From the IMG/VR virus record IMGVR_UViG_3300033070_001497, positions 1-64,000 of that record: a stretch of DNA of 64,000 nt; one strand, written 5' to 3'. Made by a program: the position numbers and the translations under genes. This document shows positions 1 to 64,000 of this stretch, one piece after another (positions within the stretch are counted from its first letter, which is position 1; each line of letters begins with the position of its first letter). Source of the stretch: a virus (taxonomy: Duplodnaviria; Caudoviricetes). The notes beneath the pieces are model-generated. The model was not told the DNA's origin, did no database searches, and saw only the letters and a list, made by a program, of their open reading frames with translations.

Positions 1-120
1 CATAGTAGGGCCGTCATGCTCACGGAACCGAAGAAGCTCAGCAGGTATTTGGGCACCTTCTATAGCAAGCTCGAGAGGATTGGTCTTGACCTAGCGAAGG
101 ATGAAATCACCGAACGATGA
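1..120 (+). CDS. hypothetical protein (short, or 3' part of a gene entering the window)
   Basis: Frame is open from base 1, with ATG at 16. TGA 118-120 overlaps the next ATG (ATGA coupling). Confidence 0.45.
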   Translation, partial: HSRAVMLTEPKKLSRYLGTFYSKLERIGLDLAKDEITER

Positions 121-395
121 TGGAACACGAGGCTTATCTGGACGAAGAGAGGATCGAGGCTGAGGGCGGATCGATCTACGATAGCGCCGAACTGAGCACA
201 CATGGGCTGGAGCGTGTGAGCTACTGCGCTGGGTACTTGGACGGCTACTACTCGGCGTTCGAGGACGCGTGGCGCCACCATAAGCCATGGTACCTGAAGG
301 ACAGGTTCGGCTGGCCGATCGAGTTCATCGAAGGCCGCTCGAAGCTCTACCGCATCGCCAGGATTCTCTGGATCAACCTGAGCAAGTTCGTCTGA
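117..395 (+). CDS. hypothetical protein
   Basis: 92-aa ORF with codon usage like the rest of the window; coupled to the upstream ORF. Confidence 0.6.
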   Translation: MMEHEAYLDEERIEAEGGSIYDSAELSTHGLERVSYCAGYLDGYYSAFEDAWRHHKPWYLKDRFGWPIEFIEGRSKLYRIARILWINLSKFV

Positions 396-404
396 TAGGC
401 GATA

Positions 405-2084
405 TCAGTAGACAGCCAGTTTGGCCGTCTTGTTCCTGGAATTGAAATCCTTCTCGAGCTCAGCCTTCGTCGAAGAGTGGATCCATGTGTAGTTCTTGTT
501 GAACCACTCGGCCACCTTGGCCATGTACTCCTTTTGGGCGTCGTCCTTTGGCACACTCTCCTTGTCCCAAACTAGATCCCTGGGTAGGGTCATCGCGTAC
601 TTGAAATTCAGCGCATCGTTCTGGATCATCTGGAACATGCACAGCCCGCCGATCCTTGCGCTGTATGGCAGGTTGAGAGGGCCGATCTCTTTCACCATCC
701 TGTCTCTGATCGGATCGGATCCATAGGATTCGATGTTCCAGAAGAACTCGATGTCGACCGTCTTTGGATCAGCCATGGACACTGGCCAAACGTGCCTGTA
801 CCTGAACGAGAGGCCCTTGAGGCCAACGAGCAGCGAGAATAGGATCTTGCGCTGGTCCGAGTAATTCTTCCAGGAGGTGTAACCTGCGATCTTTGTCCGG
901 CAGTGGTCCTCGACCTCACCAACTGTCCAGTCCTTCATCGTCTTCCACTCGTACTTCAGGTTCCTAGGGACATCGATGTCCCAGTTATCGAAGAGCCTGA
1001 GCATCATCTCGTCGCGGCTCATGCCCCACGCGCCACCGTTGTGCGATGAGTTCTGGTCCATGAACCTGTCAGCTGAACTCTCACCGTGCTTCTTGTCTGG
1101 CTCAGGAGCGAATATCGCCTCGATTGTGTAGTCCTTGGCCGCTGGATCCACGATCAGCTCCTGTTGGTTCCAGAACGTGCCATTGATGTTCCTCAGGTCC
1201 GCGATCACGTACTGTGGGTCGACCTTCCACCTGAAGAGAACATGGAACCCTTCCTTCTCGTTCTTGATGAAGTCCTGTGCGACCATGAACTGCGCAGCGA
1301 CGTCCTTGGACGAGGACCATGAGGTAGCCTTGCCCTGTGAGGAACCTGGCATCGAGCCGACTTTCCATTTCTTCAGGAACTTCTCCCTGTCCTTCACCTT
1401 AGCTCCATCCACGAAGATGCCTCGGTAGACGTACTCTGGCAACTCGTTCACATCGACTGTCAACGATTTCAGGGCCGGCCAGATCTCCTTCGGAAGCTGT
1501 TTCCTGGAAGATGACGTGTACCGCTGGATCCATCCGATGGCCGCATCGTAGTCACGAGCGGTGAGTCCGCGCATCCTAGCTTCCTTCGCGATCCTGTTCT
1601 GGACCCAATTCTTGGACTCGTACTCGAGGCGCCTGAGGCGGTAGAGCCTGTCTCGTATGGTGTCCCAGTTCTTGGCTAGCCATGCCAGTGCCGGTTGATC
1701 AACATAATTGAACGCCTTGTTGGACTTGGCCTTGTCCCAAGGAAGCTTGTAGATCTCGAACGTTTCGAACCTGTACGAATAGCCGCTGATCAGGTAGTCC
1801 CATAGCACATTATAGGTGTCAACCTTGATCGACCTCATCTGCTCGGCCATGCCGTTAGACTCGAGCCACTTCTTCAGCTCCTCCCTGTACTCGTTCGCTT
1901 TCTCCTTGACAGGGTTCTGCCGCTCATACGTCCTCTCGAGCCATTCGCCGAACTCGTCAGACCTGGCTGGAAGGACCATGTCGCCGAACTTCTGGACCTT
2001 GTCTGGGTGCTCGCGGTAGTAGGCTGCTAGCCTGTTCTCCTCGTTGAGGATGAGGTGTTCCTCGTAGGTTGGAAGGTGGCGCAT
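405..2084 (-). CDS. putative virion-packaged mono-ADP-ribosyltransferase (R-S-E clade, Alt/VIP2-like)
   Basis: Motifs YVYRG, ATSWSSSKDVAAQF and NQQELIV. Start moved to ATG 2084 (MRHLPTYEEHLILNEE), just downstream of an AATAGATA box. Confidence 0.7.
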   Translation of the reverse strand: MRHLPTYEEHLILNEENRLAAYYREHPDKVQKFGDMVLPARSDEFGEWLERTYERQNPVKEKANEYREELKKWLESNGMAEQMRSIKVDTYNVLWDYLISGYSYRFETFEIYKLPWDKAKSNKAFNYVDQPALAWLAKNWDTIRDRLYRLRRLEYESKNWVQNRIAKEARMRGLTARDYDAAIGWIQRYTSSSRKQLPKEIWPALKSLTVDVNELPEYVYRGIFVDGAKVKDREKFLKKWKVGSMPGSSQGKATSWSSSKDVAAQFMVAQDFIKNEKEGFHVLFRWKVDPQYVIADLRNINGTFWNQQELIVDPAAKDYTIEAIFAPEPDKKHGESSADRFMDQNSSHNGGAWGMSRDEMMLRLFDNWDIDVPRNLKYEWKTMKDWTVGEVEDHCRTKIAGYTSWKNYSDQRKILFSLLVGLKGLSFRYRHVWPVSMADPKTVDIEFFWNIESYGSDPIRDRMVKEIGPLNLPYSARIGGLCMFQMIQNDALNFKYAMTLPRDLVWDKESVPKDDAQKEYMAKVAEWFNKNYTWIHSSTKAELEKDFNSRNKTAKLAVY

Positions 2085-2129
2085 CCCAGTATCTATTGGG
2101 ATTTGGTACTCCGCTTGGCCAGAAATTGT

Positions 2130-2137
2130 TACGTTTG
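2130..2137 (+). promoter_or_regulatory. Bacteroidota-type sigma70 -7 element (TACGTTTG)
   Basis: Matches TAnnTTTG. Also found at 3082, 9599, 14625, 22830, 23651 and 32876, always intergenic. Confidence 0.65.
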
Positions 2138-2160
2138 CCACGTCGATACATAGAAGTACC

Positions 2161-2586
2161 ATGCGGTAGATACACCACAAGCTGACATCGGTCTCACGGA
2201 GAGACCTCACCCCTGGGTACCAGGCGGTTCAATCGGCACATGCACTCATCGATTTCGGCTTCCAACACCCGGAAGCTTACACTGAGTGGCACCGATCCAA
2301 CTACATCGCGATGCTCTCAGTTGCCAATGAGTCAGAACTCCTGGCACTCTTGGATAAGGCCCAGGCGAGAGGCCTCCGGGCCACTGGCTTCCATGAGCCT
2401 GACCTGGACGGGCAACTCACAGCCATCTGCATAGAGCCTTGCGAAGCAACTTCGAAGCTCGTCTCGAATCTCCCACTGCTCCTTCGTGAGCCCAAACCGG
2501 TCCATTCGTCTAGCGGTAAGGCGGCGCTCTCTAAAAGCGAAAACACGGGTTCGAATCCCGTATGGGCCTCAGACTCAAACCCATGA
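2161..2586 (+). CDS. peptidyl-tRNA hydrolase, Pth2-like, with in-frame TAG at codon 3
   Basis: ATG CGG TAG ATA CAC CAC AAG CTG... reads MR*IHHKLTSVSRRDLTPGYQAVQSAHA...FHEPDLDGQLTAICIEP...LVSNLPLL, a Pth2 signature. The track ORF from 2311 lacks the RRDL..G..AVQSAHA segment. Confidence 0.8.
2499..2569 (+). tRNA. amber suppressor tRNA (anticodon CTA) on a Glu/Gln-like body
   Basis: Acceptor GGTCCAT/ATGGGCC, D-stem GTCT/AGGC, anticodon arm CGCT-CTCTAAA-AGCG (CTA at 2531-2533), T-arm ACGGG-TTCGAAT-CCCGT. Confidence 0.88.
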
Positions 2587-2590
2587 TGCC

Positions 2591-2617
2591 ATGACACACT
2601 AGATCCGTCCGCCATAA
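2591..2617 (+). promoter_or_regulatory. putative amber-interrupted uORF MTH*IRPP*
   Basis: ATG ACA CAC TAG ATC CGT CCG CCA TAA, in frame with the ATG at 2666. Confidence 0.45.
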
Positions 2618-2665
2618 AGGTTCGTTGCCTTTCGATCAACAATTCACCAAACAAACAACGAACCA

Positions 2666-3049
2666 ATGAACACTCAGAACATCCAACTGGAAATCGACCA
2701 GGCCAACATCGAATTGGCAATCGATAGGATCAACGAAATGGCGGCCAAGCGAGGCCTCGTCCTCACTGGAGTCCCAAATGCATCGATCCCAGAATTCCCA
2801 TCTAAGGCTCAGTCAAAGAAGTTCAGGCGAAGAATGTCTCGTGTGATCAAGCACGCGACAATGCGCACGAGCAACTGCTTCCTCAGGTATTTCGGGGATG
2901 CAAGGGTCGACCACTCGGACAAGGAGAAGGCGATCATGTCCGCCAGAAAGACTTTCCGTGAACAGCTCAAACTCGCGATGGAACTCCGATCGAAGTACCT
3001 CGAGGAGAAGAGCGACTTCTACCGTGGACAGATGTCCAAAAGTATTTGA
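2666..3049 (+). CDS. hypothetical basic protein
   Basis: 127-aa ORF with an A-rich leader. Confidence 0.7.
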   Translation: MNTQNIQLEIDQANIELAIDRINEMAAKRGLVLTGVPNASIPEFPSKAQSKKFRRRMSRVIKHATMRTSNCFLRYFGDARVDHSDKEKAIMSARKTFREQLKLAMELRSKYLEEKSDFYRGQMSKSI

Positions 3050-3256
3050 GCCGTCAGGTCGCCCAGTTAACCGCAAAAGGGTACGTTTGCGCACATCGAT
3101 GGCCACAACACCGCCATCGATTGACGGGAACATCGGACCCCTATAAACAGAAAGCGGCTTAAATGTGCCATGCAATTAGAACACAGATGGAGAAGAAACG
3201 AAGTCGGGCCCGAGAGGCTGGCCACCGATGCGCTTCGTGGATGCTCCATCTGGCTC

Positions 3257-3330
3257 GGTCCCGTGGCGCAACTGGATAGCGCAGTGCCGTCCTAAGGCAA
3301 TGGTTGCAGGTTCGACTCCTGCCGGGATCA
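3257..3330 (+). tRNA. tRNA-Arg(CCT)
   Basis: Cloverleaf GGTCCCG...CGGGATC-A, anticodon loop GTCCTAA, T-loop TTCGACT. Confidence 0.88.
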
Positions 3331-3359
3331 CGAAACTCATGCTCTATCCGATAGAAACC

Positions 3360-3758
3360 ATGTCCATTCAAAGGCGAATTTCCTCTGCACACGTCGAGGC
3401 GATAAAGGCGAAGGACCAGATCGCGAAGACGATCCTCTCGGTTGTCAAGGGCGAGTTCCAGAACGCCTCGAAGGCGTTCGTAGCCGACGAGCTCCCAGAC
3501 GATGAGGCCACCAAGATCCTTACGAAGATCGCGAAGTCGCTGCGAGAGACGATCTCCCTGAGCGGCGACGAAGAGAGCAAGGCACAGCTCCTGATAGTGG
3601 AGGCCTACCTGCCCAAACAGATTGGCCGAGCCGAGATCGAGGAGAGGATCGGGTCCATGAGAGCACTTGGCCCGCTCACCATCGGCGATGCGATGAAGGC
3701 TTTCGCTGGACAGAACGTCGACCGAAAGCTCGTCCAGGAGGTCTACAACGCCGGCTGA
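3360..3758 (+). CDS. GatB/YqeY domain protein
   Basis: AIKAKD...ILSVVKGE...DDEA.KIL...IVEAYLPKQ. Start moved downstream of the tRNA. Confidence 0.8.
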   Translation: MSIQRRISSAHVEAIKAKDQIAKTILSVVKGEFQNASKAFVADELPDDEATKILTKIAKSLRETISLSGDEESKAQLLIVEAYLPKQIGRAEIEERIGSMRALGPLTIGDAMKAFAGQNVDRKLVQEVYNAG

Positions 3759-3761
3759 GAC

Positions 3762-4271
3762 ATGGAACAGCACACCGAACACAAGCCCGACGAGGTCTCC
3801 AGGGCCCAACACAAGGTCGAGACGATGCTCTCTTCCTCGAAGTGGCTGCTCGTGATCTTCTCTGCCGGGCTGATAGTCGCTCTGGTCGTCTATGCGATCT
3901 TCTTCTGTGGCAAGACGATGGAGCTCGTCTCGTTCGTCAACCCATGGTCGGAGCACACCGAGCACGGAGAGGAGGACCTGTTGCTCGGAGTTCTGAGCCT
4001 GGTAGACATCGCGATGATCGCGTTCCTCATCTACATGATCATCACTGGCCTCTTCGTCGGCAAGGCGAGCGGCAACTCCGGAGCCCTCAAGGTGAAGATG
4101 GCGATGTCGCTCGTCGGCGTATCATCGATCCACCTTCTCAAGACCTTCATAGACGCAAACAACAGCAGTTGGGACCTGATCTGGAAGCAGGGCGCCATCC
4201 ACGGCATGTTCGTGGTAGGCGTCATCGTCATGGCTCTCACTGACAAGATCATGCACTCGAACAAACACTGA
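3762..4271 (+). CDS. YqhA/UPF0114 family membrane protein
   Basis: LGVLSLVDIAMIA...LKVKMAMSLVGVSSIHLLKTF and several hydrophobic helices. Confidence 0.75.
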   Translation: MEQHTEHKPDEVSRAQHKVETMLSSSKWLLVIFSAGLIVALVVYAIFFCGKTMELVSFVNPWSEHTEHGEEDLLLGVLSLVDIAMIAFLIYMIITGLFVGKASGNSGALKVKMAMSLVGVSSIHLLKTFIDANNSSWDLIWKQGAIHGMFVVGVIVMALTDKIMHSNKH

Positions 4272-4272
4272 C

Positions 4273-6333
4273 ATGGAAGACACACTGGTGAAAGTCCGGA
4301 GATTCTCTAACCTGAACGAGCTCAGGCTCTCCGATCTACCCGCGTACAGATACGTGCTGATCAATCCATCGGAATCGCCGACGTGCATCTACAAGGCCAT
4401 ACCTGGCATCGAGAAGGTCGCCCGGTTCGTGGCCAGGATCAACAACTGGAACAGGACTCCGTCTCTTGACATCGACCTCTGGTTGCTGGACGATGATGGG
4501 ATGATCAGGTCAGCGACCGGCGGGCCCATCGAGCTCGATCTCCCGAAATTCACGATGCTCTTCGATCCGAGGGACAAACGCACGAGCAGCCATGTGATCA
4601 GGATAGTCGAAGGCTCGACCGACTTCGACGTTGATCTGTTAGGCAGCTTCATCGAGAAGATGCCGATCAAGGAGACCGCATTCGGCGATTTCTACGTCGA
4701 TGTCTTCGGTTGGAGGATCGATGTGCCCAAGTTCCTTGCCAGCGGTAAGCTGGTCGATTCGTTGCGCTCGTTCTTTGAGATCAGCGGCAAGTGGCAGGAC
4801 CAAGAGCAGATCAGTCGGTACCTCGGTCCGATCCTGATGCCACCGATCAAACCGGATCCGAAGGCTGGGATCACGAAGGCCCTGCTTGCGCTCGAGAAGT
4901 TCTACCAGGCCGAGAAGAGTTCAAGCTCCAAGATCGCTTACAGGGTACTCGTGGATGCCGCGAAGAGGACCATCGGTGGGCTGAAGATCTCGGTCTGCTT
5001 CAATTCGATCTTCTCCCAGGTCACAACACAGGAGCAGTTCAGCGAGAAATGCTCGGAGCTGTCAAAGCTCCTGTTCATGGGTGGCCGGCAGTACTACTGG
5101 ACCGCGGATCAATTCCTGACCAGGGTGGTCGATTCCGATTCGCTCAAGGACGTCAAGAAGTCCGCCATCAAACGCAGGCAGACCGGAGCCTTCAACAAGA
5201 TCATGGCCGACCTCGACTTCATCGAGATCGACAGGGACAAATACCCAAAGACACACGAGGCCGTCTACAACGGCGACATCCCAGTCGGCACCTTCTTCAG
5301 GAAGACCGGCGAGACATACTTCGCCTACAACGACAGCTGGGACCTCTGGGAGGAGATGCTCACGTACCACCATGACATCGCCATCCAGATCGCCAAGGAG
5401 GCCTCATCAAGGAGCACGTACGAGAAGGACCTCCTGTCCTACTTCCAGTTCACCCTCCACACGCTGCCGGAGTACCTTGCCAAGCACACTGGCAAGCCTT
5501 GGACTGGGATACCGAAGGTGGTGAAGAGCGCGAACGAACTTGAGCCGCCAAGTGAGGATCGGCCCGGCACTACCAAGACACGCAGCGCGCTGACTCCGAT
5601 AGTCGACAACGAGAACAACACCGTCACCGTCCCTTACGTGACCATGTCGGTCTACGGCAGGAACACGACCTACTGTTATGGTCTGGACTTCAACGTCCTG
5701 AGGCGAGGCTTCTCTTTCGAAGGAAGCGCAGTGACAAAGGACGTCGAGGAGAAGCTCAACGGCCGTGACGATTATGGCCTCATGTTCTACACGCTGACCG
5801 GATCTGACAGCAACACCGGTTACCCGACCTTCCTCATCATCTTCGAGAGGCTCCATGACTCAACTCGCGTCCACTTCCACAGGACCCACTCGATGAGGTC
5901 CAAACAGGGCGAGAACAACCCAGTCCACAACTGGACCAGGTCAGGGTACAAATGGATGGTCGGCAACGTGGCCTTTGACCGGATCAAGGCCCAACAAGGA
6001 GACCTCGCTTTCGTGGAAATCGACAAAGTGCCAGATCCCGATCCGGACAGGAAGACAGTCGCGTTCGATCCCAACGACGAGAACTACATCGATCCGCGAC
6101 CGCGGTACGTCAACAGCTACGACAGCCACACCTTCGGTGAGAAGGTGCTCTTCTTCCCGTACCTCAAGAAGGACAAACAGAATGTGCTCGGATACGTTAC
6201 GCTGCCGCATGCTGTAGGGCTCACACACAAGGAGCACATGGCCCGCGCCATACCTGCAGGAACGTATGAGATCAGGCAGTGCAAGTCATGGGAAGCCAAC
6301 CCACGAGGCATCTGGAGCTACAGGATCGACTGA
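4273..6333 (+). CDS. large hypothetical protein with a C-terminal QQGD...H..H...IPAGTYEIR (cupin-like) domain
   Basis: 686-aa ORF; C-terminal motif of a small, widespread phage domain. Confidence 0.7.
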   Translation: MEDTLVKVRRFSNLNELRLSDLPAYRYVLINPSESPTCIYKAIPGIEKVARFVARINNWNRTPSLDIDLWLLDDDGMIRSATGGPIELDLPKFTMLFDPRDKRTSSHVIRIVEGSTDFDVDLLGSFIEKMPIKETAFGDFYVDVFGWRIDVPKFLASGKLVDSLRSFFEISGKWQDQEQISRYLGPILMPPIKPDPKAGITKALLALEKFYQAEKSSSSKIAYRVLVDAAKRTIGGLKISVCFNSIFSQVTTQEQFSEKCSELSKLLFMGGRQYYWTADQFLTRVVDSDSLKDVKKSAIKRRQTGAFNKIMADLDFIEIDRDKYPKTHEAVYNGDIPVGTFFRKTGETYFAYNDSWDLWEEMLTYHHDIAIQIAKEASSRSTYEKDLLSYFQFTLHTLPEYLAKHTGKPWTGIPKVVKSANELEPPSEDRPGTTKTRSALTPIVDNENNTVTVPYVTMSVYGRNTTYCYGLDFNVLRRGFSFEGSAVTKDVEEKLNGRDDYGLMFYTLTGSDSNTGYPTFLIIFERLHDSTRVHFHRTHSMRSKQGENNPVHNWTRSGYKWMVGNVAFDRIKAQQGDLAFVEIDKVPDPDPDRKTVAFDPNDENYIDPRPRYVNSYDSHTFGEKVLFFPYLKKDKQNVLGYVTLPHAVGLTHKEHMARAIPAGTYEIRQCKSWEANPRGIWSYRID

Positions 6334-6381
6334 TCCAGCGACATAAGATCAACCCAAACACTCAACCCAAAACGACCAAAC

Positions 6382-6858
6382 ATGCGTAGACTCCTCATGC
6401 CCTTTGCGATCATCGCGGCGATGCTGATCGCGTCGTGTGCTAGCCCACACCGGCACTCACGGTCAACTATTGTGCATTGTTACCACAGCGACGCCGATTT
6501 CCTGTGGTGGTACATGATCAACACCAACAACGGGTGCTACTACTACAGTTCCGCATCCCCAGTGACCAATTTCAACCAGACGATCAACTGGACCTATTCG
6601 GCCACGCCACCATCCCAGGTCGCTGGATTGCAGGAGCAACCGACGATGGAAGCTGACATGGCCACACTTGAGCCCGAAGTTGCACAAGACGTGGATGTCG
6701 AGTCAGTAGAGATGGCGTCTGAGCTCGAGCCGGAAGTGGATTTCGACGCCGATGGTGAAGCTGACGCCAGCGATGGCAGCTCGGATGGTGGTAGCTCTGA
6801 CGGTGGAGGCGGAGGTGATGGAGGCGGTGGCGGAGATGGCGGTGGCGGAGGCGACTAG
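6382..6858 (+). CDS. putative lipoprotein with acidic Gly-rich tail
   Basis: Signal peptide ending LIASC; C-terminal GGGGD repeats. Confidence 0.7.
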   Translation: MRRLLMPFAIIAAMLIASCASPHRHSRSTIVHCYHSDADFLWWYMINTNNGCYYYSSASPVTNFNQTINWTYSATPPSQVAGLQEQPTMEADMATLEPEVAQDVDVESVEMASELEPEVDFDADGEADASDGSSDGGSSDGGGGGDGGGGGDGGGGGD

Positions 6859-6894
6859 GCATTTGAACGAACAACCCAAACACAACAACACGAC

Positions 6895-7260
6895 ATGGAA
6901 AACGTAACAACAGACACCGCTCCTTCGCTGGATATGCCGGGAGCATTCGCGGAGACGCTCCGCAGGAGCAACCGTAAGATCCGTGATGACAGGGCCCAAG
7001 CCATCGTCGAGACAACGGAGCTCATCTACAAGCGGACCGTCGAGGACATCGAGACCGAGATCAAGCAGCTCAAGCGGAGGCGCGAGAACAAGCTCGACCT
7101 GAGCCCGACAACGGCCGACTCGCTGACGCTCGCCGACAATTTCGACGCGGCGGGCTTCGTGTCCGAGGACATCAAGATCGGCCTTTCGCTCCGCGAGCTG
7201 GAGATCAAGCTTCAAGTGGCCACTGAGCGCTACAACAAGCTCTTCAAAGCCAGCGTCTGA
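6895..7260 (+). CDS. coiled-coil hypothetical protein
   Basis: 121-aa ORF coupled to the vWA gene. Confidence 0.75.
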   Translation: MENVTTDTAPSLDMPGAFAETLRRSNRKIRDDRAQAIVETTELIYKRTVEDIETEIKQLKRRRENKLDLSPTTADSLTLADNFDAAGFVSEDIKIGLSLRELEIKLQVATERYNKLFKASV

Positions 7261-8174
7261 TGGGCAACGCCAGCTATTCCTTCAGTTCTCGCTCGCTAAG
7301 GGCGAGCACTGAGGGATACCATACGAAGTCGATGGATGCGACTTTCGTCCAACAGAAGGAACGGAAGATCCACCCAGAGATGCTGCCATCGAAGGCCCTG
7401 CTCCGTGAGTGCAGGGACTCCGAAACCCATCCTAAGGCGATCCCTGTGGAGCTCTGGCTCGATCTGACCGGGAGCATGCATGAGATCCCGATGCTCCTCA
7501 TCAAGGATGGCATGCCGACGATCGTGAGCAAGCTCCAACAGAACGGACTCGAGGACGGCGCTTTCCTCTTCGGAGGAGTCGGTGACCACGTCTACGACAA
7601 GGCTCCGTTGCAAGTCGGCCAATTCGAGTCCGGCGACGCTGAGCTTGACATGTGGCTGACGCGAACGTTCATCGAACGTGGCGGCGGCGGAAACAACGGC
7701 GAAAGCTACCTGCTAGCATGGTACTTCGGCGCCTACCACGTCAAGTCCGACGCCATGGAGAAGCGCAACCGTAAGGGCTATCGGTTCACCATCGGCGATG
7801 AGCCGTGTTTGGAATCGATCCCTCTGTCAGCCCTGAACGAGATCATGGGCGGTAAGGCGATCGGCCAGGGCCAGTACACCCGAGGGCAATTGCTCAAGGC
7901 CTCGATGGAGAACGCCTACACGTACCACATCCACGTGAAGCACAACGCTGGAGTGAGCTCCAAGGTCGACGGCTGGTGGGCCGAGGCGTTCGGCCAGAAC
8001 TTGATCGTCGTCGACGACTACACGACGATCCCACAGGTGATCTCTGACACGATCATCGCGAACGAACAGCGGATCTCCGATTCCGTGAGCGACGATCGGG
8101 ATTCGGCCCTAGGGACGGCGACCCGAGACGGCAAGAGCGGCGTTGATCTCAGTGACATCAAAGTCACGCTCTGA
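7260..8174 (+). CDS. vWA-domain protein
   Basis: MIDAS-like LDLTGSM, GGGGNNGESY, FTIGDEP. Confidence 0.8.
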   Translation: MGNASYSFSSRSLRASTEGYHTKSMDATFVQQKERKIHPEMLPSKALLRECRDSETHPKAIPVELWLDLTGSMHEIPMLLIKDGMPTIVSKLQQNGLEDGAFLFGGVGDHVYDKAPLQVGQFESGDAELDMWLTRTFIERGGGGNNGESYLLAWYFGAYHVKSDAMEKRNRKGYRFTIGDEPCLESIPLSALNEIMGGKAIGQGQYTRGQLLKASMENAYTYHIHVKHNAGVSSKVDGWWAEAFGQNLIVVDDYTTIPQVISDTIIANEQRISDSVSDDRDSALGTATRDGKSGVDLSDIKVTL

Positions 8175-9271
8175 TGAAAGTGGTGGTTGGGACTGGCTTC
8201 GGGGATGAGGGAAAAGGCCTCACGACCGATTTCCTCTGCTCCGAAGCCCTGTCCCAAGGCCTCAAGCCCGTGGTTTTCAGGTTCAACGGTGGCCATCAGG
8301 CTGGACACACTGTCCAGCTCGATGGCCGTCGGCACGTGTTCTCTAACTTCGGCTCCGGCACGCTTCGAAAGGTGCCGACGGTGTGGGGCCAGCATTGCAC
8401 GTTCTATCCAACTTCCTTCCTCGAGGAGCTCGAGCTGCTCAGGGATCTCGAGCCAGATTTCTACGCCCATCCAGTGTGCCCTCTCGTCACGCCATTGGAC
8501 GTGATGGCAGGGCAGAACCGCGAGAGGAAGCTCAACCACGGCTCTGTCGGCGTTGGGTTCGGAGCGACGCTCCAGAGGAACGAGGACCACTGCAACGTCT
8601 TTGTGCAGGACATCTTCTATCCGGCCATCCTCAGGATCAAGCTTGAGCTCGTCTGCAAGTACTACGAGCTCCAATGGAGCGAGGAGATGGAGATGTTCTT
8701 CAACGACTGCATGGCGTGTCGCGAACACATCAAGCTCGCACAGGAACTCAGGATCGGCAGCGATTTTGCGCCGGTGTTCGAGGGAGCGCAAGGCCTCATG
8801 CTCGATCAGAAGTTCGGATTCTTTCCTCATGTGACAAGGTCCAACTGTGGATCCAGGAATGCGTTCATCATGAGCAGGCTGGCGAATGGCCGGGACCCGA
8901 AGCTCAACGAGGTCTGGTACGTCACGCGCACCTACTCGACCAGGCACGGCAATGGCCCTCTCCCAGGCGAGGGCGAGCGCATCAAGATCACGAACAACGA
9001 GAACGAGTCCAACGTCGAGAACGAGTTCCAACGGAACTTCAGGGTCGCACCGCTGAGTGCAGATGTGCTCAACTACGCTATCCATTCCGATGCGTTGTAC
9101 GTACCAAGCAATTTCAAGCGTTGCCTCATGGTGACTTGCAACGACCAACATCCGATCGACATCGGCCAACTGCTAGACTCCTTCAGCTTCAAGTTCGAGA
9201 GGGTCTGTCTTTCGTTCGGCCCTTCGGCAGTCGATGTAAAACAGTACACAGCCCTAAAGCTTCCAGCATGA
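8174..9271 (+). CDS. purA: adenylosuccinate synthetase-like protein
   Basis: GFGDEGKG, RFNGGHQAGHTV, FEGAQGLMLD, FPHVTRS, TRHGNGP. Confidence 0.8.
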   Translation: MKVVVGTGFGDEGKGLTTDFLCSEALSQGLKPVVFRFNGGHQAGHTVQLDGRRHVFSNFGSGTLRKVPTVWGQHCTFYPTSFLEELELLRDLEPDFYAHPVCPLVTPLDVMAGQNRERKLNHGSVGVGFGATLQRNEDHCNVFVQDIFYPAILRIKLELVCKYYELQWSEEMEMFFNDCMACREHIKLAQELRIGSDFAPVFEGAQGLMLDQKFGFFPHVTRSNCGSRNAFIMSRLANGRDPKLNEVWYVTRTYSTRHGNGPLPGEGERIKITNNENESNVENEFQRNFRVAPLSADVLNYAIHSDALYVPSNFKRCLMVTCNDQHPIDIGQLLDSFSFKFERVCLSFGPSAVDVKQYTALKLPA

Positions 9272-9567
9272 AAAGGTGTGGTTCATGCGTTCACTGGAAG
9301 AACCACCAGCGAGAGACCAACTATTTCGAGGATGTTGGATTCTGCCTGTGTCCGGCCATGAATTTCAACTTCAACGATGGACGATTGGTTGGAGTCGTCG
9401 ATTTGGCAAACCCGATCGATAGGTCGAAGGTCAGCGGCGAGGCCTTCCATGATTTCGAATCACAGGTCCGCCCAACAGAGATCAAGCATGGCCGGTATCT
9501 CCTGACGACCAATGTGAAGTTCGGTTGCATCCTGCACGAGTCCCAGGAGCCAAAGGCAAAAAAGTGA
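9268..9567 (+). CDS. Cys-rich hypothetical protein
   Basis: MKRCGSCVHW...GCILH; ATGA-coupled to the purA-like gene. Confidence 0.65.
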   Translation: MKRCGSCVHWKNHQRETNYFEDVGFCLCPAMNFNFNDGRLVGVVDLANPIDRSKVSGEAFHDFESQVRPTEIKHGRYLLTTNVKFGCILHESQEPKAKK

Positions 9568-9707
9568 CTTCGCCGTTTCACGGATTCGGCCGAAGTGTTA
9601 TGTTTGTCGTCCTAAACTAGTAAATGGCATCGTTCCTTGGGTCACTAAGCAGATAGACATAAAAGGTGGACATGTCTGCTGCTATCTATCCACTAACACA
9701 AACCAGC

Positions 9708-10982
9708 ATGAAAGAGGTAAAGTTGATCTGTGTCACGGAGGAAAATAACAACAAGATCTACAACATGAAAGAGGATCCTGGTGGATCCACGTTCACGGCC
9801 CAATGGGGCCGGGTCGGAGGCACGCTAGCCAGCAAGCAATATCCCATGCGCGAATGGGACAAGATCTACAACGAGAAGACCGGAAAGATCCGGAACGGGT
9901 ACATCTACAAGGACATGACCCATCTCTTCGCAGTCGAGGCGCCCGCTGCCGATGGAAGCCCATCGGCTCCAACCGTCAGGCAGATGATCGCGAGCGGGAG
10001 GCACTCGACTGTGAAGGACATCATGACACGGCTCCTGGCATTCGCCAAGAAGTCGATCCAGATGAACTACACCGTCAGCTCCGAAGCGGTCACACAGGCA
10101 CAGGTAGACGAGGCACAGCGCCAACTCGATGAGATCGCTAAGCTCGGTTACAAGGATCAGACCGTGCAGGAGATCAACCGCAAGCTGGTTGACTTCTTCC
10201 AGGTGGTGCCTCGGAAGATGAAGAAGGTGAGCGATCACCTGATCCCATTGGACGGCGAGGATCACTCCAAGCTATTCGATGACATCATCATGGAGGAGCA
10301 GAACACCCTGGACGTTATGGCCGGCCAGGTGACCATGCAAGACAAGGACAAGAAGGCGGCCAACGAGCCCAAGGCGGTCACACAAGCAGACATCCTCGAC
10401 CAGATGGGCCTCGAGATGGAGCCTGTCACAGACCCGAAGGCGATCGCGGAGATCAAAGCCCAGATGCAATCCAAGGCCAAGATGTTCAAACAAGCCTTCC
10501 GGGTGGTCAATAAGCGCACCAGCAAGGTCTACGAGGAACACATCAACAAGGCCCCGGTCAAGAAGAGCGAGCTCTTCTGGCACGGCTCACGCTCGGAGAA
10601 CTGGACCTCCATCATGGAGAAAGGTCTCCTCATCCGGCCATCTGGCGCGGCTTACACTGGATCGATGTTCGGCGACGGCATCTACTTCGCATCGGAGTTC
10701 GACAAGTCGCTCGGTTACACATCGATCAACTCCTCGAGATGGGCAGGCGGCAACTCAAACGTGGCTTTCCTCGCCCTCTACCGTGTGCACATCGGCAAGC
10801 AGTATGTGACGCAGAACTCTGACGGTTCGCTGTGTCATTCGAAGCTCCAGAAGCTCGGTGGGTATGACTCAACCCATGGCAAGAAAGGCAGCTGGTTGGC
10901 ACGCGACGAGTACATCGTCTACACCCCACAGCAATGCACCATCGAGTACCTCGTTGAGGTGGAAGGCAGCCAATACTCATGA
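9708..10982 (+). CDS. poly(ADP-ribose) polymerase with WGR, regulatory and catalytic domains
   Basis: NNNKIY...AQWGRVG (WGR), FFQVVPRK (regulatory), FWHGSR, GSMFGDGIYFA, KSLGY, DEYIVY (H-Y-E triad). Confidence 0.88.
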   Translation: MKEVKLICVTEENNNKIYNMKEDPGGSTFTAQWGRVGGTLASKQYPMREWDKIYNEKTGKIRNGYIYKDMTHLFAVEAPAADGSPSAPTVRQMIASGRHSTVKDIMTRLLAFAKKSIQMNYTVSSEAVTQAQVDEAQRQLDEIAKLGYKDQTVQEINRKLVDFFQVVPRKMKKVSDHLIPLDGEDHSKLFDDIIMEEQNTLDVMAGQVTMQDKDKKAANEPKAVTQADILDQMGLEMEPVTDPKAIAEIKAQMQSKAKMFKQAFRVVNKRTSKVYEEHINKAPVKKSELFWHGSRSENWTSIMEKGLLIRPSGAAYTGSMFGDGIYFASEFDKSLGYTSINSSRWAGGNSNVAFLALYRVHIGKQYVTQNSDGSLCHSKLQKLGGYDSTHGKKGSWLARDEYIVYTPQQCTIEYLVEVEGSQYS

Positions 10983-11350
10983 TCATGACGCAACAGCTAG
11001 AAGAGATCGTGTTCGAGATCGTAGCCGAGCGAAAGCGAGCGGTCGAAAAGCACGGCGAGCTCCACCTCCCATCCGTCTGTGAGGTTCTGCTGAACAGACA
11101 AGGCGGATCCACTCCCGAGAGGATGTGCGAGGAGTACGAACTCCCGAGCGAGAGCCGAGCGAAGTTCAAGACCGAGCTCGCAAGGGATCGGAACGAGCTC
11201 ACATGGGCACATGTCGCCACCGAGGAGCTCAGCGAGGCAGTCTCGGCCAAAAGCGATAAGGAGAGGAGAGAGGAACTGTTGCAGCTGGCCGGAGTAATCC
11301 TGGTGTGGATCCAGGACATTGACAGAAACCAAACACCCTCAATTTCATGA
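10979..11350 (+). CDS. MazG-like all-alpha NTP pyrophosphohydrolase
   Basis: TWAHVATEELSEAV...RREELLQLAGV..WIQDID. Confidence 0.65.
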   Translation: MIMTQQLEEIVFEIVAERKRAVEKHGELHLPSVCEVLLNRQGGSTPERMCEEYELPSESRAKFKTELARDRNELTWAHVATEELSEAVSAKSDKERREELLQLAGVILVWIQDIDRNQTPSIS

Positions 11351-11916
11351 ACGCGATCACGAAGAAAGACGTGCAACGTGCGGCCGAGCTCTCGCTCTCC
11401 GCCAATGGCAGGACAACGACCCTCGAGGTCAAACTCGCACTCCGAATGCTCGGTTTCCAAGCCTTCCAATCCGAGGTGAGCGGCTTCATGGACGAGCTCT
11501 TCAACGAGGAGGTGTTCGACCGTGAGATGAACACGAGCGGCAAACACTGGGACTATATCCCGACCGTGCCTGACTCGGTGGTCGATGCTGTCATCGACGA
11601 TGGCGATGCCACCGCACAGATCGGTGCTGGCACCCAGCCAGCCATCGGTTCCGGCACACAAGCTCAGGTGGCCACCGCTCCAGCAGCAATCGGCCGGGCC
11701 ATCCACTTCCCAGACGACGTCGCCTCGATGAACAAGCAGGACATGGCCCGGCGCTTCGACGCTGACGACTGGGTGGCCTTCGACGAGGTGAGCGGCCAGC
11801 GGTTGGCCTTCCCGAAGTCTTACACGCGTGACAAGTGCCGTGCGGCCTTCCAACGCCACACCGGCATCCCATACAACAACGTGCGCTGCCAGACGATCGG
11901 CTGGTACACACGCTGA
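11347..11916 (+). CDS. hypothetical protein
   Basis: 189-aa ORF, ATGA-coupled. Confidence 0.7.
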   Translation: MNAITKKDVQRAAELSLSANGRTTTLEVKLALRMLGFQAFQSEVSGFMDELFNEEVFDREMNTSGKHWDYIPTVPDSVVDAVIDDGDATAQIGAGTQPAIGSGTQAQVATAPAAIGRAIHFPDDVASMNKQDMARRFDADDWVAFDEVSGQRLAFPKSYTRDKCRAAFQRHTGIPYNNVRCQTIGWYTR

Positions 11917-11989
11917 ACCAACCCAGTGAATCCGAGGAGGCGATCTGATGGTCGCCTCTTCGAGGGTTGCAGCGTTGCATAGGATCAAC

Positions 11990-12427
11990 ATGTTTGATCC
12001 TGAGAGCCCAATACACAGCGTAGATTGGTCAGCTGGCATCAGAGACCAGTTGGCCGATGGCACCATCTCCTCGATCACCGAATCGAACGTTTCGTTCCAC
12101 ACCGAACTCACGCTGGAGGAGCTTGGACTCCCACAGGAAAAGATGGAGTTCATGTCGATGGTGGACGACGAGGGCAAGGTGCTTTCGGCCTACTCTAGGA
12201 TGCTCCGCATCGATAGGAAAACGAACGTGAATCTAGAGTTCCAGAAACTGGACGAACTCTCGAAAGCGAATCTCAGCGAGGCTATAGCCGACAGCCTATC
12301 GGAGTACACTCATATCTGGAAGATCATCGAGGCTAGAAACCCGTACTTCATCGCTGGCTACGTCGAGAATCGGGTCCGTTACATCGTCTATGGCGTGAAG
12401 TCCGGCTGGCGTAAAAAGGCCGCATAG
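11990..12427 (+). CDS. hypothetical protein
   Basis: Start placed at the ATG after the GCATAGGA motif at 11977. Confidence 0.6.
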   Translation: MFDPESPIHSVDWSAGIRDQLADGTISSITESNVSFHTELTLEELGLPQEKMEFMSMVDDEGKVLSAYSRMLRIDRKTNVNLEFQKLDELSKANLSEAIADSLSEYTHIWKIIEARNPYFIAGYVENRVRYIVYGVKSGWRKKAA

Positions 12428-12433
12428 GAAACC

Positions 12434-14446
12434 ATGGAAAGACCGTACCTGATGGGCCTCAACGAGGCCCAACTCGAGGCTGTGCTCAACACCGAAGGGC
12501 CAAACATGGTCATAGCTGGCCCGGGCTCAGGCAAGACGCGTGTTCTCACGACGCGCATCGCACACCTCGTGGCAGAGGGCGTGGACCCGTTCAGGATCCT
12601 GGCCCTGACATTCACGAACAAGGCTGCCAAGGAGATGAAGTCGAGGATCTCGAAGCTTCTAGAAGGATCGACGAGCTCTGACTCCGTGTGGGCCGGCACG
12701 TTCCACAGCGTCTTCGCTAGGGCCCTGCGCCTGAACGCTGAGCGCATCGGCTACACCCCAGATTTCTCGATCTACGACTCAGACGACACTCGGTCGTTGA
12801 TCAAATCGGTTGTCAAGTCGATGAGGTTGGACGAGAAGCTCTACAAGCCCGCACTCATCCAGAACAGGATAAGCCAGGCCAAGAACGCGATGATAGGGCC
12901 GTTGGAGTACGCCGAGAATGAGCGCAGGACTGGGTTCGACGAAGAGAGCGGCAGGCCAAGGATCGCCGACATCTACGAGGAGTATGCGTTCCGTTGCTTC
13001 AAGTCGAACGCCATGGACTTCGATGACCTGCTCTTCAACATGGCCCTCATGCTCAGGGACCACGACGACATCCGAGAGCAGTACCAACAGAGGTTCAGCC
13101 ATGTCCTAGTCGATGAGTACCAGGACACGAACGCTGCCCAGTTCGACATCGTGCGCCAGCTAGTCGAGAAGCACAGGAACATCACCGTAGTTGGAGACGA
13201 CAGCCAGAGCATCTACTCCTTCCGAGGAGCCAAGGTCGGCAACATGCTCCGCTTCCTGGAGGATTACCCAGACCACAAGCTGCTCAAGCTCGAGCAGAAC
13301 TACCGCAGCATCGGCGCCATCGTAGACGCGGCCAACTCCGTCATCACGAACAACAAGGACCGGATCGATAAGACCATCTGGACCGAGAATTCGGCTGGTG
13401 ATAGGATCTCGATACACCTCGCGAACAGCGAACAGGACGAGGCCGACTACGTAGCGCGCTGCATAGCAGCCATCGCGAAGGGAAAGGGAGCCAAGCCGTC
13501 TGAATTCGCCGTCCTCTACCGCACGAACGCACAGAGCCGCTCGATAGAGACAGCCCTCTCAGCCAAGGCCATCCCTTACCGGGTGTACGGCGGCATCAGC
13601 TTCTACCAGCGCAAGGAGGTGAAGGACCTCATCGCGTACATGCGGCTCGCTTGCAACCCGAACGACGAGGAGGCTCTGAAACGAGTGATCAACTACCCAA
13701 CACGAGGCATCGGCAATTCGACCGTCGATCGGCTGTTGGCCATAAGCGGCACGCGGAAACTCGGGATCTGGGACGCCATGGACCAGCACCTATTCGACGC
13801 TGGCCTGGGAGATTCCACCCTGAAGAAAGTGAGCGACTTCATCGCGAAGATCAAGGGCTTCCAGGCCGTGGCCAAGGGCCCAGCTTCGGATGCAGTCGAC
13901 CACATCGCCGATTCGTCTGGCGTGATGTCCGAGCTCGGATCTGACCTCAGCCCTGAGGGCCAGGAAAGGCACGACAACGCACAGCAGCTCGTATCGGCCG
14001 CCAAGGAGTTCAATGAGCGGAGGCCAAGCGCGCCTCTCGCAGATTTCCTTGCTGAGATCGCTCTTGTGACCGGATCGGATTCCTCGGACGATGGAACGGT
14101 CAGCCTCATGACGGCCCATGCATCCAAGGGACTGGAATTCCCGTACGTCTTCATCATCGGTCTCGAGGAAGGGCTCTTCCCGAACTCGCTTGGGATGTCT
14201 ACCCGAGAGGACCTCGAGGAGGAGCGCCGGCTCTTCTACGTCGCATTGACCAGGGCCGAGCGCTACGTCTCGCTCGTCCACTCGCAGTCCAGGTTCCGTT
14301 GGGGCCAGGTCGATTACCCTGCGCCGAGCAGGTTCCTCCGTGAAGTGGGCGACGGCGTCACCCGGACACAGAGCCCTCCGAGGCCCAAGCCAGCTACCAC
14401 GCCTCCCTGGGCCCGAGCATTGAAGGACAGAGATGATTCTTTCTGA
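12434..14446 (+). CDS. uvrD: UvrD/PcrA superfamily-1 DNA helicase
   Basis: AGPGSGKT, LTFTNKAA, VDEYQDTN, VGDDSQSIYSFRGA, LEQNYRS, TAHASKGLEF, EERRLFYVALTRA. Confidence 0.93.
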   Translation: MERPYLMGLNEAQLEAVLNTEGPNMVIAGPGSGKTRVLTTRIAHLVAEGVDPFRILALTFTNKAAKEMKSRISKLLEGSTSSDSVWAGTFHSVFARALRLNAERIGYTPDFSIYDSDDTRSLIKSVVKSMRLDEKLYKPALIQNRISQAKNAMIGPLEYAENERRTGFDEESGRPRIADIYEEYAFRCFKSNAMDFDDLLFNMALMLRDHDDIREQYQQRFSHVLVDEYQDTNAAQFDIVRQLVEKHRNITVVGDDSQSIYSFRGAKVGNMLRFLEDYPDHKLLKLEQNYRSIGAIVDAANSVITNNKDRIDKTIWTENSAGDRISIHLANSEQDEADYVARCIAAIAKGKGAKPSEFAVLYRTNAQSRSIETALSAKAIPYRVYGGISFYQRKEVKDLIAYMRLACNPNDEEALKRVINYPTRGIGNSTVDRLLAISGTRKLGIWDAMDQHLFDAGLGDSTLKKVSDFIAKIKGFQAVAKGPASDAVDHIADSSGVMSELGSDLSPEGQERHDNAQQLVSAAKEFNERRPSAPLADFLAEIALVTGSDSSDDGTVSLMTAHASKGLEFPYVFIIGLEEGLFPNSLGMSTREDLEEERRLFYVALTRAERYVSLVHSQSRFRWGQVDYPAPSRFLREVGDGVTRTQSPPRPKPATTPPWARALKDRDDSF

Positions 14447-14664
14447 AGCGACCTACAAGAAATGTGAGTGCTGTGGCAGCATCGGTGAGCAGAAGTCCAC
14501 GGTTGCGATCACTGCAAGGAGGAGTTCAGGCTCGGCGAGTCTGACAACCCGCTCAGAATGTCCGTGTTCTACGAGCTCGGGCGCAAAAGTTTTCGCCTAG
14601 CGGTACCAAGTTCGAAAGAATTGTTACATTTGCACCCTCAACGACCAAGATACATAGAAACCAA

Positions 14665-14800
14665 GTGAAGAACCAGACGACATACACCTTGCCAATGGGA
14701 CCGCGCGACCTCGGTTGCCTGGATCCCGAGAAGGCCGTCTGAAGAAGCACTAACACATAGCACTTCGGACGGCTTCCCAAACAAGGAAGCCGTTCGGCTT
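14665..14800 (+). promoter_or_regulatory. leader peptide (GTG 14665 to TGA 14742) with terminator/antiterminator attenuator
   Basis: Hairpin CGGACGGCTTCC/GGAAGCCGTTCG (14766-14796). Its 5' arm can instead pair with GCCGTCTGAAG, which spans the leader stop codon. Confidence 0.6.
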
Positions 14801-14811
14801 TAGTAACGTTC

Positions 14812-14824
14812 GTTCATTGACATA
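14812..14824 (+). promoter_or_regulatory. boxA-like antitermination element
   Basis: GTTCATTGACATA just before the first tRNA; resembles rrn boxA. Confidence 0.55.
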
Positions 14825-14835
14825 CTGTCTCGCAA

Positions 14836-14907
14836 GGCCTGATAGTTTAACTGGTAGAACGCTCGCATCGTAAGCGAGTGGTGTCGATTCAACTTCGACT
14901 CTGGCCT
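14836..14907 (+). tRNA. tRNA-Thr(CGT)
   Basis: Anticodon arm CTCGC-ATCGTAA-GCGAG; one acceptor mismatch. Confidence 0.75.
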
Positions 14908-14943
14908 CACAGTAACTTGGATACATAGGTTCAAACCGGTATC

Positions 14944-15603
14944 ATGTTACGGCAATTGATCTGTTCGAAGTGTAATTCCTTGTTTGAGATTGATGTGAAG
15001 GAATCGGCATGGCGGTTCGGAGATTACCGTAGGACATGTTCATCGAAATGTGCTAGAAGCAGAATGCTTTCGTCAGAATCGAAAGAGAAGAAACGGAAGT
15101 CAATGACCAAGAATCTTGGTCCCTATTGTCGGCTCAGTTCGATGGCAAAAAAGTGCAAGTGGTGTAAAAGACCGCATCGATCAGCAGATCGAAAATACTG
15201 CAGCGATCAGTGCTTGCTGAAAGCACAGAGTAAATCTGCAACAGATATTAACCTTGGTGGAAATCGAAACCGTTATGCTAAAGGCTGGTATGATTCACCG
15301 ATCGCCGGTAAAGTCTACTTGGAAAGCTCTTGGGAACTTGAATTAGCTAAGATTCTTGATGAGCTGGTCATTCAATGGATTCGTCCAGATTCAATGAATT
15401 GGATCGATGACAATGGAGTCACACATAAGTATTTTGCTGACTTCTATCTGATGGAATCTAATCTCTACCTGGATCCTAAAGCACCAGCTTTCCAAGCCAG
15501 AGACTCAAGAAAAATAGAATTGGTATCATCACAGAACAATGTCATAGTTCTTGTTCTAGGAAAGGATCAAATCACCAAGGAGTATATTCGAACGATAGCG
15601 TGA
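14944..15603 (+). mobile_element. free-standing PD-(D/E)xK (TnsA-like) homing endonuclease with Zn-finger N-terminus
   Basis: ESSWE...YFADFYL...YLDPK and CxxC motifs; visibly AT-richer than its flanks; inserted in the tRNA array. Confidence 0.65.
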
Positions 15604-15834
15604 GGGAAAGAGGACCCACCGCTGTTGGCTCGTCCAACAGAGGAAGTTCGCGGCATCCATCTAGGAGGAAGGAGACGCAAGTCGCTCGCACTTCCGCAAC
15701 ATGGGATGCAACCGAAACAGTGGCTAGGCTGGGTGCCTAGAGGCCGGAAAACGCCGCAAGGCGAAACAGCCACGGGTACGGGCTCAGACAAATGGTGGGA
15801 TAAACCAGAACCGCGGCTACGCTCGCCCTCGCGC
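15598..15834 (+). ncRNA. rnpB: minimal RNase P RNA
   Basis: P1 GCGTGAGGG/CCCTCGCGC, P2 CCCACCG/TGGTGGG, P3 CTGTTGG/CCAACAG, GAGGAA-G(T)TCGCGG pairing with AGAA-CCGCGGCT (P4 with bulged U), AGACAAATG, and L15 GGTA. Confidence 0.8.
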
Positions 15835-15847
15835 ATATTACAATACC

Positions 15848-16388
15848 AAGGGGTCACACTGCACGACCAACTACGGATAAACATGGACGTCGAAAGACGC
15901 GAATGGAGTGGGATTCGAAGCCCACAAAACCGACCCCTGACAAGGTGCCCAACTGCAACACAAACCAGCTCTTCCAAAGCAGAGGTCCGGTGTTCGAATC
16001 CCGGTGGGTCCGCTACTAAACAAACGGACTCATAGTGTAATGGCTAGCACGCTTAAAGCGGCACCTGCCCACAAGGTACTCAACCGCATTCAACTTGTCC
16101 CGCCACAACTGGGACAAAACAGATGGGTACCTGACAAGGCGTCACACAGCAATCCAAACGCAACATTGAGATGCAAACCCATGACGCCTGATAAGGTGAC
16201 AATCAGCAAGACACGCAACGAAAACGAGGAGTTCTAGGTCCGAATCCTGGCTGGCCCACTAAAAACGTCAATGGGCCGGTGGAGTAACGGTAACTCGCCC
16301 CGATGCAAAAGTCACCTGACAGGGCATCTAACAGCAGTTCTATCTTGACCGCGGCTTCGGCCGTTGATGAGACCAAAACAGATGCCCG
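15848..16388 (+). repeat. array of six stem-closed RNA units (AGG-stem...CAGCA/CTGCA...AAA-stem-CCTG)
   Basis: Units at 15848-15939, 15942-16067, 16073-16133, 16136-16190, 16193-16318 and 16321-16388, with covarying closing stems. Confidence 0.75.
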
Positions 16389-16393
16389 TATTC

Positions 16394-16466
16394 GCTTCCA
16401 TAGTTCAGTAGGTGAGAACAGGTCCTTGGTAAGGATCAGACAAGAGTTCGATTCTCTTTGGGAGCT
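16394..16466 (+). tRNA. tRNA-Thr(GGT)
   Basis: GGTCC-TTGGTAA-GGATC; canonical arms. Confidence 0.88.
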
Positions 16467-16469
16467 CAA

Positions 16470-16682
16470 ATGAAACTAGTCAACGAATTACCGAATCTGT
16501 TCGAACGAGCACAGTTCTTTGTTCGGGCTCTTCGAGATGACACTCGATTGTCGAACGAGGAGATCGAGATGGAAGCTGTCTCTGAAATCTGTGACGAGCT
16601 GCTAGATTCGATCGATCTGACAGATCGTAAAGAGCTCAAGAGAGCTCTACGGAACATGTACTTCCTAGGCCAACTCAAATGA
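16470..16682 (+). CDS. hypothetical protein
   Basis: 70-aa ORF between the tRNA and the SLOG gene. Confidence 0.6.
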   Translation: MKLVNELPNLFERAQFFVRALRDDTRLSNEEIEMEAVSEICDELLDSIDLTDRKELKRALRNMYFLGQLK

Positions 16683-17035
16683 AGCTCATAGTCGCTGGTG
16701 GTCGGGATTTCAACGATTGGGATCTGCTGAACAGAACACTGACGAAGATCCTCGAGAGGACCCAGATCAAAGAGGTGATCAGTGGAAAGGCCAAGGGAGC
16801 TGACACGCTGGGTGAGAGATTCGCTTCGGAGAATGGGATCCCAGTGAAGGAATTTCCAGCGGACTGGATCAAATACGGCAAACGGGCTGGGTACCTCAGG
16901 AACAAACAGATGGCCAATCACGGAGAAGCGTTGGTGGCCTTCTGGGATGGCAAGAGCCCAGGAACAAAGATGATGATCGACCTCGCCAAGGAGCTTGGTC
17001 TCAAGGTGCTGGTGGTAAAATACATGGCTGGGTAG
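16679..17035 (+). CDS. SLOG-superfamily (DUF2493/YspA-like) protein
   Basis: IVAGGRDF, ISGKAKGADTLG, AGYLRNKQM, AFWDGKSPGT. Confidence 0.8.
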   Translation: MKLIVAGGRDFNDWDLLNRTLTKILERTQIKEVISGKAKGADTLGERFASENGIPVKEFPADWIKYGKRAGYLRNKQMANHGEALVAFWDGKSPGTKMMIDLAKELGLKVLVVKYMAG

Positions 17036-17112
17036 CTCAAGCTTAATGAGAGCGACTTGCGGAAGGTACCCTCTACTGCAAGGAGATGTCCGAGAGTGGC
17101 GGACCCTGGCCC
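17026..17112 (+). ncRNA. tRNA-like RNA with extended anticodon arm and aberrant T-loop
   Basis: Acceptor GGCTGGG/CCTGGCC, D-stem GCTC/GAGC, CTTGCGG/CTGCAAG arm, GTCCG-AGAGTGG-CGGAC. Confidence 0.5.
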
Positions 17113-17119
17113 ACCGAAT

Positions 17120-17191
17120 TCCAGGTTAGTTTAGTCGGTAGAACTCCGCCCTTGTAACGCGGAAGCGACAGTTCGATTCTGTCACTTGGAT
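17120..17191 (+). tRNA. tRNA-Thr(TGT)
   Basis: Loop CTTGTAA; acceptor TCCAGGT/ACTTGGA; C-C mismatch at the base of the anticodon stem. Confidence 0.7.
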
Positions 17192-17201
17192 CAAGAAGAA
17201 T

Positions 17202-17272
17202 GCTTCGGTAGTATAGTGGTAGTACGCTAGATTGCCAGTCTAGGGGTGAGGGTTCGATTCCCTTCCGGAGCT
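17202..17272 (+). tRNA. tRNA-Gly(GCC)
   Basis: CTAGA-TTGCCAG-TCTAG. Confidence 0.88.
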
Positions 17273-17277
17273 CAAAT

Positions 17278-17351
17278 GGTGACGTGTCCGAGTGGTCTAA
17301 GGACTGTGTCTGCAAAACACATGCTCAGCGGTTCGAATCCGCTCGTCACCT
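17278..17351 (+). tRNA. tRNA-Cys(GCA)
   Basis: TGTGT-CTGCAAA-ACACA. Confidence 0.88.
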
Positions 17352-17356
17352 CAACA

Positions 17357-17526
17357 TCGTCGGTAAGGAAACTGGGTACAACCCGCGGATAGGTGACCGT
17401 CGCTGGGAACGTAACAACGGAAATCGTGCGAAATCATTTGGGCAAAGTCGACTCACCCCATTTGGTAGTACCACGGCTCACCGAAAGCAAGCGCCAGCTA
17501 GGATCGTTCGATTCGATCACCGACGA
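17357..17526 (+). ncRNA. 170-nt RNA closed by a tRNA acceptor/T-arm minihelix
   Basis: TCGTCGGT/ACCGACGA plus GATCG-TTCGATT-CGATC. Confidence 0.5.
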
Positions 17527-17643
17527 CGATTAGGAGAGCGATGCCCTAACAAGGTTCGGGATGTGGATTGGCTTTGGGGTTAACGACAGGGACCTCCACA
17601 TTCGATCAGATCCGATGAGATACGACATCGGAACGTCGCAAAC

Positions 17644-17717
17644 GCTCTGGTGGCGAAACTGGAAAACGCTCTCCCCTTAAAGCGGAGCTACTGTCGGTTC
17701 GAATCCGGCTCAGAGTA
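17644..17717 (+). tRNA. tRNA-Leu(TAA)-like, short variable arm
   Basis: Leu-type D-loop GGCGAAACTGGAAAACGC; loop centred on TAA; no long variable arm. Confidence 0.65.
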
Positions 17718-17722
17718 CAAAT

Positions 17723-17807
17723 GCCCAGCTGGTGAAATGGAAGCCACGTGCGCCTTAGGAGCGCATGCCTCGGAAGAGGCGTCTCGGTTCGAGTCCGAGG
17801 TTGGGTA
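17723..17807 (+). tRNA. tRNA-Leu(TAG)
   Basis: TGCGC-CTTAGGA-GCGCA; long variable arm. Confidence 0.88.
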
Positions 17808-17832
17808 CCGCTGTTAGGGATACATAGCCTCA

Positions 17833-18486
17833 ATGGCTTACAAAGATCCCAAGAAGAGGTTCTGCTTCGTCTACAAGACAACGAACCTCATCAACCAGAA
17901 GTACTACATCGGATGTCATTGTACGTACAAACTCGATGATGGGTACTTAGGAAGTGGAATGAGAATTCGAAGATCGATCAAAAAGTACGGCAAGCAAAAT
18001 TTCAAGCTTGAAGTTCTTGAATTCTTCGAAAGCCGAGAAGAAGCATTGGCTCGAGAGAAAGAATTGATCACTGAAGAGATCTTAAAAGATCCCTTGAACA
18101 TGAACATCCATCCTGGCGGATTAGGCGGTGGCGGATTTGCACTAATGTCAATTGAAAAACGGCGTGAGGCTAATAAACGTGGAGCTCAGACTCAACTAAA
18201 GAAACGTTGGTCTAATCCAGCATCACATCAAGCTCAAAGCCAGTTAATGACCAAGCTCTTGACATCGGGTAAAATTAAAAGGATCGATTGGACTGGCAAG
18301 AAACATTCAAACCAAACGAAAGACAAAATACGAAGCTCTGTTCTTGGAAAGCAAAGTGGATCCATGAACTCACAGTTTGGAAGTTGTTGGATAACCAAAG
18401 ACAAACAGTCGATGAAGATCCGGAAAGACGATATCCAGTCCTATTTAGATCTTGGTTGGCAATTGGGTCGTAAGATGAAACAGTAA
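17833..18486 (+). mobile_element. GIY-YIG (Seg-like) homing endonuclease with NUMOD3 tail
   Basis: FVYKTTNLINQKYYIG..H...DGYLGSG; GKKHS...; AT-richer; located in the tRNA array. Confidence 0.85.
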
Positions 18487-18488
18487 GC

Positions 18489-18572
18489 GGGGCTATGGAG
18501 GAACTGGTAGACTCAAACGGCTGAGAACCGTTGCACTTAATGTGCGTCCGGGTTCGAGTCCCGGTAGCCCTA
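18489..18572 (+). tRNA. tRNA-Leu(GAG)
   Basis: AACGG-CTGAGAA-CCGTT; long variable arm. Confidence 0.88.
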
Positions 18573-18595
18573 CAAAGAATCTGGTAGTGGAAGAC

Positions 18596-18664
18596 TTGGC
18601 AGTAGCTTAACCAAGAGCGCCGGCCTACGAAGCCAGAGGTACGGAGTTGATTCCGTCTGTCAGA
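18596..18664 (+). tRNA. degenerate tRNA-Arg(ACG)
   Basis: CCGGC-CTACGAA-GCCAG; D-loop lacks GG; T-loop non-canonical. Confidence 0.5.
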
Positions 18665-18717
18665 GTTGAAGCGATCAGATTAACTCGATCCGAGGTTCGA
18701 AACTCGATCGAGACCTT

Positions 18718-18789
18718 GGCCGGTTGGTGTAATGGATAGCATCCGACGCTTCGAACGTCGGGATACGGGTTCGAGTCCTGTACTGGTCA
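18718..18789 (+). tRNA. tRNA-Arg(TCG)
   Basis: CGACG-CTTCGAA-CGTCG. Confidence 0.88.
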
Positions 18790-18795
18790 CAACAT

Positions 18796-18869
18796 CGAGG
18801 AGTAGCTTAATGGAGAGCTCTCGCCCTGGAAGCGAGAAGGCGTCCGTTCGACCCGGATCTCCTCGACCA
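18796..18869 (+). tRNA. tRNA-Pro(TGG), C33
   Basis: CTCGC-CCTGGAA-GCGAG; encoded CCA. Confidence 0.82.
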
Positions 18870-18873
18870 ATTT

Positions 18874-18947
18874 CGGAGAGTAGCTTAATTGGCGAAAGTC
18901 CTTGACCGGGAGTCAAGTGGATGTGCGTTCGACTCGCATCTCTCCGA
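18874..18947 (+). tRNA. tRNA-Pro(GGG), C33
   Basis: CTTGA-CCGGGAG-TCAAG. Confidence 0.8.
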
Positions 18948-18952
18948 CGAAT

Positions 18953-19024
18953 GCCGACGTGGTCCAATGGCCAAGACACGTCCCTCATAAGGATGAGACA
19001 ACAGTTCGATTCTGTTCGTCGGTA
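18953..19024 (+). tRNA. tRNA with CAT anticodon (elongator Met or Ile2)
   Basis: CGTCC-CTCATAA-GGATG; lacks the initiator GGG/CCC stem. Confidence 0.82.
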
Positions 19025-19032
19025 CGAACTTT

Positions 19033-19108
19033 GGTCCCGGAAGCTGCTGTTCGTGGCTGCCCGACTGTCTATCGGGTGAGGTGGGTTAGATTCCCATCGG
19101 GACCGCCA
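19033..19108 (+). tRNA. tRNA-Asp(GTC), atypical D-arm
   Basis: CCCGA-CTGTCTA-TCGGG; GCCA end. Confidence 0.65.
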
Positions 19109-19122
19109 AAGGTGAAGTCAAG

Positions 19123-19237
19123 TCACAGGTTTTGCGACGCTGAGAAGCGATAGCGGAAATAGTTCAACCCGGCCAGAACGCCGGCCAGAATGCCGGAAAC
19201 CGCGGTTCAAATCCCGATCTGCGAGTGGAACCTGTGA
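19123..19237 (+). ncRNA. tRNA-like module nested in an outer stem
   Basis: TCACAGGTT/AACCTGTGA encloses a D-arm, a CCGGC-CAGAAT-GCCGG arm (6-nt loop) and a TTCAAAT T-loop. Confidence 0.45.
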
Positions 19238-19282
19238 TGAGATGGAGCGCCGGTCTGTGGTCGCGAACTCAGGTCGGAATAC

Positions 19283-19354
19283 GGCTCATTGGTATAGTGG
19301 TTAACATATCGCACTGTCACTGCGAAGTCTCGGGTTCGATTCCCGAATGAGCCG
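19283..19354 (+). tRNA. tRNA-Asp(GTC)
   Basis: TCGCA-CTGTCAC-TGCGA. Confidence 0.88.
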
Positions 19355-19399
19355 CCGTCCTAGTACCCATGATACAGTTGAACAGCAAAGAACACGATC

Positions 19400-19650
19400 C
19401 ATAGCAGCTGGAAATGCTAGCGGCAGAGGCGAGCCGATCCAGCAAAAAATGAAAGCCCATCAAGATCGAGGATCTACCAGATTCAAACGCTTGCATGCTC
19501 AAGGCAAGATCAAGTACAACACATTCGCTGGCCGAAAGCACAATCCAGAAGCCATTGAACGAATGAAATTGGCTCATGCCGGCCAACAAACAGAATCCAG
19601 AAATTCCCAGTTTGGATCCTGTTGGGTACAGAAGGATGGCACTTCAAAAT
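19400..19650 (+). pseudogene. remnant of a GIY-YIG/NUMOD3 homing endonuclease C-terminus
   Basis: GKIKYNTFAGRKH...NSQFGSCWVQKDG parallels GKIKRIDWTGKKH...NSQFGSCWITKD of 17833-18486; no nuclease domain. Boundaries approximate. Confidence 0.65.
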
Positions 19651-19651
19651 T

Positions 19652-19722
19652 GCCTTGCAGGTGTTTTGGCTGCATGTCTGCCTTCCAAGCAGAGGGAACC
19701 GGTTCGATTCCGGTGCAGGGCT
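19652..19722 (+). tRNA. tRNA-Gly(TCC)
   Basis: TCTGC-CTTCCAA-GCAGA. Confidence 0.82.
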
Positions 19723-19736
19723 TTCATGACGAAATT

Positions 19737-19821
19737 GCCCAGGTGGCGGAATGGCAGACGCGTGCGTTTCAGGAACGCATGTCCTAGCGGCGTGAGGGTT
19801 TGAGTCTCTCCTTGGGCACCA
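19737..19821 (+). tRNA. tRNA-Leu(CAG)
   Basis: TGCGT-TTCAGGA-ACGCA; encoded CCA. Confidence 0.88.
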
Positions 19822-19844
19822 GGTGGCGGTGAATAGATACCGCC

Positions 19845-20186
19845 ATGAAAGACATCCTCTCGTTCAACGACTTCAAGGCTGAGCGCCTGAACGAATCGGT
19901 GACCCTCAGCAAGAGGAGCGCACCGCGCGACATTACCAAGGACAGCAAATCCATCGCCGGACGGGTCAAGAACCTGATCGGCGAGATGGGCCAGATGTCC
20001 TATGAGGACCTCAAGAATGCGTTCAGGAACATCGTCACCGACGAGGAAGGGACGAATGCCTCGCCTGAGACCCGCGCAAAGTGGATCCAAGCCCTGGCAA
20101 AGTCCACCGGCAAGGTGAGCCTGATGCAGACCATCACGAACATCTACCTCGGTGGCGCCGGCTGGAAGCTGGACCGAGGAGCCTAA
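19845..20186 (+). CDS. hypothetical protein, putative internal head protein
   Basis: AATAGATA box upstream; N-terminus MKDILSFNDFKAERLNES. Confidence 0.7.
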   Translation: MKDILSFNDFKAERLNESVTLSKRSAPRDITKDSKSIAGRVKNLIGEMGQMSYEDLKNAFRNIVTDEEGTNASPETRAKWIQALAKSTGKVSLMQTITNIYLGGAGWKLDRGA

Positions 20187-20187
20187 A

Positions 20188-20272
20188 GCCCGGGTGGCGA
20201 AAAGGTAGACGCGTCGGTTTCAAAAACCGATGCCACGAAAGTGGCGTGTGGGTTCGAGTCCCACTTCGGGCA
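20188..20272 (+). tRNA. tRNA-Leu(CAA)
   Basis: TCGGT-TTCAAAA-ACCGA; long variable arm. Confidence 0.88.
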
Positions 20273-20336
20273 CAATGTGATCTGGCAAGCCACGGCCAAC
20301 CTCGTTGAATTCTGGCATAGGATCTGAGAGCCGTTT

Positions 20337-20726
20337 ATGGCAGCATCAGACATGAAGACCGAAGTCAAGAGGAGCAAACTTGGTGGCCGAGGAGTGTTCG
20401 CCACGAAGGACATCAGGAAAGGCGAGGTGATCGAGAGGGCCGAGATCATCAGGTTCAAGCGCGGCGATAACAAGCACCTCGAACAGACGGCCATCCTCGA
20501 CTACTACTTCGACGATGGCAAGCGCGGCACCTACCTGGCATTGGGCAACGGTTCCCTGTACAACCACGCCGATGATCCGAACTGCTTCGTTCTGATGAAC
20601 ACGGATTCCAAGGATCGGTTGGTCTACATGGCCAGGAAGCCGATCAAGAAGGGCGAGGAGATCACATTCCACTACTACGGCTTGCCTGGCACCAAGTCAG
20701 AGATGTGGTTCAAGAAGAAGGAGTAG
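20337..20726 (+). CDS. SET-domain lysine methyltransferase
   Basis: GRGVFATKDIRKGE...SLYNHADDPN...ARKPIKKGEEITFHY. Confidence 0.88.
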   Translation: MAASDMKTEVKRSKLGGRGVFATKDIRKGEVIERAEIIRFKRGDNKHLEQTAILDYYFDDGKRGTYLALGNGSLYNHADDPNCFVLMNTDSKDRLVYMARKPIKKGEEITFHYYGLPGTKSEMWFKKKE

Positions 20727-20798
20727 CGAGGTGTAGCTTAATGGCAGAGCGCACGCTTCGGGAGCGTGTAGGCGTCCGTTCGACCCGGATCACCTCGA
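20727..20798 (+). tRNA. tRNA-Pro(CGG)
   Basis: CACGC-TTCGGGA-GCGTG. Confidence 0.85.
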
Positions 20799-20806
20799 CT
20801 GATTAT

Positions 20807-20878
20807 GGTTCCATAGTTCAATGGATAGAATAGTGGCCCGCGAAGCCTCTGATTCGGGTTCGAATCCCGATGGAACTT
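20807..20878 (+). tRNA. tRNA-Arg(GCG), C33
   Basis: GTGGC-CCGCGAA-GCCTC; A20-type D-loop GGATA. Confidence 0.72.
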
Positions 20879-20980
20879 CAAATGCGAGACAGTATGTCCC
20901 TGAAAATAGATAGGAGACATGAGATAACCAGGGCATAGAGTCGTAGGATCTGCGCCAGAAACGAAGCAACAGGAAGCGCC

Positions 20981-21445
20981 ATGAAAAACAGGAAGTTCAA
21001 ATCCCTTGGCACGTACAAGGAAGTGGACCTGATCCCTTACCTCAAGGAGAAACTCGCCGAGAGGGACGACATCAAGCTCTACATCGGCACCGACAGCCAG
21101 AACGTGAAGCGCAAGACGGTCTACGCCGTCGTGATCGTGCTGCACTACGGCAACAACGGTGGCCACGTCATCTACTCGAGGATCGAGGTCCCACGGATCC
21201 GCGACATGTTCACTAAGCTCTGGAGGGAAGTCGAGGACTCGATCGCCCTCGCAAAGTACCTCGTCGAGAACGGGATCATGGAGCCGACCTACATCGACAT
21301 CGACTTCAACCCTGACCCGAAGTACGATTCCAACACGATCCTGAGGGCAGCCCTCGGTTACGTCGAGGCATCTGGCTTCAAGCCTAGGTCGAAGCCTGAC
21401 GCTATGGCCGCTTCACACGTCGCTGACCACATCGTGAACTCGTAG
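20981..21445 (+). CDS. RNase H-like YkuK (DUF458) protein
   Basis: LYIGTDSQ...KLWREVEDS...IDID...KPDAMAASHVAD. Confidence 0.8.
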   Translation: MKNRKFKSLGTYKEVDLIPYLKEKLAERDDIKLYIGTDSQNVKRKTVYAVVIVLHYGNNGGHVIYSRIEVPRIRDMFTKLWREVEDSIALAKYLVENGIMEPTYIDIDFNPDPKYDSNTILRAALGYVEASGFKPRSKPDAMAASHVADHIVNS

Positions 21446-21497
21446 GAACGATAAATCTGTCGTCTGGAGTCCACAGTTCGTTAACCATACCTATCGC

Positions 21498-22193
21498 ATC
21501 AAAATCATTAGCAGCTTTCGGGACTACTACGATCGGCATGAGCTGAACGATCCGGTCTACGTGCGTGAGACGGTGGAGGTCAAGGATATCCCAACGCTCA
21601 GGGCCCATGAGCACTGGCTCGAGAAGTTGCGTGGCGAGTTGAAGTACTTCTTCCCTAACAAGAAGACTGGCTCGAGCGGAGGTTTCGTCGACGTAATGCC
21701 GAGCATGCTCGCTTTTTGTGGCAAAGCTTTCGTCTGGTACGAGTGCCACAGGAAGGAGCTCTTGTTCGACGACCACGATTCGCTCATGGAATTCGTCGGA
21801 AAGGAAAAATGGAACTATTGGCGCAAGGAGCAGAACCAATCTCGGGCCGAATGGGAGAGGCTGCAATTGGTCGGCGCTATCGAGCTCAACCACCTCCACT
21901 CAAGCCCAATAGTGCTGGTTACCAAGACCAAGCTGGCAAGGTTCTCCTATGGCAACCGGGTCGATTCGGCTGTCTCGGTCACTATCAACCCTAACCTGAA
22001 AGGCCTCGGGTTCAACCGTTACATGGGCGCCGATCAATGCCACCAGGAGATCGAGATGTTCATAGGCGGCGTGCTTGCGGCAAAGGAGAATACGAGCAAC
22101 TCAATGAACGACAAGGAGAAGATCCTGTCACATGGCATGGATCTACGCTGGTCGTTCAGGAACCCAGAACCACCGAAACGCAAACGCAAATGA
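21498..22193 (+). CDS. hypothetical protein (possible ATC start)
   Basis: The frame extends 21 codons upstream of GTG 21561 as (I)KIISSFRDYYD. Confidence 0.65.
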   Translation: MKIISSFRDYYDRHELNDPVYVRETVEVKDIPTLRAHEHWLEKLRGELKYFFPNKKTGSSGGFVDVMPSMLAFCGKAFVWYECHRKELLFDDHDSLMEFVGKEKWNYWRKEQNQSRAEWERLQLVGAIELNHLHSSPIVLVTKTKLARFSYGNRVDSAVSVTINPNLKGLGFNRYMGADQCHQEIEMFIGGVLAAKENTSNSMNDKEKILSHGMDLRWSFRNPEPPKRKRK

Positions 22194-22363
22194 GGAAGAA
22201 GCGGTGCACGAAATGCGGAACACTGACCCACGATTGGGAGGATGCCGGAGGAATCCGATGTTGGCCATGTGGCCGCCAAGCTAGGATCCAAGAAAATCCA
22301 ACCATAGCATTCAACCCACATGAGAGTTCTTTTCCTCGACATCGACGGAGTTCTCAACAGTGA
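22190..22363 (+). CDS. small Zn-ribbon protein
   Basis: MRKKRCTKCG...CWPC; ATGA-coupled. Confidence 0.5.
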   Translation: MRKKRCTKCGTLTHDWEDAGGIRCWPCGRQARIQENPTIAFNPHESSFPRHRRSSQQ

Positions 22364-22829
22364 TGATTGGGACGATCGTCTCCGTGACGACCGTGCCAAG
22401 CCGATCATCGATCAGTACCCTTATTGTCTGTTCGATCCAGACGCCATCTCGAGGCTCAACAGGATCCATGCTGAAACCAGCTGCTTGCTCGTTGTCTCAA
22501 GCATGTGGAGGACCGGGCACACAGAAACACAGCTCCAGGGCATCTTCGACCGGGTAGGAATCATTCCAAGGATCCACTCATACACTCCAATCGGACAGTT
22601 CCAACACCCATCTGGCCTCTGGTCAGCCGGGACCAGGGGAGAGGAGATCGCGGCTTGGCAACGCGAGAACGAGTTCAACTACGCCAACAACCGCTACGTC
22701 ATCTTGGACGATCTTAAGGACGAGTGGCTGGAGTGCCAGCTTCCGTACCTTGTACAGACCGATTTCGACTCTGGGCTCACCGATGAGTTGACCGATCGGG
22801 CAATAGCGATCCTGCTCGCGGCAAAGTAG
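22320..22829 (+). CDS. HAD-domain protein (RNA-repair 'Swiss army knife' type)
   Basis: LFLDIDGVLN, VVSSMWR, RGEEI..W, YVILDD. Confidence 0.8.
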   Translation: MRVLFLDIDGVLNSDDWDDRLRDDRAKPIIDQYPYCLFDPDAISRLNRIHAETSCLLVVSSMWRTGHTETQLQGIFDRVGIIPRIHSYTPIGQFQHPSGLWSAGTRGEEIAAWQRENEFNYANNRYVILDDLKDEWLECQLPYLVQTDFDSGLTDELTDRAIAILLAAK

Positions 22830-22841
22830 TATTTTTGCCGC

Positions 22842-23645
22842 ATGCATTACATCATCCAGGAGAACCTCTTCAGGGAGCCGAACTACGACATGCTGGTCTC
22901 GATCCTTGAGAGGCTGCGATCGACACAGGGCCCAGACGGAGGATTCCAGGTGGTGAAGATCGTGCCGTTCACGAGGGAGATCGTGTTCGAGCGCACGCCG
23001 CCCACGAGCAACGTCTTCTGCTTCGGTTCGGTCAAGATGGCGAGGATCGCTTCCGACTATGGTTGGACACCCGGCTCGTTCATGAACGAGAACCACGACT
23101 ATCGTGTCTACAGCGAGCGGTACGGAAAGGACCAACTCCTCAATGGAGATTCCATCGTATGTAGATTCGCCGACAGTTTCGCTCCGCCAGGGCACATCTT
23201 CTTCGCGCGGCCATGCGAGGACACCAAGACCTTCTCTGGGCAGCTCTTCATCAAGGACTCATGGGATGAGTTCGTGAAGAACAGCCTCGGCAGCGGACAC
23301 ACGACCACACTGAACGCCGACACCGCGATCCAGATCGCCTCGCTCAAGGAGATCCAACGCGAGGTGAGGGTCTGGATAGTGAAAGGACAGGTAGTCACTG
23401 CATCCCAGTACAGGCTTGGCACCCAGGTCATCTACTCCGAGTGCACCGAGCCCTACATCCTCGACTACGCTAGGGAGATGGCAAAGGTCTACCAGCCAGC
23501 GGAGGCCTTCGTCCTGGACGTCGCGATGACGGACAAGGGCCCAAGGATCATAGAGGTCAGCTGCATCAACTGTGTCGGCTTCTACAGGGCCGACATGTCG
23601 AAGCTGATCAATTCCCTTGAAGAGGCTTTCACCGTTCAGCCGTAA
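22842..23645 (+). CDS. ATP-grasp domain protein (DUF4343/R2K-like)
   Basis: FARPCEDTKTFSG, REVRVWIVKG..VTASQY, FVLDVA...IIEV. Confidence 0.75.
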   Translation: MHYIIQENLFREPNYDMLVSILERLRSTQGPDGGFQVVKIVPFTREIVFERTPPTSNVFCFGSVKMARIASDYGWTPGSFMNENHDYRVYSERYGKDQLLNGDSIVCRFADSFAPPGHIFFARPCEDTKTFSGQLFIKDSWDEFVKNSLGSGHTTTLNADTAIQIASLKEIQREVRVWIVKGQVVTASQYRLGTQVIYSECTEPYILDYAREMAKVYQPAEAFVLDVAMTDKGPRIIEVSCINCVGFYRADMSKLINSLEEAFTVQP

Positions 23646-23663
23646 GTTGTTATCTTTGCATCC

Positions 23664-24572
23664 ATGAAGAGGATCCCACAGACCACTTTCACGATTGGCG
23701 TCCCAGGGTCTGGGAAGTCCACTTTCGCCCTCAAGCTGATCAAGTCCGATGCGCGATACGTCCGTGTCAACCGTGATGACATCCGGAAGATGATCAAGGA
23801 TGCTCCTCTGTTGGAGCCTAAGCTCGAGGATCTCGTCACACAGATCCAGAACGATGCGATGGTGAATGCGCTCGTGACTGGCAACAATGTGATCGTCGAC
23901 AACACGCATTGCCGCCTCGAGCACCTCGAGGAAGCAGTCGAGCTCGCGAGGCAGTATTCTAACGTGGACTTCAAGTACTTCCCGATCGAGGTGGACTTGG
24001 CAGTGGAGCGCGATGCGGCAAGGCCCAATCCGGTCGGCCGAGCGGTCATCGAGCGGATGCATAAGCGGCTCTCCGGATGGATAGGAAACTTCGATCACCG
24101 AGGAGGCCTGGCTGCCAAGCCGAGGCCGATCATCCTCGGCGGCGGCAACCCTGAGCTGCCGGAAGCAGTCATGTTCGACATCGACGGTACCCTCGCGCAC
24201 ATGCAAGGGAGGAGCCCATTCGATTGGCAACGTGTGTTTGAGGATGCACCTAACCCGATCGTCATCGAGCAGGCGAAGTACCACAAGGAGAAGGGCCGTC
24301 GGCTGATCCTCCTCTCTGGCCGAGATGAGGAGTGCCGGCAGATCACATTGGACTGGATGGAATTCCATGGCATCGTGCCAGACGACCTCTTCATGCGACC
24401 ACGTGGCAGCTTTGAGAAGGATTCGATCGTCAAGCGTCGGATCTACGAGACTGAGATCCTTGGAAAGTACAACGTCATGGCGGTCTACGACGACAGACTC
24501 CAGGTCATCGAGATGTGGAACAAGCTTGGGCTCTTCGTCTTCAACGTCAACCAAGGAAACATCCGATTCTGA
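23664..24572 (+). CDS. pseT: polynucleotide 5'-kinase/3'-phosphatase (T4 PseT-like)
   Basis: GVPGSGKST, NRDDIR, FDIDGTLA, LSGR, YDDR. Confidence 0.9.
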   Translation: MKRIPQTTFTIGVPGSGKSTFALKLIKSDARYVRVNRDDIRKMIKDAPLLEPKLEDLVTQIQNDAMVNALVTGNNVIVDNTHCRLEHLEEAVELARQYSNVDFKYFPIEVDLAVERDAARPNPVGRAVIERMHKRLSGWIGNFDHRGGLAAKPRPIILGGGNPELPEAVMFDIDGTLAHMQGRSPFDWQRVFEDAPNPIVIEQAKYHKEKGRRLILLSGRDEECRQITLDWMEFHGIVPDDLFMRPRGSFEKDSIVKRRIYETEILGKYNVMAVYDDRLQVIEMWNKLGLFVFNVNQGNIRF

Positions 24573-25231
24573 TGAAGACCATCGAGGCCCAACTCATCGA
24601 CTTCAAGAAAGACATCGTCGAGTTCAGGCCTCGGCCTGGCCTCTTCACGAGTGACACCTTCAGGTACGCGGACGGGAAGTGGATCCCAGACGATGGCGAG
24701 TACGACACCGCGTTCATCTGCATGAATGCCAAGCTCGTCGAGAACAAAGGGTACAAGGTCTGTCTCTACTTCGAGCCTCCTTACCGGAAGAACATCAGGT
24801 GGTCCTGGTGCGATGGGCACTGGAGCGCGACCGATGAGCGACACCCAGATGGCAACGCTTGGCATTACATGCTTGTGCCAGGCACGAACGTTTGGGGCGA
24901 ATGGGAACGACACCGCCATCCGAACGAGGTCGCCAAAGAATCCGGCTTTGAGTGGATGCGTGGTAATGGTGGCTGCAATGGAGTTGCAATCTGTCTCAAA
25001 CCGACCGATCAGCACATCCAGGAAGGTCTCGCTCGCATCAAAGGTTCTGGACATGTGATCGCGCCACCGGCCAAACCGGTCTGCATGTACTGCTCGAGCC
25101 CTAAACAACTCGCTAGCGGATTAGATCAGATCGCGTGCCTCGTCAAGCGGCACATCATGAATAGCCCACACAGGCCAGACGCTGAAGACGAGCTCAGGGT
25201 TCTGGTGAATCGGGCGATAAAGGAAGCGTGA
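24572..25231 (+). CDS. hypothetical protein
   Basis: Start at ATG 24572, coupled to the PNK stop. Confidence 0.65.
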   Translation: MKTIEAQLIDFKKDIVEFRPRPGLFTSDTFRYADGKWIPDDGEYDTAFICMNAKLVENKGYKVCLYFEPPYRKNIRWSWCDGHWSATDERHPDGNAWHYMLVPGTNVWGEWERHRHPNEVAKESGFEWMRGNGGCNGVAICLKPTDQHIQEGLARIKGSGHVIAPPAKPVCMYCSSPKQLASGLDQIACLVKRHIMNSPHRPDAEDELRVLVNRAIKEA

Positions 25232-25613
25232 TGGAACCGATAGCCAGAGTCTCGAACCGTGTCATCCGTTGGGGTTCGACCGGTTCAAGGGCGCCAAGGG
25301 GTCAGAGCGATGGAGTGGAAGCCGTTACCGATGAGATCGGAAGGTCACGCTATCTCATCTCTGATGGCATGTCGACTGTAGATGGCTACCAGTTCATCAA
25401 GATCATCGGTGCCAGGGCAGAGATCCTGTCAGGCGCAAAACCGACTCGGATTGTAGGGGCAGTTGGCACTGTCGTGGATCGATCTGTTCTCAGACCCACA
25501 ACGGTGAAGTGGTCCAGTTATCCGTCAAACTCGATGGACACAAGGACTTCGGCCACGGAGAGGGCACCTATACGGTCGAACAGTGGAAGGTCCGCCTGAC
25601 CCAGGCCGAATGA
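25228..25613 (+). CDS. hypothetical protein, possibly frameshifted
   Basis: The track ORF ends at 25599, but a -1 frame from about 25490 ends at TGA 25613, coupled to the next ATG. Confidence 0.45.
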
Positions 25614-26014
25614 TAGGCCGGATCTCTTCCGATTTGATAACCGAGCTCAGGCCAGGCGAGATCTTCGTGTTCGGCAGCAACCTTGCTGGCAGGCACGGGA
25701 AGGGCGCGGCCAGGCAGGCCCTCAAATGGGGCGCGAAGTGGGGCCAGGCCTCTGGCCTACAGGGTCGCACATACGGGATCCCTACCAAGGACAGGTCGGT
25801 GACGAGGGTGCTCTCGCTCGCTGAGATCAGGCCGTTCGTTCTCCAATTCATCGAGTTCGCAAAGTCCAGGCCCGAGCTCACGTTCCTGGTCACCGAGATC
25901 GGGTGCGGGCTGTCCAAGATGTCTCCGAAGGATATCGCTCCGATGTTCGAAGGGGCCGCCCACGTGGTGAACATCCACCTCCCTGCCAGGTTCTGGCGTA
26001 GATTGGAATCGTAG
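25610..26014 (+). CDS. A1S_2505-family phage protein (macro-like fold suspected)
   Basis: EIFVFGSNLAGRHGKGAA...TYGIPT...FLVTEIGCGL. Confidence 0.75.
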   Translation: MIGRISSDLITELRPGEIFVFGSNLAGRHGKGAARQALKWGAKWGQASGLQGRTYGIPTKDRSVTRVLSLAEIRPFVLQFIEFAKSRPELTFLVTEIGCGLSKMSPKDIAPMFEGAAHVVNIHLPARFWRRLES

Positions 26015-26035
26015 CCTAGCATAGGATGGAGGCCA

Positions 26036-26248
26036 ATGAGCTTCCACCGCCGCAAGATCACCATGGAATCGATCATCATGAGGGCGAACTCCACTTTTGA
26101 GGAGTTCGATCGCTACATGATGGCCGAAGCGTGCGTGTTCGCGGAGGATGGATCACATGTGATCTGGGAGACTTATAGGGCATCAGGGACAGACGAACGA
26201 ATCAACCTACATGCAACCTTCAGAACCAAAGCCAATAGTAAGCCTTGA
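26036..26248 (+). CDS. hypothetical protein
   Basis: Follows a GCATAGGA motif. Confidence 0.5.
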   Translation: MSFHRRKITMESIIMRANSTFEEFDRYMMAEACVFAEDGSHVIWETYRASGTDERINLHATFRTKANSKP

Positions 26249-26972
26249 CCTCGAGACCACTGGGCTCTCGACGTCCACCGATCGAATCGTGTCGATCTAC
26301 CTCCTGAAGACCCATCCAGACGGTCGCAAGGAGTCCATGGACCTTGTCCTGGACCCTGGGATCCACATCCCAGAGGAGACGGCGAGGATCCACGGCATCG
26401 ACGACGAGAAGGTACAGGGCTGCCCAAGGTTCGCGGACAAGGCGGATGACATCCTCGCTTTCATCGCCGGATGCGACCTCTCTGGCTACAACATCCGGTT
26501 CTTCGACCTCCCGTTCCTGTTCGAGGAGTTCAGTCGGGCCAAGAAGATCTTCAGGTACATGGACCACCGGATCATCGACTCGATGACGATCTGGTCGAAG
26601 AAGGAGCCACGCACCCTGACCGGCGCGGTCAAGCGCTACCTCGGCGAGGAGCTCATCGACGCCCACCAGGCCAAGGCGGACACCGAGGCCCAAGCAAGGG
26701 TGCTCGAGGCCCAACTCAAGGAGTACGATCTCACGATAGAGGAAGCCCATGCGCTCATGGAGCAAGAGCGCATGGTCGACCTCTCTGGCCGCTTCGCGTT
26801 CGACAAGGAAGGCGAAGCGGTGTACACGTTCGGGAAGAACAAGGGCAAGCAGGTCAAGGAAGTCGATCCGAGCTATCTCCAGTGGATGATCAATGAGGCC
26901 ACCATGCCCATCGATTCCAAGATCTTCGCACGCAAGTTCCTCAACTCCATCACCACAACACAGAAGGCCTGA
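26211..26972 (+). CDS. DEDDh 3'-5' exonuclease (DNA polymerase III epsilon-like)
   Basis: DLETTG, GYNIRFFDLPFL, AHQAKADT; C-terminal FGKNKGK...SYLQWM. Confidence 0.88.
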   Translation: MQPSEPKPIVSLDLETTGLSTSTDRIVSIYLLKTHPDGRKESMDLVLDPGIHIPEETARIHGIDDEKVQGCPRFADKADDILAFIAGCDLSGYNIRFFDLPFLFEEFSRAKKIFRYMDHRIIDSMTIWSKKEPRTLTGAVKRYLGEELIDAHQAKADTEAQARVLEAQLKEYDLTIEEAHALMEQERMVDLSGRFAFDKEGEAVYTFGKNKGKQVKEVDPSYLQWMINEATMPIDSKIFARKFLNSITTTQKA

Positions 26973-27436
26973 TGCTCGGCGACAAGCGCGTCTCTTTTGT
27001 CTGTGTGCTAGATAGCAACAACCGGTCGTACAAGGACCTCTCGAGGAGGGTCATGCACCACCAGGAAACCGTGACCCGGTTGATCAAGGAGTCGAACTGC
27101 CTTGTCGGGAGGAAGACACAGGAGATGTCCGGATGGAAGGGCAAGGGGCTTTGGGTCCTGACACGGGACAAGAAATGGAGAAGGAACCAGGTCAACGTCA
27201 CACACAGCCTGGACGATGCAAGGCTGCACATCCCTGGCGAGGAGTTGCACGTTCTCGGTGGGATCTCGTTGTTCAAACAGCTCGAGAGGCATGTCGACGA
27301 GTTCCTGATGTGGAACATCCACAAGAGCGATGGCAACGAGGATTGGATCGACCTGAACATGTCTGTGTGGGCGCCAGTGGGTTACCGCTCCCAAGAGAAT
27401 TGGGCCTACGCTAAGCTAGAACGGATCAGAAAATGA
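26972..27436 (+). CDS. divergent dihydrofolate reductase-like protein
   Basis: LVGRKT, WVLTRD, HSLDDA, HVLGGISLF; N-terminal active-site region is degenerate. Confidence 0.6.
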   Translation: MLGDKRVSFVCVLDSNNRSYKDLSRRVMHHQETVTRLIKESNCLVGRKTQEMSGWKGKGLWVLTRDKKWRRNQVNVTHSLDDARLHIPGEELHVLGGISLFKQLERHVDEFLMWNIHKSDGNEDWIDLNMSVWAPVGYRSQENWAYAKLERIRK

Positions 27437-27929
27437 AAGACTGGAAGAAATACACGATCGAGAAAGGGCACCACGTCAGCGAACCGACGACGATAGGTTT
27501 CCATGTTGGAACGTATCCATACCGGATGACGCGGACTGTCATGTTCGAAAGGAGCTGCGCATACGACCTTGGCAATACAGATCAGCTCGACACCAACAAG
27601 CTGTATGGGTTCTCTCACTGGAATCACATGCAGACCTCATTCCGATTCGGTTGGAGGTATGATTGCGCTAAGAAGTCGATCGAGGTGATGCCGTACATCA
27701 GGTTCTTCGGCAAGGAATACCACAACGCTTCGCTGTTCTTCGCCGAATTCGACTATGCCTATGAGACATCCATCTTCGTAGAAAGAGGATGGTGCACCTT
27801 TGGGTTTGGATCGGCCGAGACAGCAGTCCGAATCCCTGACATGAGCCGATTCAGGGTCGGCTATTTTCTGCGGCCGTACTTCGGCGGGAATGAGACGGCG
27901 CCACACAGCATGGAGATGTACATCAGGAA

Positions 27930-27933
<4 letters not shown>
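27433..27933 (+). CDS. hypothetical protein
   Basis: 166-aa ORF ending PYFGGNETAPH. Confidence 0.7.
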
Positions 27934-30664
<2,731 letters not shown>

Positions 30665-30997
30665 TTAGGTGATTTCTACTCCGAACGCAGAGAAACTGAC
30701 ATCGCCTACATCGCTATAACATCTCAGCACGTCGGTAGGTCCGAGTGTGAATCCAGTCGTCATCGAAAAAACGTCGTTTGGCATCAGTGGAAGATCGTAG
30801 TAGATGTACTGACTCGGGTCGTCTGCGGCGCCAGCAACGGCGACGCTCAATCGGAAGTTCGATGCGGTCGCTCCACAGTTACAGACCTGGATGGTGCTCA
30901 CTACCGCTTGGGTTGTGCCTCCTGGTACAATGTAAAGCGGCTGAAGAGATGCAGCGCTTGGGCTCAGCTGTCCTAATACCTTTCGTTGCTCTGGCAT
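30665..30997 (-). CDS. small virion/fibre-associated protein
   Basis: AATAGATA box at 31004-31011; KVLGQ..P...FSAFGVEIT. Confidence 0.75.
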
Positions 30998-31016
30998 TCG
31001 GCTTATCTATTGGTTA

Positions 31017-31526
31017 TCAGCCACCCATGAGCATGAGGACAGGCCAAACCATGAACTCTGAAGTGCCGGCTCCATTAGCACCAGTTGGGCCCTGGATTCC
31101 GGTAGCACCAGTCGCACCGGTCGCACCGGTCGAACCGGTCGAACCAGTTGGACCAGTCGAACCAGTTCCGCCAGGCCCAGTAACCCCAGTTGGGCCCGTC
31201 TCACCTTGTGGACCTGGAGGCCCAGTGTCGCCGGATGATCCAGTAACCCCAGTTGGGCCCGTCTCACCTTGTGGACCTGGAGGCCCAGCGTCGCCGGATG
31301 ATCTTGTTCCTGGATCTCCCTGCGCCCCAGTCTCTCCCTGTGGGCCCGTAGGGCCTGTTGGTCCAGCTCCTGCGGTCGCGCCTGGAAATTGGCCACTCTG
31401 GACATAGAAATAGAGCGAGTTCAACCAATCCAATGGTTGGCCAACCTCATCATAGAACCTGCCTTCCCAATACAGGACTACCCGACCTATTCCATGTAAT
31501 GGCACTCCGTATGTATTGGCGTGCAT
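31017..31526 (-). CDS. short collagen-like protein
   Basis: G-X-Y repeats; start uncertain. Confidence 0.7.
31177..31302. repeat. 63-bp tandem duplication
   Basis: 31177-31239 versus 31240-31302, one mismatch. Confidence 0.85.
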
Positions 31527-31535
31527 AGAAATCCC

Positions 31536-32027
31536 ATGAGCCACCAACACAATAGGATAGTCCTAGCAGGAAAGGCTGCGAGCGGAAAGGACCACCTTCG
31601 AAAGAGGATGGAATCCCGAGGCTTCGTCTACGGGCCATCCTGGACCACAAGGCCAATGAGGCCTGGGGAAGTCGATGGAGTGGATTACCACTTCATCGAG
31701 CCAGATACTTTCCAGGCCATGATCGAGACCGGCCAATTCTATGAGTGGGTCACTTTCAATGGATGGCACTATGGCACTTCGAACGACCAGTGGTATGGCG
31801 AATGCAATCTGTTCATCATGACCCCACATGGGGTCTCGAAGATCAAACCGGAAGACAGACCAACCACTTTCATCATCTTCACTGACATCGATCAGGAGAT
31901 CAGGAGGGAAAGGCTTTTGGCGAGGAACGACAACAACGATAAGATCGAGAGAAGGATCCAGGCAGACGAAATCGACTTTGCCAACTTCACGGACTTCGAT
32001 CTTCGAATCAAGGATCCAAACTTTTGA
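31536..32027 (+). CDS. gmk: guanylate kinase-like protein
   Basis: [30 protein letters not shown]. Confidence 0.88.
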
Positions 32028-32031
32028 CAGG

Positions 32032-32430
32032 ATGAGGAAATCAAGCGGAGTGAGAATCGGTAGCGAATGGGATGCGATCATCCTCAGGCCTATCATGATC
32101 GGATGGAACGTCGAAGAACAGATCACGAATTCCAGGACGTCGACGACGACCTTCGTGAAGATGGGCAAGATCCACCACAGGGCCGAGCCGTCGAAGATCT
32201 ACATCACGTTCTACGAGTTCAACAGGCGCACCATGCCCAGCGAACCGAGGTTCCGAGTGAAAGCTGGCAGGAACGTGCAGCCATGTGAGGGTCTCCACTC
32301 TTTCAACGACCTGAAATCGGCCACTGACTACATCACGTACCTGGCCGATTCGACAGATCGTTGGATCGAGAAAGTGAACTCCGACGAGACGGTCACCGCG
32401 TACGAGAAACGATTCCCGCTCGAACAGTGA
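32032..32430 (+). CDS. hypothetical protein
   Basis: Start placed at ATG 32032, after gmk. Confidence 0.6.
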   Translation: MRKSSGVRIGSEWDAIILRPIMIGWNVEEQITNSRTSTTTFVKMGKIHHRAEPSKIYITFYEFNRRTMPSEPRFRVKAGRNVQPCEGLHSFNDLKSATDYITYLADSTDRWIEKVNSDETVTAYEKRFPLEQ

Positions 32431-32864
32431 TCATCTACCAAGGGACTCCACAGGGCCATAACGCATGGATCGCTGGCTTATTGGCCAGCGAGCTTGGGTG
32501 CGAGCAGAGGAACATCGCTGATGGCCCAAAATGGGCGGCAGAGAACCCCAAGAGGGTGATCATGATCGTGCCGGAATGGAACGGATCCTTTCCATTCACG
32601 TTCAAGCAGATGATCGATGAATCCGGGTACCCATCGTTCTTCAGTGGGATGGGATTCGCAATAGTAGGAACGTCGTCCTCGCCATTGGGCAACATGGTCG
32701 GGATCTCACACCTGAGCCACATACTTCAGTTCGTTGGAGCGCTGCCGTTCCACAAGTGTATCGCGCTGCCTGACGTCAGCTCGGAATCGCCGAAGCTCGC
32801 CAACTTCGCTTCCTACTCCGGTCAGACCCTGGCCGAGTCGCTCAAAAAGAGTTTCCTCGGATAG
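32427..32864 (+). CDS. NAD(P)H-dependent FMN reductase-like flavodoxin
   Basis: IVPEWNGSFPFTFKQMID, IVGTSS..LG. Confidence 0.7.
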   Translation: MIIYQGTPQGHNAWIAGLLASELGCEQRNIADGPKWAAENPKRVIMIVPEWNGSFPFTFKQMIDESGYPSFFSGMGFAIVGTSSSPLGNMVGISHLSHILQFVGALPFHKCIALPDVSSESPKLANFASYSGQTLAESLKKSFLG

Positions 32865-32888
32865 CCAGAAAGGTGTAGATTTGCACCC

Positions 32889-34775
32889 ATGGCAGAAGCA
32901 ACCGCAGTCTCGCACCTCGAGAAGCTCGAGGGCGAGTACCTTCAGGCCAAACAGGCCTACTACAACGGTGCTCCGATCATGACGGACGCCGAGTTCGACG
33001 AGCTCGAGGATCAGCTTGTGGCTCTCAATTCCACAGTCACCACGAAAGTAGGTGCGGTCGGAAGCTACGACCGCAAGCACCCTTCGCCGATGCTCTCGCT
33101 CTCGAAGATCATGGTGATGGAAGACGACAAGCTGCCGATCGAGCAGTTCGAGAAATGGGCGTCCAAGGTGCCCGGGCCCACGCAATTCGAATACACACCC
33201 AAGCTGGATGGCTCATCGTGCAACTTGGTCTACATCAACGGCCAACTCGATTCAGCCATAACTCGAGGAGACGGCATCCATGGCACGGACATCACCGCCA
33301 AGATGCGGATGATCGTGCCGCACTCGATCTCGTGCACCGACCGAGTGGAGATCCGAGGCGAGGTGGTCATCAGGTCTGACATCTTCGCTCTGAAGTACCA
33401 GAAGGATTACAAGAACCCAAGGAACTTTGTGGCCGGTGTGTTGGGCCGCAAGGAGGACTTCGACGAGGCGAAGGACTTCACCTTCATCGCCTTCGAGGCG
33501 AGGATCCACAAGGATGGTGAGATCCAGTATGTGAAGATCGAAAGCGTCGATGGGAACGGCAACGTCGGAAGCTCCAATTTCAACCTCCCATACAGCTTCA
33601 TCGCGACGGCCAATGAATTCGATAAGGCATATCGGACGATGCTCTCGCATCGCATCGATTCATCCCTATTCCAGCTCGATGGATTCGTCGTCAAGTATCC
33701 ATACATCCATCGGGCCGATCTCGGAGAAAATGACCACGACCCAAACTGGGCAGTGGCCATCAAATTCCCACCGAAGGAAGCGATCACCGACGTGATCGGG
33801 CTCGAGTGGAACGTTGGATCCACATCAGAACTCTGCCCAGTGGCGGTGCTGAGGCCGGTGTTCCTCGATGGAACCGAGGTCTCACGGGTGTCAGTCTACA
33901 ACTACGGCAATGTCTCCAAGCTCGGCCTCTATCCGGGTGCAAGAGTGGCCATTGCCAAGTCTGGCGACATCATCCCGATCGTCAAGCGTGTGATCACACC
34001 GAGCACCAATGGGTCGGCGCCAGCCAGGTGCACATGTGGATCCGTCACAGAGATCGATGGCATCCACGTCTATTGCACAGGCGACACATGCGGAGATCGT
34101 GACCTGGTCAAGATCCGTCGAGGCCTCACTCTCCTCGGCGTCAAGAACTTCGGCGACAGCACGGTAGAGCGCCTGATGCAAGCCGGGATCAAGCGCATCC
34201 AGGACTACTTCGACGCTTCGAAGTTCAACAAGCTGGCGCTCATCAACAGCGGTCTCTTCAAGCCAGGACGCTCGCTCGACATCATTTTCGATTCCTTCAA
34301 CGAGCGCAAGCCACTCACACTTGACCTCGCTATCGTGATCCTCCAGTTCGACGGCGTCGGTCGAACGATCTCGAAGGCCATCGCCCAGCACATGGTCGGC
34401 GGCACACCTGACTTCAGTGGTATGACCAAGGAGGTGCTCGCAAGGATGCTGAGCCCGATCTCGGAAGAATCTCGAGCGGTGCGCGCGTTCCTCACTTTGC
34501 TCTCCGACAACGGGCACAAGGTCGAGAACCCCAAGAAGGTGAGCGCAGATGCCATCAAGATCGAGATGACCGGTTCACCGAAACCGCACTGGAACACGAA
34601 AGACGCGCTCATGGCCGAGCTCGCTGCCAAGAATGTGATCCACCATGGCCTCAAGCCAGACACCACCTACCTGGTCACAGACGACAAGAACTCCACTTCA
34701 TCCAAGATGGCCAAAGCCGCCAAACTCGGAGTCAAGGTGATCACCTACGCTGAGCTCAAATCCATCATCGCATAG
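32889..34775 (+). CDS. ligA: NAD-dependent DNA ligase
   Basis: AYYNG...DAEFD, PKLDG, TRGDG, EIRGE, DGFVVK, AIKF, SGDIIP, C-terminal BRCT. Confidence 0.93.
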   Translation: MAEATAVSHLEKLEGEYLQAKQAYYNGAPIMTDAEFDELEDQLVALNSTVTTKVGAVGSYDRKHPSPMLSLSKIMVMEDDKLPIEQFEKWASKVPGPTQFEYTPKLDGSSCNLVYINGQLDSAITRGDGIHGTDITAKMRMIVPHSISCTDRVEIRGEVVIRSDIFALKYQKDYKNPRNFVAGVLGRKEDFDEAKDFTFIAFEARIHKDGEIQYVKIESVDGNGNVGSSNFNLPYSFIATANEFDKAYRTMLSHRIDSSLFQLDGFVVKYPYIHRADLGENDHDPNWAVAIKFPPKEAITDVIGLEWNVGSTSELCPVAVLRPVFLDGTEVSRVSVYNYGNVSKLGLYPGARVAIAKSGDIIPIVKRVITPSTNGSAPARCTCGSVTEIDGIHVYCTGDTCGDRDLVKIRRGLTLLGVKNFGDSTVERLMQAGIKRIQDYFDASKFNKLALINSGLFKPGRSLDIIFDSFNERKPLTLDLAIVILQFDGVGRTISKAIAQHMVGGTPDFSGMTKEVLARMLSPISEESRAVRAFLTLLSDNGHKVENPKKVSADAIKIEMTGSPKPHWNTKDALMAELAAKNVIHHGLKPDTTYLVTDDKNSTSSKMAKAAKLGVKVITYAELKSIIA

Positions 34776-34778
34776 CAC

Positions 34779-35351
34779 TTGAAAGGGAAGAGAATCGTGA
34801 AGGTGTGGACCACTGCTGATCTGAAAATCATCAGGGACAACTGGAGAACGCAAACCGACGACGAGTTAGCGGTTGCGCTTGGAGTATCCTATAAAGCGCT
34901 ACAGGCTCAGAGGTTGCGGATCGGCATCAACAGGCCACCCAACTGTTCAGGCCTTGTCAGGGCCAAAATGGCTCCCAAGAAACCGTCACCTAAGAAGGGA
35001 AAGCCTTTCACTTCCACCAGAAAGGGGAGAAAGATGAGGATGATCAGCGTCTTCTATCCTGACGGAACGAAGAAGACCATGACCTATGGGAAGTACCTGT
35101 GGATCAGAGAGAATGGTCCGCTTTCGGAAGGCAAAGAGCTGATGTTCCTGGACGGAAACGCTCTCAACACGAAAATGAGCAACCTGGCTCCGATGACTCG
35201 CAGCGAGGGAGCCCGGTACACACAGCTCAGAAGATCCACTGAGGAGAGGAGAGCCGCAGCGGCAAGGATGGTGGCGAAGCAAAAAAAGGCTAAGATGCTA
35301 CGGCTGTATCTCGAACACAAGCCCTACGAGTTCAAAAGAGAAGCCGCTTGA
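34779..35351 (+). CDS. basic DNA-binding protein with degenerate HNH motif
   Basis: WTTAD...LA..LG helix-turn-helix; FLDGNALNTKMSNL. Confidence 0.6.
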   Translation: MKGKRIVKVWTTADLKIIRDNWRTQTDDELAVALGVSYKALQAQRLRIGINRPPNCSGLVRAKMAPKKPSPKKGKPFTSTRKGRKMRMISVFYPDGTKKTMTYGKYLWIRENGPLSEGKELMFLDGNALNTKMSNLAPMTRSEGARYTQLRRSTEERRAAAARMVAKQKKAKMLRLYLEHKPYEFKREAA

Positions 35352-35425
35352 TCAGAAGTTGATCTGGGAGATCGGTTTTTGCTTCGATGAATGGCGCTTC
35401 AAGGATTGGAACGTATCGATCCCAA

Positions 35426-35860
35426 TCAATTGTCTGCTAGCTCATCCAGCTTCTTGTCAGAGATCACGATGTTGTCGGTCGGCTTGCCGTTGACAGTGGC
35501 CGAGAAGTAAGCGAAGAGGAAAGTCTTCGTCTGGTACACCTCGACCGTGATGTTCTTACCGGCGTGGCAAGGATCCGACAGGTCGAACTTCTTGATGCGA
35601 TCCGCCTTCTCCTTGTCGATGAGTTCCATGAACATACCGATCCCGTCCTCATCGTTCAGGTTATTGGCGTGTGCGAGCTCCTCTGGCTTGAGGTGTAGAG
35701 CCTTAGAGATCGAGTTCATGATCGCCTCACTCTTGGCCTTGTCTCCTCCCTCAAACACCTCATCGGTCGCTTCCTTCAAGTCAGTCCACTGACGGAGCGC
35801 GATGTCGGCAAATGATTCGTTGAGCTTGCGGTATTCGTCCAACCTGAGGAGGCGTCCCAT
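35426..35860 (-). CDS. hypothetical protein, putative internal head protein
   Basis: MGRLLRLDEYRKLNES; GATAGATA box upstream. Confidence 0.7.
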   Translation of the reverse strand: MGRLLRLDEYRKLNESFADIALRQWTDLKEATDEVFEGGDKAKSEAIMNSISKALHLKPEELAHANNLNDEDGIGMFMELIDKEKADRIKKFDLSDPCHAGKNITVEVYQTKTFLFAYFSATVNGKPTDNIVISDKKLDELADN

Positions 35861-35947
35861 GGCAGTAAGGTGTTTGGTTCGTAAGTCCGATATCTATCGC
35901 CAGCTGGATTCTACTGGCATAGGATAGCTGTAAACATAGCAATTTGC

Positions 35948-36760
35948 ATGACACGGAGAAAATCCTTCAGTGGGGTCAGCTATGACCACCTCTACCATGA
36001 GATCCTGGACGAGATCGATCGCAATCCCGAGTACTCTGGCGAGGCCAGGGGCAAGGGCTTCAAGGAGATCAGCAACCTGTCCTTCGAGCTCCTGAACCCA
36101 GTCGACCACTACCAGGTCTTCAATCGAGAGAGGAACTTCAATCTCGGATTCGCCGAGAAGTTCTTCGCGTGGATGATGTCCGGCGATTCCGATATCACGA
36201 AGCTCACTGGGGTTAACCCGAACGCCAAGAACTACATGGCAGAAGGCGAGCTCCCAGACAACTTCAACACGGCGTATGGACCGAGGATAGTTCGCCAGCT
36301 CCCAAGGGTCATCCAGCTCCTGAAAGAGGACCCAGGGACCAGGAGGGCAGTGATCCACATCCTCGAGGAAGGCGACAAGGTGATCTGGGACGTGGAGACC
36401 AAGCTCGAATACCCTTGCACACACGCTTACCAGTTCATGATCAGGGATGGGGCCCTCAACCTCTATGTCCTGATGCGATCGAACAACATGGTCCTGACCG
36501 TGTGCTACGATGTGTGGAATACGGCCAAGCTGCTGCAACACGTCGCGAAGGAGGTTGGTGTCGATGTGGGCACGCTCAACTTCAATTGCACGTCGGCCCA
36601 CTTCTTCTCTGACGAACAGGAGCTCGTGACGAAGGTCCTGCGATCATGGCGAGCTGAACAAAAATACTACGGTGTACAGGCCGAAAGGCTGGCAGCTGAC
36701 ATAGATTCCCAGATCCTTTCTGACATGCTTAAAGAAATCCAAGACGAAACCCAACAATGA
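35948..36760 (+). CDS. thymidylate-synthase-fold dCMP hydroxymethylase-like enzyme
   Basis: AYGPRI, TRRAV, YPCT...QFMIR..L...MRSNN...CYDV (Asp at the base-specificity position), SAHF. Confidence 0.75.
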   Translation: MTRRKSFSGVSYDHLYHEILDEIDRNPEYSGEARGKGFKEISNLSFELLNPVDHYQVFNRERNFNLGFAEKFFAWMMSGDSDITKLTGVNPNAKNYMAEGELPDNFNTAYGPRIVRQLPRVIQLLKEDPGTRRAVIHILEEGDKVIWDVETKLEYPCTHAYQFMIRDGALNLYVLMRSNNMVLTVCYDVWNTAKLLQHVAKEVGVDVGTLNFNCTSAHFFSDEQELVTKVLRSWRAEQKYYGVQAERLAADIDSQILSDMLKEIQDETQQ

Positions 36761-38049
36761 AGATCTTCTACGCTGTCCAGATGTCCAACTTCACGTTGGA
36801 CAACGGCACTCCCAAGTGGCTCATGCGCAACGATGCTTGTGTCAACATCTGTGTCGGCATCGTCTCGACGCTGCTCGAGCGGTACCCAGACTTCAGCTTT
36901 CTCATCAAGCTGCCACCGGCAGCTGATACCTCCGATGTGAAGAACCTCGATGACCTGTTCGAGGCAAAATACCTCAGCAGGATCGAGTTCTATCGGGAGA
37001 CGATCCCAGTCTCGCCGGTCACGAGCAGGTTCAACTTTGACTTCGGCTTCCACCAGAAGCACGCAACCGAGTTCAAGGACGTGGACGTGATGATCAATGA
37101 CGAGAACACTCTCGCGAAGAACTGGCGACACTTCTTCAAGTCCATCGGCAAGGACATCCCGATGGTGACTACCAACTACTTCCTAGACTCGCCGATCCTA
37201 CCGAAGAGCGAGTTCAAGCTCAGGTACTATGAGCGCCAGGTGGAGTCCATGTTCTGCTCAGAAGCGTTTGCGTTCCCAGTCGAGGCAGCTATGAAGGATG
37301 CTCTCGAGGCCATCGATCTCCTCTATCGGAACAGGGATGGCATGGGCAAGCCCTTGGTCTGGGGAATCGGCGCTTACTACGGTGAGGTGGCGAAGTACCA
37401 CTCACCAAAGAGGAAGGAGCGTCCCATCATCTACTTCGGCAACAGGATCACGGATTCCGTCAACCGGTACACGAACTGGCACTCGTTCGCTGAGGCTATC
37501 GGTAAGCTCTCCGAACTAGTCGATCCGAGCACGTTCGAGGCGGTGATGCTCAACCCAACCAGGAAGGCCACGAACTCACAGCTGAAGGAGATCAACTACC
37601 TCTCGAAGGGACATGTCAGGGTCATCTCCAACGAAGACGCTGGGTTCACACGAGAGCAGTACCTCAAGTTCATCAACGAGGCCAGCATCTCGTGCAACAT
37701 CTTCACAGGCGAGGTCCATGGCGGGTGCACACACATCGAGGCGATGATGGCTCGCAACATCATGGTGGCTCCAGCGATCAACGACTACCTCCATAAGTAC
37801 AAGGACAGCGGTAAGCTCGATGGTTACCCATTCCTGTTCGAGTGCGATGGGAAGACGATCGACACCGATCTCATGGCACAGAAGCTCCAATTGGCGCTCG
37901 AGGTGGTCAATACTGACGGCGCAAGCACATTACCGTTCTTCGGCCAACTGAACGAGAAGCTCGCGATCGAGTACGAGTCCTATGAGCGCTTCGCTGAGAA
38001 GATCGGTCAGGATTTGTTAGATTTGGTGCCAATGAAAGCGTTGGCCTGA
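36757..38049 (+). CDS. GT-B fold glycosyltransferase (putative DNA glycosyltransferase)
   Basis: IYFGNRI...YTNW, REQYLKFI, EVHGGCTHIEAM; coupled to the hydroxymethylase-like gene. Confidence 0.65.
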   Translation: MKIFYAVQMSNFTLDNGTPKWLMRNDACVNICVGIVSTLLERYPDFSFLIKLPPAADTSDVKNLDDLFEAKYLSRIEFYRETIPVSPVTSRFNFDFGFHQKHATEFKDVDVMINDENTLAKNWRHFFKSIGKDIPMVTTNYFLDSPILPKSEFKLRYYERQVESMFCSEAFAFPVEAAMKDALEAIDLLYRNRDGMGKPLVWGIGAYYGEVAKYHSPKRKERPIIYFGNRITDSVNRYTNWHSFAEAIGKLSELVDPSTFEAVMLNPTRKATNSQLKEINYLSKGHVRVISNEDAGFTREQYLKFINEASISCNIFTGEVHGGCTHIEAMMARNIMVAPAINDYLHKYKDSGKLDGYPFLFECDGKTIDTDLMAQKLQLALEVVNTDGASTLPFFGQLNEKLAIEYESYERFAEKIGQDLLDLVPMKALA

Positions 38050-38564
38050 TGGCAAGGATCATCATACTCGACGGTCCTAGCAGGACCGGTAAGAGCACGA
38101 TCACAGATTACCTGTGCAACACCTTCGGGTGGAAGCACGTTCAGATCGAGGAGCGTAGGCCTAAGGGCTACGACCTGAGGTCATTCTACAAGGGCATCTG
38201 GGACGCGACGGTGTCCGTGCTGAACCAGTTCAACGACGAGACGTTCGTGATGGACAGGTTCATCTTCACTGAGCTGGCCTATGCCAAGGTCCTCAACCGT
38301 GAACCTTGCATCACAAGGGATGATGTCTTGGGCGTGCTCATCAACCACGAAGTCAAGGTGTTCTACCTGACCAACACGTACGACGAGTACAGGCAACGCT
38401 CGCCCAAGGAAGGCTACACCAGGAAACAGCACGACGACCTGCTGAAAGCGTTCGAGGACCTGTTCTTCGAGTTCAACGTGGAGCCGATAAGGATAGCGAC
38501 TTCTGGGGTTGGCATCGACCAAATTCGGGAGCGCATAGAAGACGAACTTGTAGCAAGCGAATGA
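38049..38564 (+). CDS. dNMP (thymidylate-like) kinase
   Basis: IILDGPSRTGKST, MDRFIFTELAY. Confidence 0.8.
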   Translation: MARIIILDGPSRTGKSTITDYLCNTFGWKHVQIEERRPKGYDLRSFYKGIWDATVSVLNQFNDETFVMDRFIFTELAYAKVLNREPCITRDDVLGVLINHEVKVFYLTNTYDEYRQRSPKEGYTRKQHDDLLKAFEDLFFEFNVEPIRIATSGVGIDQIRERIEDELVASE

Positions 38565-38971
38565 GAGCAACGATCATCTATGGAGCGGATGTGCCAGGAA
38601 TCGGCATGTCGATGGTAAGGAACGCCATTTCCCGTGGCAGCTACGTCTTTGGCATCCAAGGGTTGGAGAACCCAGAGCCGATCATCGACGATGAGAACTA
38701 CAACTGCCTTAGCATCGAGCTCGATGATACCGAGACGATGATCCATGCCATGAAATCGATCTGCGATGATGCATCGGTCAAGGTGGAAGAGGTAGTCTAC
38801 GTCGAGACTGGCAAACCGATGGCAGACAACGCTCTCAAGGCGATCTTCAAGAGCTACTGCGACTCTTACCTCGAAGGAGCGGCATTCTTGGACTCTTCAC
38901 ACCCAATCGCTAGGGCGCATGGCGATCCTGTCGGTCTAACAGGGCCAAATGGCCCTTCTGGCAAGGAGTAG
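38561..38971 (+). CDS. truncated SDR/Rossmann-like protein
   Basis: IIYGADVPGIG.....ISRGSYVFG N-terminus. Confidence 0.45.
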   Translation: MRATIIYGADVPGIGMSMVRNAISRGSYVFGIQGLENPEPIIDDENYNCLSIELDDTETMIHAMKSICDDASVKVEEVVYVETGKPMADNALKAIFKSYCDSYLEGAAFLDSSHPIARAHGDPVGLTGPNGPSGKE

Positions 38972-39014
38972 TTCTCGGTTTGAGGGGTGGGTGTTACATT
39001 AGCGCCCAAGGCGC

Positions 39015-39641
39015 ATGAACATCTTCGTACTCGATAGGAACGCGATCACCGCTGCTGAGCAGCACTGCGACAAACACGTCCGCAAGATGGTGATCGAGTC
39101 AGCCCAGATGCTGACCACTGCATACTACTTTGGCGCTGGGATCAAAAGCAACAAAGCGGCCGATGCCAGGCGTTCGGACATCCATGACATCTTCGGTGGT
39201 TTTCCACGAGTGGACGACCAGGGCAAGCCTCTCCCATACAGGATCAGCCACCCTGGGCACCCGTGCACCGTATGGACCAGCAAAAGCTTCAACAACTTCG
39301 CCTGGCACCTGCTCCTAGCATCGGCCCTTTCCGAGGAATTCCAGCGGCGTTGGGGCAAGGAGCACGCGGTCAAACCCATACTCGGCTGGATGGCTAAACA
39401 CCCGCCTCCGAGCTCATACGCGTTTGACGAAAGTTTCAACCTCACGCCCTTCGCACAGGCCATGCCAGAATGCTTCAGGGGCCCAGACCCAGTGGAGGCC
39501 TACCGGAGGCTATACCACCACAAAGCCTCGCTATTCGACGTCACATGGAAAGCTCCAAGCACAGCGCCAGATTGGTTCTCGTTTGGCGGTGTACATTCAG
39601 CTAAAGCTACGTTTGCCCTCTCTAACCGAGTTGACCCATGA
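39015..39641 (+). CDS. pyrimidine-dimer DNA glycosylase/endonuclease V-like family protein
   Basis: MNIFVLD...CDKHVRKMVIESAQML...HPGHPCTVW...FAQAMP...AYR. Confidence 0.75.
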   Translation: MNIFVLDRNAITAAEQHCDKHVRKMVIESAQMLTTAYYFGAGIKSNKAADARRSDIHDIFGGFPRVDDQGKPLPYRISHPGHPCTVWTSKSFNNFAWHLLLASALSEEFQRRWGKEHAVKPILGWMAKHPPPSSYAFDESFNLTPFAQAMPECFRGPDPVEAYRRLYHHKASLFDVTWKAPSTAPDWFSFGGVHSAKATFALSNRVDP

Positions 39642-40024
39642 TCATCCAAGAGGAGTTCGGCGACGACGCGTGGAAACTCCTCGTAGGTTGCATCCTGCTC
39701 AACCAGACCAGCAACGTGCAGGTAAGGAGAGTGATCTACTCGCTGTTCGACCGTTGGCCAACTCCTGAGGCGATGAGCAAAGCGGAACCTAAGGAATTGG
39801 CCGATCACATCAGGACGCTAGGGTTCTACAACCGAAGGGCCAAATCGTTGATCCGTTTCTCCACAGAATACATAGCGAAAGACTTCGAGACCGCATCAGA
39901 ATTGCATGCGATCGGGAAATACGGAGACGATTCATTCCAGATGTTCATCAGAGGCAATATGGAAGTGCAGCCGACGGATCGGATCCTTTCGGCTTGGCTC
40001 AAGGGAGAACCTATCCCACAATGA
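39638..40024 (+). CDS. MBD4-like HhH DNA glycosylase
   Basis: WKLLVGCILLNQT...WPTPE...LGFYNRRA...LHAIGKYGDDS. Confidence 0.8.
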   Translation: MIIQEEFGDDAWKLLVGCILLNQTSNVQVRRVIYSLFDRWPTPEAMSKAEPKELADHIRTLGFYNRRAKSLIRFSTEYIAKDFETASELHAIGKYGDDSFQMFIRGNMEVQPTDRILSAWLKGEPIPQ

Positions 40025-40518
40025 AAGACATCATCTCCTACGGCGATTTTCTTGAGGGCAGGAACAATGGGGTGCCGAACCAAATCTCGATCGTGATCGA
40101 ATGCGAACGCTTGGCGAAGGCGTTGGGTCAAATCGAACCTTACATCGTTGTAGCGTCTAACTCGAAGGGCCTTGGAATTCCAGAGACCATGACTGTGTTA
40201 GCCAGGATCAGGGACGGCTACCTCGCTTCCAATTCGATCAGGCTTTCGAACCCTGCTTCCATCGATGGCGGCTCACATGATCTCGTGGTCTTCGAAGCGC
40301 ATGTCCAATCAGAAGAATTGGTTAGTGCGCTGAACGAGAGCTTCGGATCTTCCACTCAGAAGCTGATGGCGATCGTGAAGGCGGTCGAACTTGGCTCTGG
40401 GGATACATACGTCTCAAAGCTCAAACAGTCTGGGTTAACCGACATCAGCGCAAAGGCATCGATGTTCAGCTACACCAAATTGAATGGGCACAAATCCTAT
40501 CTCTTCATCAACGCATGA
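40021..40518 (+). CDS. hypothetical protein, putative internal head protein
   Basis: MKDIISYGDFLE N-terminus. Confidence 0.65.
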   Translation: MKDIISYGDFLEGRNNGVPNQISIVIECERLAKALGQIEPYIVVASNSKGLGIPETMTVLARIRDGYLASNSIRLSNPASIDGGSHDLVVFEAHVQSEELVSALNESFGSSTQKLMAIVKAVELGSGDTYVSKLKQSGLTDISAKASMFSYTKLNGHKSYLFINA

Positions 40519-40748
40519 AAAAGCTGTCAGAGATCCTCGCTAACAAGGCTAAGCCAGAGGAGCCGATCAAAGTGAACACCGAAGCGAGCGCTCCACCGGT
40601 GTTGGAGAGCGAATCCATTCCAAACAGCGAGTACACCAAGCGGTACATGTCTCTGCTAGAGGGATTCGGAGCGAAGTCGATCCTTGATCTCGATGAGAAG
40701 CAGTTCGATCAGTTCCACACCGAGGTGTTGAAGATCATCAACGAGTAA
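40515..40748 (+). CDS. hypothetical protein
   Basis: 77-aa coupled ORF. Confidence 0.6.
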   Translation: MKKLSEILANKAKPEEPIKVNTEASAPPVLESESIPNSEYTKRYMSLLEGFGAKSILDLDEKQFDQFHTEVLKIINE

Positions 40749-40818
40749 CATCTCCAACGCTGAACCCGTTGGACCACTGAGGGCCTCGAAAGAGGCCCTC
40801 TTTGCATAGAATAGGACC

Positions 40819-41844
40819 ATGCACACGCACGTCTTCGACATCGATGACACCCTGGTTCTCACCGACGGTAAGATAAAGGTCGTCAACCCATTGAATGGGG
40901 TCAGGCTACTTTCGGCCAAGGAATTCACCAAGTACCAACAGCACCCTCACGATTCGTTCGACTTCTCCGAGTTCAACGACGTGGATAAGCTGATGAACGG
41001 CACGCTAGTGAAGGACGTGTGCATGATCATCAGGGATTGCCATGACGCTGGGGAACGGATAGCCGTGATCACCGCAAGGGAGCAGGTGTGGCAGATCGTG
41101 CACTTCCTGAAGGAACGTATTGGAGTGACTATTCCACCGGAGATGGTCCTTGCGGTCAACGAGAAGCCGCGGAGGTTCTTCGGCGACAACGTCCCAGAGA
41201 TGAAGAGGCAGGCCATCAAGCGCCTGATCGAGTCTGGATCATCCAAGATCGACTTCTACGACGATGATCCGATGAACCTAGAGCTGGCTGCGATCGAGTC
41301 TGCCAAGCACGGAATCCCATTCCGAGCCATCCATGTCGATGACAAGTGGCATCGAACTAGCCTTCCGAAGAGGAGGATCGATGAGAAGATCGATGGGTTC
41401 TCTGGCATCCTGAAGCTGATCACTGGGATGTCGAACGCATCCACTTCCAAGGTCGGCTGTCTTGCCCTGAACAAGGACTTTCGGAACATCGCCGCATTCG
41501 GTTGGAACGGTTCGTATTCAGGAGCGCCGACGAACCCAGAGACCGGGGCAGAGGAGGAGTCCCTCGAACCAGGCATGAGCGGATTCATCCACGCCGAGGT
41601 CAACATGATCGCCAAGTTCAGGGAGCCGGATCCACAGAACTACATCGTCCTGTGCAGCCTGTCCCCTTGTGCGATGTGCACGAAGATCCTGGTCAATTCA
41701 GGGTTCAAGATGGTGTACTGGATAGACACCTATAGGGAGACCAATCACCTCCGGATCTTCCAGGAATGTGGAGTCATGTGCGGAAACATCGATGACCTCA
41801 AGAACCGAATCAACGAGATCCAGGGCAAACCCGGTCATAGATAA
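40819..41844 (+). CDS. HAD phosphatase / dCMP deaminase fusion
   Basis: FDIDDTL, ITAR, FYDD in the N-half; KVGC, GWNG, HAEVN, SPCAMC in the C-half. Confidence 0.82.
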   Translation: MHTHVFDIDDTLVLTDGKIKVVNPLNGVRLLSAKEFTKYQQHPHDSFDFSEFNDVDKLMNGTLVKDVCMIIRDCHDAGERIAVITAREQVWQIVHFLKERIGVTIPPEMVLAVNEKPRRFFGDNVPEMKRQAIKRLIESGSSKIDFYDDDPMNLELAAIESAKHGIPFRAIHVDDKWHRTSLPKRRIDEKIDGFSGILKLITGMSNASTSKVGCLALNKDFRNIAAFGWNGSYSGAPTNPETGAEEESLEPGMSGFIHAEVNMIAKFREPDPQNYIVLCSLSPCAMCTKILVNSGFKMVYWIDTYRETNHLRIFQECGVMCGNIDDLKNRINEIQGKPGHR

Positions 41845-41847
41845 GCC

Positions 41848-42348
41848 ATGGATGGACTTCTTCTTAGGATCGCCAGGGACCTGATCGTGGATTTCCAACG
41901 CAATGGATTAGACGTTGGTAGGGTGAGGATCAAGATCTTCCCAAGGGACAAGGCTAACCCAAAGTTCATCTTCCGAGGATACCAAACCGGGGAGCAATTC
42001 ATCTCTGCTTTCGACTCGGTGCTCACTAGCCCGAACTACCTCTGCTCGGCCGGTTCGTTACCGGTCATCGAGAACATCGAGCTCAACAACACAAACCTCT
42101 CGTTCTACAACTCTTACAGTTGGACGAACATACTGGATCGCAAGACGTTGGCAGAAAAGCTGGCCGCCGATTTCATCCGAGACGATGCTAGAGCCAAGGA
42201 GGCCGATCGGTACAAGGCGTACATGTCAAACAGGATCGACCAATACGTCTCGGATGCGAACTCCGCGGTGAACGTCAGGATAGAATCCTACGTGGATCCA
42301 TGCTACGTAGACGCGGGCTATGTTTCTCCGCAATCCGAGGTGTATTGA
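41848..42348 (+). CDS. hypothetical late protein
   Basis: ATAGATA upstream; C-terminal YVDPCYVDAGYV. Confidence 0.65.
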   Translation: MDGLLLRIARDLIVDFQRNGLDVGRVRIKIFPRDKANPKFIFRGYQTGEQFISAFDSVLTSPNYLCSAGSLPVIENIELNNTNLSFYNSYSWTNILDRKTLAEKLAADFIRDDARAKEADRYKAYMSNRIDQYVSDANSAVNVRIESYVDPCYVDAGYVSPQSEVY

Positions 42349-42381
42349 AGATCGCCTCTGTTGGGTTCCATCGGCGAATAG

Positions 42382-45093
<2,712 letters not shown>

Positions 45094-45094
45094 C

Positions 45095-47554
45095 ATGAAC
45101 GGACACATCTACGCATCGAGCATGAGCGCGTCGTCGACTATTCTGACGGCGAACACCATTCTCAGCGACAATTCCACGTACTACATCATAGCACAATCAG
45201 CGTGCTTGTCGATCACGCTGCCAACTCTTGTCCTGAGCGCTAGCAGCACAGTGGTCAACGCTAACCGGATCTTCTTCATCAAGAACGAGACCTCAAGCGT
45301 ATTGACTGTAGCTGCTGCCGGTGGACAGACATTCGAAGGCGGCTCATCGTCGATCACAATCCTACCAAACCGGTGGCTGATGGTCCATGGCCAGAACTCG
45401 TTGCTCAGGTGGAACGTTTACCGCGTGGCTGACCTTACAGCAACCGGCGTGAACGATGTGACGTACGCACAGCTGATCTCGATGCTCGGCACCACTGGAG
45501 CCAGCTCAGCTACAGCTGGCTTCTATCGAGTCACGGACTTCAGGACCGCGGCTTACATCCTAGGGAGCTCAGGCGGATCGTCCTACGTCGGGACCTTGGA
45601 GCCGCTTATAGTGAACGTGTATTATGGCCAAGGGATGACTGCCTCCGTTCCAAAATTGGACCAAAGGGCCTTCTCTCCGCTTTGGCCTCAGGACATCATC
45701 TGGTACGATCCATACCCAGCAAATTGGATATACGACCGATCCTTCTGCAACACATTTGATGCGACGTCGATGGTGCCTAACTTCAAGGGCGTCATCTACC
45801 GAAGGCATGACATCAAGAAGGACATCCTTGGAGCCTATGACTGGAGAAACGTGTTGATCAGGAGATGGACATTCGACGCGGCTTCTAACGGTGGAAATTT
45901 CAGTGGAGCCATAGCTTATGACTTCGGAGACAGGGTCCTCGGTGGGATGTCGCTCATGTATGGCCCATCTGGATCGCTGAACGTGAACCAGTGGGCCTCG
46001 GTGTTCATGAATGGCATCTGTGCGATCGACCCAGATGACAACCCGAACTACTCACCCGCTGGAACGGTCACACAGGAACTATGCGTTGGGCCCACTGCCA
46101 ACTCCGCGACTGCCAGCACATGCGCCACTCTCACATGGACTGTCACCGGTTATCTGGACAGGCTCACGTTTGGCACGTACGGAGATCCAAATTCCGTCGA
46201 TCCATACTGCCGAGCGATCGATCTAGGAGGATATCAGTGGTACCCTGCCGCTGTGACCGGTGGAACAGGTGGTCCAACAGCCGCGTACAATTCGATCGTA
46301 AACTGCAACGTCTTAACTGCTACAACTACCGGTGGCATCAATTCCAACAGGCTCAACAACGTTAAGCTCCCAAGAAGGGCTTTCGGTAACAGCATCTACT
46401 CTGCTGGATACGAAGAAGACAACGATGTGAACAACATCCAGGGCGATGAGATGATGATCAACGTCAATCTCAACCCATACCCGGTAGTACCTGATTCGCC
46501 TTCATTCCCAGGTATCAACATCCGACGCGGCATCCGAAACATGAGGTTCAGCCGAGCCAAGAACGTCTACATCACCAGGGCTAGCAGCGACTGTGAGTTC
46601 GGACCCATCAAGGATTGCGCCTTTGAGAGCGTGCATGGAATCAAGATGGGTTACAACACGAACATGGTTGCCGCAACTGGAGCATCCAACAACGGGTGGT
46701 CGACTGGGAATGTCATCGTCAGGAGCGAGATGCTGGAGTTCAATGGAGTGAGCAATAGCCTCATATCCCGTTGCTATCGGACCAAGTTCGCTAGGTCGAT
46801 CTCGAAGCTGTACATCCACAACAACCAAGGTAACAGCAACATCGTCGATAGCCAATTCAGTGGAGATGTGAGCGATTGCAGCTTCATCAACTCCAGAGTC
46901 GATAACATACACGTCCTTGCGGCCTTCAAGAACAACCTGATCGAAGGATCCACGCTTAGGGCAACCAGATTCGGTGCAACTGCGACGACGGTGGTCATCG
47001 GCCCTACTTCGAACGTCACCGAATGCTCGTTCGATGGGGCTTTCACTTCTAGCCTCATCCAAGGATCGGTATCGAACACGAGATCGGCCGGCACGATCAC
47101 CACGCTCAGGATCGTCGGTGGCGCGACCGTGGCCAACACCAACTTCCACACCGCTCTGTCTGCTGTCACAGTGGATAAGACGCTGGGCACGAACGCGCAG
47201 ATCCTTGGATCATCCTTCCATGGTCAATCCATGGCCGGTTGCACTTTCGCTGGCCAGGTGCTGAATTGTGAGTTCTACGGCAACCTTTCCACGAACTACT
47301 TCCCATCGAATCTGTCAAGCAGCATTTTCATGGGTGGCCTCACTGGATCCACTGGCCTTGGGGTCGGCGGCACTTTCACTGGCGCACTCGTTATGGGAGG
47401 AGCGATCAATGGGCTCAACATGTCGGCAGCCACTGAATCAATAGCCAACCGTGGCAAGCTCTACATGCTCTCGAACGGCCAAAATCCTTACGTCCTGATG
47501 ATCAATGAGGCCGGCGGTTCGGCCACACCCATCGTGTTGGGCGCCACGGCCTGA
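45095..47554 (+). CDS. tail fibre/spike protein with beta-helix-like C-terminus
   Basis: TYAQL...FYRVTDFRT...EPLIV...DIIWYD...FKGVIYRRHD...YDWRN, followed by Asn/Ser-rich repeats. Confidence 0.72.
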   Translation: MNGHIYASSMSASSTILTANTILSDNSTYYIIAQSACLSITLPTLVLSASSTVVNANRIFFIKNETSSVLTVAAAGGQTFEGGSSSITILPNRWLMVHGQNSLLRWNVYRVADLTATGVNDVTYAQLISMLGTTGASSATAGFYRVTDFRTAAYILGSSGGSSYVGTLEPLIVNVYYGQGMTASVPKLDQRAFSPLWPQDIIWYDPYPANWIYDRSFCNTFDATSMVPNFKGVIYRRHDIKKDILGAYDWRNVLIRRWTFDAASNGGNFSGAIAYDFGDRVLGGMSLMYGPSGSLNVNQWASVFMNGICAIDPDDNPNYSPAGTVTQELCVGPTANSATASTCATLTWTVTGYLDRLTFGTYGDPNSVDPYCRAIDLGGYQWYPAAVTGGTGGPTAAYNSIVNCNVLTATTTGGINSNRLNNVKLPRRAFGNSIYSAGYEEDNDVNNIQGDEMMINVNLNPYPVVPDSPSFPGINIRRGIRNMRFSRAKNVYITRASSDCEFGPIKDCAFESVHGIKMGYNTNMVAATGASNNGWSTGNVIVRSEMLEFNGVSNSLISRCYRTKFARSISKLYIHNNQGNSNIVDSQFSGDVSDCSFINSRVDNIHVLAAFKNNLIEGSTLRATRFGATATTVVIGPTSNVTECSFDGAFTSSLIQGSVSNTRSAGTITTLRIVGGATVANTNFHTALSAVTVDKTLGTNAQILGSSFHGQSMAGCTFAGQVLNCEFYGNLSTNYFPSNLSSSIFMGGLTGSTGLGVGGTFTGALVMGGAINGLNMSAATESIANRGKLYMLSNGQNPYVLMINEAGGSATPIVLGATA

Positions 47555-47573
47555 TAGAGTGCATAGGATTGCC

Positions 47574-48218
47574 ATGAGCCAAGACAGGTTCAAGGGCAGA
47601 GTTTTCCAGTGGATCAAGGGCGACCTTGAGGGCCAAGCCGAATTCGTGACGGAATCGAAGGATGGCAAAGTCTTCTTTGACAGCGGCAACAGCATCTTCA
47701 TCAAGGAGATCAGGGAGTTCATGGTCGAGATGGGCGTGCCTGGACTGGAGACGCTACGCATAGATCCGATCACCGGAAGCACAGCGGTTGGAGACATCCC
47801 AGGACTGAACACTCCAATAGACGCGCCGGCTCCAGCGGCTGAGCCGCAACCGATAGGAGAGGAAGCGATCATACTGAACCTGCTAGAAAAGCAGCGCAAG
47901 TCCTCATACATCAAGTTCGATCGCTCCATCTCTGTGCCGGTGCCGACTCCAGAGGCGTACGATTTCCTCAGGTCGACGTTCGACTCGGAGGTCATCACGA
48001 GCGCCATCATGAAGAAGGCACAGAAGGACATCGAAAGGGAGCTCAAAGAGGTGGCCGATTTCATCAGGTTCAACCTCCAATCAGCATTGGAACTCAAATA
48101 CGGAAACGATGGGAATGTCGGAATCGAGGAAACAGAGAAGGGAGTACGAGAAGTGGCTCAAGAAGTCAGACCCAAAGGCGTACAAGGCGTGGAAAGCGGA
48201 GAAGATCGAACGCGGTAA
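47574..48218 (+). CDS. hypothetical protein
   Basis: Start at the ATG after GCATAGGA 47561. Confidence 0.7.
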   Translation: MSQDRFKGRVFQWIKGDLEGQAEFVTESKDGKVFFDSGNSIFIKEIREFMVEMGVPGLETLRIDPITGSTAVGDIPGLNTPIDAPAPAAEPQPIGEEAIILNLLEKQRKSSYIKFDRSISVPVPTPEAYDFLRSTFDSEVITSAIMKKAQKDIERELKEVADFIRFNLQSALELKYGNDGNVGIEETEKGVREVAQEVRPKGVQGVESGEDRTR

Positions 48219-48381
48219 CGCGTTCCATCAATCCCACGTGGAAACCCAGCGGATTCTCCAGAGCGAAAGGCTCGAGGCCAAGCAGAAGGAGATCATCCAA
48301 AGCCTCAGGGCTGCCGGAAAAACCGATGCCCAGATCGATGAGTTCATCGAGAGCTGGGTCGAAGGCATCAGCCCGATCTGA
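48109..48381 (+). CDS. hypothetical protein
   Basis: 90-aa ORF coupled to the next gene. Confidence 0.6.
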   Translation: MGMSESRKQRREYEKWLKKSDPKAYKAWKAEKIERGNAFHQSHVETQRILQSERLEAKQKEIIQSLRAAGKTDAQIDEFIESWVEGISPI

Positions 48382-48731
48382 TGGTGAAGGTAGTCCTCGA
48401 GAACGCCTCGAACGGTGTCATCAAGAGAGTGAAGGATGACAACCACAATGGATCAGGGATGTACTTCACCCTGACCAAGCTGTATGAGATCGATCGAGAC
48501 AGCGAATACGCATCCCTACAATCGTTCCAACTGCTCGGCGACATCATCAACGATTTGGACCTGGACCTCGGGAATGAGCAACACGCTGAGGTACTCAACA
48601 TCAATAGCCGTTGGGGCGAGAAATACATGCCAACCCCAGCACAGATCAAGGCGAAGATCAAGGAGCTTCGGAGCGAAATAGATCAGCTCAAGGAGCTCAT
48701 GGTGATCTCCGAACAGGCGCAGAAGAAATGA
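48381..48731 (+). CDS. hypothetical protein
   Basis: Coupled ORF. Confidence 0.7.
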   Translation: MVKVVLENASNGVIKRVKDDNHNGSGMYFTLTKLYEIDRDSEYASLQSFQLLGDIINDLDLDLGNEQHAEVLNINSRWGEKYMPTPAQIKAKIKELRSEIDQLKELMVISEQAQKK

Positions 48732-49123
48732 CCGAGACCGATCCACAGAAGAACATCTTCTTCGTCCATTGCGATCTGGACTTCTTCAGGGAGAACTTCG
48801 TCAAGAAGCGCAACTCCGAGATCATCGTGTTCAGCGACATCGAGAAAAAGCTGACATCGAGGGAGATCGCGAAGACCAAACCGAGCCTTGAAACCATCCA
48901 GTTCAACATCTCGAAGAGGATCTCTGCTTTCCTGAGTTCCAGCAAGACGGAGTTCCTCTACTACTACCTGGACTCGATCAAGAAGGAGACCATCCTCAAG
49001 ATCAACAAGTTCGAGAAGCGTGAGGGCCTGTCGGTCTTCCTGATGCTAGAGGACAAGAAGCTGTTCGATCGGTACAAGAAGAGCGTGAGCAGCGCTATCC
49101 TGATCGAGGAGGCCCTTAGATGA
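48728..49123 (+). CDS. hypothetical protein
   Basis: ATGA-coupled start at 48728. Confidence 0.65.
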   Translation: MTETDPQKNIFFVHCDLDFFRENFVKKRNSEIIVFSDIEKKLTSREIAKTKPSLETIQFNISKRISAFLSSSKTEFLYYYLDSIKKETILKINKFEKREGLSVFLMLEDKKLFDRYKKSVSSAILIEEALR

Positions 49124-49689
49124 CAGACATCGAGCTCCTGCCAGTGGGCTCGATGTGCCATGCTGTCATGTACGCCGTCGATGACCCAGAGATCCTCTTC
49201 CCAGTCAAGGTAGAGATCACCTCGGCCGACATCGGCAGCAATTTCATGCTGCCGTCGTACAACGTTCGGATCGTCTGGTTCTACGACAACATCCTATTCC
49301 TGAGGAGCAACCTCGCGAACTGTTCGCTGAGGCTCAAATCTGGGGCCAATCGGATCATCAAGGTGTCGATGAAGCACTTCAAGACGCAGGAATCGATCTC
49401 TGAGTTCTTCGCGAACAGCGCGGAGCGTTACAAGATCGAGCACTTCTTCGTCCGTAAGAGAAGGATCGATATGGAGGAGCTCTTCACCAAACTCCAGAGG
49501 TACCTCATCAACAACCAGCTCAGGAAACTGGCCACATCGATGAACAGGAAGACTTACGGTGACAACGGTGGTGAGTTCTACGTCGTGAACCGTTCGGAGT
49601 TCCTGGAGAGACTCAGACGTGGCTTCGGTGACAAATTCAAGGATGACGAGAGCTTCAAAAGGTACACCAGCTATCTCTATGGGGTCTGA
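49120..49689 (+). CDS. hypothetical protein
   Basis: Coupled ORF. Confidence 0.7.
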   Translation: MTDIELLPVGSMCHAVMYAVDDPEILFPVKVEITSADIGSNFMLPSYNVRIVWFYDNILFLRSNLANCSLRLKSGANRIIKVSMKHFKTQESISEFFANSAERYKIEHFFVRKRRIDMEELFTKLQRYLINNQLRKLATSMNRKTYGDNGGEFYVVNRSEFLERLRRGFGDKFKDDESFKRYTSYLYGV

Positions 49690-49711
49690 CAGCTCCAATA
49701 GATAGCCGGAG

Positions 49712-51460
49712 ATGCCCAACGAATTCTCCAACGAGTACATCCAGTCACAGGGAGCCCAAGGCGGATCGGCCGGCTTCAACGCGATCATCGGCGAGCTGTA
49801 CACCCAGCCTGATGGGAATTGGCCAGCGCCTCCAGCGATAACCGATCCACAGAATGGCGAATCGATCCAATACGCTGGCTCGAGGGCCGGCGCTAAGCCG
49901 TCGATCTTCAACCGGTACTCGATCTTCTTCTTCAACAACAGGACATCGAACTCGACCACCCCAGAGGACTACTTCGATAAGCCAGAGAAGTATGGGATCC
50001 GGGCACAGAACGACATGGCCACGACGGTGATCAGTCATCCGTCAGCGACGAACATCATCAAGTGGTCCAAGACTGGACAGACGAACGCAGTCGAATATGA
50101 TTGGCCAGACTTCACTTGGTGCAAGCACTACGGCGACGTGCCAAACAACTACATGGTCACTCTTCGTAGGTTCCCGATGCCATGTGCGGATGACCTGTTC
50201 GACAACTCGAAGAACCCAGCCCCTGATATCGGTAGGATGATCACCTGGGTCGACAACTCGATGAACAGCTTCGAGTCTGTTGGGATGAAGTTCAGCCATG
50301 GGATGACATGGAAGAAGCTGACAGCCGACATCCAAGAGGTCGAGTACCAAGGCGCATACCAGAACGAAGGACTGGGACTCCAGAACGATTACGCTGGAGG
50401 CGGATACAAGGGAACCATAGCCAGATCAGCTAACACTGTAGGTAAAGCGATAGTAGCCGCATCCGCAGCAACACAGGAAGGGTTCGGGAAGAATAACCTC
50501 GCTAACCCGAACATGGACACGTACAACCCGTACGGCGAGAACAGGAACGTCACATTCGGACCAGTGGACATCATCCGCGAGATGTACATCCGTGAGAAAG
50601 GGCTCGAGTTCACGCAGGAATTCTCGCTGAAATTCGAGTATGAGCTCAGATCGATCGATGGCATCAATCCGAAGGTCGCGTTCATGGATCTTCTTTCGAA
50701 CATACTCATCTGCACCGCGAACAAGGGCAGCTTCTGGGGCGGAGAGGTGAGGCACTACGGTGGTTACGCCAGGAAGGTCAAACCTTTGGGAGACCCCAGT
50801 ATGCTCGAGAAGGGCAATTTCCAGGGATACGTCAAATCGATTCTCCAAAAGCTCATGGGCCGGCTCAGCAGTCTGACAGATGGACAGGGTTTCTCTTTGG
50901 CTGGCCTAGGAAACGCCGCAAAGACCATTGGTTCGAACATCCTAGGAAACGTGCTGGGTGGATCGCTCGACAACATGGGCCGGCCACAAATCCATGGGCT
51001 GAATGCCCTGCTGACCGGCGAGGACACTGGCGAGTGGCATGTGACCGTCGGGAACCCTGCCAATCCGATGATCTCTGTTGGCAACCTTATCCTGGAGAGC
51101 ACGGACATTGCGTTCGATGGATCATTGGGCATCGACGACTTCCCATCGAGGATGATCGTCGAGTGCAAGCTCAAGCCAGCCAGGCCTAGGGACAGAAACG
51201 ACATCATGGCGATGTTCAGCCGCCATGGTCGAATGTACATCACGGATCCGCCGACCGCTTCAAAGTACGCCGGCGTCTTGGAAAAGGGCGGCCTTAACCC
51301 ACACGCGAGCAACGACATCTCTGGAGCTGGAGCCGACAAGGGCAAGTATTTCAACGAGGACAGCCTAAAGCAGATCAGGGAAAGCGGGGTCGCTTCCAGA
51401 TTCCCGAACCACATGAAGGACCCTGGATTGCTGACACAGGCTGCCAGGGGCATCGATTGA
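49712..51460 (+). CDS. putative baseplate/tail-tube-initiator protein
   Basis: Late box; GEWHVTVGNP.NP...GNL...DDFP...LKPARPRD; heads the baseplate cluster. Confidence 0.6.
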   Translation: MPNEFSNEYIQSQGAQGGSAGFNAIIGELYTQPDGNWPAPPAITDPQNGESIQYAGSRAGAKPSIFNRYSIFFFNNRTSNSTTPEDYFDKPEKYGIRAQNDMATTVISHPSATNIIKWSKTGQTNAVEYDWPDFTWCKHYGDVPNNYMVTLRRFPMPCADDLFDNSKNPAPDIGRMITWVDNSMNSFESVGMKFSHGMTWKKLTADIQEVEYQGAYQNEGLGLQNDYAGGGYKGTIARSANTVGKAIVAASAATQEGFGKNNLANPNMDTYNPYGENRNVTFGPVDIIREMYIREKGLEFTQEFSLKFEYELRSIDGINPKVAFMDLLSNILICTANKGSFWGGEVRHYGGYARKVKPLGDPSMLEKGNFQGYVKSILQKLMGRLSSLTDGQGFSLAGLGNAAKTIGSNILGNVLGGSLDNMGRPQIHGLNALLTGEDTGEWHVTVGNPANPMISVGNLILESTDIAFDGSLGIDDFPSRMIVECKLKPARPRDRNDIMAMFSRHGRMYITDPPTASKYAGVLEKGGLNPHASNDISGAGADKGKYFNEDSLKQIRESGVASRFPNHMKDPGLLTQAARGID

Positions 51461-51473
51461 CAATACATAACGC

Positions 51474-52004
51474 ATGCAGATCGCTCTATTGGACCTTAAG
51501 GCCACGATGGATCGTGATGGTGTGAAGATGATCGACTTCCTGGACAACAACTTCACTGTGAATTACCTGTCCCCAGACTTCCAGGTCATGCGGATCGTCA
51601 AGGTGGAGGAACACCACCTCTGCAGGATCGACCTGATCGCGTTCGAGGCCTATGGATCAGTGGATCAGGTGGACGCTGTTCTCAAGTTCAACATGATCAC
51701 TAACCCATTCTCGATGGAGATCGGCGACATCCTAGTCATTCCTTCCCTATCATCGGTCAGCAGCTTCTTCAAGCGATCGGCCCAGGCCCAATCACACACG
51801 ATCCTGGACACGAAGTCGATATTCATCGACACCAGTAGGGCCAGCAAAAAAGACGCCGCTAGGCTCGAGCAGTTGGCTCGGATCGCTTCCAAGAGGAAGA
51901 ACGGCGCATCGGAGATCAAGCCGACTAACTTGCTCAGGAACGGTGAGGTTCCATTCGCGACAACCGGCGGAGCCCTGAGGCTGGCCCCTAACGCGACCAA
52001 GTGA
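51474..52004 (+). CDS. baseplate wedge protein (gp53/LysM-like)
   Basis: RIDLIAFEAYG...LKFNMITNPF..EIGDILVIP. Confidence 0.7.
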   Translation: MQIALLDLKATMDRDGVKMIDFLDNNFTVNYLSPDFQVMRIVKVEEHHLCRIDLIAFEAYGSVDQVDAVLKFNMITNPFSMEIGDILVIPSLSSVSSFFKRSAQAQSHTILDTKSIFIDTSRASKKDAARLEQLARIASKRKNGASEIKPTNLLRNGEVPFATTGGALRLAPNATK

Positions 52005-53536
52005 GCACCGAAAGGACCATACTTCCTCTGTTGGATCCGACCATCAAGGTCGATCCACTCATGATCGAGGACCAGGAATCCGACGAGGCCAGGGCCTCGC
52101 TTGCGGGTGGAGTAGACCCAGACCTTCTGAACGAGAACTCCGCTAGGGCCGGCGCATGGATGCCCATGGTCGCAGTCAGGTCGATCATGTTCGATAAGAC
52201 GGAGATCAAATACCTCAATGTGAGCCTTGGGTCGAAGATCCCAAGGGTGACTCTCACGATCAAGGACTCTGCGCAGAAGTTCAACATCAACTTTCCTCTC
52301 GATGGAGATGTGATCTCGGTCTACCTGCGCCCTCCGGACAAGGACAATCAGCGGCCGATAAGGATCGACTTCGACATACTCTCGATCAACTCCTCGCCAA
52401 GCACACAGAGCTACACGTTCAGCGGCATCATGAAGATCCCTGGATTCTTCGGCGAGGTGTGCCGCTCGTTTCCATCTGCAAGCAGCTTCGACCACCTGAT
52501 GGATGTCTGTGAATCGGTCGGCCTTGGATTCGCATCGAACGAGACGACCATGGACGATGCGATGAAGAGGATCTGTGCGTTCGAGACATACGAGACGTTC
52601 GTCTCACAGTCCGTCCAGAACTGCTTCAAGAACGATGACAGTTTCTTCACTTGGTTCATTGATCCATACTACTACCTCTGTCTGGTCAACGTCAACAAGC
52701 AGTTCTCGCTCGAGGACAAGCTGGATGAGATCAACCTGAGCTATTCGGTGCCATTGGCTGGCATCGAGGGCCAGCAGGGCACCCAAGACACCATCAAAGG
52801 GTCGTTGGTCCTAACCAACAAGCTCGAGATGAATGGAATGAACACCTTCATCGAGCAGTTCTCGCTCGAGAACAAGAGCGCAAATGTGTGGATCGAGAAT
52901 GGTTACAAGCGGCAAGTCCAGTACTACGACATGGAGGCCGACGATCCTACCTACGTCAGGAACTTCATCGATCCATTGACGACACCAGGATCTGAGAACG
53001 AACAGATCCTGATGAAGGGCAGGAGGGACGAGGACACGTACAAGCGATCGATCAAGTACAAATGGATCGGCAACCAGTTCTCTAACACCAACGGCGGCCA
53101 CGTCCATGACAACTACATCTTCGCCAGGGTGCTCAATTTCCAGAACCTGATGGAAGTCGAGAAGATGTCGCTCAAGGTCAATCTGGCTGGCATGAACTTC
53201 TACCTTTCGAAGTACGCTCGAGTGCCGGTATTGATCTACCAATCTGGCCAAAACTCCAAGAACGCCCAACTCCTGAAAAAGAGGGACGAGGACCTCGGTG
53301 AGACACACGATTCTGACCCAAACAAGACGCAAGCTTTCAACGCTGCATCCTCGGTTGGGCCTGATGGATCACAGGATGGCCTGAACCCAACCGATCAGGT
53401 CAAGAACGAGTTCCTGTCTGGGTACTACGTGATCAGTTCGATCGACTATAAATACACGCCGCCTGGGCCAGTCAAGCAGTCGCTGGTGTTGGTAAGAAGG
53501 GAATGGCCGATCCCAGCTAGGAACAAGGATGTCTAA
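52001..53536 (+). CDS. baseplate hub protein (gp27-like)
   Basis: Position; FLSGYYVISSIDYKY...LVRREWP. Confidence 0.6.
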   Translation: MSTERTILPLLDPTIKVDPLMIEDQESDEARASLAGGVDPDLLNENSARAGAWMPMVAVRSIMFDKTEIKYLNVSLGSKIPRVTLTIKDSAQKFNINFPLDGDVISVYLRPPDKDNQRPIRIDFDILSINSSPSTQSYTFSGIMKIPGFFGEVCRSFPSASSFDHLMDVCESVGLGFASNETTMDDAMKRICAFETYETFVSQSVQNCFKNDDSFFTWFIDPYYYLCLVNVNKQFSLEDKLDEINLSYSVPLAGIEGQQGTQDTIKGSLVLTNKLEMNGMNTFIEQFSLENKSANVWIENGYKRQVQYYDMEADDPTYVRNFIDPLTTPGSENEQILMKGRRDEDTYKRSIKYKWIGNQFSNTNGGHVHDNYIFARVLNFQNLMEVEKMSLKVNLAGMNFYLSKYARVPVLIYQSGQNSKNAQLLKKRDEDLGETHDSDPNKTQAFNAASSVGPDGSQDGLNPTDQVKNEFLSGYYVISSIDYKYTPPGPVKQSLVLVRREWPIPARNKDV

Positions 53537-56066
53537 CCAAGGATTCATAGACGGAGCCCTAAACAGGTTCGCGAAGACGAACTTGGCCTATGAGAACAAC
53601 CCTCTCATAGCCATCCAGGACCCAACTTACCTTGGGTTCAAGCTCATGTTCCTTTTCGACCAGCCGATGAGCGGGCTTCTGTCGACGGTCGACCACCCTA
53701 ACACCGCGATGGGTTACCTCTCAAGGATTGGGGACGACAACCGTGCGTACTACCTCTCACAGTTCGTGGATACCCTGAGAAGGATCAATGGCCATTGCCC
53801 ATGGTTCTTCCAATCGATCAGTGGATTAGATGAGGCATGGAAGCGTGGGTTCCATGAGGAAGAATTCAAATCTAGGCTGATCGATCGGAAGATCACGATC
53901 GGATGCCTTGAGAGCATCGACCTCAGGATGACTGCCCTGATGGATCTCTACCGGAAGGCCTGTTTCGATTGGAATTACTACCGCCAGGTTGTGCCATGGA
54001 ACCTAAGGACCTTCAGTGTCTATGTCTATGTCTATGAGTCGAGGACGATCAACCGAACAGGCACGCCCACCCGCGAAGTTGAGGGCCCGCCTTCTCCTAA
54101 TCCATCGATGACAGAGAGGATGCTCGGCAAGGAGATCCTTTCCGATTTCGATGATCCATCCCAGATCAACAACACCACGAATCGACTGCTTTTCAGGTTC
54201 GATCAGTGTGAGCTCATCCCAGACGATTCCTCAGGGATGCTCGAAAAGGTCGGCAACGATAAGATGGAGATGGCTTCTCAGAAGTTCAGCTTCTCCTACC
54301 GCCGCGTCTATGAGGAGAACCTGTACAACTTGTTCTCCGATCGGTTGCTATCTGATGAGATGATAGGCAACCTCGATAAGGCTGCGTTGGATGACTCTGA
54401 GATCATAGGCGGTTACGCCCTCAACTCTCCTGACAACCCTACGCCTGGCAAGATAGATCCGAAGACATTCAAGGACAAGCTCAAGGAACAGGTCGATAAG
54501 TTCAAGGAGAAGGCTAAAGCGAAGTTGGATGCTTTGGGCAACGTGTTCGATCAGGACACAGTCCTTAAGACAGTGGAGGATCAGCTTCTTGCAAGGGCCA
54601 AGAACTTGGTCGGTAGCCAAGTCGGTAAAGCTATACTAGGCAATGTGTATGGTTTCTCCCCAGGAGGAATCGTTGCAGCCGCTGGCGCTGGGATCGATGG
54701 GCTTGTACAGCAAGCGATCACCACCGCTGGTGGGCCTGGCGCATCGTTCACGAACACGATCGATAAGCCTAGCGGACAGTACTTCGATGAGGTCACGAAC
54801 AATCAGGTCACCACGCCTAACGGCAATGTGGCTACTGGCCCATCGCTCAATAACGTCCTTGAGATCGCGAACGGTGAATCGAATGGCGGCGCCTCGTTGG
54901 CCAACGTGCTAGAACAGGCCAGCGGTGAGCTGACAGATGGACCATCAGCCGATAACATCGAAGGCTCTGCCACCGGCGAGATCCAGGAAGGAGAATCGCC
55001 TTCAAACGTCAACATGGATCCGCCTCCTGGCTCTCTTACAGGAGAATCAGCCGCAAATACCGAGGGCGAACCCGCTGGAGAGGTCGGTGGCGGCCCGTCG
55101 ACCTCTAACACCGAAGGAATACCTACTGGTACCGTTGGAGGCGGCGAATCACTCTCTAACATCACCGAGGAGGCCTCTGGCAGGATCCAGGACGGTCAAA
55201 GCGTCGGCAATAAGACCACCCTTGCTGGAGGCAAGATCCAGGAAGGACAGTCTGTTGGCAACTCGCTTACTGACGCATCCGGTAAGATCCAGGATGGCCA
55301 ATCGGCCTCGAATGTCGAGCAGGAACCGGCTTCGAGCGGCTACTCTGGCGTATCGGCTGAATCCGGAAAGGCAAGCGGAAGCATCCAACCCGGCCAATCG
55401 GTCGGAAACGTAGAACAGGAGCCTACCCCATCTGACTACTCGGGCGCATCCACAGAGAACAAAGAGAGGGATGCCTCGGGACAAATCCAAGACGGACAAT
55501 CCGTTTCGAACCGCAATGGCATCCCAGATCCAAGCCCAATCCATGGCGAATCGGTCAAAAACACCGTACAACAAGGAGGAGGACAGATCTATGAGGGAAG
55601 CAGCACATCGAATCAGCTCACCGAAGCGAACGGCGAATTGCCTGACGGCCCATCGCGCCTGAATAGGACAGACGAGGATCCTATCGGCAAATCCCAGACT
55701 GGTGCATCTCTGGAGAACAAGATCGGGTTGGCGCATGGAAGCGTCGCCACTGGGCCTTCACTATCCAACCAGGACGTTTTCCATTCGAAGGCCAATCTCA
55801 ACGACGCGGAAGGCATCCCAGGCGGCAACCCAGTCAAGGATCGGTTCGAGCCATCTATGAACAACAAGACTGAGGATCTTCTCAGGTCATCGATCCAGGA
55901 TGGCCCTTCTGGACTCAACCGTCTTTCGGAAAGAGGCTTGACCGACAAAGGCGGAGATCAACCGTCGGAAGCCAATGGCACCGAATCGATCAATGAACGG
56001 ATAGCAGACGGTCCATCGAAAGGAAACTCGTTGGGGCCTCCTCCACATGAGAACGTGAACCGCTGA
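53529..56066 (+). CDS. tail-tube-like protein with a long repetitive acidic C-terminus
   Basis: DPTYLGF...PWFFQSISGLD...CLESIDLR N-domain; ~18-aa G.IQDGQS..N repeats. Confidence 0.65.
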   Translation: MSNQGFIDGALNRFAKTNLAYENNPLIAIQDPTYLGFKLMFLFDQPMSGLLSTVDHPNTAMGYLSRIGDDNRAYYLSQFVDTLRRINGHCPWFFQSISGLDEAWKRGFHEEEFKSRLIDRKITIGCLESIDLRMTALMDLYRKACFDWNYYRQVVPWNLRTFSVYVYVYESRTINRTGTPTREVEGPPSPNPSMTERMLGKEILSDFDDPSQINNTTNRLLFRFDQCELIPDDSSGMLEKVGNDKMEMASQKFSFSYRRVYEENLYNLFSDRLLSDEMIGNLDKAALDDSEIIGGYALNSPDNPTPGKIDPKTFKDKLKEQVDKFKEKAKAKLDALGNVFDQDTVLKTVEDQLLARAKNLVGSQVGKAILGNVYGFSPGGIVAAAGAGIDGLVQQAITTAGGPGASFTNTIDKPSGQYFDEVTNNQVTTPNGNVATGPSLNNVLEIANGESNGGASLANVLEQASGELTDGPSADNIEGSATGEIQEGESPSNVNMDPPPGSLTGESAANTEGEPAGEVGGGPSTSNTEGIPTGTVGGGESLSNITEEASGRIQDGQSVGNKTTLAGGKIQEGQSVGNSLTDASGKIQDGQSASNVEQEPASSGYSGVSAESGKASGSIQPGQSVGNVEQEPTPSDYSGASTENKERDASGQIQDGQSVSNRNGIPDPSPIHGESVKNTVQQGGGQIYEGSSTSNQLTEANGELPDGPSRLNRTDEDPIGKSQTGASLENKIGLAHGSVATGPSLSNQDVFHSKANLNDAEGIPGGNPVKDRFEPSMNNKTEDLLRSSIQDGPSGLNRLSERGLTDKGGDQPSEANGTESINERIADGPSKGNSLGPPPHENVNR

Positions 56067-56824
56067 TGGAAACCTACCGCGATAACCTACACACGACATC
56101 TTGGCTAGGGGAGGTAGTTGATGTCAACGACCCGCTGAAGATCGGACGAATCAGGGCCAAGGTCTTTGGAAAGTTCGACGAGCTGAACACTGAGGACATC
56201 CCATGGGCCACCCCTGCGACGTCATGGTCAGGTGGCAGCGGCACAGGAGGCGGCTCATTCTCGGTCCCAAAGAAAGGATCGATCGTCGCGATCCAATTCA
56301 ACAATGGTGACCTATACCATCCGGAGTATAGGTTCAACCAGAACCTATCGAAAGAGGTCAAAGATCTGATCAAGGATTCGTACACGAATGCCCATGTCGT
56401 GGTCTATGACACCGTAACCGACGGTGGCATGAAGGTCTACTTCACGGAGAAAGATGGGCTGATGATCGATTACAAGTCGACGAAGCTGAACATCAAGCCG
56501 GACAATTCTATCAGCATAAAGAACCCGAATGGCGATGAGGTCGAGATGAAGAACAACGGCAACATCACGATCAACGTCGAAAAGACCGCGAAGATCAAGT
56601 GCATGGATGCTAAGATTGTAGCACAGAACTCGATCCATTTGGACTGTTCGAAAGCCGCATCCATCAAGCTGGGATCAGTTGCTACCAATTCGATCATCCT
56701 AGGAGAACCTTTCCTTGCTCTGTTCAACGCACACGTCCATGTAGGCAACCTCATGTACCCTACTAGCCCTCCTATAACGCCAGCACCAGCATCTCTTCTC
56801 AGTCTGGTTTCAAAGACCCAATGA
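56066..56824 (+). CDS. baseplate central spike (gp5 OB-fold)
   Basis: WLGEVVDVNDPLKIGRIRAKVFG...IPWA...SVPKKGS.V.I.F.NGD..HP; C-terminal HVHVG. Confidence 0.85.
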   Translation: METYRDNLHTTSWLGEVVDVNDPLKIGRIRAKVFGKFDELNTEDIPWATPATSWSGGSGTGGGSFSVPKKGSIVAIQFNNGDLYHPEYRFNQNLSKEVKDLIKDSYTNAHVVVYDTVTDGGMKVYFTEKDGLMIDYKSTKLNIKPDNSISIKNPNGDEVEMKNNGNITINVEKTAKIKCMDAKIVAQNSIHLDCSKAASIKLGSVATNSIILGEPFLALFNAHVHVGNLMYPTSPPITPAPASLLSLVSKTQ

Positions 56825-56825
56825 C

Positions 56826-57287
56826 ATGCCGCTAGACAAAGACCAACTGAAAGAGAGCATCAAAACCGACCTCTCGACGACGATCGCCCAGAGCTTGACC
56901 GAAACACAGGAAGCGCTGTCAATTGCACTGAAAGACTCCGATGGTGGTTTCTATTCTGCGCTTACTAACATCAAGAATCGGGCCGAAGCGTTGGCTGGAA
57001 CCGATGTTTCACAATTCGTTCCAGCAGTTCAACTGATCGTTTCAGAGGAGTTCGCAAAGACCATCTCAAAGAAGATCGTCGAGGCTCTCAATTCAACTTG
57101 GGTAGAAAAGGTCAGTGAAGCCTTAGCGAAGTGCATATCGACTCGGATAGACGAGTACATCAAGAGCGCAGAAATCAGGGTACCTCCTGGCGCATCAGTC
57201 TATGTTCCTCCTCCATCAACTGGAGTCGGTGCAAGCGCAGGCCAAGCCTATGTCCAAGGAATTTCGAACCCTGCGACTATTAGGTGA
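56826..57287 (+). CDS. hypothetical baseplate-region protein
   Basis: MPLDKDQLK...IDEYIKSAEI. Confidence 0.7.
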   Translation: MPLDKDQLKESIKTDLSTTIAQSLTETQEALSIALKDSDGGFYSALTNIKNRAEALAGTDVSQFVPAVQLIVSEEFAKTISKKIVEALNSTWVEKVSEALAKCISTRIDEYIKSAEIRVPPGASVYVPPPSTGVGASAGQAYVQGISNPATIR

Positions 57288-57319
57288 GATAGATACTTAC
57301 CACTTCTAAAGGGAACTAC

Positions 57320-58552
57320 ATGAATCGTCCGGCAATCCGGAAATCGACGGCTCCACAACTAGAGAGCCTCCTGGCCAGCTACAAGGTCAAGCTTGAAACT
57401 ACCGAGAATCCAATGTTGCCACCGGCAATAGACTGGGATGCGTTAAGCGCCCAATCTGGGAAGAGGCTGGCCAACAACGTGAGGGTCAAGCGTCACAGAG
57501 GAGATGAGAAGACCCAGATCTTCTGCCATGAGCCTTACGCCCAGGAGCTGTACGAAGCTTACTTCGGTGAGCTCGTTGGCCTAGTGGAACCGAAGGTCAA
57601 CGCAGTAGTCAAGGGAAAGGTCATCTCTTGCAACGCCAAGACCGCATCGATCGACATCGGATGGCGTGAGGAAGCGATGATCGATCTTGGCCGCGAGGAC
57701 AAGTCGTACCTTCCTTACATCGAAACAGGGAACGAGTTCGAGGTCATCGTGGAAAAGGTAGATCCGAACGGAAAGAAGCCGGTGATCGTCTCGCTCACGA
57801 AGATGGTGAAGCGACGCAACGAAGAGGAGCTGATGAATTCCATCGGAAGCCGTGTCGCTTTCCCTGGCAAGGTCGAAAGCATGATCCAGAACGCCGGCTA
57901 CTACGTCGACATCTCTGGGATCAGGTGCTTCATGCCAGGATCGTTGGGTGGCATGAACAAGATCGTCAACTTCGAATCCCTCGTCGGCAAGGAGCTCTAC
58001 GTAGTTCCTATCGTCTATTCGAAGGAGAAGGAGTGCATCGTTGTCTCACACCGCAAATACCTGGAATCGTTGATTCCGGGTGAAGTCGAGAAACTCATCG
58101 TGGGCCAACGCTACGACGGGTTCGTGACTGGCACCAGCGTGCATGGCATCTTCGTCGAGTTCAATGGCTGCCTCACTGGCCTGATCTCAAAGTCAGACAT
58201 GTCAGAAGAGGTCACGGAGCTCTTCAGCAATGGCAGGATCAAACCAGGTGACACCATCAATTTCTTCCTGAAGGAGATATTGGAAGACAATCGATTGGTT
58301 CTCTCGATCAACCCAGTTGAACCGTCTCCTTGGGAGACGATCGAGGACCGGCTGAAGCTCAACACGAAAGTGAGCGGAAAGGTCAAGAAGATCACCAAGT
58401 TCGGTGTGTTCATCGAGCTCGAGCCTAAGATCGTTGGCCTTTTGCACCGGTCTTACCTCGATGAGGCGGATGTGTTCGAGGTCGGCCAGACCGCTGACGC
58501 GGTCGTGGTCAAGATCGATGTTCCAGGCAAGAAAGTATACCTGGCAAGCTGA
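57320..58552 (+). CDS. ribosomal protein S1-like protein (four S1 domains)
   Basis: CFMPGSL...IVVSHRKYL, HGIFVEFNGCLTGLI, KFGVFIELEPKIVGLLH. Confidence 0.82.
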   Translation: MNRPAIRKSTAPQLESLLASYKVKLETTENPMLPPAIDWDALSAQSGKRLANNVRVKRHRGDEKTQIFCHEPYAQELYEAYFGELVGLVEPKVNAVVKGKVISCNAKTASIDIGWREEAMIDLGREDKSYLPYIETGNEFEVIVEKVDPNGKKPVIVSLTKMVKRRNEEELMNSIGSRVAFPGKVESMIQNAGYYVDISGIRCFMPGSLGGMNKIVNFESLVGKELYVVPIVYSKEKECIVVSHRKYLESLIPGEVEKLIVGQRYDGFVTGTSVHGIFVEFNGCLTGLISKSDMSEEVTELFSNGRIKPGDTINFFLKEILEDNRLVLSINPVEPSPWETIEDRLKLNTKVSGKVKKITKFGVFIELEPKIVGLLHRSYLDEADVFEVGQTADAVVVKIDVPGKKVYLAS

Positions 58553-58650
58553 TGGTAGTAGCATCATTCATCCTGGGCGCAATCCTAGGAGCGGCTGTGA
58601 TCGGGTATGTCATCATCCGGTTGATCAACGAACAGGGTCCGAATTTCTGA
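58552..58650 (+). CDS. 32-aa single-pass membrane peptide
   Basis: MVVASFILGAILGAAVIGYVIIRLINEQGPNF, coupled to the S1 stop. Confidence 0.45.
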   Translation: MVVASFILGAILGAAVIGYVIIRLINEQGPNF

Positions 58651-58664
58651 TCAATAGATAGCCG

Positions 58665-59915
58665 GTGAACACCCGGCCATCCCCAATCGATTTTACCGAT
58701 CCAAGGATCGTTTTCAGGTTCTCATGTGAGTTTCTGCATGGCGATCCGCTCGTGGGTCGAATCACGGAAGCCATCGGCCTCCATGTCATCAAGCAGGGCC
58801 AGCCCAACCCATACCAAGCCAGGCTCACCAAGTTAGGCAAGGAGCGGTGGAAACTCAGCACCGGTTTCATGGATTACTCCCACGGGAGGCTTAGCATGAT
58901 CAACACGATGAGGTGGTTGGCCGAGTCATCGAAGACCGATAGCCACTGTGGGATGGTCCTCGATTTCAGCGCGTTCGATGGAAAGAACAACGTCACGTAT
59001 CGCGTCGATCCTATGAAAACAGTGCTAGGGTTCGATGATCGGTTGGCGCTCGAATCGTTCTCGGAGACGAGCCATGCTCCACAATCGATGAGGACTGCGA
59101 TCGATCGCCTCAACATGAGCCAATCGTCGCCGATCTATGGATGCGGAATTTCCCTTGGGTCAGAACATGGAACGGACTTCACAAGGGTCAAGGATGGATA
59201 TGTCAGGGTGAAGTACATCGGCGGCGAATCTTACCCACAGAAGCTTTCTGAGGGGTTGGCCATCGTCGAGAGCATCGCTAAGTGCATATCCGAAGGATAC
59301 CGATCCCCGGGCGTATACAACGAGTCTGAGAGGTCAACGTTCATCAGGATGGTGAGCGAATCGACTTCGATCAAGGGATCCTGTGCGGATTACCAGACTT
59401 TCAGGCAACGGTACCCGGAGATGAGACTCCGAACCAACATGTCAGACAACCCAAGGGAGCTGTCGGCGATGTTCAACCGGTTCAAGCCTTTGCTCATTTC
59501 GCTGTTGGAAGGATGCGAGATCGATGGCAATGAAGCGGAGATAAACTACGACAGCGATCGTGGGATGCTACAGATCAAAGAGGCCAAGCTCACCGTCAAA
59601 TCGATCGAAAGGATAGACCTTCTAGATTGCACGATCAAAGGTGGCAGGCTCCACAAATGCCAACTGTTCGAGTGTGAGTGCAAGTCATCCACGCTGAGCT
59701 GTTGCTACACGAAAGAAACGTCGGTCAAGAACTGCACAGCGGTCGATTGCTACCTGGACCTATTCAGTGAGATCAACGAATCGATCATCGATGGCCGCAT
59801 CACCGAGATCAAATGCTCGGTCGAGAAGTCTGCGATCAGGAACGGCCGGATCGGAAAGAGAGCCAAGATCGATGCGCTCACTGAGATCTACGAAAATGTG
59901 ACCAAGGAACAATGA
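58665..59915 (+). CDS. degenerate amidoligase-like protein with beta-helix tail
   Basis: TDSHCGMVLDFS, VKYIGGESY; Cys/Ile-rich repeats. Confidence 0.55.
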   Translation: MNTRPSPIDFTDPRIVFRFSCEFLHGDPLVGRITEAIGLHVIKQGQPNPYQARLTKLGKERWKLSTGFMDYSHGRLSMINTMRWLAESSKTDSHCGMVLDFSAFDGKNNVTYRVDPMKTVLGFDDRLALESFSETSHAPQSMRTAIDRLNMSQSSPIYGCGISLGSEHGTDFTRVKDGYVRVKYIGGESYPQKLSEGLAIVESIAKCISEGYRSPGVYNESERSTFIRMVSESTSIKGSCADYQTFRQRYPEMRLRTNMSDNPRELSAMFNRFKPLLISLLEGCEIDGNEAEINYDSDRGMLQIKEAKLTVKSIERIDLLDCTIKGGRLHKCQLFECECKSSTLSCCYTKETSVKNCTAVDCYLDLFSEINESIIDGRITEIKCSVEKSAIRNGRIGKRAKIDALTEIYENVTKEQ

Positions 59916-60670
59916 CACTCACGCCGACAACCCAAGAATTCATCGAGAGGGTCAAGCAGGAGCTGACTGTCGCTTGTGCGGTGCCGTTCGATCTCAAGGC
60001 CAAGGAGATCACTAGGCTGATCGAAGATGCGTATGGGTGGTTCACTTACTCATACGAGGATTCGGTTGAGGATCGGCTCTACGTCATACCAGTCTCGTCT
60101 TTCTCGGTCCCTCTGTTCAAGGCTAAGCGAGTCCTGCCGCTGCCCACCTGTGTGGTGGCTGTGAATGGGGTAAAGAAGCTTCGGGAGGATTTCCTGCCAT
60201 CCTTCTCGTTCGATGGCACCACGGACATCACGGCCGAGAAAGTGATCTTCAAGGATTCTGCCAACCTTGGCTATGGATCGGAATCCCTGATGTACTACGC
60301 GCTCAACCTCTATTGGATCGATCTGGCATCCCACATCCTCAACCACACGGTCTCCTGGACGTTCAACAAGAACACCGGGCTGCTCTTCTTCGGTGGAGAG
60401 ACGCCTAACCGGGACATCGTGGTCCAGTGCCAAACCAAGATCCCGCTGGATGATCTGATGAAGGACCATCTTTTCTACCGCTATGTGGTGGCCAAGGCCA
60501 AGATCCAGCTCTCCAGGATGATAGGAACGTTCGATTTCTCACTCGTCGGCAACGTGAAGATCAACTACGAGCTCGTAAGGGAAGAGGGCAAGGAGGAGCT
60601 ACAGGAGGTCAAGGATCGGATCAAGGGCGACAACGCCATGGACTTCTTCTTTACCAGTGGCGGCGGTTGA
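59912..60670 (+). CDS. neck/head-completion protein (T4 gp13-like)
   Basis: YRYVVAKAKIQL...LVGNVKINYE...EGKEEL. Confidence 0.7.
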   Translation: MTLTPTTQEFIERVKQELTVACAVPFDLKAKEITRLIEDAYGWFTYSYEDSVEDRLYVIPVSSFSVPLFKAKRVLPLPTCVVAVNGVKKLREDFLPSFSFDGTTDITAEKVIFKDSANLGYGSESLMYYALNLYWIDLASHILNHTVSWTFNKNTGLLFFGGETPNRDIVVQCQTKIPLDDLMKDHLFYRYVVAKAKIQLSRMIGTFDFSLVGNVKINYELVREEGKEELQEVKDRIKGDNAMDFFFTSGGG

Positions 60671-60688
60671 TTGTCCAATAGATAGGAC

Positions 60689-61057
60689 GTGCCAATCGAT
60701 TTCTATTTCAGGATGCCAGAGGATCCTAACTACTCGAGCTACGAGACGGAGGTGGCCGAGGAGCTGGACCAATTCTTGCAGCAGGTCGAGATGATCCTGA
60801 CCACCCGGAAGGGCCAGGTCCTTGGAGAGCCGAAGTTCGGGGCCAACCTCGAGGATTTCCTGTGGAACTACAGGGCCTCGTCTTACCAGATCGAGAACGA
60901 GGTCAAGTCCCAGATCGAAACTTGGTGCAGCGAGCTCGGACAGAAGTTCAGCTACAAAGTCGAGGCAAGCTTCATCCCAGGTGACATAAGCGACTCGATC
61001 CTCGTCGATATCACCATCGACGGAACAAAAGTCCTAGGGATAGGAGTGAGACCATGA
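60689..61057 (+). CDS. baseplate wedge gp25-like protein
   Basis: ILTTRKGQVLGEPKFGANLEDFLW. Confidence 0.82.
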   Translation: MPIDFYFRMPEDPNYSSYETEVAEELDQFLQQVEMILTTRKGQVLGEPKFGANLEDFLWNYRASSYQIENEVKSQIETWCSELGQKFSYKVEASFIPGDISDSILVDITIDGTKVLGIGVRP

Positions 61058-62820
61058 ACATCCTGAACCCGCACAGAATAAAATACTCCGAGGTAGAGTC
61101 GGACGTGCATGGCTACCTTGGCAAGACTTACGCCCAGAAGCGATCGGTTTTCTCCGTCGCTTCCGTGTACGGCCAGATCCTGAAGGTGCTCAAGTCATTC
61201 TGGCAGCTGCTCATGCTCATGTTAGAAGACTCGATCGTCGAGAACAACATCTACACCGCTTCAAAGCAGAGGGCGATCTATGGCCTTTCCAGGCTAGCTG
61301 GCCACAACCCCACCAGGGCTCTGTCGGCCCAAGGCACGATAAGGATGAAGATCAAGGCGAGCGCCCTGGCTGATCTGAACGCCTCTTACATCGATATCGT
61401 CGATCGGACAACTCTCAAGTGCACAGACAACGGCCTCCCTTATTTCATCCAGCTCGGAGAATCCCTGGACTCGATCAGGATCAACATCTCTGACAGGGAA
61501 TTTCACCGAGTGACGATCGTCCAGGGCAAGGTGGAATCACAATCCCTGATCGGCACCGGACAGGCACTGCAATCGTTCAACATCAAGGCCAAGAAACCGA
61601 TAGAGAATGAGCTAGTCTTCGTCAAGGTGAACGGCGTGCCCTATGAGGTGGTCGATTCTCTCTACGACATGAGGAAGGGAGAGAACCTTTGTATAGTCAA
61701 GACCAGCGTCATCGATGGAATTGACCTGACATTTGGAAACGAGGACTATGGAGTCATCCCTCCATTGGGCTCGCTGATCACCGTCGAATACGTGACATCG
61801 GATGGTTTCGAAGGCAACATCTACAGCAAATCCGATAGGATCGAATTCAAGTGGGATGGCGAAGCGATCACCGACACCGGCGAACAGGTTGACCTGAACG
61901 AGGTCCTCGACGTTTTCATCGATAAGCCGATCGTCCTAGGCGCTGACAACGAGCCAATCGAACTCACAAAGCTCATTGCACCGAAGACATCGAGGTCTTA
62001 CGTTCTGGCTAACCCAGACAACTATGTGAATCTCCTCTCCAGGTTCAACTACTCGTATGTCGATGCTTACACGACGTTCGACGACGATTACCTGGACGAT
62101 GACAACGTCGTCTACCTTTTCCTGATCCCTGACCTGTCAAGACGGCTGGAAAAGAACACTGACTACTACACCACGCCATTGACTTCGTTCTATCTCGACA
62201 CAGACGAGAAGGATGCGCTGGTCTCGTGGATCCACCAATCCGGTAGGATGATCGCTTCGACTGAGCTCCAGATCGTAGACCCGATCGTCAAGAAGTATGC
62301 ACTCAACATCTTCCTACGGATCTTCGATTGGGCAGATGCTTCGACGGCGAGGTCAATGGCGATCTCCAAGGTGACTGACTACATGCTCACGGTCAACCGC
62401 CGAGACAAGATCCCGAAGTCAGACCTCATCGCCATCCTCGAGGGAATCAAGGGAATCGATTCGGTGCACGTCAATTTTGTCTCTGAGGAGAACGAAAAGG
62501 CGATCATCGATGGGTGGTACACGAAGCGAAGCTACCAGACTGATCGGATCCGTGGGCTCAAGACGTTGGTGGAGACCAGAGTCAATCTGACAGATGGAGA
62601 TGACCCAAGGCTTGGACTGGATGATTTTGGCGACATCAAGATCGGACTAAACGAGATGCCGCTCTTCCGAGGAGGATGGTACGATCGATTCGGCGCCTAC
62701 TACGACGATGGACTCACCGACCACAACAGCTGTTCCGTCAATGTGGTCATCAAGGAAGTGATACAGGACAGCGTGGCTAAGAGGATCGCGGCGAAGAACA
62801 AGGAAGCGCTCAAGAGATGA
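61054..62820 (+). CDS. baseplate wedge gp6-like protein
   Basis: TASKQRAIYGL.RL.GHNP, FGNEDYGVIPP.GS.ITVEY..SDG..GN, GAD.E. Confidence 0.78.
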   Translation: MNILNPHRIKYSEVESDVHGYLGKTYAQKRSVFSVASVYGQILKVLKSFWQLLMLMLEDSIVENNIYTASKQRAIYGLSRLAGHNPTRALSAQGTIRMKIKASALADLNASYIDIVDRTTLKCTDNGLPYFIQLGESLDSIRINISDREFHRVTIVQGKVESQSLIGTGQALQSFNIKAKKPIENELVFVKVNGVPYEVVDSLYDMRKGENLCIVKTSVIDGIDLTFGNEDYGVIPPLGSLITVEYVTSDGFEGNIYSKSDRIEFKWDGEAITDTGEQVDLNEVLDVFIDKPIVLGADNEPIELTKLIAPKTSRSYVLANPDNYVNLLSRFNYSYVDAYTTFDDDYLDDDNVVYLFLIPDLSRRLEKNTDYYTTPLTSFYLDTDEKDALVSWIHQSGRMIASTELQIVDPIVKKYALNIFLRIFDWADASTARSMAISKVTDYMLTVNRRDKIPKSDLIAILEGIKGIDSVHVNFVSEENEKAIIDGWYTKRSYQTDRIRGLKTLVETRVNLTDGDDPRLGLDDFGDIKIGLNEMPLFRGGWYDRFGAYYDDGLTDHNSCSVNVVIKEVIQDSVAKRIAAKNKEALKR

Positions 62821-63056
62821 CAACTGATTCATTCTACCGCAAAATGCTTGCCCGAGAGAGGGTCAATATGGGATTCGACTATTCGAACGGAATGCTGTCC
62901 AAATTCGTGTCTCCTAGGTTGTATGGGAACCCGATGCTCGCTGAATTTCTCAACCGGATAGACAAGGTGATCGTCGACATGGCCGAATCAATCAAGCGCG
63001 TCCAATTCTACTTCGCGTTCACAATCGATAAGAACGATCTAAGCATCAACCAGTGA
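62817..63056 (+). CDS. hypothetical baseplate-region protein
   Basis: Coupled 79-aa ORF. Confidence 0.65.
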   Translation: MTTDSFYRKMLARERVNMGFDYSNGMLSKFVSPRLYGNPMLAEFLNRIDKVIVDMAESIKRVQFYFAFTIDKNDLSINQ

Positions 63057-64000
63057 GCTACAAGTACTACAACTTCTACAACAAGAGAGGCGAGTACCTG
63101 AACCTCGATTACGACGCTGACTCTGATTGCTGGACCGGTAGGATCCAACACGGAGTCATCTCTGAGGGGCTGGTCGAGGACGCACAGATCTACATCCTAG
63201 AACAGGTCTACAACCAAACTTCTGGGCTAGTGGAGAGCGCGTTTCCTGTGGGCTCCCCAGTGGTCTGTGATGGAGGAATCGTCTTGCAGGGAGCTGGATC
63301 GTCTGGCATCGATGGCACGTATTGTCCTGATGGCACCAGTGAAACCTTTCCAATGTGGACCCAGGTCGGAGGTACCACTTTCCAGGATAGCATCTACTAC
63401 ATCTACGTAGGAGGTGGCATCTATTTGTGGGTGATCACCAGCGGAGGATCATACTCCCAATCCCCGTTCTACGCAAAATACGCTGCCTACAACGTAGATG
63501 GGACTTTGCCGTTGCCCTCGGATTTCTTTGTGACCTCTGGTGGATTACCAGAAGTTCCTAGTTTCGGTTCAGTAGAGCTCATGGGTGCCGGTCCATTCCT
63601 AAACGTCTACTTTTCGCCGACTGGCGCATCCGAACACTTCCAATATGGATTCTCTGCTAACCCTACCGCTGATAACTGGCTCGTGAAGGAGCGCCAAAAG
63701 AACTATGGTCTGGAGATCAATAGTTTCACGATAGTTGGTGTGACTGGCAACGATCCAGGAATGAAGATAGTAGATGAGGTTAGGTCGGAAGCTCTTCAAA
63801 TCAACATCGGGTTCCAGCCATCCACCGAGGCCAATTACAGCAATTGGCTCACGATCGAAGACGGCTTGGGCCATGTCATCGCTAGGATAGAAGTCTATGG
63901 CGAGGGAGAGAACGAGGACGAGAGGCTCAAGGACATCCTCCAGAACTTCGGACACGACATCCTCAGTGAGGACATGCCAGTGTTCGACAAGACGGACATC
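63053..64000 (+). CDS. virion structural protein (partial, runs off the window)
   Basis: GTG 63053 reads MSYKYYNFYNKRGE...; the frame appears open to the window end (...YGEGENEDERL...FDKTDI). Confidence 0.7.
   Translation, partial: MSYKYYNFYNKRGEYLNLDYDADSDCWTGRIQHGVISEGLVEDAQIYILEQVYNQTSGLVESAFPVGSPVVCDGGIVLQGAGSSGIDGTYCPDGTSETFPMWTQVGGTTFQDSIYYIYVGGGIYLWVITSGGSYSQSPFYAKYAAYNVDGTLPLPSDFFVTSGGLPEVPSFGSVELMGAGPFLNVYFSPTGASEHFQYGFSANPTADNWLVKERQKNYGLEINSFTIVGVTGNDPGMKIVDEVRSEALQINIGFQPSTEANYSNWLTIEDGLGHVIARIEVYGEGENEDERLKDILQNFGHDILSEDMPVFDKTDI

What the first reader, a model, noticed from the sequence alone, without database searches (positions are those of the whole stretch)
2145..2617. Amber-gated peptidyl-tRNA hydrolase gene with an amber-suppressor tRNA inside its own coding sequence
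Seen: after a host-type promoter and a GATACATA box, the Pth2-like frame starts ATG CGG TAG (2161-2169). The conserved RRDL..GYQAVQSAHA segment lies after the TAG and no other ATG/GTG/TTG precedes it, so full-length enzyme needs amber readthrough. A well-formed tRNA with anticodon CTA (2499-2569) lies within the same reading frame, before its TGA at 2586. Known: two-codon minigenes (lambda bar type) cause peptidyl-tRNA drop-off that Pth recycles, and mRNAs cut before the stop become non-stop substrates (arfA logic). Inference: this is a self-contained switch. The transcript yields the suppressor tRNA when processed, which also truncates the mRNA. Pth2 is made only when the suppressor outcompetes RF1. 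TAG is an ordinary stop elsewhere in the window, so this is locus-specific regulation and not code-15 recoding. This is the strongest candidate for an undescribed system here.
Basis: partly seen in the sequence, partly recalled or inferred. Interest (0 to 1): 0.93.

Follow-up and report, generated by a model that had tools for sequence, protein, structure and literature searches.

The report
Amber-gated phage Pth2 gene with suppressor tRNA
A 109-kb phage that uses the normal genetic code has the stop codon UAG as codon 3 of a small peptidyl-tRNA-hydrolase-like gene, with its own UAG-reading tRNA at the gene's end; about 65 distant phages keep the same pairing, so the enzyme is probably made only while that tRNA overrides the stop.

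Summary
ATG CGG TAG lies at 2161-2169. The frame then stays open to TGA at 2584-2586, and a sound tRNA with anticodon CUA (2499-2570) lies inside its 3' end.

- **Not an error or a dead gene.** Eight independent assemblies keep the TAG. Against a relative about 85% identical in DNA, the 47 codons between the TAG and the first canonical start give dN/dS 0.05 at dS 0.73.
- **The protein is Pth2-like.** Its fold matches archaeal Pth2 (TM 0.82).
- **The gate is family-wide.** In 67 distinct viral relatives the first upstream in-frame stop is always TAG. An ATG lies 1-7 codons before it in 64, the gene's own stop is never TAG, and 52 carry a tRNA-CUA within 3 kb.
- **The phage uses the standard code.** TAG ends at least 11 of its genes.

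So synthesis most likely depends on amber suppression. A second amber-gated mini-ORF ending Arg-Pro-Pro (2591-2617) abuts a hairpin over the next gene's start.

This scan has already noted both the gate and the leader on many other genomes. I found no published description. Nothing here is experimental.

The parts
2127..2195 (+). 69-nt block identical between the window and the diverged relative L001. It spans the GATACATA box, the ATG, the TAG gate and the next 9 codons.
   Evidence: It is the longest identical run in the alignment. Identity elsewhere is 81.5% in the gene body, 79% in the upstream spacer and 95.8% in the tRNA.
2145..2152 (+). GATACATA box, one copy of the phage-wide octamer DATA[GCA]ATA. 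It lies 8 nt before ATG 2161.
   Evidence: The octamer occurs 24 times on the + strand and 5 times on the - strand of the genome. At least 9 copies lie 4-8 nt before called start codons.
2161..2586 (+). Pth2-like ORF read with the TAG decoded: 141 codons, then TGA at 2584-2586.
   Evidence: Pfam PTH2 scores 24.2 bits against a cut-off of 23; phrog_1866 gives 6.9e-14.
2167..2169 (+). In-frame TAG at codon 3, the 'gate'. The next base is A.
   Evidence: Conserved in 8 assemblies. The same position-specific TAG is found in 64-65 of 67 distinct viral relatives. The base after it is a purine in 64 of 65.
2170..2498 (+). Conserved Pth2-fold body, 109 residues.
   Evidence: dN/dS 0.05 against L001. 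The family profile matches solved Pth2 structures at E 5e-10. AlphaFold2 pLDDT is 93.7 and TM is 0.82 to 3erj.
2499..2570 (+). tRNA with anticodon CUA (amber suppressor), embedded in the 3' end of the ORF. No CCA is encoded. The top pair of the anticodon stem is a G-A mismatch.
   Evidence: ARAGORN; Rfam 56.4 bits. It is 95.8% identical in L001. Its closest relatives are the CUA tRNAs of other Pth2 loci, with L053 at 85%.
2591..2617 (+). Second amber-gated mini-ORF (M-T-H-TAG-I-R-P-P-TAA). The TAG is at 2600-2602.
   Evidence: Kept in L001; 3 of its 4 differences are synonymous third positions. Matching leaders (M-x(1-4)-TAG-[IVL]...P-[PTS]-stop) occur 33 times on the forward strand of the 80 loci and once on the reverse strand.
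2619..2664 (+). Predicted 9-bp hairpin with arms at 2619-2627 and 2656-2664. It starts 2 nt after the leader's TAA and ends 1 nt before ATG 2666.
   Evidence: the z-score of the whole 110-nt fold is only -0.9. The arms are conserved in L001 while the loop has diverged.
2666..3049 (+). 127-residue gene of unknown function downstream of the leader.
   Evidence: No Pfam or PHROG family. Homologs lie downstream of the Pth2 gene in L050, L072 and L034. The Atlas model is poor, pLDDT 0.51.

Best explanation
The gene at 2161-2586 encodes a Pth2-fold, peptidyl-tRNA-hydrolase-like protein. Translation starts at ATG 2161 and can continue only if the UAG at codon 3 is decoded by the phage's own tRNA-CUA (2499-2570). 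Without the suppressor, ribosomes release a dipeptide and no enzyme is made.

The gate is a conserved lock-and-key design of this phage gene family, not genome-wide recoding. It ties the enzyme's supply to the level of amber suppression. My inference is that this recycles the extra peptidyl-tRNA and stalled-ribosome load that suppression creates.

A second amber-gated mini-ORF ending in Arg-Pro-Pro (2591-2617) probably does the same for the next gene. A ribosome that reads through would sit on, and open, the hairpin that covers that gene's start.

**Shown:** the sequence features, their conservation, purifying selection after the TAG, the Pth2 fold, and the family-wide linkage to tRNA-CUA.

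**Inferred:** that the tRNA is made and charged, which residue it inserts, that read-through occurs, the enzyme's activity, and the purpose of the coupling.
For: 1. The TAG is identical in 8 assemblies, including L001, whose gene body is only 81.5% identical.
2. Codons 4-50, which have no canonical start, give dN/dS 0.05 at dS 0.73, so they are translated.
3. In 67 distinct IMG/VR relatives the first upstream in-frame stop is TAG in 67 of 67.
   - An ATG lies 1-7 codons before it in 64.
   - Only 8 have any canonical start between the TAG and the conserved strand.
   - Only 3 have a second TAG, although each body holds 4-12 CAA/CAG codons.
   - The final stops are 49 TAA, 17 TGA and 0 TAG.
   - 52 of 67 carry a tRNA-CUA within 3 kb on the same strand.
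4. The exclusive use of TAG argues for decoding by a CUA anticodon. In these AT-rich genomes a plain start-stop ORF would mostly use TAA.
5. The base after the TAG is a purine in 64 of 65 gates. From my own knowledge (Bossi 1983; Miller and Albertini 1983), that context favours amber suppression.
6. The GATACATA-type octamer precedes true starts by 4-8 nt elsewhere in the genome, and precedes ATG 2161 by 8 nt.
7. The genome uses the standard code: ORF coverage is 93.6% under code 11, 11 genes end in TAG, and no other gated gene was found.
8. The fold and profile are Pth2.
9. The leader motif occurs 33 times forward against once reverse, and the hairpin geometry fits.
Against:
- The residue inserted is unknown. 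The 'Q' seen in database homologs is itself a TAG called under code 15.
- The tRNA resembles no sense isotype clearly. From my own knowledge, its G1-C72 pair and U73 discriminator are not those of a typical bacterial tRNA-Gln.
- TAG ends at least 11 of the phage's own genes with no nearby back-up stop; the ligase would run on into the HNH gene. A strong suppressor should therefore be costly.
- Family members with only 2-3 residues before the conserved strand would fold, so a start after the TAG is not excluded on structural grounds.
- In the two mycobacteriophages I read (Alice, Phabba), a GTG with a well-spaced Shine-Dalgarno sequence directly follows the TAG, so the gate may be bypassed there.
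- The Pfam score is only just above its cut-off.
Confidence: 0.72

Rival explanations
1. The TAG is never decoded. The protein starts after it, either at a non-canonical codon (ATA 2170 or CTG 2182) or by re-initiation after the two-codon ORF, which then acts only as a small upstream ORF.
For: Some family members would tolerate a very short N-terminus. In mycobacteriophages Alice and Phabba a GTG start directly follows the TAG.
Against: - The stop is TAG in 67 of 67 relatives and never TAA or TGA, although those genes end in TAA or TGA. A start-stop ORF has no reason to be codon-specific.
- 59 of 67 have no canonical start between the TAG and the conserved strand.
- The linkage to tRNA-CUA is close.
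- The octamer's spacing points to ATG 2161.
Confidence: 0.08
2. The TAG is decoded but has no regulatory role. It is a tolerated substitution, or a relic of a code-15 ancestor, kept only because the suppressor makes it harmless.
For: Phages with suppressor tRNAs are known to accumulate in-frame stops (Borges et al., bioRxiv 10.1101/2021.08.26.457843). Two lineages alone (window and L001) cannot show selection for the TAG.
Against: - Position-specific retention in about 65 diverged genes, while only 3 other TAGs occur in their bodies, is not drift.
- A 69-nt identical block is centred on the gate.
- This phage has no other in-frame TAG.
Confidence: 0.1
3. The two-codon minigene causes peptidyl-tRNA drop-off that the enzyme then clears, and excision of the embedded tRNA truncates the mRNA into a non-stop message as a designed part of the switch.
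For: - There is no stop codon between the Pth2 body and the tRNA in either the window or L001.
- RNase P cleavage at 2498/2499 would leave a stop-less mRNA that ends close to the family's usual C-terminus.
- A weak RNase P-like RNA lies at 15604-15828.
Against: - No other relative overlaps its tRNA; the nearest are 38 nt upstream and 136 nt downstream.
- The overlapped part shows dN/dS 0.83 at dS 0.10, which is tRNA constraint, not protein constraint.
- One frame in three through this tRNA is open by chance.
- The pre-gate length varies from 1 to 7 codons, so a fixed two-codon minigene is not the conserved feature.
Confidence: 0.12
4. Sequencing or assembly error, or a recently inactivated pseudogene.
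For: The gene callers behind the public database annotated only the 91-residue 3' part.
Against: Eight assemblies agree, dN/dS is 0.05 after the TAG, and the feature is family-wide.
Confidence: 0.01

Closest known systems
Stop-codon recoding in phages with phage-encoded suppressor tRNAs (TAG read as Gln, 'code 15'; Borges et al., bioRxiv 10.1101/2021.08.26.457843; Peters et al., PMC9523058)
   Same: A phage-borne tRNA-CUA lets genes with in-frame TAG be expressed in a standard-code host, and this has been proposed as a timing device.
   Different: Here exactly one enzyme gene (plus a mini-ORF) carries one TAG at a fixed N-terminal position, in a phage that still uses TAG as a stop for at least 11 genes. 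The preprint does not mention Pth or any hydrolase.
prfB (RF2) autoregulation through an early in-frame UGA
   Same: An early in-frame stop in a translation-factor gene makes its synthesis depend on competition at that stop.
   Different: prfB escapes by +1 frameshifting and senses its own product. Here the frame is unchanged and the sensed component is a suppressor tRNA.
PTH2 genes of jumbo phages (Iyer et al. 2021, PMC7824862) and the 'peptidyl tRNA hydrolase' of cluster C mycobacteriophages
   Same: The same protein family. In phage Alice the gene lies 250 nt before an annotated 'tRNA-suppressor (cta)'.
   Different: The paper proposes ribosome rescue after tRNA cleavage and mentions no suppressor or in-frame TAG. 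Alice and Phabba keep the TAG but have a GTG start directly after it.
RAPP-type arrest leaders (ApdA, ApdP, ApcA; SecM with RAGP; PMC7897499, PMC10951233, PMC12992588)
   Same: A short upstream ORF ends in an Arg-(x)-Pro-Pro-type motif next to a hairpin over the next gene's start.
   Different: The window's motif is I-R-P-P, with no Ala or Gly. The peptide has only 8 codons, and the motif is reached only after an internal UAG is read through. Stalling has not been tested.
Lambda bar two-codon minigenes and Pth
   Same: ATG, one codon, then a stop, in a phage, with a link to peptidyl-tRNA hydrolase.
   Different: Bar minigenes end there and act through tRNA sequestration. Here the conserved protein continues in frame, the stop is always TAG, and the pre-stop length varies.
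arfA non-stop mRNA regulation
   Same: If the tRNA is excised, the upstream ORF would lack a stop codon.
   Different: This is purely hypothetical here and specific to this lineage. There is no evidence of processing.

Membership tests
PTH2 (PF01981) peptidyl-tRNA hydrolase | Sequence match above the Pfam gathering score | tested here: met
   24.2 bits against a cut-off of 23, so marginal. The family profile A2 matches solved archaeal Pth2 over its full length at E 5e-10.
PTH2 (PF01981) peptidyl-tRNA hydrolase | Pth2 alpha/beta fold | tested here: met
   AlphaFold2 pLDDT 93.7. Foldseek gives TM 0.82 to 3erj, with 2zv3, 1wn2 and human Bit1 (1q7s) all at probability 1.00.
PTH2 (PF01981) peptidyl-tRNA hydrolase | Conserved active-site residues | tested here: inconclusive
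   The Q-S-x-H-A and E-P-D motifs are invariant in the family and align to V-Q-V-A-H-A-A and D-A-G of AF2095. I did not map them residue by residue onto the published catalytic residues.
PTH2 (PF01981) peptidyl-tRNA hydrolase | Hydrolysis of peptidyl-tRNA | not testable with these tools
   Needs an enzyme assay or complementation of a pth(ts) strain.
Amber suppressor tRNA | Cloverleaf with anticodon CUA in a 7-nt loop | tested here: met
   ARAGORN and Rfam at 56.4 bits. The loop reads C-U-C-U-A-A-A. One non-standard pair sits at the top of the anticodon stem.
Amber suppressor tRNA | Expressed, processed, given CCA and aminoacylated | not testable with these tools
   No run search was possible. 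CCA is not encoded.
Genome-wide TAG-recoded (code 15) phage | Many genes, typically structural and lysis genes, carry in-frame TAG, and TAG is not used as a stop | tested here: not met
   Coverage under code 11 is 93.6%, and TAG-as-sense gains no more than the controls. Eleven ORFs end in TAG. The only gated gene found is this one plus the mini-ORF.
Amber-gated phage Pth2 module (as seen repeatedly in this scan) | ATG, 1-7 codons, TAG, then the conserved K-L-x-V-x-T-R-x-D strand; final stop not TAG; tRNA-CUA within a few kb on the same strand | tested here: met
   The window meets all three. 64 of 67 relatives have the gate, none of 66 complete genes ends in TAG, and 52 of 67 have the tRNA.
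RAPP-type arrest leader | C-terminal R-A/G-P-P core | tested here: inconclusive
   The window has I-R-P-P. Relatives show RPP, RAPP, KAPP, RGPT and RAPT.
RAPP-type arrest leader | Ribosome stalling that unmasks a downstream start | not testable with these tools
   Only the geometry is shown: the hairpin at 2619-2627/2656-2664 lies between the leader's stop and ATG 2666.
Lambda bar-type minigene | Free-standing two-codon ORF whose effect is tRNA sequestration | tested here: not met
   The conserved protein continues in frame under purifying selection. The pre-TAG length is 1-7 codons across the family, and exactly 2 in 38 of 67.

The most novel reading that the evidence does not exclude
In this lineage the gate and the embedded tRNA form a self-limiting loop.

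- When suppressor is scarce, ribosomes stop at codon 3. The downstream RNA stays free of ribosomes, the tRNA folds and is cut out, and more suppressor is made.
- When suppressor is plentiful, ribosomes pass the gate and translate across the tRNA sequence. They unfold it, which blocks its maturation.
- Transcripts that have already been cut become stop-less messages ending at the family's natural C-terminus.

The locus would then hold amber suppression at a set level in a phage that still needs TAG as a stop.
Probability: 0.13. Interest if true: 0.85.

Novelty: new variant of a known kind. Interest (0 to 1): 0.8.

Why it matters
Phage suppressor tRNAs have so far been discussed mainly as tools for genome-wide recoding. 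This locus shows a dedicated one-codon lock at a fixed position in one enzyme family, paired with its key. It is kept across dozens of very different phages, including this standard-code, 54% GC phage.

- **A natural sensor.** If read-through is confirmed, the locus is a natural sensor of stop-codon suppression.
- **Peptidyl-tRNA recycling.** It would link peptidyl-tRNA recycling to suppression.
- **An early step toward code change.** A suppressor, a gated helper enzyme, a gated leader, and TAG stops already missing from late genes could represent such a step.
- **A compact part.** The locus offers a ready-made part for controlling expression through suppressor tRNAs.
- **Annotation.** Gene callers either truncate this gene (91 residues here) or translate it silently under code 15. 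This puts a spurious Gln into database sequences.

Tried and rejected
- **Close relatives of this lineage.**
  - The viral scan with the single protein found none.
  - An exact 22-nt tRNA pattern found nothing in metagenome contigs.
  - The protein scan of metagenomes gave only three distant loci: two 74% GC contigs with the gate, and one ungated gene directly followed by a tRNA-CUA.
- **'TAG aligns with a conserved Gln'.** I first believed this, then rejected it. Those database proteins translate only with TAG=Q, so the argument is circular.
- **Read-through fusions at TAG-separated in-frame neighbours** (ligase + HNH, 159-residue protein + UvrD, HAD_SAK + ATP-grasp, GIY-YIG + dUTPase). The halves are separate families with their own starts.
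- **A second gate at 57284 (GTG AGA TAG).** That TAG is part of the promoter-like octamer.
- **RNA structure around the gate.** Unremarkable, z -1.6.
- **tRNA identity.**
  - The nearest named tRNAs in the phage library are tRNA-Glu at 77%.
  - Within the loci it resembles only other CUA tRNAs.
  - There was no match in E. coli.
  - The isotype remains open.
- **Function of the 127-residue protein.** No family was found and the model is poor.
- **Local test for recoding in the 80 loci.** The gain with TAG as sense (0.60 to 0.69) is about the same as the TGA control (0.67), so it is uninformative.

Full report
**What is there.** The window is the first 64 kb of a 109,314-bp, 54% GC phage-like contig with 21 tRNA genes.
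- At 2161-2169 the sequence reads ATG CGG TAG.
- With the TAG read through, the frame is open for 141 codons to TGA at 2584-2586.
- After the TAG no ATG, GTG or TTG occurs for 47 codons, yet the most conserved part of the protein lies there.
- ARAGORN and Rfam both find a good tRNA with anticodon CUA at 2499-2570. It lies wholly inside the 3' end of that frame.

The only weak point is the 'host-type promoter', which is one 9-of-12 match overlapping the ATG and no more than chance gives.

**Not an error, not a dead gene.** The public gene calls keep only the 91-residue 3' part. That protein led me to six further assemblies of the same phage and to one diverged relative, L001. All eight sequences have ATG CGG TAG and the tRNA. 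Against L001:
- Codons 4-50 give dS 0.73, dN 0.038 and a ratio of 0.05. Codons 51-112 give 0.047.
- The part overlapping the tRNA gives 0.83 at dS 0.10, so it is constrained as RNA and not as protein.
- The longest identical run in the whole alignment is 69 nt (2127-2195), centred on the start and the gate. The gene body is 81.5% identical and the tRNA 95.8%.

**The gate is a family trait.** A profile of the protein found 263 relatives in IMG/VR, and I examined the best 80 loci, which hold 67 distinct genes.
- The first in-frame stop upstream of the conserved body is TAG in 67 of 67.
- An ATG lies 1-7 codons before it in 64 (exactly two codons in 38, as here).
- Only 8 have any canonical start between the TAG and the first conserved strand.
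- Only 3 have a second TAG, although each body holds 4-12 ordinary Gln codons.
- The genes end in TAA (49) or TGA (17), never TAG.
- 52 of 67 carry a tRNA-CUA within 3 kb on the same strand, often 66-75 nt upstream. CUA is by far the commonest anticodon near these genes.
- The base after the gate is A in 54 and G in 10 of 65.
- The few ungated members (L036, L090, L088) have no CUA tRNA in reach.
- Two 74% GC metagenome contigs also have the gate.

**A correction to my own early reading.** Database homologs begin M-K-Q-I, and I first took the TAG to replace a conserved Gln. Two of those proteins translate only 'with TAG=Q', and a third was called from a downstream TTG although its DNA has ATG AAA TAG. 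The Q is an artefact of gene calling, so the inserted residue is unknown.

**What the parts are.**
- *The protein* just passes the Pfam PTH2 cut-off. Its family profile matches solved archaeal Pth2 over the full length at E 5e-10. A confident model (pLDDT 93.7) superposes on Pth2 structures at TM 0.74-0.82.
- *The tRNA* resembles the CUA tRNAs of other Pth2 loci most (85% to L053) and no sense isotype clearly. Its isotype is open.

**The phage uses the standard code.**
- ORF coverage is 93.6% under code 11, and reading TAG as sense gains nothing special.
- Eleven of 93 scored ORFs end in TAG, among them full-length ligase, RNaseH-like, SET and HAD proteins.
- In-frame neighbours separated by a TAG are separate families.
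- A search for other gates found none.
- TAG stops are unevenly placed: 10 of 41 genes before 40 kb, against 1 of 52 after (Fisher p = 0.001). The structural genes therefore avoid TAG.

**Start codon.** GATACATA is one copy of an octamer, DATA[GCA]ATA. It occurs 24 times on the + strand and 5 times on the - strand, and lies 4-8 nt before at least nine called starts. It lies 8 nt before ATG 2161. This supports ATG 2161 as the start, perhaps of a leaderless or near-leaderless message; that last point is inference.

**The tRNA inside the ORF.** No other relative overlaps its tRNA. One frame in three through this tRNA is open by chance, and the tail shows no protein-level constraint. I judge the overlap most likely incidental: a lost stop codon. 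Processing at 2498/2499 would nevertheless give a stop-less message ending near the family's usual C-terminus. Ribosomes that pass the gate would also cross the tRNA. A feedback role is therefore possible but untested.

**A second gated element.**
- A mini-ORF at 2591-2617 reads M-T-H-TAG-I-R-P-P-TAA. It is kept in L001 with mostly synonymous changes.
- Matching leaders occur 33 times on the forward strand of the 80 loci and once on the reverse, mostly just after the Pth2 gene.
- A 9-bp helix (2619-2627 with 2656-2664) begins 2 nt after the leader's stop and ends 1 nt before the next gene's ATG. Its arms are conserved and its loop is not.
- Relatives of that 127-residue gene follow the Pth2 gene in three other loci.
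- The motif resembles RAPP-type arrest peptides (PMC10951233, PMC12992588), but stalling is untested.

**Known or new.**
- PTH2 in jumbo phages is published, with no mention of suppressors (PMC7824862).
- The recoding preprint of Borges et al. mentions no hydrolase.
- Four further full-text searches found nothing that links Pth2, an in-frame TAG and a suppressor tRNA.
- In GenBank, 206 mycobacteriophage records annotate the homolog, and phage Alice has an annotated suppressor tRNA 250 nt after it. There a GTG start directly follows the TAG.
- Within this scan the gate and the leader have been noted many times on other genomes. A later check of one such note rated the bold reading at only 20 in 100, because nothing is experimental.

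**What this window adds.**
- A selection test across the gate.
- A 54% GC standard-code example.
- The ORF-tRNA overlap.
- The warning about code-15 gene calls.

**Verdict.** Suppressor-dependent synthesis of a Pth2-like enzyme is well supported by comparison (about 0.7).

Noticed in passing
window 15604-15828 (+): A weak full-length match to the archaeal RNase P RNA model: 31.8 bits against a gathering score of 84, local E 3.9e-7. It lies in the tRNA region. A first-reader note calls it a minimal phage RNase P RNA. It would bear on how the phage's tRNAs are processed.
   Followed up: partly
whole contig G000; e.g. window 19832, 42377, 49697, 51462, 58653, 60677: The octamer DATA[GCA]ATA occurs 24 times on the + strand and 5 times on the - strand, often exactly 4 nt (range 4-8) before start codons. 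It may be a phage promoter for leaderless messages.
   Followed up: partly
window 2124-2155 and 14625-14660: The two GATACATAGAA boxes share a further upstream block (AATTGTTAC-r-TTTGC), at spacings that differ by 9 nt. This could be a shared regulator site heading the Pth2 locus and the main tRNA cluster.
   Followed up: no
whole contig G000: TAG stops are confined to the early part: 10 of 41 genes before 40 kb, against 1 of 52 after (p = 0.001). The only later ones are a 66-residue ORF and a GIY-YIG homing endonuclease at about 93.1-93.8 kb.
   Followed up: partly
window 6382-7260, 11948-14446, 22320-23645, 25583-26248, 32889-35351: Five TAG-ended genes are in frame with the next gene after only 1-12 codons (for example NAD-ligase then HNH endonuclease). 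Suppression would fuse them. The halves are separate families.
   Followed up: yes
window 16679-17035, 22320-23645, 3228-3758; L002 1610-2407: A cluster of RNA-repair and tRNA-linked genes lies around the tRNAs: a YspA-type SLOG domain, the HAD domain of 'Swiss Army Knife' RNA repair proteins, an R2K ATP-grasp, a YqeY protein, and a GatB_Yqey protein just upstream of the window's start.
   Followed up: no
window 2524/2540; L001 equivalent: The top pair of the suppressor's anticodon stem is a mismatch in both lineages, G-A in the window and A-C in L001. This leaves a 4-bp stem. A 2026 paper links 4-bp anticodon stems to stop-codon reading (PMC13092985; not read).
   Followed up: no
L097 2470-2480 (phage Alice), L098 2470-2480 (phage Phabba): Cultured cluster C mycobacteriophages keep a TAG just before the annotated GTG start of their Pth2 gene (ATG TAG GTG or GTG TAG GTG, behind a Shine-Dalgarno sequence). 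They carry a tRNA-CUA within 130-250 nt downstream.
   Followed up: partly
L099 and L100 (74% GC metagenome contigs): A Pth2-like gene has M-R-H-R-TAG before the conserved strand in very GC-rich DNA. No tRNA lies on these short contigs.
   Followed up: no
P0005, P0013, P0019 (public protein database): Database proteins of this family were either called under code 15, so their third residue 'Q' is really a TAG, or were started at a downstream TTG. Alignments built from them hide the gate.
   Followed up: yes
L012-L091: A tRNA-Cys (GCA) lies next to the Pth2 gene or the CUA tRNA in 24 cases, and tRNA-Met (CAT) copies are also frequent. Several tRNAs have odd anticodon loops that ARAGORN cannot name; one in L095 has C-U-A in the anticodon position.
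   Followed up: no

Follow-up and report, generated by a model that had tools for sequence, protein, structure and literature searches.

Genomic Setting of the Leader Element

The window analysed here is the first 64 kb of a GC-rich (~55%) IMG/VR virus contig of 109 kb, the completeness of which is put at ~38% by CheckV. In its baseplate wedge protein, this phage shares 31-40% identity with Lak phages and with the huge phages LR756500-504, and 50-60% identity with a few short IMG/VR contigs, which are its closest baseplate kin. Downstream of a UvrD-type helicase gene, a leader element comprising a short ORF and four RNA segments that can pair in alternative ways lies between a Bacteroidota-type promoter box and the opening gene of a tRNA array (Table 1).

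Table 1. Positions of the leader element, the tRNA array and neighbouring features (window coordinates, except for the last row)
Feature	Position	Strand	Remarks
UvrD-type helicase gene	12434-14446		5' neighbour of the leader element
Small ORF	14433-14600		Between the UvrD-type gene and the leader element
Promoter box with Bacteroidota-type -7 element (putative)	14619-14633	+	TACATTTG at 14625-14632
GATACATA box, member of the DATA[G/C]ATA gene-start motif	14649-14656	+	8 nt before the leader GTG
Leader ORF	14665-14742	+	GTG start, 25 codons, TGA stop; frame translation
Segment 1	14674-14693	+	14674-79 pairs with 14736-41 and 14691-93 with 14733-35; spans three Thr codons
Roster codons 5-21	14677-14727	+	16 of 17 read by tRNAs of the downstream array
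Internal hairpin within the ORF	14697-14727	+	-16.7 kcal/mol alone; present in all folds
Segment 2, antiterminator 5' strand	14732-14744	+	Holds the stop codon (14740-42)
Segment 3, shared strand	14763-14777	+	Pairs with segment 2 or segment 4
Segment 4 (14785-97), 3' arm of the terminator-like hairpin, with C and three U	14785-14801	+
tRNA array, 20 genes	14836-20879	+	First gene, Thr(CGT), at 14836; last gene, Arg(GCG), at 20807-20879; ARAGORN, Rfam
Endonuclease-like ORFs in the array	14944-15603 and 17833-18486
RNase P-like RNA	15604-15828	+	Rfam RNaseP_arch, 31.8 bits (E ~1e-7); gathering score 84
Twentieth array tRNA, Arg, anticodon ACG	18596-18664	+	Rfam only (34 bits); missed by ARAGORN
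Leader units of a related contig (L176)	5115-5280, 8465-8626, 11031-11186		One per tRNA block

ARAGORN finds 19 tRNAs in the array, to which Rfam adds one, and ORFs of the HNH-like, GIY-YIG, SLOG-domain and SET-domain types are interspersed among them. In the initial annotation, the locus was described as the head of a tRNA/RNase P operon. The RNase P part of this description is not confirmed, as the corresponding RNA matches the Rfam model only below its gathering score; the match spans the whole model and aligns the conserved core stretches, and most of the specificity domain is missing. Further leaders were not seen in the gaps inside the array.

Two stretches within the array (window ~15960-16060 and 16225-16310, + strand) contain tRNA halves in permuted order, i.e., a T-arm and 3' acceptor strand, a linker of 13-14 nt, and then a complementary 5' acceptor strand with the D-arm. 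After in silico exchange of its two halves, the first unit is recognised by ARAGORN as a tRNA-Gly(TCC) with many choices of the junction; the second unit is ambiguous. These units could be circularly permuted tRNA genes or the remnants of broken tandem copies.

Sequence relatives of the leader stretch were not found in the collections searched (GenBank phages, IMG/VR, and metagenome contigs). A near-match search of the GenBank phages gave no match, and an exact 40-mer of the stretch is absent from IMG/VR. With the UvrD-type neighbour as bait, matches among viral and metagenome contigs reached at most 54% identity, and none had adjoining tRNAs. The contigs of the closest baseplate kin are short and do not include the leader/array region, and a SLOG-domain (YAcAr family) bait reached only one low-GC contig, in which the array has no leader.

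Promoter Box and Gene-Start Motif

The -7 box of Bacteroidota promoters is TAnnTTTG, refined to TAHHTTTG (PMC6847099, PMC7366714), and TACATTTG conforms to both forms. The proposal of the initial annotation that this sequence is a host promoter thus appears sound, and we treat it as a putative one. Transcription starts 4-5 nt downstream of the Bacteroidota -7 element (PMC6847099), a spacing that would place the start site of the leader transcript at approx. 14637-14638. A TTTG motif that might serve as the -33 element is not present ~20 nt upstream of the box; in Flavobacterium, the -33 element is reported to be weak or to be lacking altogether (PMC6847099). On the + strand of the contig, all nine TAnnTTTG sequences lie within the first 40 kb, and four of them stand 4-6 nt before long ORFs; TAnnTTTG-like boxes also precede the tRNA arrays of kin huge phages.

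The second box, GATACATA, was read at 14649-14656, at the position given in the initial annotation. The motif to which it belongs, DATA[G/C]ATA, occurs 24 times on the + strand and five times on the - strand of the contig, and most copies are followed by a start codon at a distance of 4-8 nt. The 15-nt box around TACATTTG, together with GATACATAGAA, recurs exactly at 2124-2155 (the 15-nt twin covers 2124-2138), where GATACATAGAA, at 2145, stands 8 nt before an ATG at 2161, i.e., with the same spacing as that between GATACATA and the leader GTG. A sigma-70 geometry for the two boxes was considered and rejected because the distance between the boxes is not constant, differing by 9 nt from one copy to the other. 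It is possible that GATACATA is a second, phage-type promoter (with a start at ~14661) or that it forms part of a translation-start region; in either role, it makes 14665 a gene-start-like position.

At four places downstream of the array (22830, 23651, 32876, and 38018, + strand), host-type TAnnTTTG boxes precede the ATG of long ORFs by no more than 4-6 nt. Given the known distance of 4-5 nt between the box and the start site, the early mRNAs are predicted to be leaderless. Before late genes, the DATA[G/C]ATA motif is placed with the same 4-nt geometry.

The Leader Frame as a Roster of the Array

In silico translation confirms the 25-codon leader frame that was initially annotated. No start codon precedes the GTG in this frame, the GTG is preceded neither by a Shine-Dalgarno sequence nor by an A at position -3, and the 5' leader would be very short if the phage-type box were the promoter. 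In growing-transcript folds, the 5' part of the ORF is unpaired.

The codons in the centre of the frame correspond to the tRNAs encoded downstream. Within the 17-codon roster, the matched codons specify Thr (three), Leu (three), Pro (three), Gly (two), Asp (two), Met, Arg, and Cys, and the tRNAs that read them are Thr(CGT), Thr(TGT), Thr(GGT), Leu(CAA), Pro(TGG), Met(CAT), Gly(TCC), and Pro(CGG) in the first half and Arg(GCG), Asp(GTC), Leu(GAG), Gly(GCC), Cys(GCA), Leu(CAG), Asp(GTC), and Pro(GGG) in the second. Fourteen of the matches are different exact anticodon complements, and the remaining two rely on G34 wobble. The 16 codons map one-to-one onto 16 tRNA genes, such that even the two Asp codons face two Asp genes; eight amino acids and 15 anticodons are covered, and the tRNAs sampled include those at both ends of the array. 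The roster omits four array tRNAs, namely Leu(TAA), Leu(TAG), Arg(TCG), and Arg(ACG). The only codon in the roster without a partner is a Tyr codon (a tRNA-Tyr was sought among the array genes, but the additional tRNA detected by Rfam is Arg(ACG), and the rest of the contig has no further tRNAs), and for seven of the leader codons that flank the roster there is no matching tRNA in the contig.

This correspondence was assessed by counting distinct exact matches in every stop-free 17-codon window in the six frames of the 109-kb contig (135,520 windows). The roster window ranks first with its 14 distinct matches, compared with a mean of ~4 and a maximum of 10 outside the leader, and counts of 11-14 occur only in windows that overlap the leader. 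With random sets of 18 codons, the maximum was 12 matches in 200,000 draws. Repetitive collagen-like genes have a high total codon match that is made up of few distinct codons. The excess of distinct matches over the maximum elsewhere argues that the frame is a roster of the array rather than a product of chance or of general codon bias. It should be noted that the three leader Thr codons correspond to the first three tRNA genes of the array, all of which are Thr; the Thr cluster by itself was discarded as evidence because it is too weak, being present in 6% of spurious ORFs on the + strand.

The frequency of such clusters, and of small ORFs in general, is among the points that would suit a locus with no regulation at all, i.e., a promoter with a stable, structured 5' leader that is lost during processing of the first tRNA, with the frame being a chance ORF. 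The GTG start, the lack of a Shine-Dalgarno sequence, and the absence of conservation support for the leader sequence in the searched collections would also be expected in this case. Nonetheless, such a locus would not be expected to exceed every other window in the number of distinct matching codons, to hold the only switch pair of the contig with a stop codon inside the antiterminator strand, or to have parallel units in a related phage (both described below), and we regard an absence of regulation as improbable.

Alternative RNA Structures

The 177-nt leader stretch folds with a z-score of -4.2 relative to 200 shuffles. Two competing helices had been proposed in the initial annotation, namely a 12-bp hairpin (14766-77/14785-96) and an 11-bp alternative pairing that covers the leader stop (14734-44/14763-73). 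Both are present, and both prove longer by one or two base pairs: the hairpin, helix 3:4, extends to 13 bp (14765-77/14785-97; -21.7 kcal/mol), as does the alternative, helix 2:3 (14732-44/14763-75; -19.5 kcal/mol). The folding of alternative structures, which had been suggested as a check, thus recovered two helices of near-equal energy that share 11 bases (14765-75), and additionally revealed a third pairing. In this helix, 1:2, the two short stretches of segment 1 pair with segment 2 (14674-79/14736-41 and 14691-93/14733-35; -7.9 kcal/mol) and enclose the internal hairpin, which is possibly a pause hairpin. The Thr codons (14677-88) lie within segment 1 and the stop codon within segment 2. 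As modelled by folding, the layout is that of the trp leader, with four segments that pair as 1:2, 2:3, and 3:4 and with the weaker 1:2 pairing completing the set.

The contig was scanned on both strands for switch pairs, defined as two successive hairpins with perfect stems (G-U allowed), the first of which overlaps by its 3' arm with the 5' arm of the second. Exactly one such pair was found in the 109 kb, i.e., 2:3 and 3:4. In 100 dinucleotide-preserving shuffles of the contig, a switch pair of at least 10 bp appeared in four, and one of at least 12 bp in none.

The GC-rich core of these segments deserves separate consideration, as its octamer occurs four times in alternating orientation and endonuclease-like ORFs lie in the adjacent array. 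Copies of this kind might be bound by a protein at the DNA level, or might be a scar left by recombination close to homing-endonuclease genes, with no RNA switch involved. However, complementarity extends beyond the core: the parts of segments 2 and 4 outside it pair with different ends of segment 3. Since different flanks are used for 2:3 and 3:4, RNA pairing is indicated rather than a repeated DNA site, which would need no such flanks. Moreover, the site overlaps the end of the codon-matched frame. An explanation at the DNA level therefore seems hardly credible.

With regard to the order of folding, growing transcripts form 1:2, then 2:3, and then 1:2 together with 3:4. In the absence of a ribosome, 2:3 is the best fold for transcripts that end at 14774-14790. 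At equilibrium, 3:4 wins in every case, even when segment 1 is masked, so the choice made by the switch must be kinetic, i.e., a trap, as in trp. When segment 1 is free and segment 4 has been made, 1:2 with 3:4 is ~10 kcal/mol better than 2:3.

These energies bear on the broader role that the initial annotation suggests for the leader, namely that of a general translation gauge in which any block of translation frees the antiterminator irrespective of codon identity, and in which a boxA element loads an antitermination complex. The preference for 2:3 in transcripts ending at 14774-14790 suggests that untranslated RNA might indeed read through. In contrast, the advantage of 1:2 with 3:4 when segment 1 is free would work against read-through, and a general gauge leaves the one-to-one codon roster unexplained. 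The boxA-like element that had been noted after the hairpin was not recovered either, as 14798-14836 contains no match within three mismatches of the E. coli rrn consensus, which may differ from that of the host. The likeness to boxA-Nus antitermination in rrn operons and lambda is accordingly limited to the position upstream of stable-RNA genes. With 16 of the 17 central codons matched to array tRNAs, i.e., with a frame that is a roster of the array's own tRNAs, the sensor appears to be codon specific, and a general gauge of translation is very improbable.

Putative Termination Signal

The 3:4 hairpin has a strong stem, but its tail consists of a C and three U and is followed by AG. The initial annotation had already called the U-tract weak, and a terminator consensus scan of the + strand agrees, as it leaves the hairpin uncalled because the U-run is too short. 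Some hairpins elsewhere in the contig have tails of five or six U. A contig-wide survey of hairpins with U-runs was too noisy to define the terminator rules of this phage. As the B. subtilis trp system illustrates, attenuators may be weak terminators that depend on helper factors (PMC3064811).

Outside the window, a 12-bp hairpin (87034-87061) lies after a gp32-like ORF that has an acidic tail (G000, 86054-87061). This hairpin is likely a terminator of the weak-U style seen in the leader 3:4 hairpin, with three U inside the stem end.

Given the weak U-run of the leader, it is conceivable that a codon-matched sensor is present but that its output is not intrinsic termination. The alternative helices might instead control Rho access, a long pause, or the cleavage or stability of the precursor, for example by determining whether RNase P or RNase E can reach the region 5' of the first tRNA. 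The RNase P-like RNA encoded within the array would fit such an output, and the likely terminator after the gp32-like gene, being equally short in its U-run, is also counted on this side. However, a related phage with the same layout has canonical terminators with six U (see below), which makes termination the simplest output here too. An output other than termination is thus unlikely.

Leader Units in Related Phages

The RNaseH-like gene located directly after the array (20981-21445) was used as bait for kin phages. It retrieved contigs with proteins of 49-65% identity, most of which have tRNA arrays at the same position. Among these, a 294-kb contig with a GC content of 36% (L176) encodes a 65% identical RNaseH-like protein, and its array is syntenic. 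This array is divided into three tRNA blocks, and directly before the first tRNA of each block there is a separate unit, consisting of a mini-frame, an overlapping antiterminator, and a canonical terminator. The terminators have stems of 11-13 bp followed by six U, and at the end of each frame there is a strand that pairs with the 5' arm of the terminator.

The mini-frames are written in the amino acids of the blocks that they precede (background frequencies were computed within the L176 locus). Before the block Phe-Trp-Ile-Val-Ala-Asn-Asp-Asp-Lys-Tyr, 23 of the 31 residues of the frame belong to that set (background ~1%). The frame before Pro-Pro-Arg-Cys has a Cys-Pro-Arg-Pro-x-x-Cys cluster (background 0.2% per 8-residue window), and that before His-Ser-Ser-Arg-Gln-Gln-Thr-Leu-Leu-Leu has 19 matching residues out of 23, including an unbroken run of 17 (background <0.1%).

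In both phages, a mini-frame uses the amino acids of the tRNAs that follow, the frame end overlaps an antiterminator, and a hairpin stands directly before the first tRNA. In the GC-rich genome described here, however, a single leader precedes the whole 6-kb array, its frame comes close to a strict rule of one codon per tRNA, and its U-run is weak, whereas L176 has three leaders with canonical terminators. The relationship between the L176 units and the present leader is one of analogy and not of homology, yet they occur in the same phage lineage and in the same genomic place. By this analogy, the L176 terminators indicate what the 3:4 hairpin of the leader probably is.

Units of this kind were not evident throughout the kin. 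The low-GC kin arrays (G006-G011) have TAnnTTTG boxes at their heads and no convincing roster leader before the first tRNA. A 21-codon frame in another contig (L163) was set aside, as by manual count it matches its array of 34 tRNAs only weakly.

A Codon-Matched Attenuator as the Preferred Interpretation

Taken together, the features of the locus are best explained by ribosome-mediated attenuation of the trp/thr/ilv type, in which a codon-matched leader gates transcription of the tRNA array, and we consider this reading likely. The phage probably transcribes the array only when the roster codons are decoded slowly. The initial annotation had already suggested that the position of the leader ribosome chooses between antiterminator and terminator, such that slow translation opens the array; the codon roster, the pairing of segment 1, and the layout of L176 lend support to this part of its proposal.

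Transcription would start at the host-type promoter (~14637) and perhaps also at the phage-type box (~14661), and the first product would be a 25-codon test frame, the central 17 codons of which sample 16 of the 20 array tRNAs. If all roster codons were decoded quickly, the ribosome would reach the stop codon and cover segment 2 (we infer this coverage from the usual footprint of ~30 nt), so that segments 3 and 4 would pair and the polymerase would stop or be hindered near 14798-14805, before the first tRNA. If any of the sampled tRNAs were scarce, the ribosome would stall upstream, over segment 1, and leave segment 2 free. More generally, a ribosome detained on a roster codon that lies before ~14717 would leave segment 2 free while segment 1 is covered or already passed. 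Free segment 2 would then pair with segment 3 as soon as the latter is made, 3:4 would be blocked, and the array would be transcribed. After read-through, the new phage tRNAs would speed up translation of the test frame and thereby close the loop.

Whether the principle extends to giant phages in general is a more ambitious question. The chances appear evenly balanced that these phages employ closed-loop control of tRNA supply, in which shortage of a single tRNA opens a whole array, and that such leaders form a widespread, unpublished class of attenuators that sense decoding capacity instead of amino-acid supply. In this scheme, the shortage could result from codon usage that is ill-matched to the host, from host shut-off, or from defences that cut tRNAs.

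Comparison with Known Systems

Leader-peptide attenuation is a textbook mode of control of amino-acid operons. The ilvGMEDA, thr, his, and trp leaders resemble the phage element in having a short frame after the promoter, sensing codons placed over segment 1, mutually exclusive 1:2, 2:3, and 3:4 pairings, and a stop codon located such that a ribosome that has finished translation favours 3:4. In the ilv leader, moreover, several amino acids are sensed by one leader. The phage element differs from these enterobacterial leaders in that its targets are tRNAs, not enzymes, and in that its codons form a nearly non-redundant list, one for each tRNA gene, instead of runs. In addition, the signal would be decoding capacity, i.e., the amount or integrity of tRNAs, and not only the supply of amino acids. 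With respect to structure, the short U-run is the only departure. Rfam leader families gave no match, so there is no sequence homology to known leaders.

T-box riboswitches likewise couple the status of tRNAs to a choice between terminator and antiterminator before translation-related genes. However, a T-box directly binds one uncharged tRNA, does not depend on translation, and has a conserved Stem I and T-box sequence, whereas the phage element has a frame of many codons that is presumably translated. The T-box covariance model of Rfam has no match up to E = 10 in 14300-16500, and a search of 14500-14835 for a T-box or any other Rfam family was likewise fruitless.

Within the Bacteroidetes, the phylum to which the promoter type points, the Bacteroid-trp motif (Rfam RF01692) is reportedly a candidate leader-peptide attenuator that is found upstream of trp biosynthesis genes and contains Trp codons. 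The RF01692 model does not match the leader described here. This motif is listed as a cis-regulatory candidate in Bacteroidetes by Weinberg et al. 2010 (PMC2864571). A limited full-text literature search found no published description of leader-peptide attenuation of tRNA genes, and attenuators of this kind seem to be unpublished.

The leader bears on how phage tRNA genes are regulated and on why phages carry them at all. If the attenuator reading is correct, the array is an on-demand, self-limiting supply that is tuned to the speed of decoding, and phage tRNAs are directly linked to codon mismatch and to host defences that target tRNAs. Classical attenuation would then extend from amino-acid operons to stable-RNA genes, and would do so in Bacteroidota-type systems, for which little is known about the coupling of transcription and translation. 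The design of one codon per tRNA would also represent a compact natural sensor of the tRNA pool that could be reused as a reporter.

Further Arrangements near tRNA Genes

Several other arrangements were seen that touch on the same subject. In one contig (L180, ~5483-5810), a canonical terminator comes after a 48-codon frame in which each of the 20 amino acids is represented, and beyond this terminator a TAnnTTTG box stands ~45 nt before an array of 16 tRNAs. The frame may serve as a pan-amino-acid leader, with a second promoter located downstream of it. In two contigs, a tmRNA lies directly before the tRNA array (L168, 3856-4275, in the kin huge phage G014; L183, 4631-5009).

Within the window itself, the region 2124-2570 (+ strand) contains the twin of the promoter cassette, with the 15-nt box and GATACATAGAA, followed after 8 nt by ATG-CGG-TAG. 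Downstream of this three-codon frame, at 2499-2570 (+ strand), there is a tRNA with the anticodon CTA, i.e., a reader of amber codons. This arrangement may be another codon-sensing unit or a sign of TAG recoding.

Follow-up and report, generated by a model that had tools for sequence, protein, structure and literature searches.

Evidence for an RNase P RNA homologue in a phage: catalytic domain complete, specificity domain vestigial

RNase P is one of two universal ribozymes, and it has so far been treated as a cellular or organellar gene. Its RNA is the ribozyme that trims the 5' end of new tRNAs; in the bacterial enzyme the protein subunit, RnpA, contacts only the catalytic domain (C-domain), and the GGU loop of P15/P16 pairs with tRNA 3' ends. 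Extreme natural shrinkage around P1, P4 and CR-I/CR-V is known from reduced organellar RNase P RNAs, for example the yeast mitochondrial RPM1-type RNAs; these organelle-encoded RNAs have also lost much of the C-domain and need dedicated proteins. The bacterial type A RNA (E. coli M1 RNA, rnpB; Rfam RF00010) is ~377 nt long and has P8-P14 and P18. Archaeal type T, found in the Thermoproteaceae, is a natural RNA of ~200 nt with a conventional catalytic domain from which most of the specificity domain (S-domain) is gone. Its P2 is 3 bp long, its P15 is shortened and linked to P5 by 2 nt, P7-P9-type stems are retained, and it belongs to archaea, with archaeal protein subunits (PMC3579882). An engineered type A catalytic domain without the S-domain (Eco CP RPR) is reported still to cleave substrates, with lower efficiency (PMC5839562). 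Searches of the full-text literature yielded no account of an RNase P RNA encoded by a phage or other virus; most subscription journals lie outside their coverage, and absence is therefore unproven.

Here we describe a locus in the first 64 kb (64,000 nt, hereafter the window) of the 109-kb viral record IMGVR_UViG_3300033070_001497 from IMG/VR, which belongs to a huge, uncultured phage and whose completeness is estimated by CheckV at ~38%. The analysis supports the presence, at 15598..15834 on the plus strand, of an RNase P RNA homologue carried by a phage, in which the catalytic domain is complete and the specificity domain vestigial. The entire gene spans 237 nt, is closed by P1 and was delimited with matches to the archaeal RNase P model RF00373 and to family profiles.

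At Rfam gathering thresholds the whole window yielded 20 tRNAs only and no RNase P match, and the RNA scores far below the gathering threshold of every Rfam RNase P model. In a permissive cmscan of 15400-16400, RF00373 was the best-scoring model of the RNase P clan CL00002 at the locus, ahead of one other overlapping match from the clan, and matched the RNA end to end (15604-15828) with 31.8 bits and an E value of 3.5e-7 that holds for this 1-kb search, against a gathering score of 84 for the model. The S-domain positions are deleted in this alignment, and RF00373 is probably the best match because it is an archaeal model without P18 and P13/P14. A nhmmer profile of 43 relatives, from which the window row had been removed, gave a single match in the 64 kb (15613-15819, plus strand, E 3e-21), and a second profile, made from 16 other relatives, found the window RNA with an E value of 2e-12. 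Covariance-model support is weak for the window copy and strong for its relatives. Together with the strong covariation of the fold across relatives, these searches confirm that the RNase P RNA identity of 15598-15834 exceeds chance.

The 5' end of the gene overlaps the stop codon of an ORF at 14944-15603. On direct reading P1 comprises 9 bp, 15598-15606 pairing with the 3' strand at 15826..15834, and it is present in both the MFE and the centroid folds; in most relatives an anchored search located a P1 of 6-14 bp at the same place, with unrelated sequences, and P2 and P3 likewise kept their arrangement while differing in sequence. The 5' strand of P2 (15615..15621) forms 7 bp with 15793-15799 and is followed directly by the P3 hairpin at 15622..15640 (15622-28/15634-40; 7 bp and a 5-nt loop), which ends on the G of GAGGAA. 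CR-I, with the 5' strand of P4, reads GAGGAAGUUCGCGG at 15640..15653. P4 itself is built of 3 + 5 bp, in which 15645-47 and 15649-53 pair with 15811-18 at 8/8 pairs while U15648 is bulged, which is the register of E. coli A66-G74/C353-U360 with U69. P5 follows as CAUCC/GGAUG, its 5' strand at 15654..15658 pairing with 15704-08. The window RNA has the P1-P2-P3 arrangement in which P2 crosses P4, a pseudoknot topology. Its single-sequence fold is modestly better than those of shuffles (z -2.1), and a modest score of this kind is expected of a pseudoknotted ribozyme.

The segment 15709..15781 holds J5/15 (CAA), P15, L15, P16, P17 and an extra hairpin, and all of its helices except the extra hairpin covary in relatives. 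P15 is CCG/CGG (15712-14/15779-81), P16 is GUGGCU/AGCCAC (15720-25/15768-73) and P17 has 4 bp (15727-30/15742-45). The internal loop L15, AAACA (15715-19) opposite GGGUA (15774-78), carries the GGU, and differs by one letter from the E. coli loop AAAUA/GGGUA. The extra hairpin, with a GCAA loop at 15752-63, was found in the window alone and is classed as predicted because it has no counterpart in relatives. The (near-)invariant columns of the family and the Rfam consensus define the remainder, 15782..15825, as J15/2 (GCUC), CR-IV, the 3' strand of P2, J2/4, the 3' strand of P4, an A and J4/1. CR-IV, preceded by GCUC, is AGACAAAUG at 15786-94; J2/4 (CR-V) is AUAAACCAGAA; and the 3' strand of P4, CCGCGGCU (15811-18), pairs with part of GAGGAAGUUCGCGG. 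This CR-IV/CR-V segment agrees with the Rfam consensus AGnnGAAUG ... ACAGAA ... GGcUUA, and in J2/4 the window reads CCAGAA (15805-10), whose first letter differs from the ACAGAA of most members. P18 is missing, with no hairpin between the 3' strand of P15 and CR-IV, where GCUC and CR-IV directly adjoin.

A first-pass annotation of this DNA had proposed an RNA of about 237 nt without P18 and had listed P1-P5, a P4 with a bulged U, P15/P16 with the GGU loop, AGACAAAUG and CAGAA. Every pairing that it named was found on direct reading, 237 nt lie between the P1 ends, and the 3' strand of P15 leads directly into GCUC and CR-IV. It had also assigned about 40 nt to the place of the S-domain. The size holds, at 45 nt between the P5 strands, but the domain is not simply absent: nearly all of it is replaced by a conserved stem-loop mini-module, 30-45 nt in size.

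A specificity domain with P8-P12 and CR-II/CR-III is absent from the 45 nt between the P5 strands, and this insert leaves no room for P13/P14. What remains is a 29-nt module at 15667..15695, consisting of a P7-like stem, GAG, a hairpin and a 7-nt strand. The stem is GGAAG/CUUCC (5 bp, 15667-71/15691-95) and encloses GAG, a GCAA-capped hairpin of 3 bp (15674-83) and the strand GCUCGCA (15684-90). We call the stem P7-like by position, since it lies directly 3' of the 5' strand of P6, and it covaries across the family alignment. In all short members the module runs stem, GAG or AAG, hairpin, CGUUAnnA, stem, with some letters nearly invariant; the closest relative (L202) has the same stem and the same GCUCGCA strand, and its inner hairpin differs compensatorily. 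The GAG and the 7-8-nt strand form an asymmetric loop that might be a relic of CR-II/CR-III. P6 is a pseudoknot, and its candidate 5' strand in the window is CUAGG (15661..15665), which would form 5 bp with CCUAG (15736-40) in the loop of P17. The two sites were chosen by analogy with L202, which has GCGAGA/UCUCGC there; the window's P6 is given as predicted, since a local hairpin of 6 bp would compete with it.

Taken together, the sequence features assign the lineage to bacterial type A and not to archaeal type T. This assignment follows from the 7-bp P2, the 3-nt J5/15, the E. coli-like L15 with its GGU and the family-wide P6. The phage RNA shares with type A the P1-P5 topology and the P2/P4 pseudoknot, the 3 + 5 bp P4 around a bulged U, the 7-bp P2, the CAA of J5/15 and CR-I, CR-IV and CR-V, and the type A P6 pseudoknot (J5/7-L17) covaries in the phage family, with the 5-bp candidate in the window. 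It differs from type A in length, 237 nt as against ~377 nt, and in having the 29-nt module within a 45-nt insert in place of P8-P14, and no P18. Two P4 pairs are changed compensatorily in the window relative to type A (A-U to G-C and G-C to U-G; GAGGAAGUUC / GGCUA). Unlike type A RNAs, it has a viral gene that lies within a tRNA array, and the window copy falls under the Rfam threshold. Archaeal type T (RF02357) does not fit the 7-bp P2 and the 3-nt CAA linker. Type T resembles the phage RNA in being a natural small RNA that combines a conventional catalytic domain with the loss of most of the S-domain, but it keeps P7-P9-type stems and belongs to archaea with archaeal protein subunits (PMC3579882). 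Given the differences in P2, linker, L15 and host, the loss of the S-domain is independent of that in type T and convergent with it. Whereas Eco CP RPR molecules are laboratory truncations, the phage RNA keeps an evolved replacement module, to which the window adds GNRA-capped hairpins. In contrast to the RPM1-type organellar RNAs, which lost much of the C-domain, it keeps a complete bacterial one.

Covariation was evaluated on a MAFFT alignment of 44 distinct sequences (A3) that was not fitted to any structure, and the structure tested comprised P2, P3, P5, the P7-like stem, P15, P16 and P17 together with the pseudoknots P4 and P6. Cells were paired at 90.4%, compared with 66.2% in shuffles, none of 500 of which reached the observed value, and 34 of the 42 pairs showed changes on both sides. 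The covariation score was 0.612 against 0.194 in shuffles, and fell to 0.108 or less when the 3' partners were slid by 1-3 columns. P4 was 99.4% paired, with four pairs changed on both sides, and the three P4 positions that the search patterns had left free were paired in 115 of 117 cells, a single position showing as many as four kinds of pair, so that the P4 covariation looked for in related phages is present. For P2, the exact complement of the 6-mer after AAAU occurred upstream of CR-I in 32 of 38 members, against 0.7% in partner swaps, with 21 distinct strand sequences among the members; exact complements were used here since the background was too high when the swap test admitted G-U pairs and free placement. 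In A3 the P2 helices were 80-92% paired with changes on both sides. P3 ended at the same anchored position in 33 of 38 relatives and was 87% paired, P5 was 90% paired with 4/4 pairs covarying, P6 was 88.6% paired with 5/5 pairs changed on both sides, and P15, P16 and P17 were 86-96% paired and covarying. P5 and P3 failed the strict exact-complement swap test, owing to register and G-U pairs.

Pattern scans of IMG/VR and JGI metagenome contigs recovered 83 distinct members besides the window, all in viral or metagenome contigs. A loose pattern for the 3' half returned mostly chance matches, and CR-I was therefore required upstream; one candidate (L062) was rejected as coding. Including the window, a first set holds 39 unique cores of 153-360 nt from CR-I to the 3' strand of P4, and a second set holds 49 unique cores of the minimal, P18-less class, within which the closest relative of the window (L202) is 70% identical to it. 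The insert between the P5 strands is 40-47 nt in the window (45 nt), L003, L107, L001, L070, L153 and L081, and reaches ~155 nt elsewhere. Under the bacterial type A model the scores form a graded series: against RF00010 (gathering 100 bits), L097, a 168-kb viral contig, obtains 191 bits and passes the threshold, L070 obtains 63.1 bits and the copy in phage DLP6 54.7 bits, and L153 reaches 46.8 bits with RF00373. More than 80 diverged members keep the bulged U, GAGGAAG, AGAnAAAUG, an ACAGAA-type J2/4 and the GG(G)U of L15, where GGGU is nearly invariant in relatives. A short-form pattern scan of 185,579 species genomes gave 14 matches and no true member: the matches are a repeated coding element in one Flavobacteriales MAG and four coding regions, and none has GGCUA, the P4 partner or adjacent tRNAs. 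The family is phage-only, with 0 true matches in those 185,579 genomes. Because their scores lie below Rfam thresholds, almost all members are missed by standard annotation and hence lie hidden in public genomes.

Published phage genomes carry the RNA as well. They were found by blastn with a consensus-like member and then with the relatives profile; the window RNA, its 1.5-kb surroundings and L035 gave no blastn match among GenBank phages. Members are present in LR756501.1 (735 kb; profile E 8e-33) and LR756511.1 (595 kb; E 6e-21), and LR756500.1 has a divergent, AT-rich version (E 3e-7). The strict pattern and RF00010 gave no match in LR756500, LR756504, LR756501, Lak-B5 and Lak-A1, and the LR756501 member, missed by both, was later found with the profile. 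Some related huge phages lack the RNA or have it in degenerate form. The cultured Stenotrophomonas phage vB_SmaS-DLP_6 (KU682439.2, ~105,774-106,022, plus strand) holds a member in an unannotated gap before a tRNA-Arg, with a profile E of 7e-24 and an E of 1e-14 on RF00010, and P1-P7, including a 7-bp P6, and P18-like hairpins can be discerned in it by eye. The DLP6 paper lists 30 tRNAs, RNase P RNA not being among them (PMC5349666), and the huge-phage paper makes no mention of RNase P (PMC7162821).

The phage origin put forward in the first-pass annotation is borne out by tail-fibre and baseplate PHROG matches in the window and by terminal-repeat-complete genomes of 306-488 kb among the relatives. 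Besides the tail fibre and a baseplate wedge protein, the window encodes an NAD-dependent ligase, a PNK/dCMP-deaminase fusion, a UvrD helicase, a PARP-domain protein, a SLOG protein and a GIY-YIG endonuclease. The nearest counterparts of the baseplate protein are in published huge phages (LR756500-504 and the Prevotella Lak phages) and in phages of Bacteroidota, which suggests a host within the Bacteroidota. The RNA gene lies in an array of 21 tRNA genes (2499-20879) on its own strand; these tRNAs are canonical (44-65 bits), and only ~4 of the 21 genes encode CCA, even though the RNA retains the GGU loop that pairs with it. The 83 other members have 624 tRNA genes on the strand of the RNA and none on the opposite strand, with the nearest tRNA at a median of 333 nt, and some relatives have tmRNA, GOLLD RNA or a group I intron in the vicinity. 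The 219-aa ORF upstream is not a conserved partner, with tblastn matches at 2 of 83 loci. No sigma-70-like promoter or terminator above the level of shuffles was found at the RNA locus, and the RNA is therefore probably excised from the array transcript.

Five stem-closed modules occupy the 560-nt gap 3' of the RNA, and CUGAYARGG follows four of them. Two, at 15944-16065 and 16195-16316, have the parts of a tRNA in reversed order: anticodon arm, T-arm, acceptor 3' strand, a 13-14-nt loop, acceptor 5' strand and D-arm. With the halves rotated, ARAGORN identifies tRNA-Gly(UCC) and a second tRNA whose anticodon is CGA, and makes no such calls in five shuffles. We read these modules as YrlA-like tRNA mimics and not as true circularly permuted tRNA genes, as their architecture resembles that of YrlA-type Y RNAs; one YrlA RNA whose acceptor stem has 7 bp is cut by RNase P RNA in vitro, and in vivo it is cut and receives a CCA tail (PMC4201824). 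The modules gave no match to RF02553, no Ro60/TROVE gene was found in the fragment, and 400 kb of sequence around members in relatives contains essentially none of these modules.

We consider it fairly probable that the RNA is an active ribozyme that matures the phage's own tRNAs together with host RnpA. Its homology, fold, conservation and genomic context are observed, whereas its expression, binding of RnpA, cleavage activity and tolerance of the tRNA-like RNAs nearby are inferred. The RNA would be cut out of the long tRNA-array transcript and would assemble with host RnpA; during infection it would remove the 5' leaders of phage pre-tRNAs, supplementing or replacing host RNase P capacity, and would recognise its substrates mainly through the acceptor stem, leader and 3' end instead of the tRNA elbow. 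No RnpA gene (PF00825) was detected in the phage's own fragment (~38% of a genome), in six complete carriers (the viral contigs of 306, 488 and 365 kb, DLP6, LR756501 and LR756511) or in two partial carrier contigs (248 and 251 kb). Although an rnpA or a novel partner protein may lie in the remainder of this phage's genome, the failure to detect a phage rnpA points to the host protein as the partner, in keeping with the suggestion of the first-pass annotation that RnpA might be borrowed. Phage RNA with host RnpA is also the economical model, since the protein binds the C-domain and a C-domain-only type A RNA is reported to cleave (PMC5839562). Against this reading count the CCAGAA in J2/4, the few encoded CCA, the low Rfam scores, the hairpin that competes with P6 in the window and the losses in relatives, as well as the lowered activity reported to follow removal of the S-domain in engineered RNAs (PMC5839562).

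If the RNA is active, it could instead act mainly on phage RNAs other than ordinary pre-tRNAs whose stems resemble an acceptor stem, for example the two YrlA-like modules downstream or the tmRNA and GOLLD-type RNAs of relatives, for which the loss of elbow reading would serve. The two permuted modules, with 7-bp acceptor stems and 13-14-nt loops, lie 110-480 nt downstream, RNase P RNA cuts such a stem in YrlA in vitro (PMC4201824), and relatives have tmRNA and GOLLD genes near their members. We regard such retargeting as unlikely, as the relatives have essentially none of the modules in the 400 kb examined, while a tRNA array adjoins the RNA universally, which favours pre-tRNA as the main substrate, and the 21 canonical tRNAs of the window require 5' processing in any case.

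Conservation of the bulged U, of the J2/4 and CR-IV letters and of the GGU loop favours catalysis over the two readings in which the RNA cleaves nothing. In one, the RNA is a decoy or regulator without catalytic activity, which captures host RnpA (or pre-tRNA) and thereby diverts or throttles host tRNA maturation in the phage's favour. A C-domain-only RNA could titrate RnpA, given that the protein contacts that domain alone, and the carriers have no detected RnpA of their own; but a decoy has no need of a metal-binding bulged U or of the other catalytic letters that more than 80 members conserve, and large phage tRNA arrays themselves need RNase P activity, so we hold this reading to be decidedly unlikely. 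The other, a decaying remnant of a captured host rnpB with no present function, draws on the lost S-domain and P18, the scores under Rfam thresholds and the degenerate AT-rich version in LR756500. It is strongly disfavoured, and in our estimate very improbable, as compensatory changes hold nine helices across 44 sequences no more than 70% identical to the window, the mini S-module is itself conserved, and the family is widespread in viral and metagenome contigs.

Beyond the favoured reading of a ribozyme for phage tRNAs, we speculate, with considerable doubt, that the RNA, no longer bound to read the tRNA elbow, may provide an orthogonal, phage-controlled tRNA maturation when host RNase P is limiting or disabled, whether by itself or in partnership with host RnpA or an unrecognised phage protein, and that in this phage it may also open the sealed acceptor stems of the YrlA-like mimics before G16026 and G16273.

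If viruses encode a large family of RNase P RNAs, RNA catalysis of tRNA maturation would join the translation functions taken over by big phages. The family constitutes a natural series of S-domain reductions, with P5-strand inserts from ~155 down to 40 nt, and this series bears on the need for a specificity domain and on the minimal in vivo size of a bacterial-type RNase P RNA. The member in the cultured phage DLP6 makes the idea directly testable.

Two modules near the mini RNase P RNA in the tRNA array carry the parts of a tRNA in reversed order, one at window positions 15944-16065 (acceptor 5' strand from 16026) and the other at 16195-16316 (acceptor 5' strand from 16273). In both, a 6-bp closing stem encloses the anticodon arm, the T-arm and the acceptor 3' strand, after which come a 13-14-nt loop, the acceptor 5' strand and finally the D-arm. 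Once the modules were rotated, ARAGORN called two tRNAs, a tRNA-Gly(UCC) and one with anticodon CGA; five shuffles gave no calls. Their overall design resembles that of the YrlA Y RNAs; a YrlA with a 7-bp acceptor serves as a substrate of RNase P (PMC4201824). RF02553 gave no match to the tRNA-like modules, and no TROVE gene was found in the phage fragment. Smaller stem modules lie at 15850-15946, 16075-16131 and 16137-16187, and the motif CUGAYARGG follows four modules (at 15937, 16131, 16188 and 16316).

CCA is encoded in only about 4 of the 21 tRNA genes of the window (2499-20879), many of which are followed instead by C and AAAU. The GGU loop of type A RNase P RNA pairs with CCA; this loop is retained in the mini RNase P RNA, though few of the tRNA genes encode its partner. 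A half resembling an acceptor 5' strand and D-arm begins at 17391, 39 nt 3' of a normal tRNA-Cys (17278-17352). It is complementary to the 3' end of that tRNA and may have arisen by partial duplication or represent a further rearranged tRNA. The array also includes an amber-suppressor tRNA with anticodon CUA (2499-2570, labelled Pyl by ARAGORN), and the phage baseplate protein shows kinship with Lak and other huge phages; it is possible that some phage genes are recoded at TAG.

In the alignment of relatives (A3), the canonical J2/4 sequence ACAGAA is replaced by ACAAAA, ACGGAA or ACAGGA in many members (for example L179, L180, L187, L199 and L202; also the locus L245), while the window and L201 have CCAGAA. 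The letters that vary are those that are normally conserved. LR756500.1, which among published genomes is this phage's closest relative, holds a divergent, AT-rich RNase P-like element on the minus strand at ~81,670-81,860 (~1370-1560 of locus L243), which the sequence-only profile detected at an E value of only 3e-7. Its CR-I reads GAGAAAAUUGG and its P4 is predicted to pair as AAUUGG/CCAAUU. Loci L160-L173, from the Flavobacteriales MAG CBDCZM01, were rejected as chance matches to the RNase P RNA pattern, in a stretch that looks coding; this ~275-nt stretch recurs in at least 10 near-identical copies over Mb-sized contigs and is probably a mobile element.

Five gene intervals in and around the array encode, in order, a PARP-domain protein (9666-10982), a YspA/SLOG (YAcAr) protein (16679-17035), a SegE-like GIY-YIG endonuclease (17833-18486), an RNaseH-like PF04308 protein (20981-21445) and a polynucleotide-kinase/dCMP-deaminase fusion (40819-41844), a mix suggestive of roles in RNA repair or conflict. 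In the relatives, the mini RNase P RNA shares its tRNA arrays with GOLLD RNA (L145:7888-8305 and L153:10629-11095), tmRNA (loci L064, L046, L097 and L153) and a group I intron (L153:12532-12733). These arrays are a recurrent phage 'RNA island'.

What the first reader, a model, noticed from the sequence alone, without database searches (positions are those of the whole stretch)
15848..16388. Array of six cassette RNAs sharing a closing-stem motif but carrying different cargo
Seen: six back-to-back units, 2-5 nt apart. Each opens with an AGG-initiated stem, then an A/C-rich (A)CAGCA/CTGCA/CCGCA motif, variable cargo, an A-run and the complementary strand. Stems are AGGGGTC/GACCCCT, AGGTGCC/GGCACCT, AGGTACTCA/TGGGTACCT, AGGCGTCA/TGACGCCT, AGGTGAC/GTCACCT and GGGCATCT/AGATGCCC. 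Stem sequences differ but pairing is kept, which points to selection on RNA structure. It is not a CRISPR array. Inference: a family of small RNAs with a common protein-binding handle (Ro60/TROVE-like logic) and swappable modules.
Basis: partly seen in the sequence, partly recalled or inferred. Interest (0 to 1): 0.85.

Follow-up and report, generated by a model that had tools for sequence, protein, structure and literature searches.

The report
Phage array of Y-RNA-like cassettes
Six small RNA genes sit head to tail in a phage's tRNA operon; they share one "handle" but carry different tRNA-like parts, and they belong to a widespread, apparently unpublished phage RNA family that elsewhere lies next to a protein shaped like the RNA-binding ring Ro60.

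Summary
Six units tile 15849-16387 on the + strand, 4-7 nt apart. Each is closed by a different 7-9 bp stem and has C-N-G-C-A at a fixed offset, an A-run, and a G after the 3' strand. Simulated sequence never gives more than two such units in a row.

Units 2 and 5 are circularly permuted tRNA look-alikes (T arm, acceptor hairpin, D arm). The array belongs to a phage family of "handle RNAs" (AG-N7-ACAGCAA ... stem ... CUG).

Covariance models built only from other phages rank units 2, 5 and 4 as the top hits in the window.

In other phages these arrays lie beside, and on the strand of, a ~560-aa DUF2828/DUF7788 protein. Its predicted fold matches Ro60 over the full length. About 40% of those genes wrap their own start codon in a copy of the handle.

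This contig is 109 kb and about 38% complete. It contains no Ro60-like, TROVE or RtcB gene, so binding here is inferred.

Rfam YrlA membership fails. I found no paper on this system. Other readers and agents of this scan noted it in at least 18 other genomes.

The parts
15849..15938 (+). Unit 1 (90 nt). Handle stem AGGGGUC/GACCCCU, motif ACUGCAC at 15858-15864. Cargo is a GAAA-tetraloop hairpin (15888-15899) and a T-arm-like hairpin (15908-15925; 5 bp, loop AUUCGAAG).
   Evidence: Sequence; fold; motif table.
15943..16066 (+). Unit 2 (124 nt), a permuted tRNA look-alike. Handle stem AGGUGCC/GGCACCU and motif ACUGCAA. Anticodon-loop-like hairpin 15966-15982 (loop CUUCCAA). T arm 15987-16004 (loop UUCGAAU, one bulge). 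Acceptor 3' strand 16005-16011 followed by GCUA, a loop, then acceptor 5' strand 16026-16032. UA, then D arm 16035-16050.
   Evidence: Model R3, built only from other phages, matches its full length at 44.3 bits, E 5.5e-6, and is the best hit in the window. Sequence read.
16074..16132 (+). Unit 3 (59 nt). Handle stem AGGUACUCA/UGGGUACCU and motif ACCGCAU. Cargo is a 7-bp hairpin.
   Evidence: Not detected by models R2 or R3.
16137..16189 (+). Unit 4 (53 nt). Handle stem AGGCGUCA/UGACGCCU and the exact family motif ACAGCAA. Small cargo.
   Evidence: Model R2, built without window sequences, gives 35.2 bits, E 1e-4, and is the best hit in the window with filters off. Weak Rfam Dicty_Class_I_RNA match, 20.4 bits.
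16194..16317 (+). Unit 5 (124 nt), a permuted tRNA look-alike. Handle stem AGGUGAC/GUCACCU and motif UCAGCAA. T arm 16234-16250 (loop UCCGAAU). Acceptor 3' strand 16251-16257 followed by ACUA, a loop, then acceptor 5' strand 16273-16279. D arm 16282-16296.
   Evidence: Model R3 matches its full length at 37.8 bits, E 7e-5, the second-best hit in the window.
16322..16387 (+). Unit 6 (66 nt). Handle stem GGGCAUCU/AGAUGCCC and motif ACAGCAG. Cargo includes a UUCG-tetraloop hairpin.
   Evidence: Model R2 gives 14.7 bits, E 1.5, which is marginal.
15604..15828 (+). Upstream neighbour on the same strand: a miniature RNase P RNA-like gene. It is context, not part of the array.
Evidence: Rfam RNaseP_arch 31.8 bits, E 4e-7, below the gathering score.
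16394..16467 (+). Downstream neighbour on the same strand: tRNA-Thr(GGU), 6 nt after unit 6. It shows that the array lies inside the tRNA operon.
   Evidence: ARAGORN and Rfam.

Best explanation
The stretch encodes six small non-coding RNAs of a Y-RNA-like family that I call handle RNAs. They are most likely transcribed with the phage's RNase P RNA and tRNA genes and cut apart at the 4-7 nt linkers. Each RNA has two parts. The first is a constant handle: a closing stem that starts (A)GG, an unpaired ACNGCA(A) beginning at nucleotide 10, an A-run, and a 3' strand ending CCU followed by G. The second is a variable cargo. In units 2 and 5 the cargo is a tRNA body opened between the D and anticodon arms and closed at the acceptor end. 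In unit 1 it is a T-arm-like hairpin, and in units 3, 4 and 6 it is small hairpins. In related phages the handle is most likely the docking site of a divergent Ro60 homologue (DUF2828/DUF7788: TROVE-like ring plus vWA). By analogy with Ro60-Y RNA particles, the cargo would then tether that ring to, or act as a decoy for, proteins that recognise tRNA. Shown by computation: the array, covariation of the stem, family membership of units 2, 4 and 5, linkage of the family to the Ro60-like gene, that protein's fold, and a handle copy around its start codon. Inferred: transcription, processing, binding, and what the particle does. The partner gene of this particular phage has not been seen.
For: The array is real and non-random. 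Models trained only on other phages pick u2 and u5 (R3: 44.3 and 37.8 bits, full length) and u4 (R2: 35.2 bits) as the top hits in 64 kb on both strands with filters off. The family closing stem covaries: 96.7% of cells are paired against 62.8% in shuffles and 37-47% when slid, and all 8 pairs have double changes. RNAalifold on an alignment of 30 long units that was not fitted to any structure gives a T arm, a 7-bp acceptor stem and a D arm, with 14 of 16 pairs compensated. The partner gene is present in 20 of 22 array-bearing records and in 7 of 7 records that are at least 90% complete. Starting from the protein, R2 gives 186 hits at E<=0.01, every hit in a partner-oriented locus lies on the partner's strand, and about 71 of 76 such loci have at least one hit. 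The same holds in contigs of higher G+C (L331 at 54% GC, L336). The partner model (pLDDT 80, pTM 0.81) has Ro60/TROVE structures as its top 12 PDB matches over 511-585 alignment columns, E 1e-8 to 8e-5. Of 47 distinct partner genes, 20 start in the context AGAUG, and 19 of those have a 6-8 bp closing stem 41-74 nt downstream followed by G; at control positions 27% reach 6 bp. No + strand promoter-like or terminator-like site interrupts the array.
Against: The 109-kb contig has no Ro60-like, TROVE, DUF2828, DUF7788 or RtcB match, whereas in the other phages the partner lies within about 5 kb. Units 1 and 3 are not found by the models and unit 6 only marginally. Only unit 4 has the exact family motif. 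Rfam YrlA does not match. No expression, processing or binding data exist. Gene linkage could partly reflect shared ancestry of the sampled phages. I found no close GC-rich relative of this window's own array.
Confidence: 0.6

Rival explanations
1. The units are stand-alone tRNA mimics. They act as decoys or sponges for host proteins that bind or cut tRNA, without any Ro60-like partner in this phage. The handle would serve only as a stability or processing element.
For: No partner gene lies in 109 kb. The array sits inside a tRNA operon directly after an RNase P RNA-like gene. Across the family, cargo is often an anticodon-arm look-alike: 75 units against about 10 expected from shuffled cargo, with the tRNA-Lys loop CUUUUAA seen 22 times.
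Against: The handle is conserved across very different phages and tracks the Ro60-like gene. It is also copied around that gene's start codon, which a plain processing signal would not explain. The contig is only about 38% complete.
Confidence: 0.2
2. The units are processing or punctuation elements of the tRNA operon. They would be structured spacers that guide RNase P, RNase E or RNase Z cleavage, with no function of their own in trans.
For: The spacing of 4-7 nt is like that between neighbouring tRNAs of this cluster. In some phages single units alternate with true tRNA genes. A miniature RNase P RNA lies directly upstream.
Against: Many arrays in other phages lie far from any tRNA. Cargo that mimics whole tRNA bodies, with a covarying acceptor stem, is not needed for a spacer. 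The link to the partner gene is also unexplained by this reading.
Confidence: 0.08
3. Units 2 and 5 are circularly permuted tRNA genes, as in the red alga Cyanidioschyzon merolae (from my own knowledge). They would mature by circularisation and re-cutting into working tRNAs.
For: The order T arm, acceptor 3' strand, linker, acceptor 5' strand, D arm is that of a permuted tRNA. The acceptor 3' strand is followed by NCUA.
Against: The T stem of unit 2 has a bulge, and the T loop of unit 5 reads UCCGAAU. Unit 5 has no anticodon arm, and that of unit 2 is 3-5 bp with a mismatch. The other four units share the handle but carry no tRNA body. The phage already encodes 21 normal tRNAs. Family members carry every grade from a single hairpin to a whole tRNA body.
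Confidence: 0.03
4. The stretch is decayed tRNA genes or chance hairpins with no function.
For: It lies in a tRNA cluster, and single look-alike units occur by chance.
Against: A run of six never arises in simulations. Independent models give E values of 1e-4 to 5e-6. The design is conserved in hundreds of units elsewhere.
Confidence: 0.02

Closest known systems
Bacterial and phage Y RNAs (YrlA/YrlB, Rfam RF02553) with Ro60/Rsr (Chen et al. 2014, PMC4201824); Thermus phage phiLo Ro60 with Yrl1/Yrl2 (PMC12135203)
   Same: The 5' and 3' ends pair to form a stem, with an unpaired motif beside the 5' strand. The module order in the long units is V hairpin, T arm, closed acceptor stem, D arm. Several RNAs are made from one precursor next to a ring protein with a TROVE-like plus vWA fold. 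Long units of other phages reach 29-38 bits on Rfam YrlA.
   Different: The partner is not detected by the Pfam TROVE model. It is a DUF2828/DUF7788 protein related to Ro60 only by fold, at 9-15% identity. The handle motif is ACAGCAA rather than GNCGAAN0-1G or CGAA. Arrays hold 3-9 or more units instead of 1-2, and the cargo includes isolated anticodon-arm, T-arm and other hairpins. The window's units score nothing on Rfam YrlA.
Dictyostelium Class I RNAs (Rfam RF01414; Kjellin et al. 2021, PMC7919456)
   Same: A short stem joins the ends. A conserved unpaired motif ending ACAGCAA lies next to the 5' strand, the interior is variable, the 3' strand is followed by CUG(U), and the length is about 60 nt. 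Rfam matches are 20.4 bits for unit 4 and 32-34 bits for two units of other phages.
   Different: All matches are below the gathering score of 41.5. Class I RNAs are single eukaryotic genes with their own promoter, not arrays. Their only known direct binder is an RRM protein. No link to a Ro60-like protein has been tested. The likeness may be convergence.
Circularly permuted tRNA genes of Cyanidioschyzon merolae (from my own knowledge)
   Same: The 3' half (T arm, acceptor 3' strand) comes before the 5' half (acceptor 5' strand, D arm) in one transcript, with a stem formed by the outer ends.
   Different: Here the tRNA body is imperfect. The same outer stem and motif also close units that carry no tRNA body, and nothing indicates maturation into a decoding tRNA.

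Membership tests
Handle-RNA (ACAGCAA) arrays partnered with DUF2828-type Ro60 (family defined here; I found no published description) | A closing stem of 7-9 bp formed by the two ends, different in each unit but always paired | tested here: met
   All six units. Family-wide covariation: 96.7% paired against 62.8% in shuffles.
Handle-RNA (ACAGCAA) arrays partnered with DUF2828-type Ro60 (family defined here; I found no published description) | An unpaired ACAGCAA-type motif beginning at nucleotide 10, and a G directly after the 3' strand | tested here: met
   C-N-G-C-A is at the fixed offset in all six units, exact ACAGCAA only in unit 4, and G follows all six.
Handle-RNA (ACAGCAA) arrays partnered with DUF2828-type Ro60 (family defined here; I found no published description) | A significant match to covariance models built from other phages only | tested here: met
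   u2 44.3 bits, u5 37.8 bits (R3) and u4 35.2 bits (R2). u6 is marginal, and u1 and u3 are not detected.
Handle-RNA (ACAGCAA) arrays partnered with DUF2828-type Ro60 (family defined here; I found no published description) | A DUF2828/DUF7788 Ro60-like gene on the same strand within a few kb | tested here: not met
   No match in the whole 109-kb contig. The contig is about 38% complete, so absence from the phage is not shown.
YrlA / bacterial Y RNA (Rfam RF02553; Chen et al. 2014) | A score at or above the Rfam gathering threshold (69 bits) | tested here: not met
   No match to any unit even at E<=10.
YrlA / bacterial Y RNA (Rfam RF02553; Chen et al. 2014) | The motif GNCGAAN0-1G near the 5' end, the proposed Ro60 contact | tested here: not met
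   It occurs once, inside a cargo hairpin of unit 1 at 15889, and not in any handle.
YrlA / bacterial Y RNA (Rfam RF02553; Chen et al. 2014) | A tRNA-like domain in the order V, T arm, closed acceptor stem, D arm between the paired ends | tested here: met
   Units 2 and 5. The consensus of 30 relatives agrees.
YrlA / bacterial Y RNA (Rfam RF02553; Chen et al. 2014) | Encoded within about 4 kb of a TROVE-domain Ro60 gene on the same strand | tested here: not met
   PF05731 is absent from this contig and from 21 other array-bearing records.
Dictyostelium Class I RNA (Rfam RF01414) | A score at or above the Rfam gathering threshold (41.5 bits) | tested here: not met
   20.4 bits for unit 4. The best phage units reach 32-34 bits.
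Functional (permuted) tRNA gene | A complete cloverleaf with regular T arm and anticodon arm that tRNA finders recognise | tested here: not met
   ARAGORN and the Rfam tRNA model do not call units 2 or 5, but neither is built for permuted genes. By eye, the T arm of unit 2 is bulged and unit 5 has no anticodon arm.

The most novel reading that the evidence does not exclude
The Ro60-like ring and its handle RNAs form a phage-encoded, modular capture platform. Each cassette would display a different piece of tRNA (whole body, T arm, or the anticodon arm of tRNA-Lys, Arg, Thr and others). The particle would bind and neutralise, or hand to a nuclease, the host enzymes that attack or modify tRNAs during infection, such as anticodon nucleases. 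A second reading, more remote and also not excluded, is that the unexplained Class I RNAs of Dictyostelium are the eukaryotic counterpart of this handle family.
Probability: 0.2. Interest if true: 0.85.

Novelty: new variant of a known kind. Interest (0 to 1): 0.72.

Why it matters
Ro60 and Y RNAs are conserved from bacteria to humans, and Ro60 is a major autoantigen, yet what the tRNA-like module of bacterial Y RNAs binds is still unknown. This family offers many natural cargo variants on one handle, a partner protein that Pfam does not recognise as TROVE, and a likely self-regulatory handle copy on the partner's mRNA. Together these make the question testable, because cargo can be swapped and the bound proteins compared.

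The partner family is large: 3297 cluster representatives at E<=1e-3. It occurs in phages from 24% to 54% G+C.

This window adds three things. It is a GC-rich, sequence-diverged array. It sits inside a tRNA operon directly after a phage RNase P RNA-like gene. It also shows that the array can lie far from its presumed partner gene.

Tried and rejected
- **CRISPR or simple repeats.** Multi-hit loci from the first pattern scan were tandem repeats or cyanobacterial CRISPR arrays unrelated to this design. The window's units share no long direct repeat.
- **Cultured phages.** BLAST of the region, and of a related array, against 50,697 phage records found nothing.
- **Synteny through the upstream ORF.** The 219-aa ORF gave no relatives. 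The protein atlas suggests a homing-endonuclease-like protein, so it is not the partner.
- **Canonical Ro60.** PF05731 is absent from this contig and from 21 related records.
- **Sequence search of the partner profile against PDB chains.** No meaningful hit. Only the fold search showed Ro60.
- **Bacterial chromosomes.** Only 1 of 16 pattern hits in 185,579 species' genomes was a real array, in a 163-kb contig binned with a Bacteroides MAG.
- **Close GC-rich relatives of this window's array.** None found with two junction patterns.
- **RNA-repair neighbours of the partner.** None found among conserved neighbours: DUF7873, a ParB-like protein and a CxxCxxCC protein.
- **More distant GC-rich partner homologues.** L332-L334 had no detectable units.
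- **First covariance model.** R1 contained window sequences, so I did not use it as evidence.

Full report
**Setting**

The window is the first 64 kb of a 109,314-bp IMG/VR phage contig. CheckV estimates it at 38% complete and finds no end repeats. G+C is about 55%. Twenty-one tRNA genes lie on the + strand, most of them between 14.8 and 20.9 kb. The finding lies between a weak RNase P RNA-like match at 15604-15828 (Rfam RNaseP_arch, 31.8 bits, below gathering) and tRNA-Thr(GGU) at 16394. Another agent of this scan has treated the RNase P-like element.

**Observation**

| Unit | Coordinates | Length (nt) |
|---|---|---|
| u1 | 15849-15938 | 90 |
| u2 | 15943-16066 | 124 |
| u3 | 16074-16132 | 59 |
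| u4 | 16137-16189 | 53 |
| u5 | 16194-16317 | 124 |
| u6 | 16322-16387 | 66 |

- The linkers are GACA, GCCCACA, GACA, GAUA and GACA.
- In every unit the motif begins exactly at nucleotide 10: ACUGCAC, ACUGCAA, ACCGCAU, ACAGCAA, UCAGCAA, ACAGCAG.
- An A-rich run precedes each 3' strand, and a G follows it.
- Single units that fit a loose descriptor occur by chance at about 13 per strand per 109 kb.
- A run of six abutting units does not. One hundred first-order Markov simulations of the contig gave a longest run of 1 in 98 cases and 2 in two cases.
- No promoter-like or terminator-like site on the + strand interrupts the array.
- ORFs overlapping the array have no Pfam family.

**Anatomy of the cargo**

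Units 2 and 5 read, after the handle, as a T arm, a 7-nt acceptor 3' strand followed by NCUA, a loop, the acceptor 5' strand, two or three bases, and a D arm with the GG of a D loop. This is a tRNA body opened between the D and anticodon arms and closed at the acceptor end. Chen et al. described the same order for YrlA: V, T, AS, D (PMC4201824).

Unit 2 also has a small hairpin with the anticodon-like loop CUUCCAA before the variable region. Unit 1 carries a GAAA-tetraloop hairpin and a T-arm-like hairpin. Units 3, 4 and 6 carry small hairpins.

**Relatives**

A junction pattern scan of IMG/VR found one true homologue, L078, among repeats and CRISPR arrays. L078 showed the sharper consensus: GAYA, AGR-N6, ACAGCAA, cargo, A-run, 3' strand ending YCU.

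A second scan with that consensus gave about 21 phage records with arrays of 3-9 units. Most are AT-rich, and seven are at least 90% complete at 93-130 kb.

The same pattern in one genome each of 185,579 prokaryote species gave one real array, in a 163-kb contig binned with a Bacteroides MAG, and 15 chance hits. In this sampling the family is essentially confined to phages.

**Does the window belong to the family?**

I built two covariance models without any window sequence.

- R2 comes from 51 short units and models only the 8-bp closing stem as structure.
- R3 comes from 30 long units, with the RNAalifold consensus as structure.

With filters off, over both strands of the 64-kb window:

- R3 ranks u2 (44.3 bits, E 5.5e-6) and u5 (37.8 bits, E 7e-5) first and second. 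Both match the full model length with exactly my unit boundaries. The next hit (E 0.046) is the junction of two ordinary tandem tRNAs.
- R2 ranks u4 first (35.2 bits, E 1e-4) and u6 second (14.7 bits, E 1.5).
- Units 1 and 3 are not detected. They share the design but have drifted.

On the family alignment, 96.7% of closing-stem cells are paired, against 62.8% in shuffles and 37-47% when the partner column is slid. All eight pairs show double changes. That alignment is model-fitted, so the slid control is the fairer one.

RNAalifold on a plain MAFFT alignment of long units recovers the T arm, a 7-bp acceptor stem and the D arm. Fourteen of its 16 pairs are compensated.

**The partner protein**

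I clustered ORFs around the arrays. One protein of about 555-600 aa lay on the array's strand in 17 of 21 loci, either just upstream or just downstream.

- It carries Pfam DUF7788, a weak DUF2828 match, and PHROG 850 "RNA-binding protein".
- It occurs in 20 of 22 array-bearing records and in 7 of 7 that are at least 90% complete. The Pfam TROVE model matches none of the 21 of these records that I searched with it.
- An AlphaFold2 model built from 13 homologues has pLDDT 80 and pTM 0.81.
- Its 12 best PDB matches are all Ro60/TROVE structures: Thermus phage phiLo, Xenopus, human and Deinococcus. The alignments span 511-585 columns with E 1e-8 to 8e-5. vWA domains follow.
- A sequence profile search of PDB chains found nothing, so the relation is visible only by fold.

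Starting from the protein instead, 80 loci with homologues were fetched. R2 gave 186 hits at E<=0.01 across the loci searched. Every hit in a partner-oriented locus lies on the partner's strand. About 71 of 76 such loci have at least one hit, and most of the rest are cut off just after the gene.

The protein family is large, with 3297 representatives at E<=1e-3. Contigs of higher G+C also pair gene and array:

- L331, 54% G+C, has three to four units ending just before the start codon.
- L336 has four permuted-tRNA units directly upstream of the gene, at R3 scores of 65, 58, 46 and 21 bits.
- Three more distant homologues had no detectable units.

**A handle copy on the partner's own mRNA**

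Of 47 distinct partner genes, 20 begin in the context AGAUGUU. Eleven continue with an ACAGCAA-type motif (ACCGCAA in one) at the family offset. In 19 of the 20, a complementary strand of 6-8 nt lies 41-74 nt downstream, and in all 19 it is followed by G. At control positions inside the gene only 27% reach 6 bp.

The start codon therefore lies inside a copy of the handle. The simplest reading is that the protein binds the handle and represses its own translation. This supports "handle = binding site" independently of gene order. It remains an inference.

**Cargo across the family**

Among 351 distinct units:

- 113 contain a T-loop motif, and 61 of these also have a D arm.
- 75 have only an anticodon-arm-like hairpin, where about 10 are expected from shuffled cargo.
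- The commonest loop is CUUUUAA, the tRNA-Lys(UUU) loop (that identification is from my own knowledge), seen 22 times.
- Many of these units are orthologues, so the counts are not independent events.

In some phages single units alternate with true tRNA genes. Elsewhere arrays lie next to tmRNA and ribozyme-associated motifs.

**What fails**

- This contig has no match to TROVE, DUF2828, DUF7788, the partner profile, RtcB or T4 Rnl1. In the other phages the partner lies within about 5 kb of the array. Here it must be more than 15 kb upstream, beyond the contig start, or beyond the far contig end, or absent.
- Rfam YrlA does not match any unit. Long units of other phages reach only 29-38 bits against a threshold of 69.
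- The published Ro60 contact motif GNCGAAN0-1G is not in the handle.
- I found no close GC-rich relative of this particular array.

**Mechanism and comparison**

Known Ro60 particles use the Y RNA stem to hold the ring and the rest of the RNA to gate it or tether it to another enzyme. PNPase plays that role in Deinococcus and, in vitro, for phage phiLo (PMC4201824, PMC12135203). The system here works like that kind but differs in four ways:

- a partner protein that Pfam's TROVE model does not detect;
- a different handle motif;
- arrays of many cassettes;
- cargo ranging from single tRNA arms to whole permuted tRNA bodies.

I therefore class it as a new variant of a known kind, not as a member of YrlA. 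What the cargo binds is unknown. A role against host enzymes that target tRNA is attractive but untested.

**Resemblance to Dictyostelium Class I RNAs**

Both have a stem joining the ends, a motif ending ACAGCAA beside the 5' strand, and CUG after the 3' strand (PMC7919456). The likeness shows up as sub-threshold Rfam matches of 20-34 bits. I treat it as a lead only.

**Literature and earlier notes of this scan**

Searches for YrlA, phage Ro60, DUF2828 and Class I RNA found no description of this RNA-protein pair.

Notes of this scan show that other readers and agents saw the same DUF2828/handle-RNA system in at least 18 other genomes. I found the partner, its fold and the linkage before reading those notes, and I re-tested those points myself. 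Their claim of an RtcB-linked bacterial version I did not test.

Noticed in passing
L189, L197, L199, L209, L237 and others, around position 5999-6060 of each locus (start of the Ro60-like gene): The start codon of many Ro60-like genes lies inside a full copy of the RNA handle: AGAUGUUU, ACAGCAA, a complementary strand 41-74 nt downstream, then G. This holds for 19 of the 20 genes with the AGAUG context. It points to self-regulation of translation.
   Followed up: partly
window 15604-15828 (+): A weak full-length match to archaeal RNase P RNA (31.8 bits, E 4e-7, below gathering) lies directly upstream of the array. Another agent of this scan treats it as a miniature phage RNase P RNA. No RNase P match turned up in the 13 other array-bearing loci that I scanned with Rfam.
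   Followed up: partly
window 14944-15603 (+): A 219-aa ORF lies between tRNA-Thr(CGU) and the RNase P-like RNA. It has no Pfam family. Protein-atlas neighbours are phage endonuclease-like clusters (NUMOD3, Phage_endo_I, DUF7487), so it is probably a mobile homing-endonuclease gene inside the RNA operon.
   Followed up: partly
window 16137-16189; L151 3797-3854; L170 218-276: Short units match Rfam's Dictyostelium Class I RNA model below threshold (20.4, 34.1 and 32.5 bits; gathering score 41.5). They share a stem, a motif ending ACAGCAA at the same place, and CUG after the 3' strand.
   Followed up: partly
window 17833-18486 (+), 16679-17035 (+), 9666-10982 (+), 12434-14446 (+): Genes around the RNA island: a GIY-YIG SegE-like endonuclease among the tRNAs, a YAcAr/SLOG-family protein, a protein with a PARP catalytic domain, and a UvrD-type helicase.
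   Followed up: no
window 18596-18664 (+): The Rfam tRNA model matches at 34 bits (just over gathering), but ARAGORN does not call it. It may be an aberrant tRNA or a pseudogene within the cluster.
   Followed up: no
L117 1620-1705; L190 10794-10859; L189 5868-5955; L250 5577-5678; L203, L215, L250, L136 (tmRNA): In other phages the arrays lie in RNA-gene islands with tmRNA, a Hatchet ribozyme, a twister-P1-like match, a RAGATH-1 hammerhead-like match and RAGATH-34.
   Followed up: no
window about 33186-33533 (+), within a 636-aa open frame: A sub-threshold match to the Pfam RNA_ligase (PF09414) nucleotidyltransferase domain (22.8 bits). This could be a DNA or an RNA ligase.
   Followed up: no
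L198 about 5800-5905 (+): One unit appears to enclose a tRNA-like sequence that is not permuted (D arm, anticodon arm, T arm) between the handle strands, which shows how varied the cargo can be.
   Followed up: no
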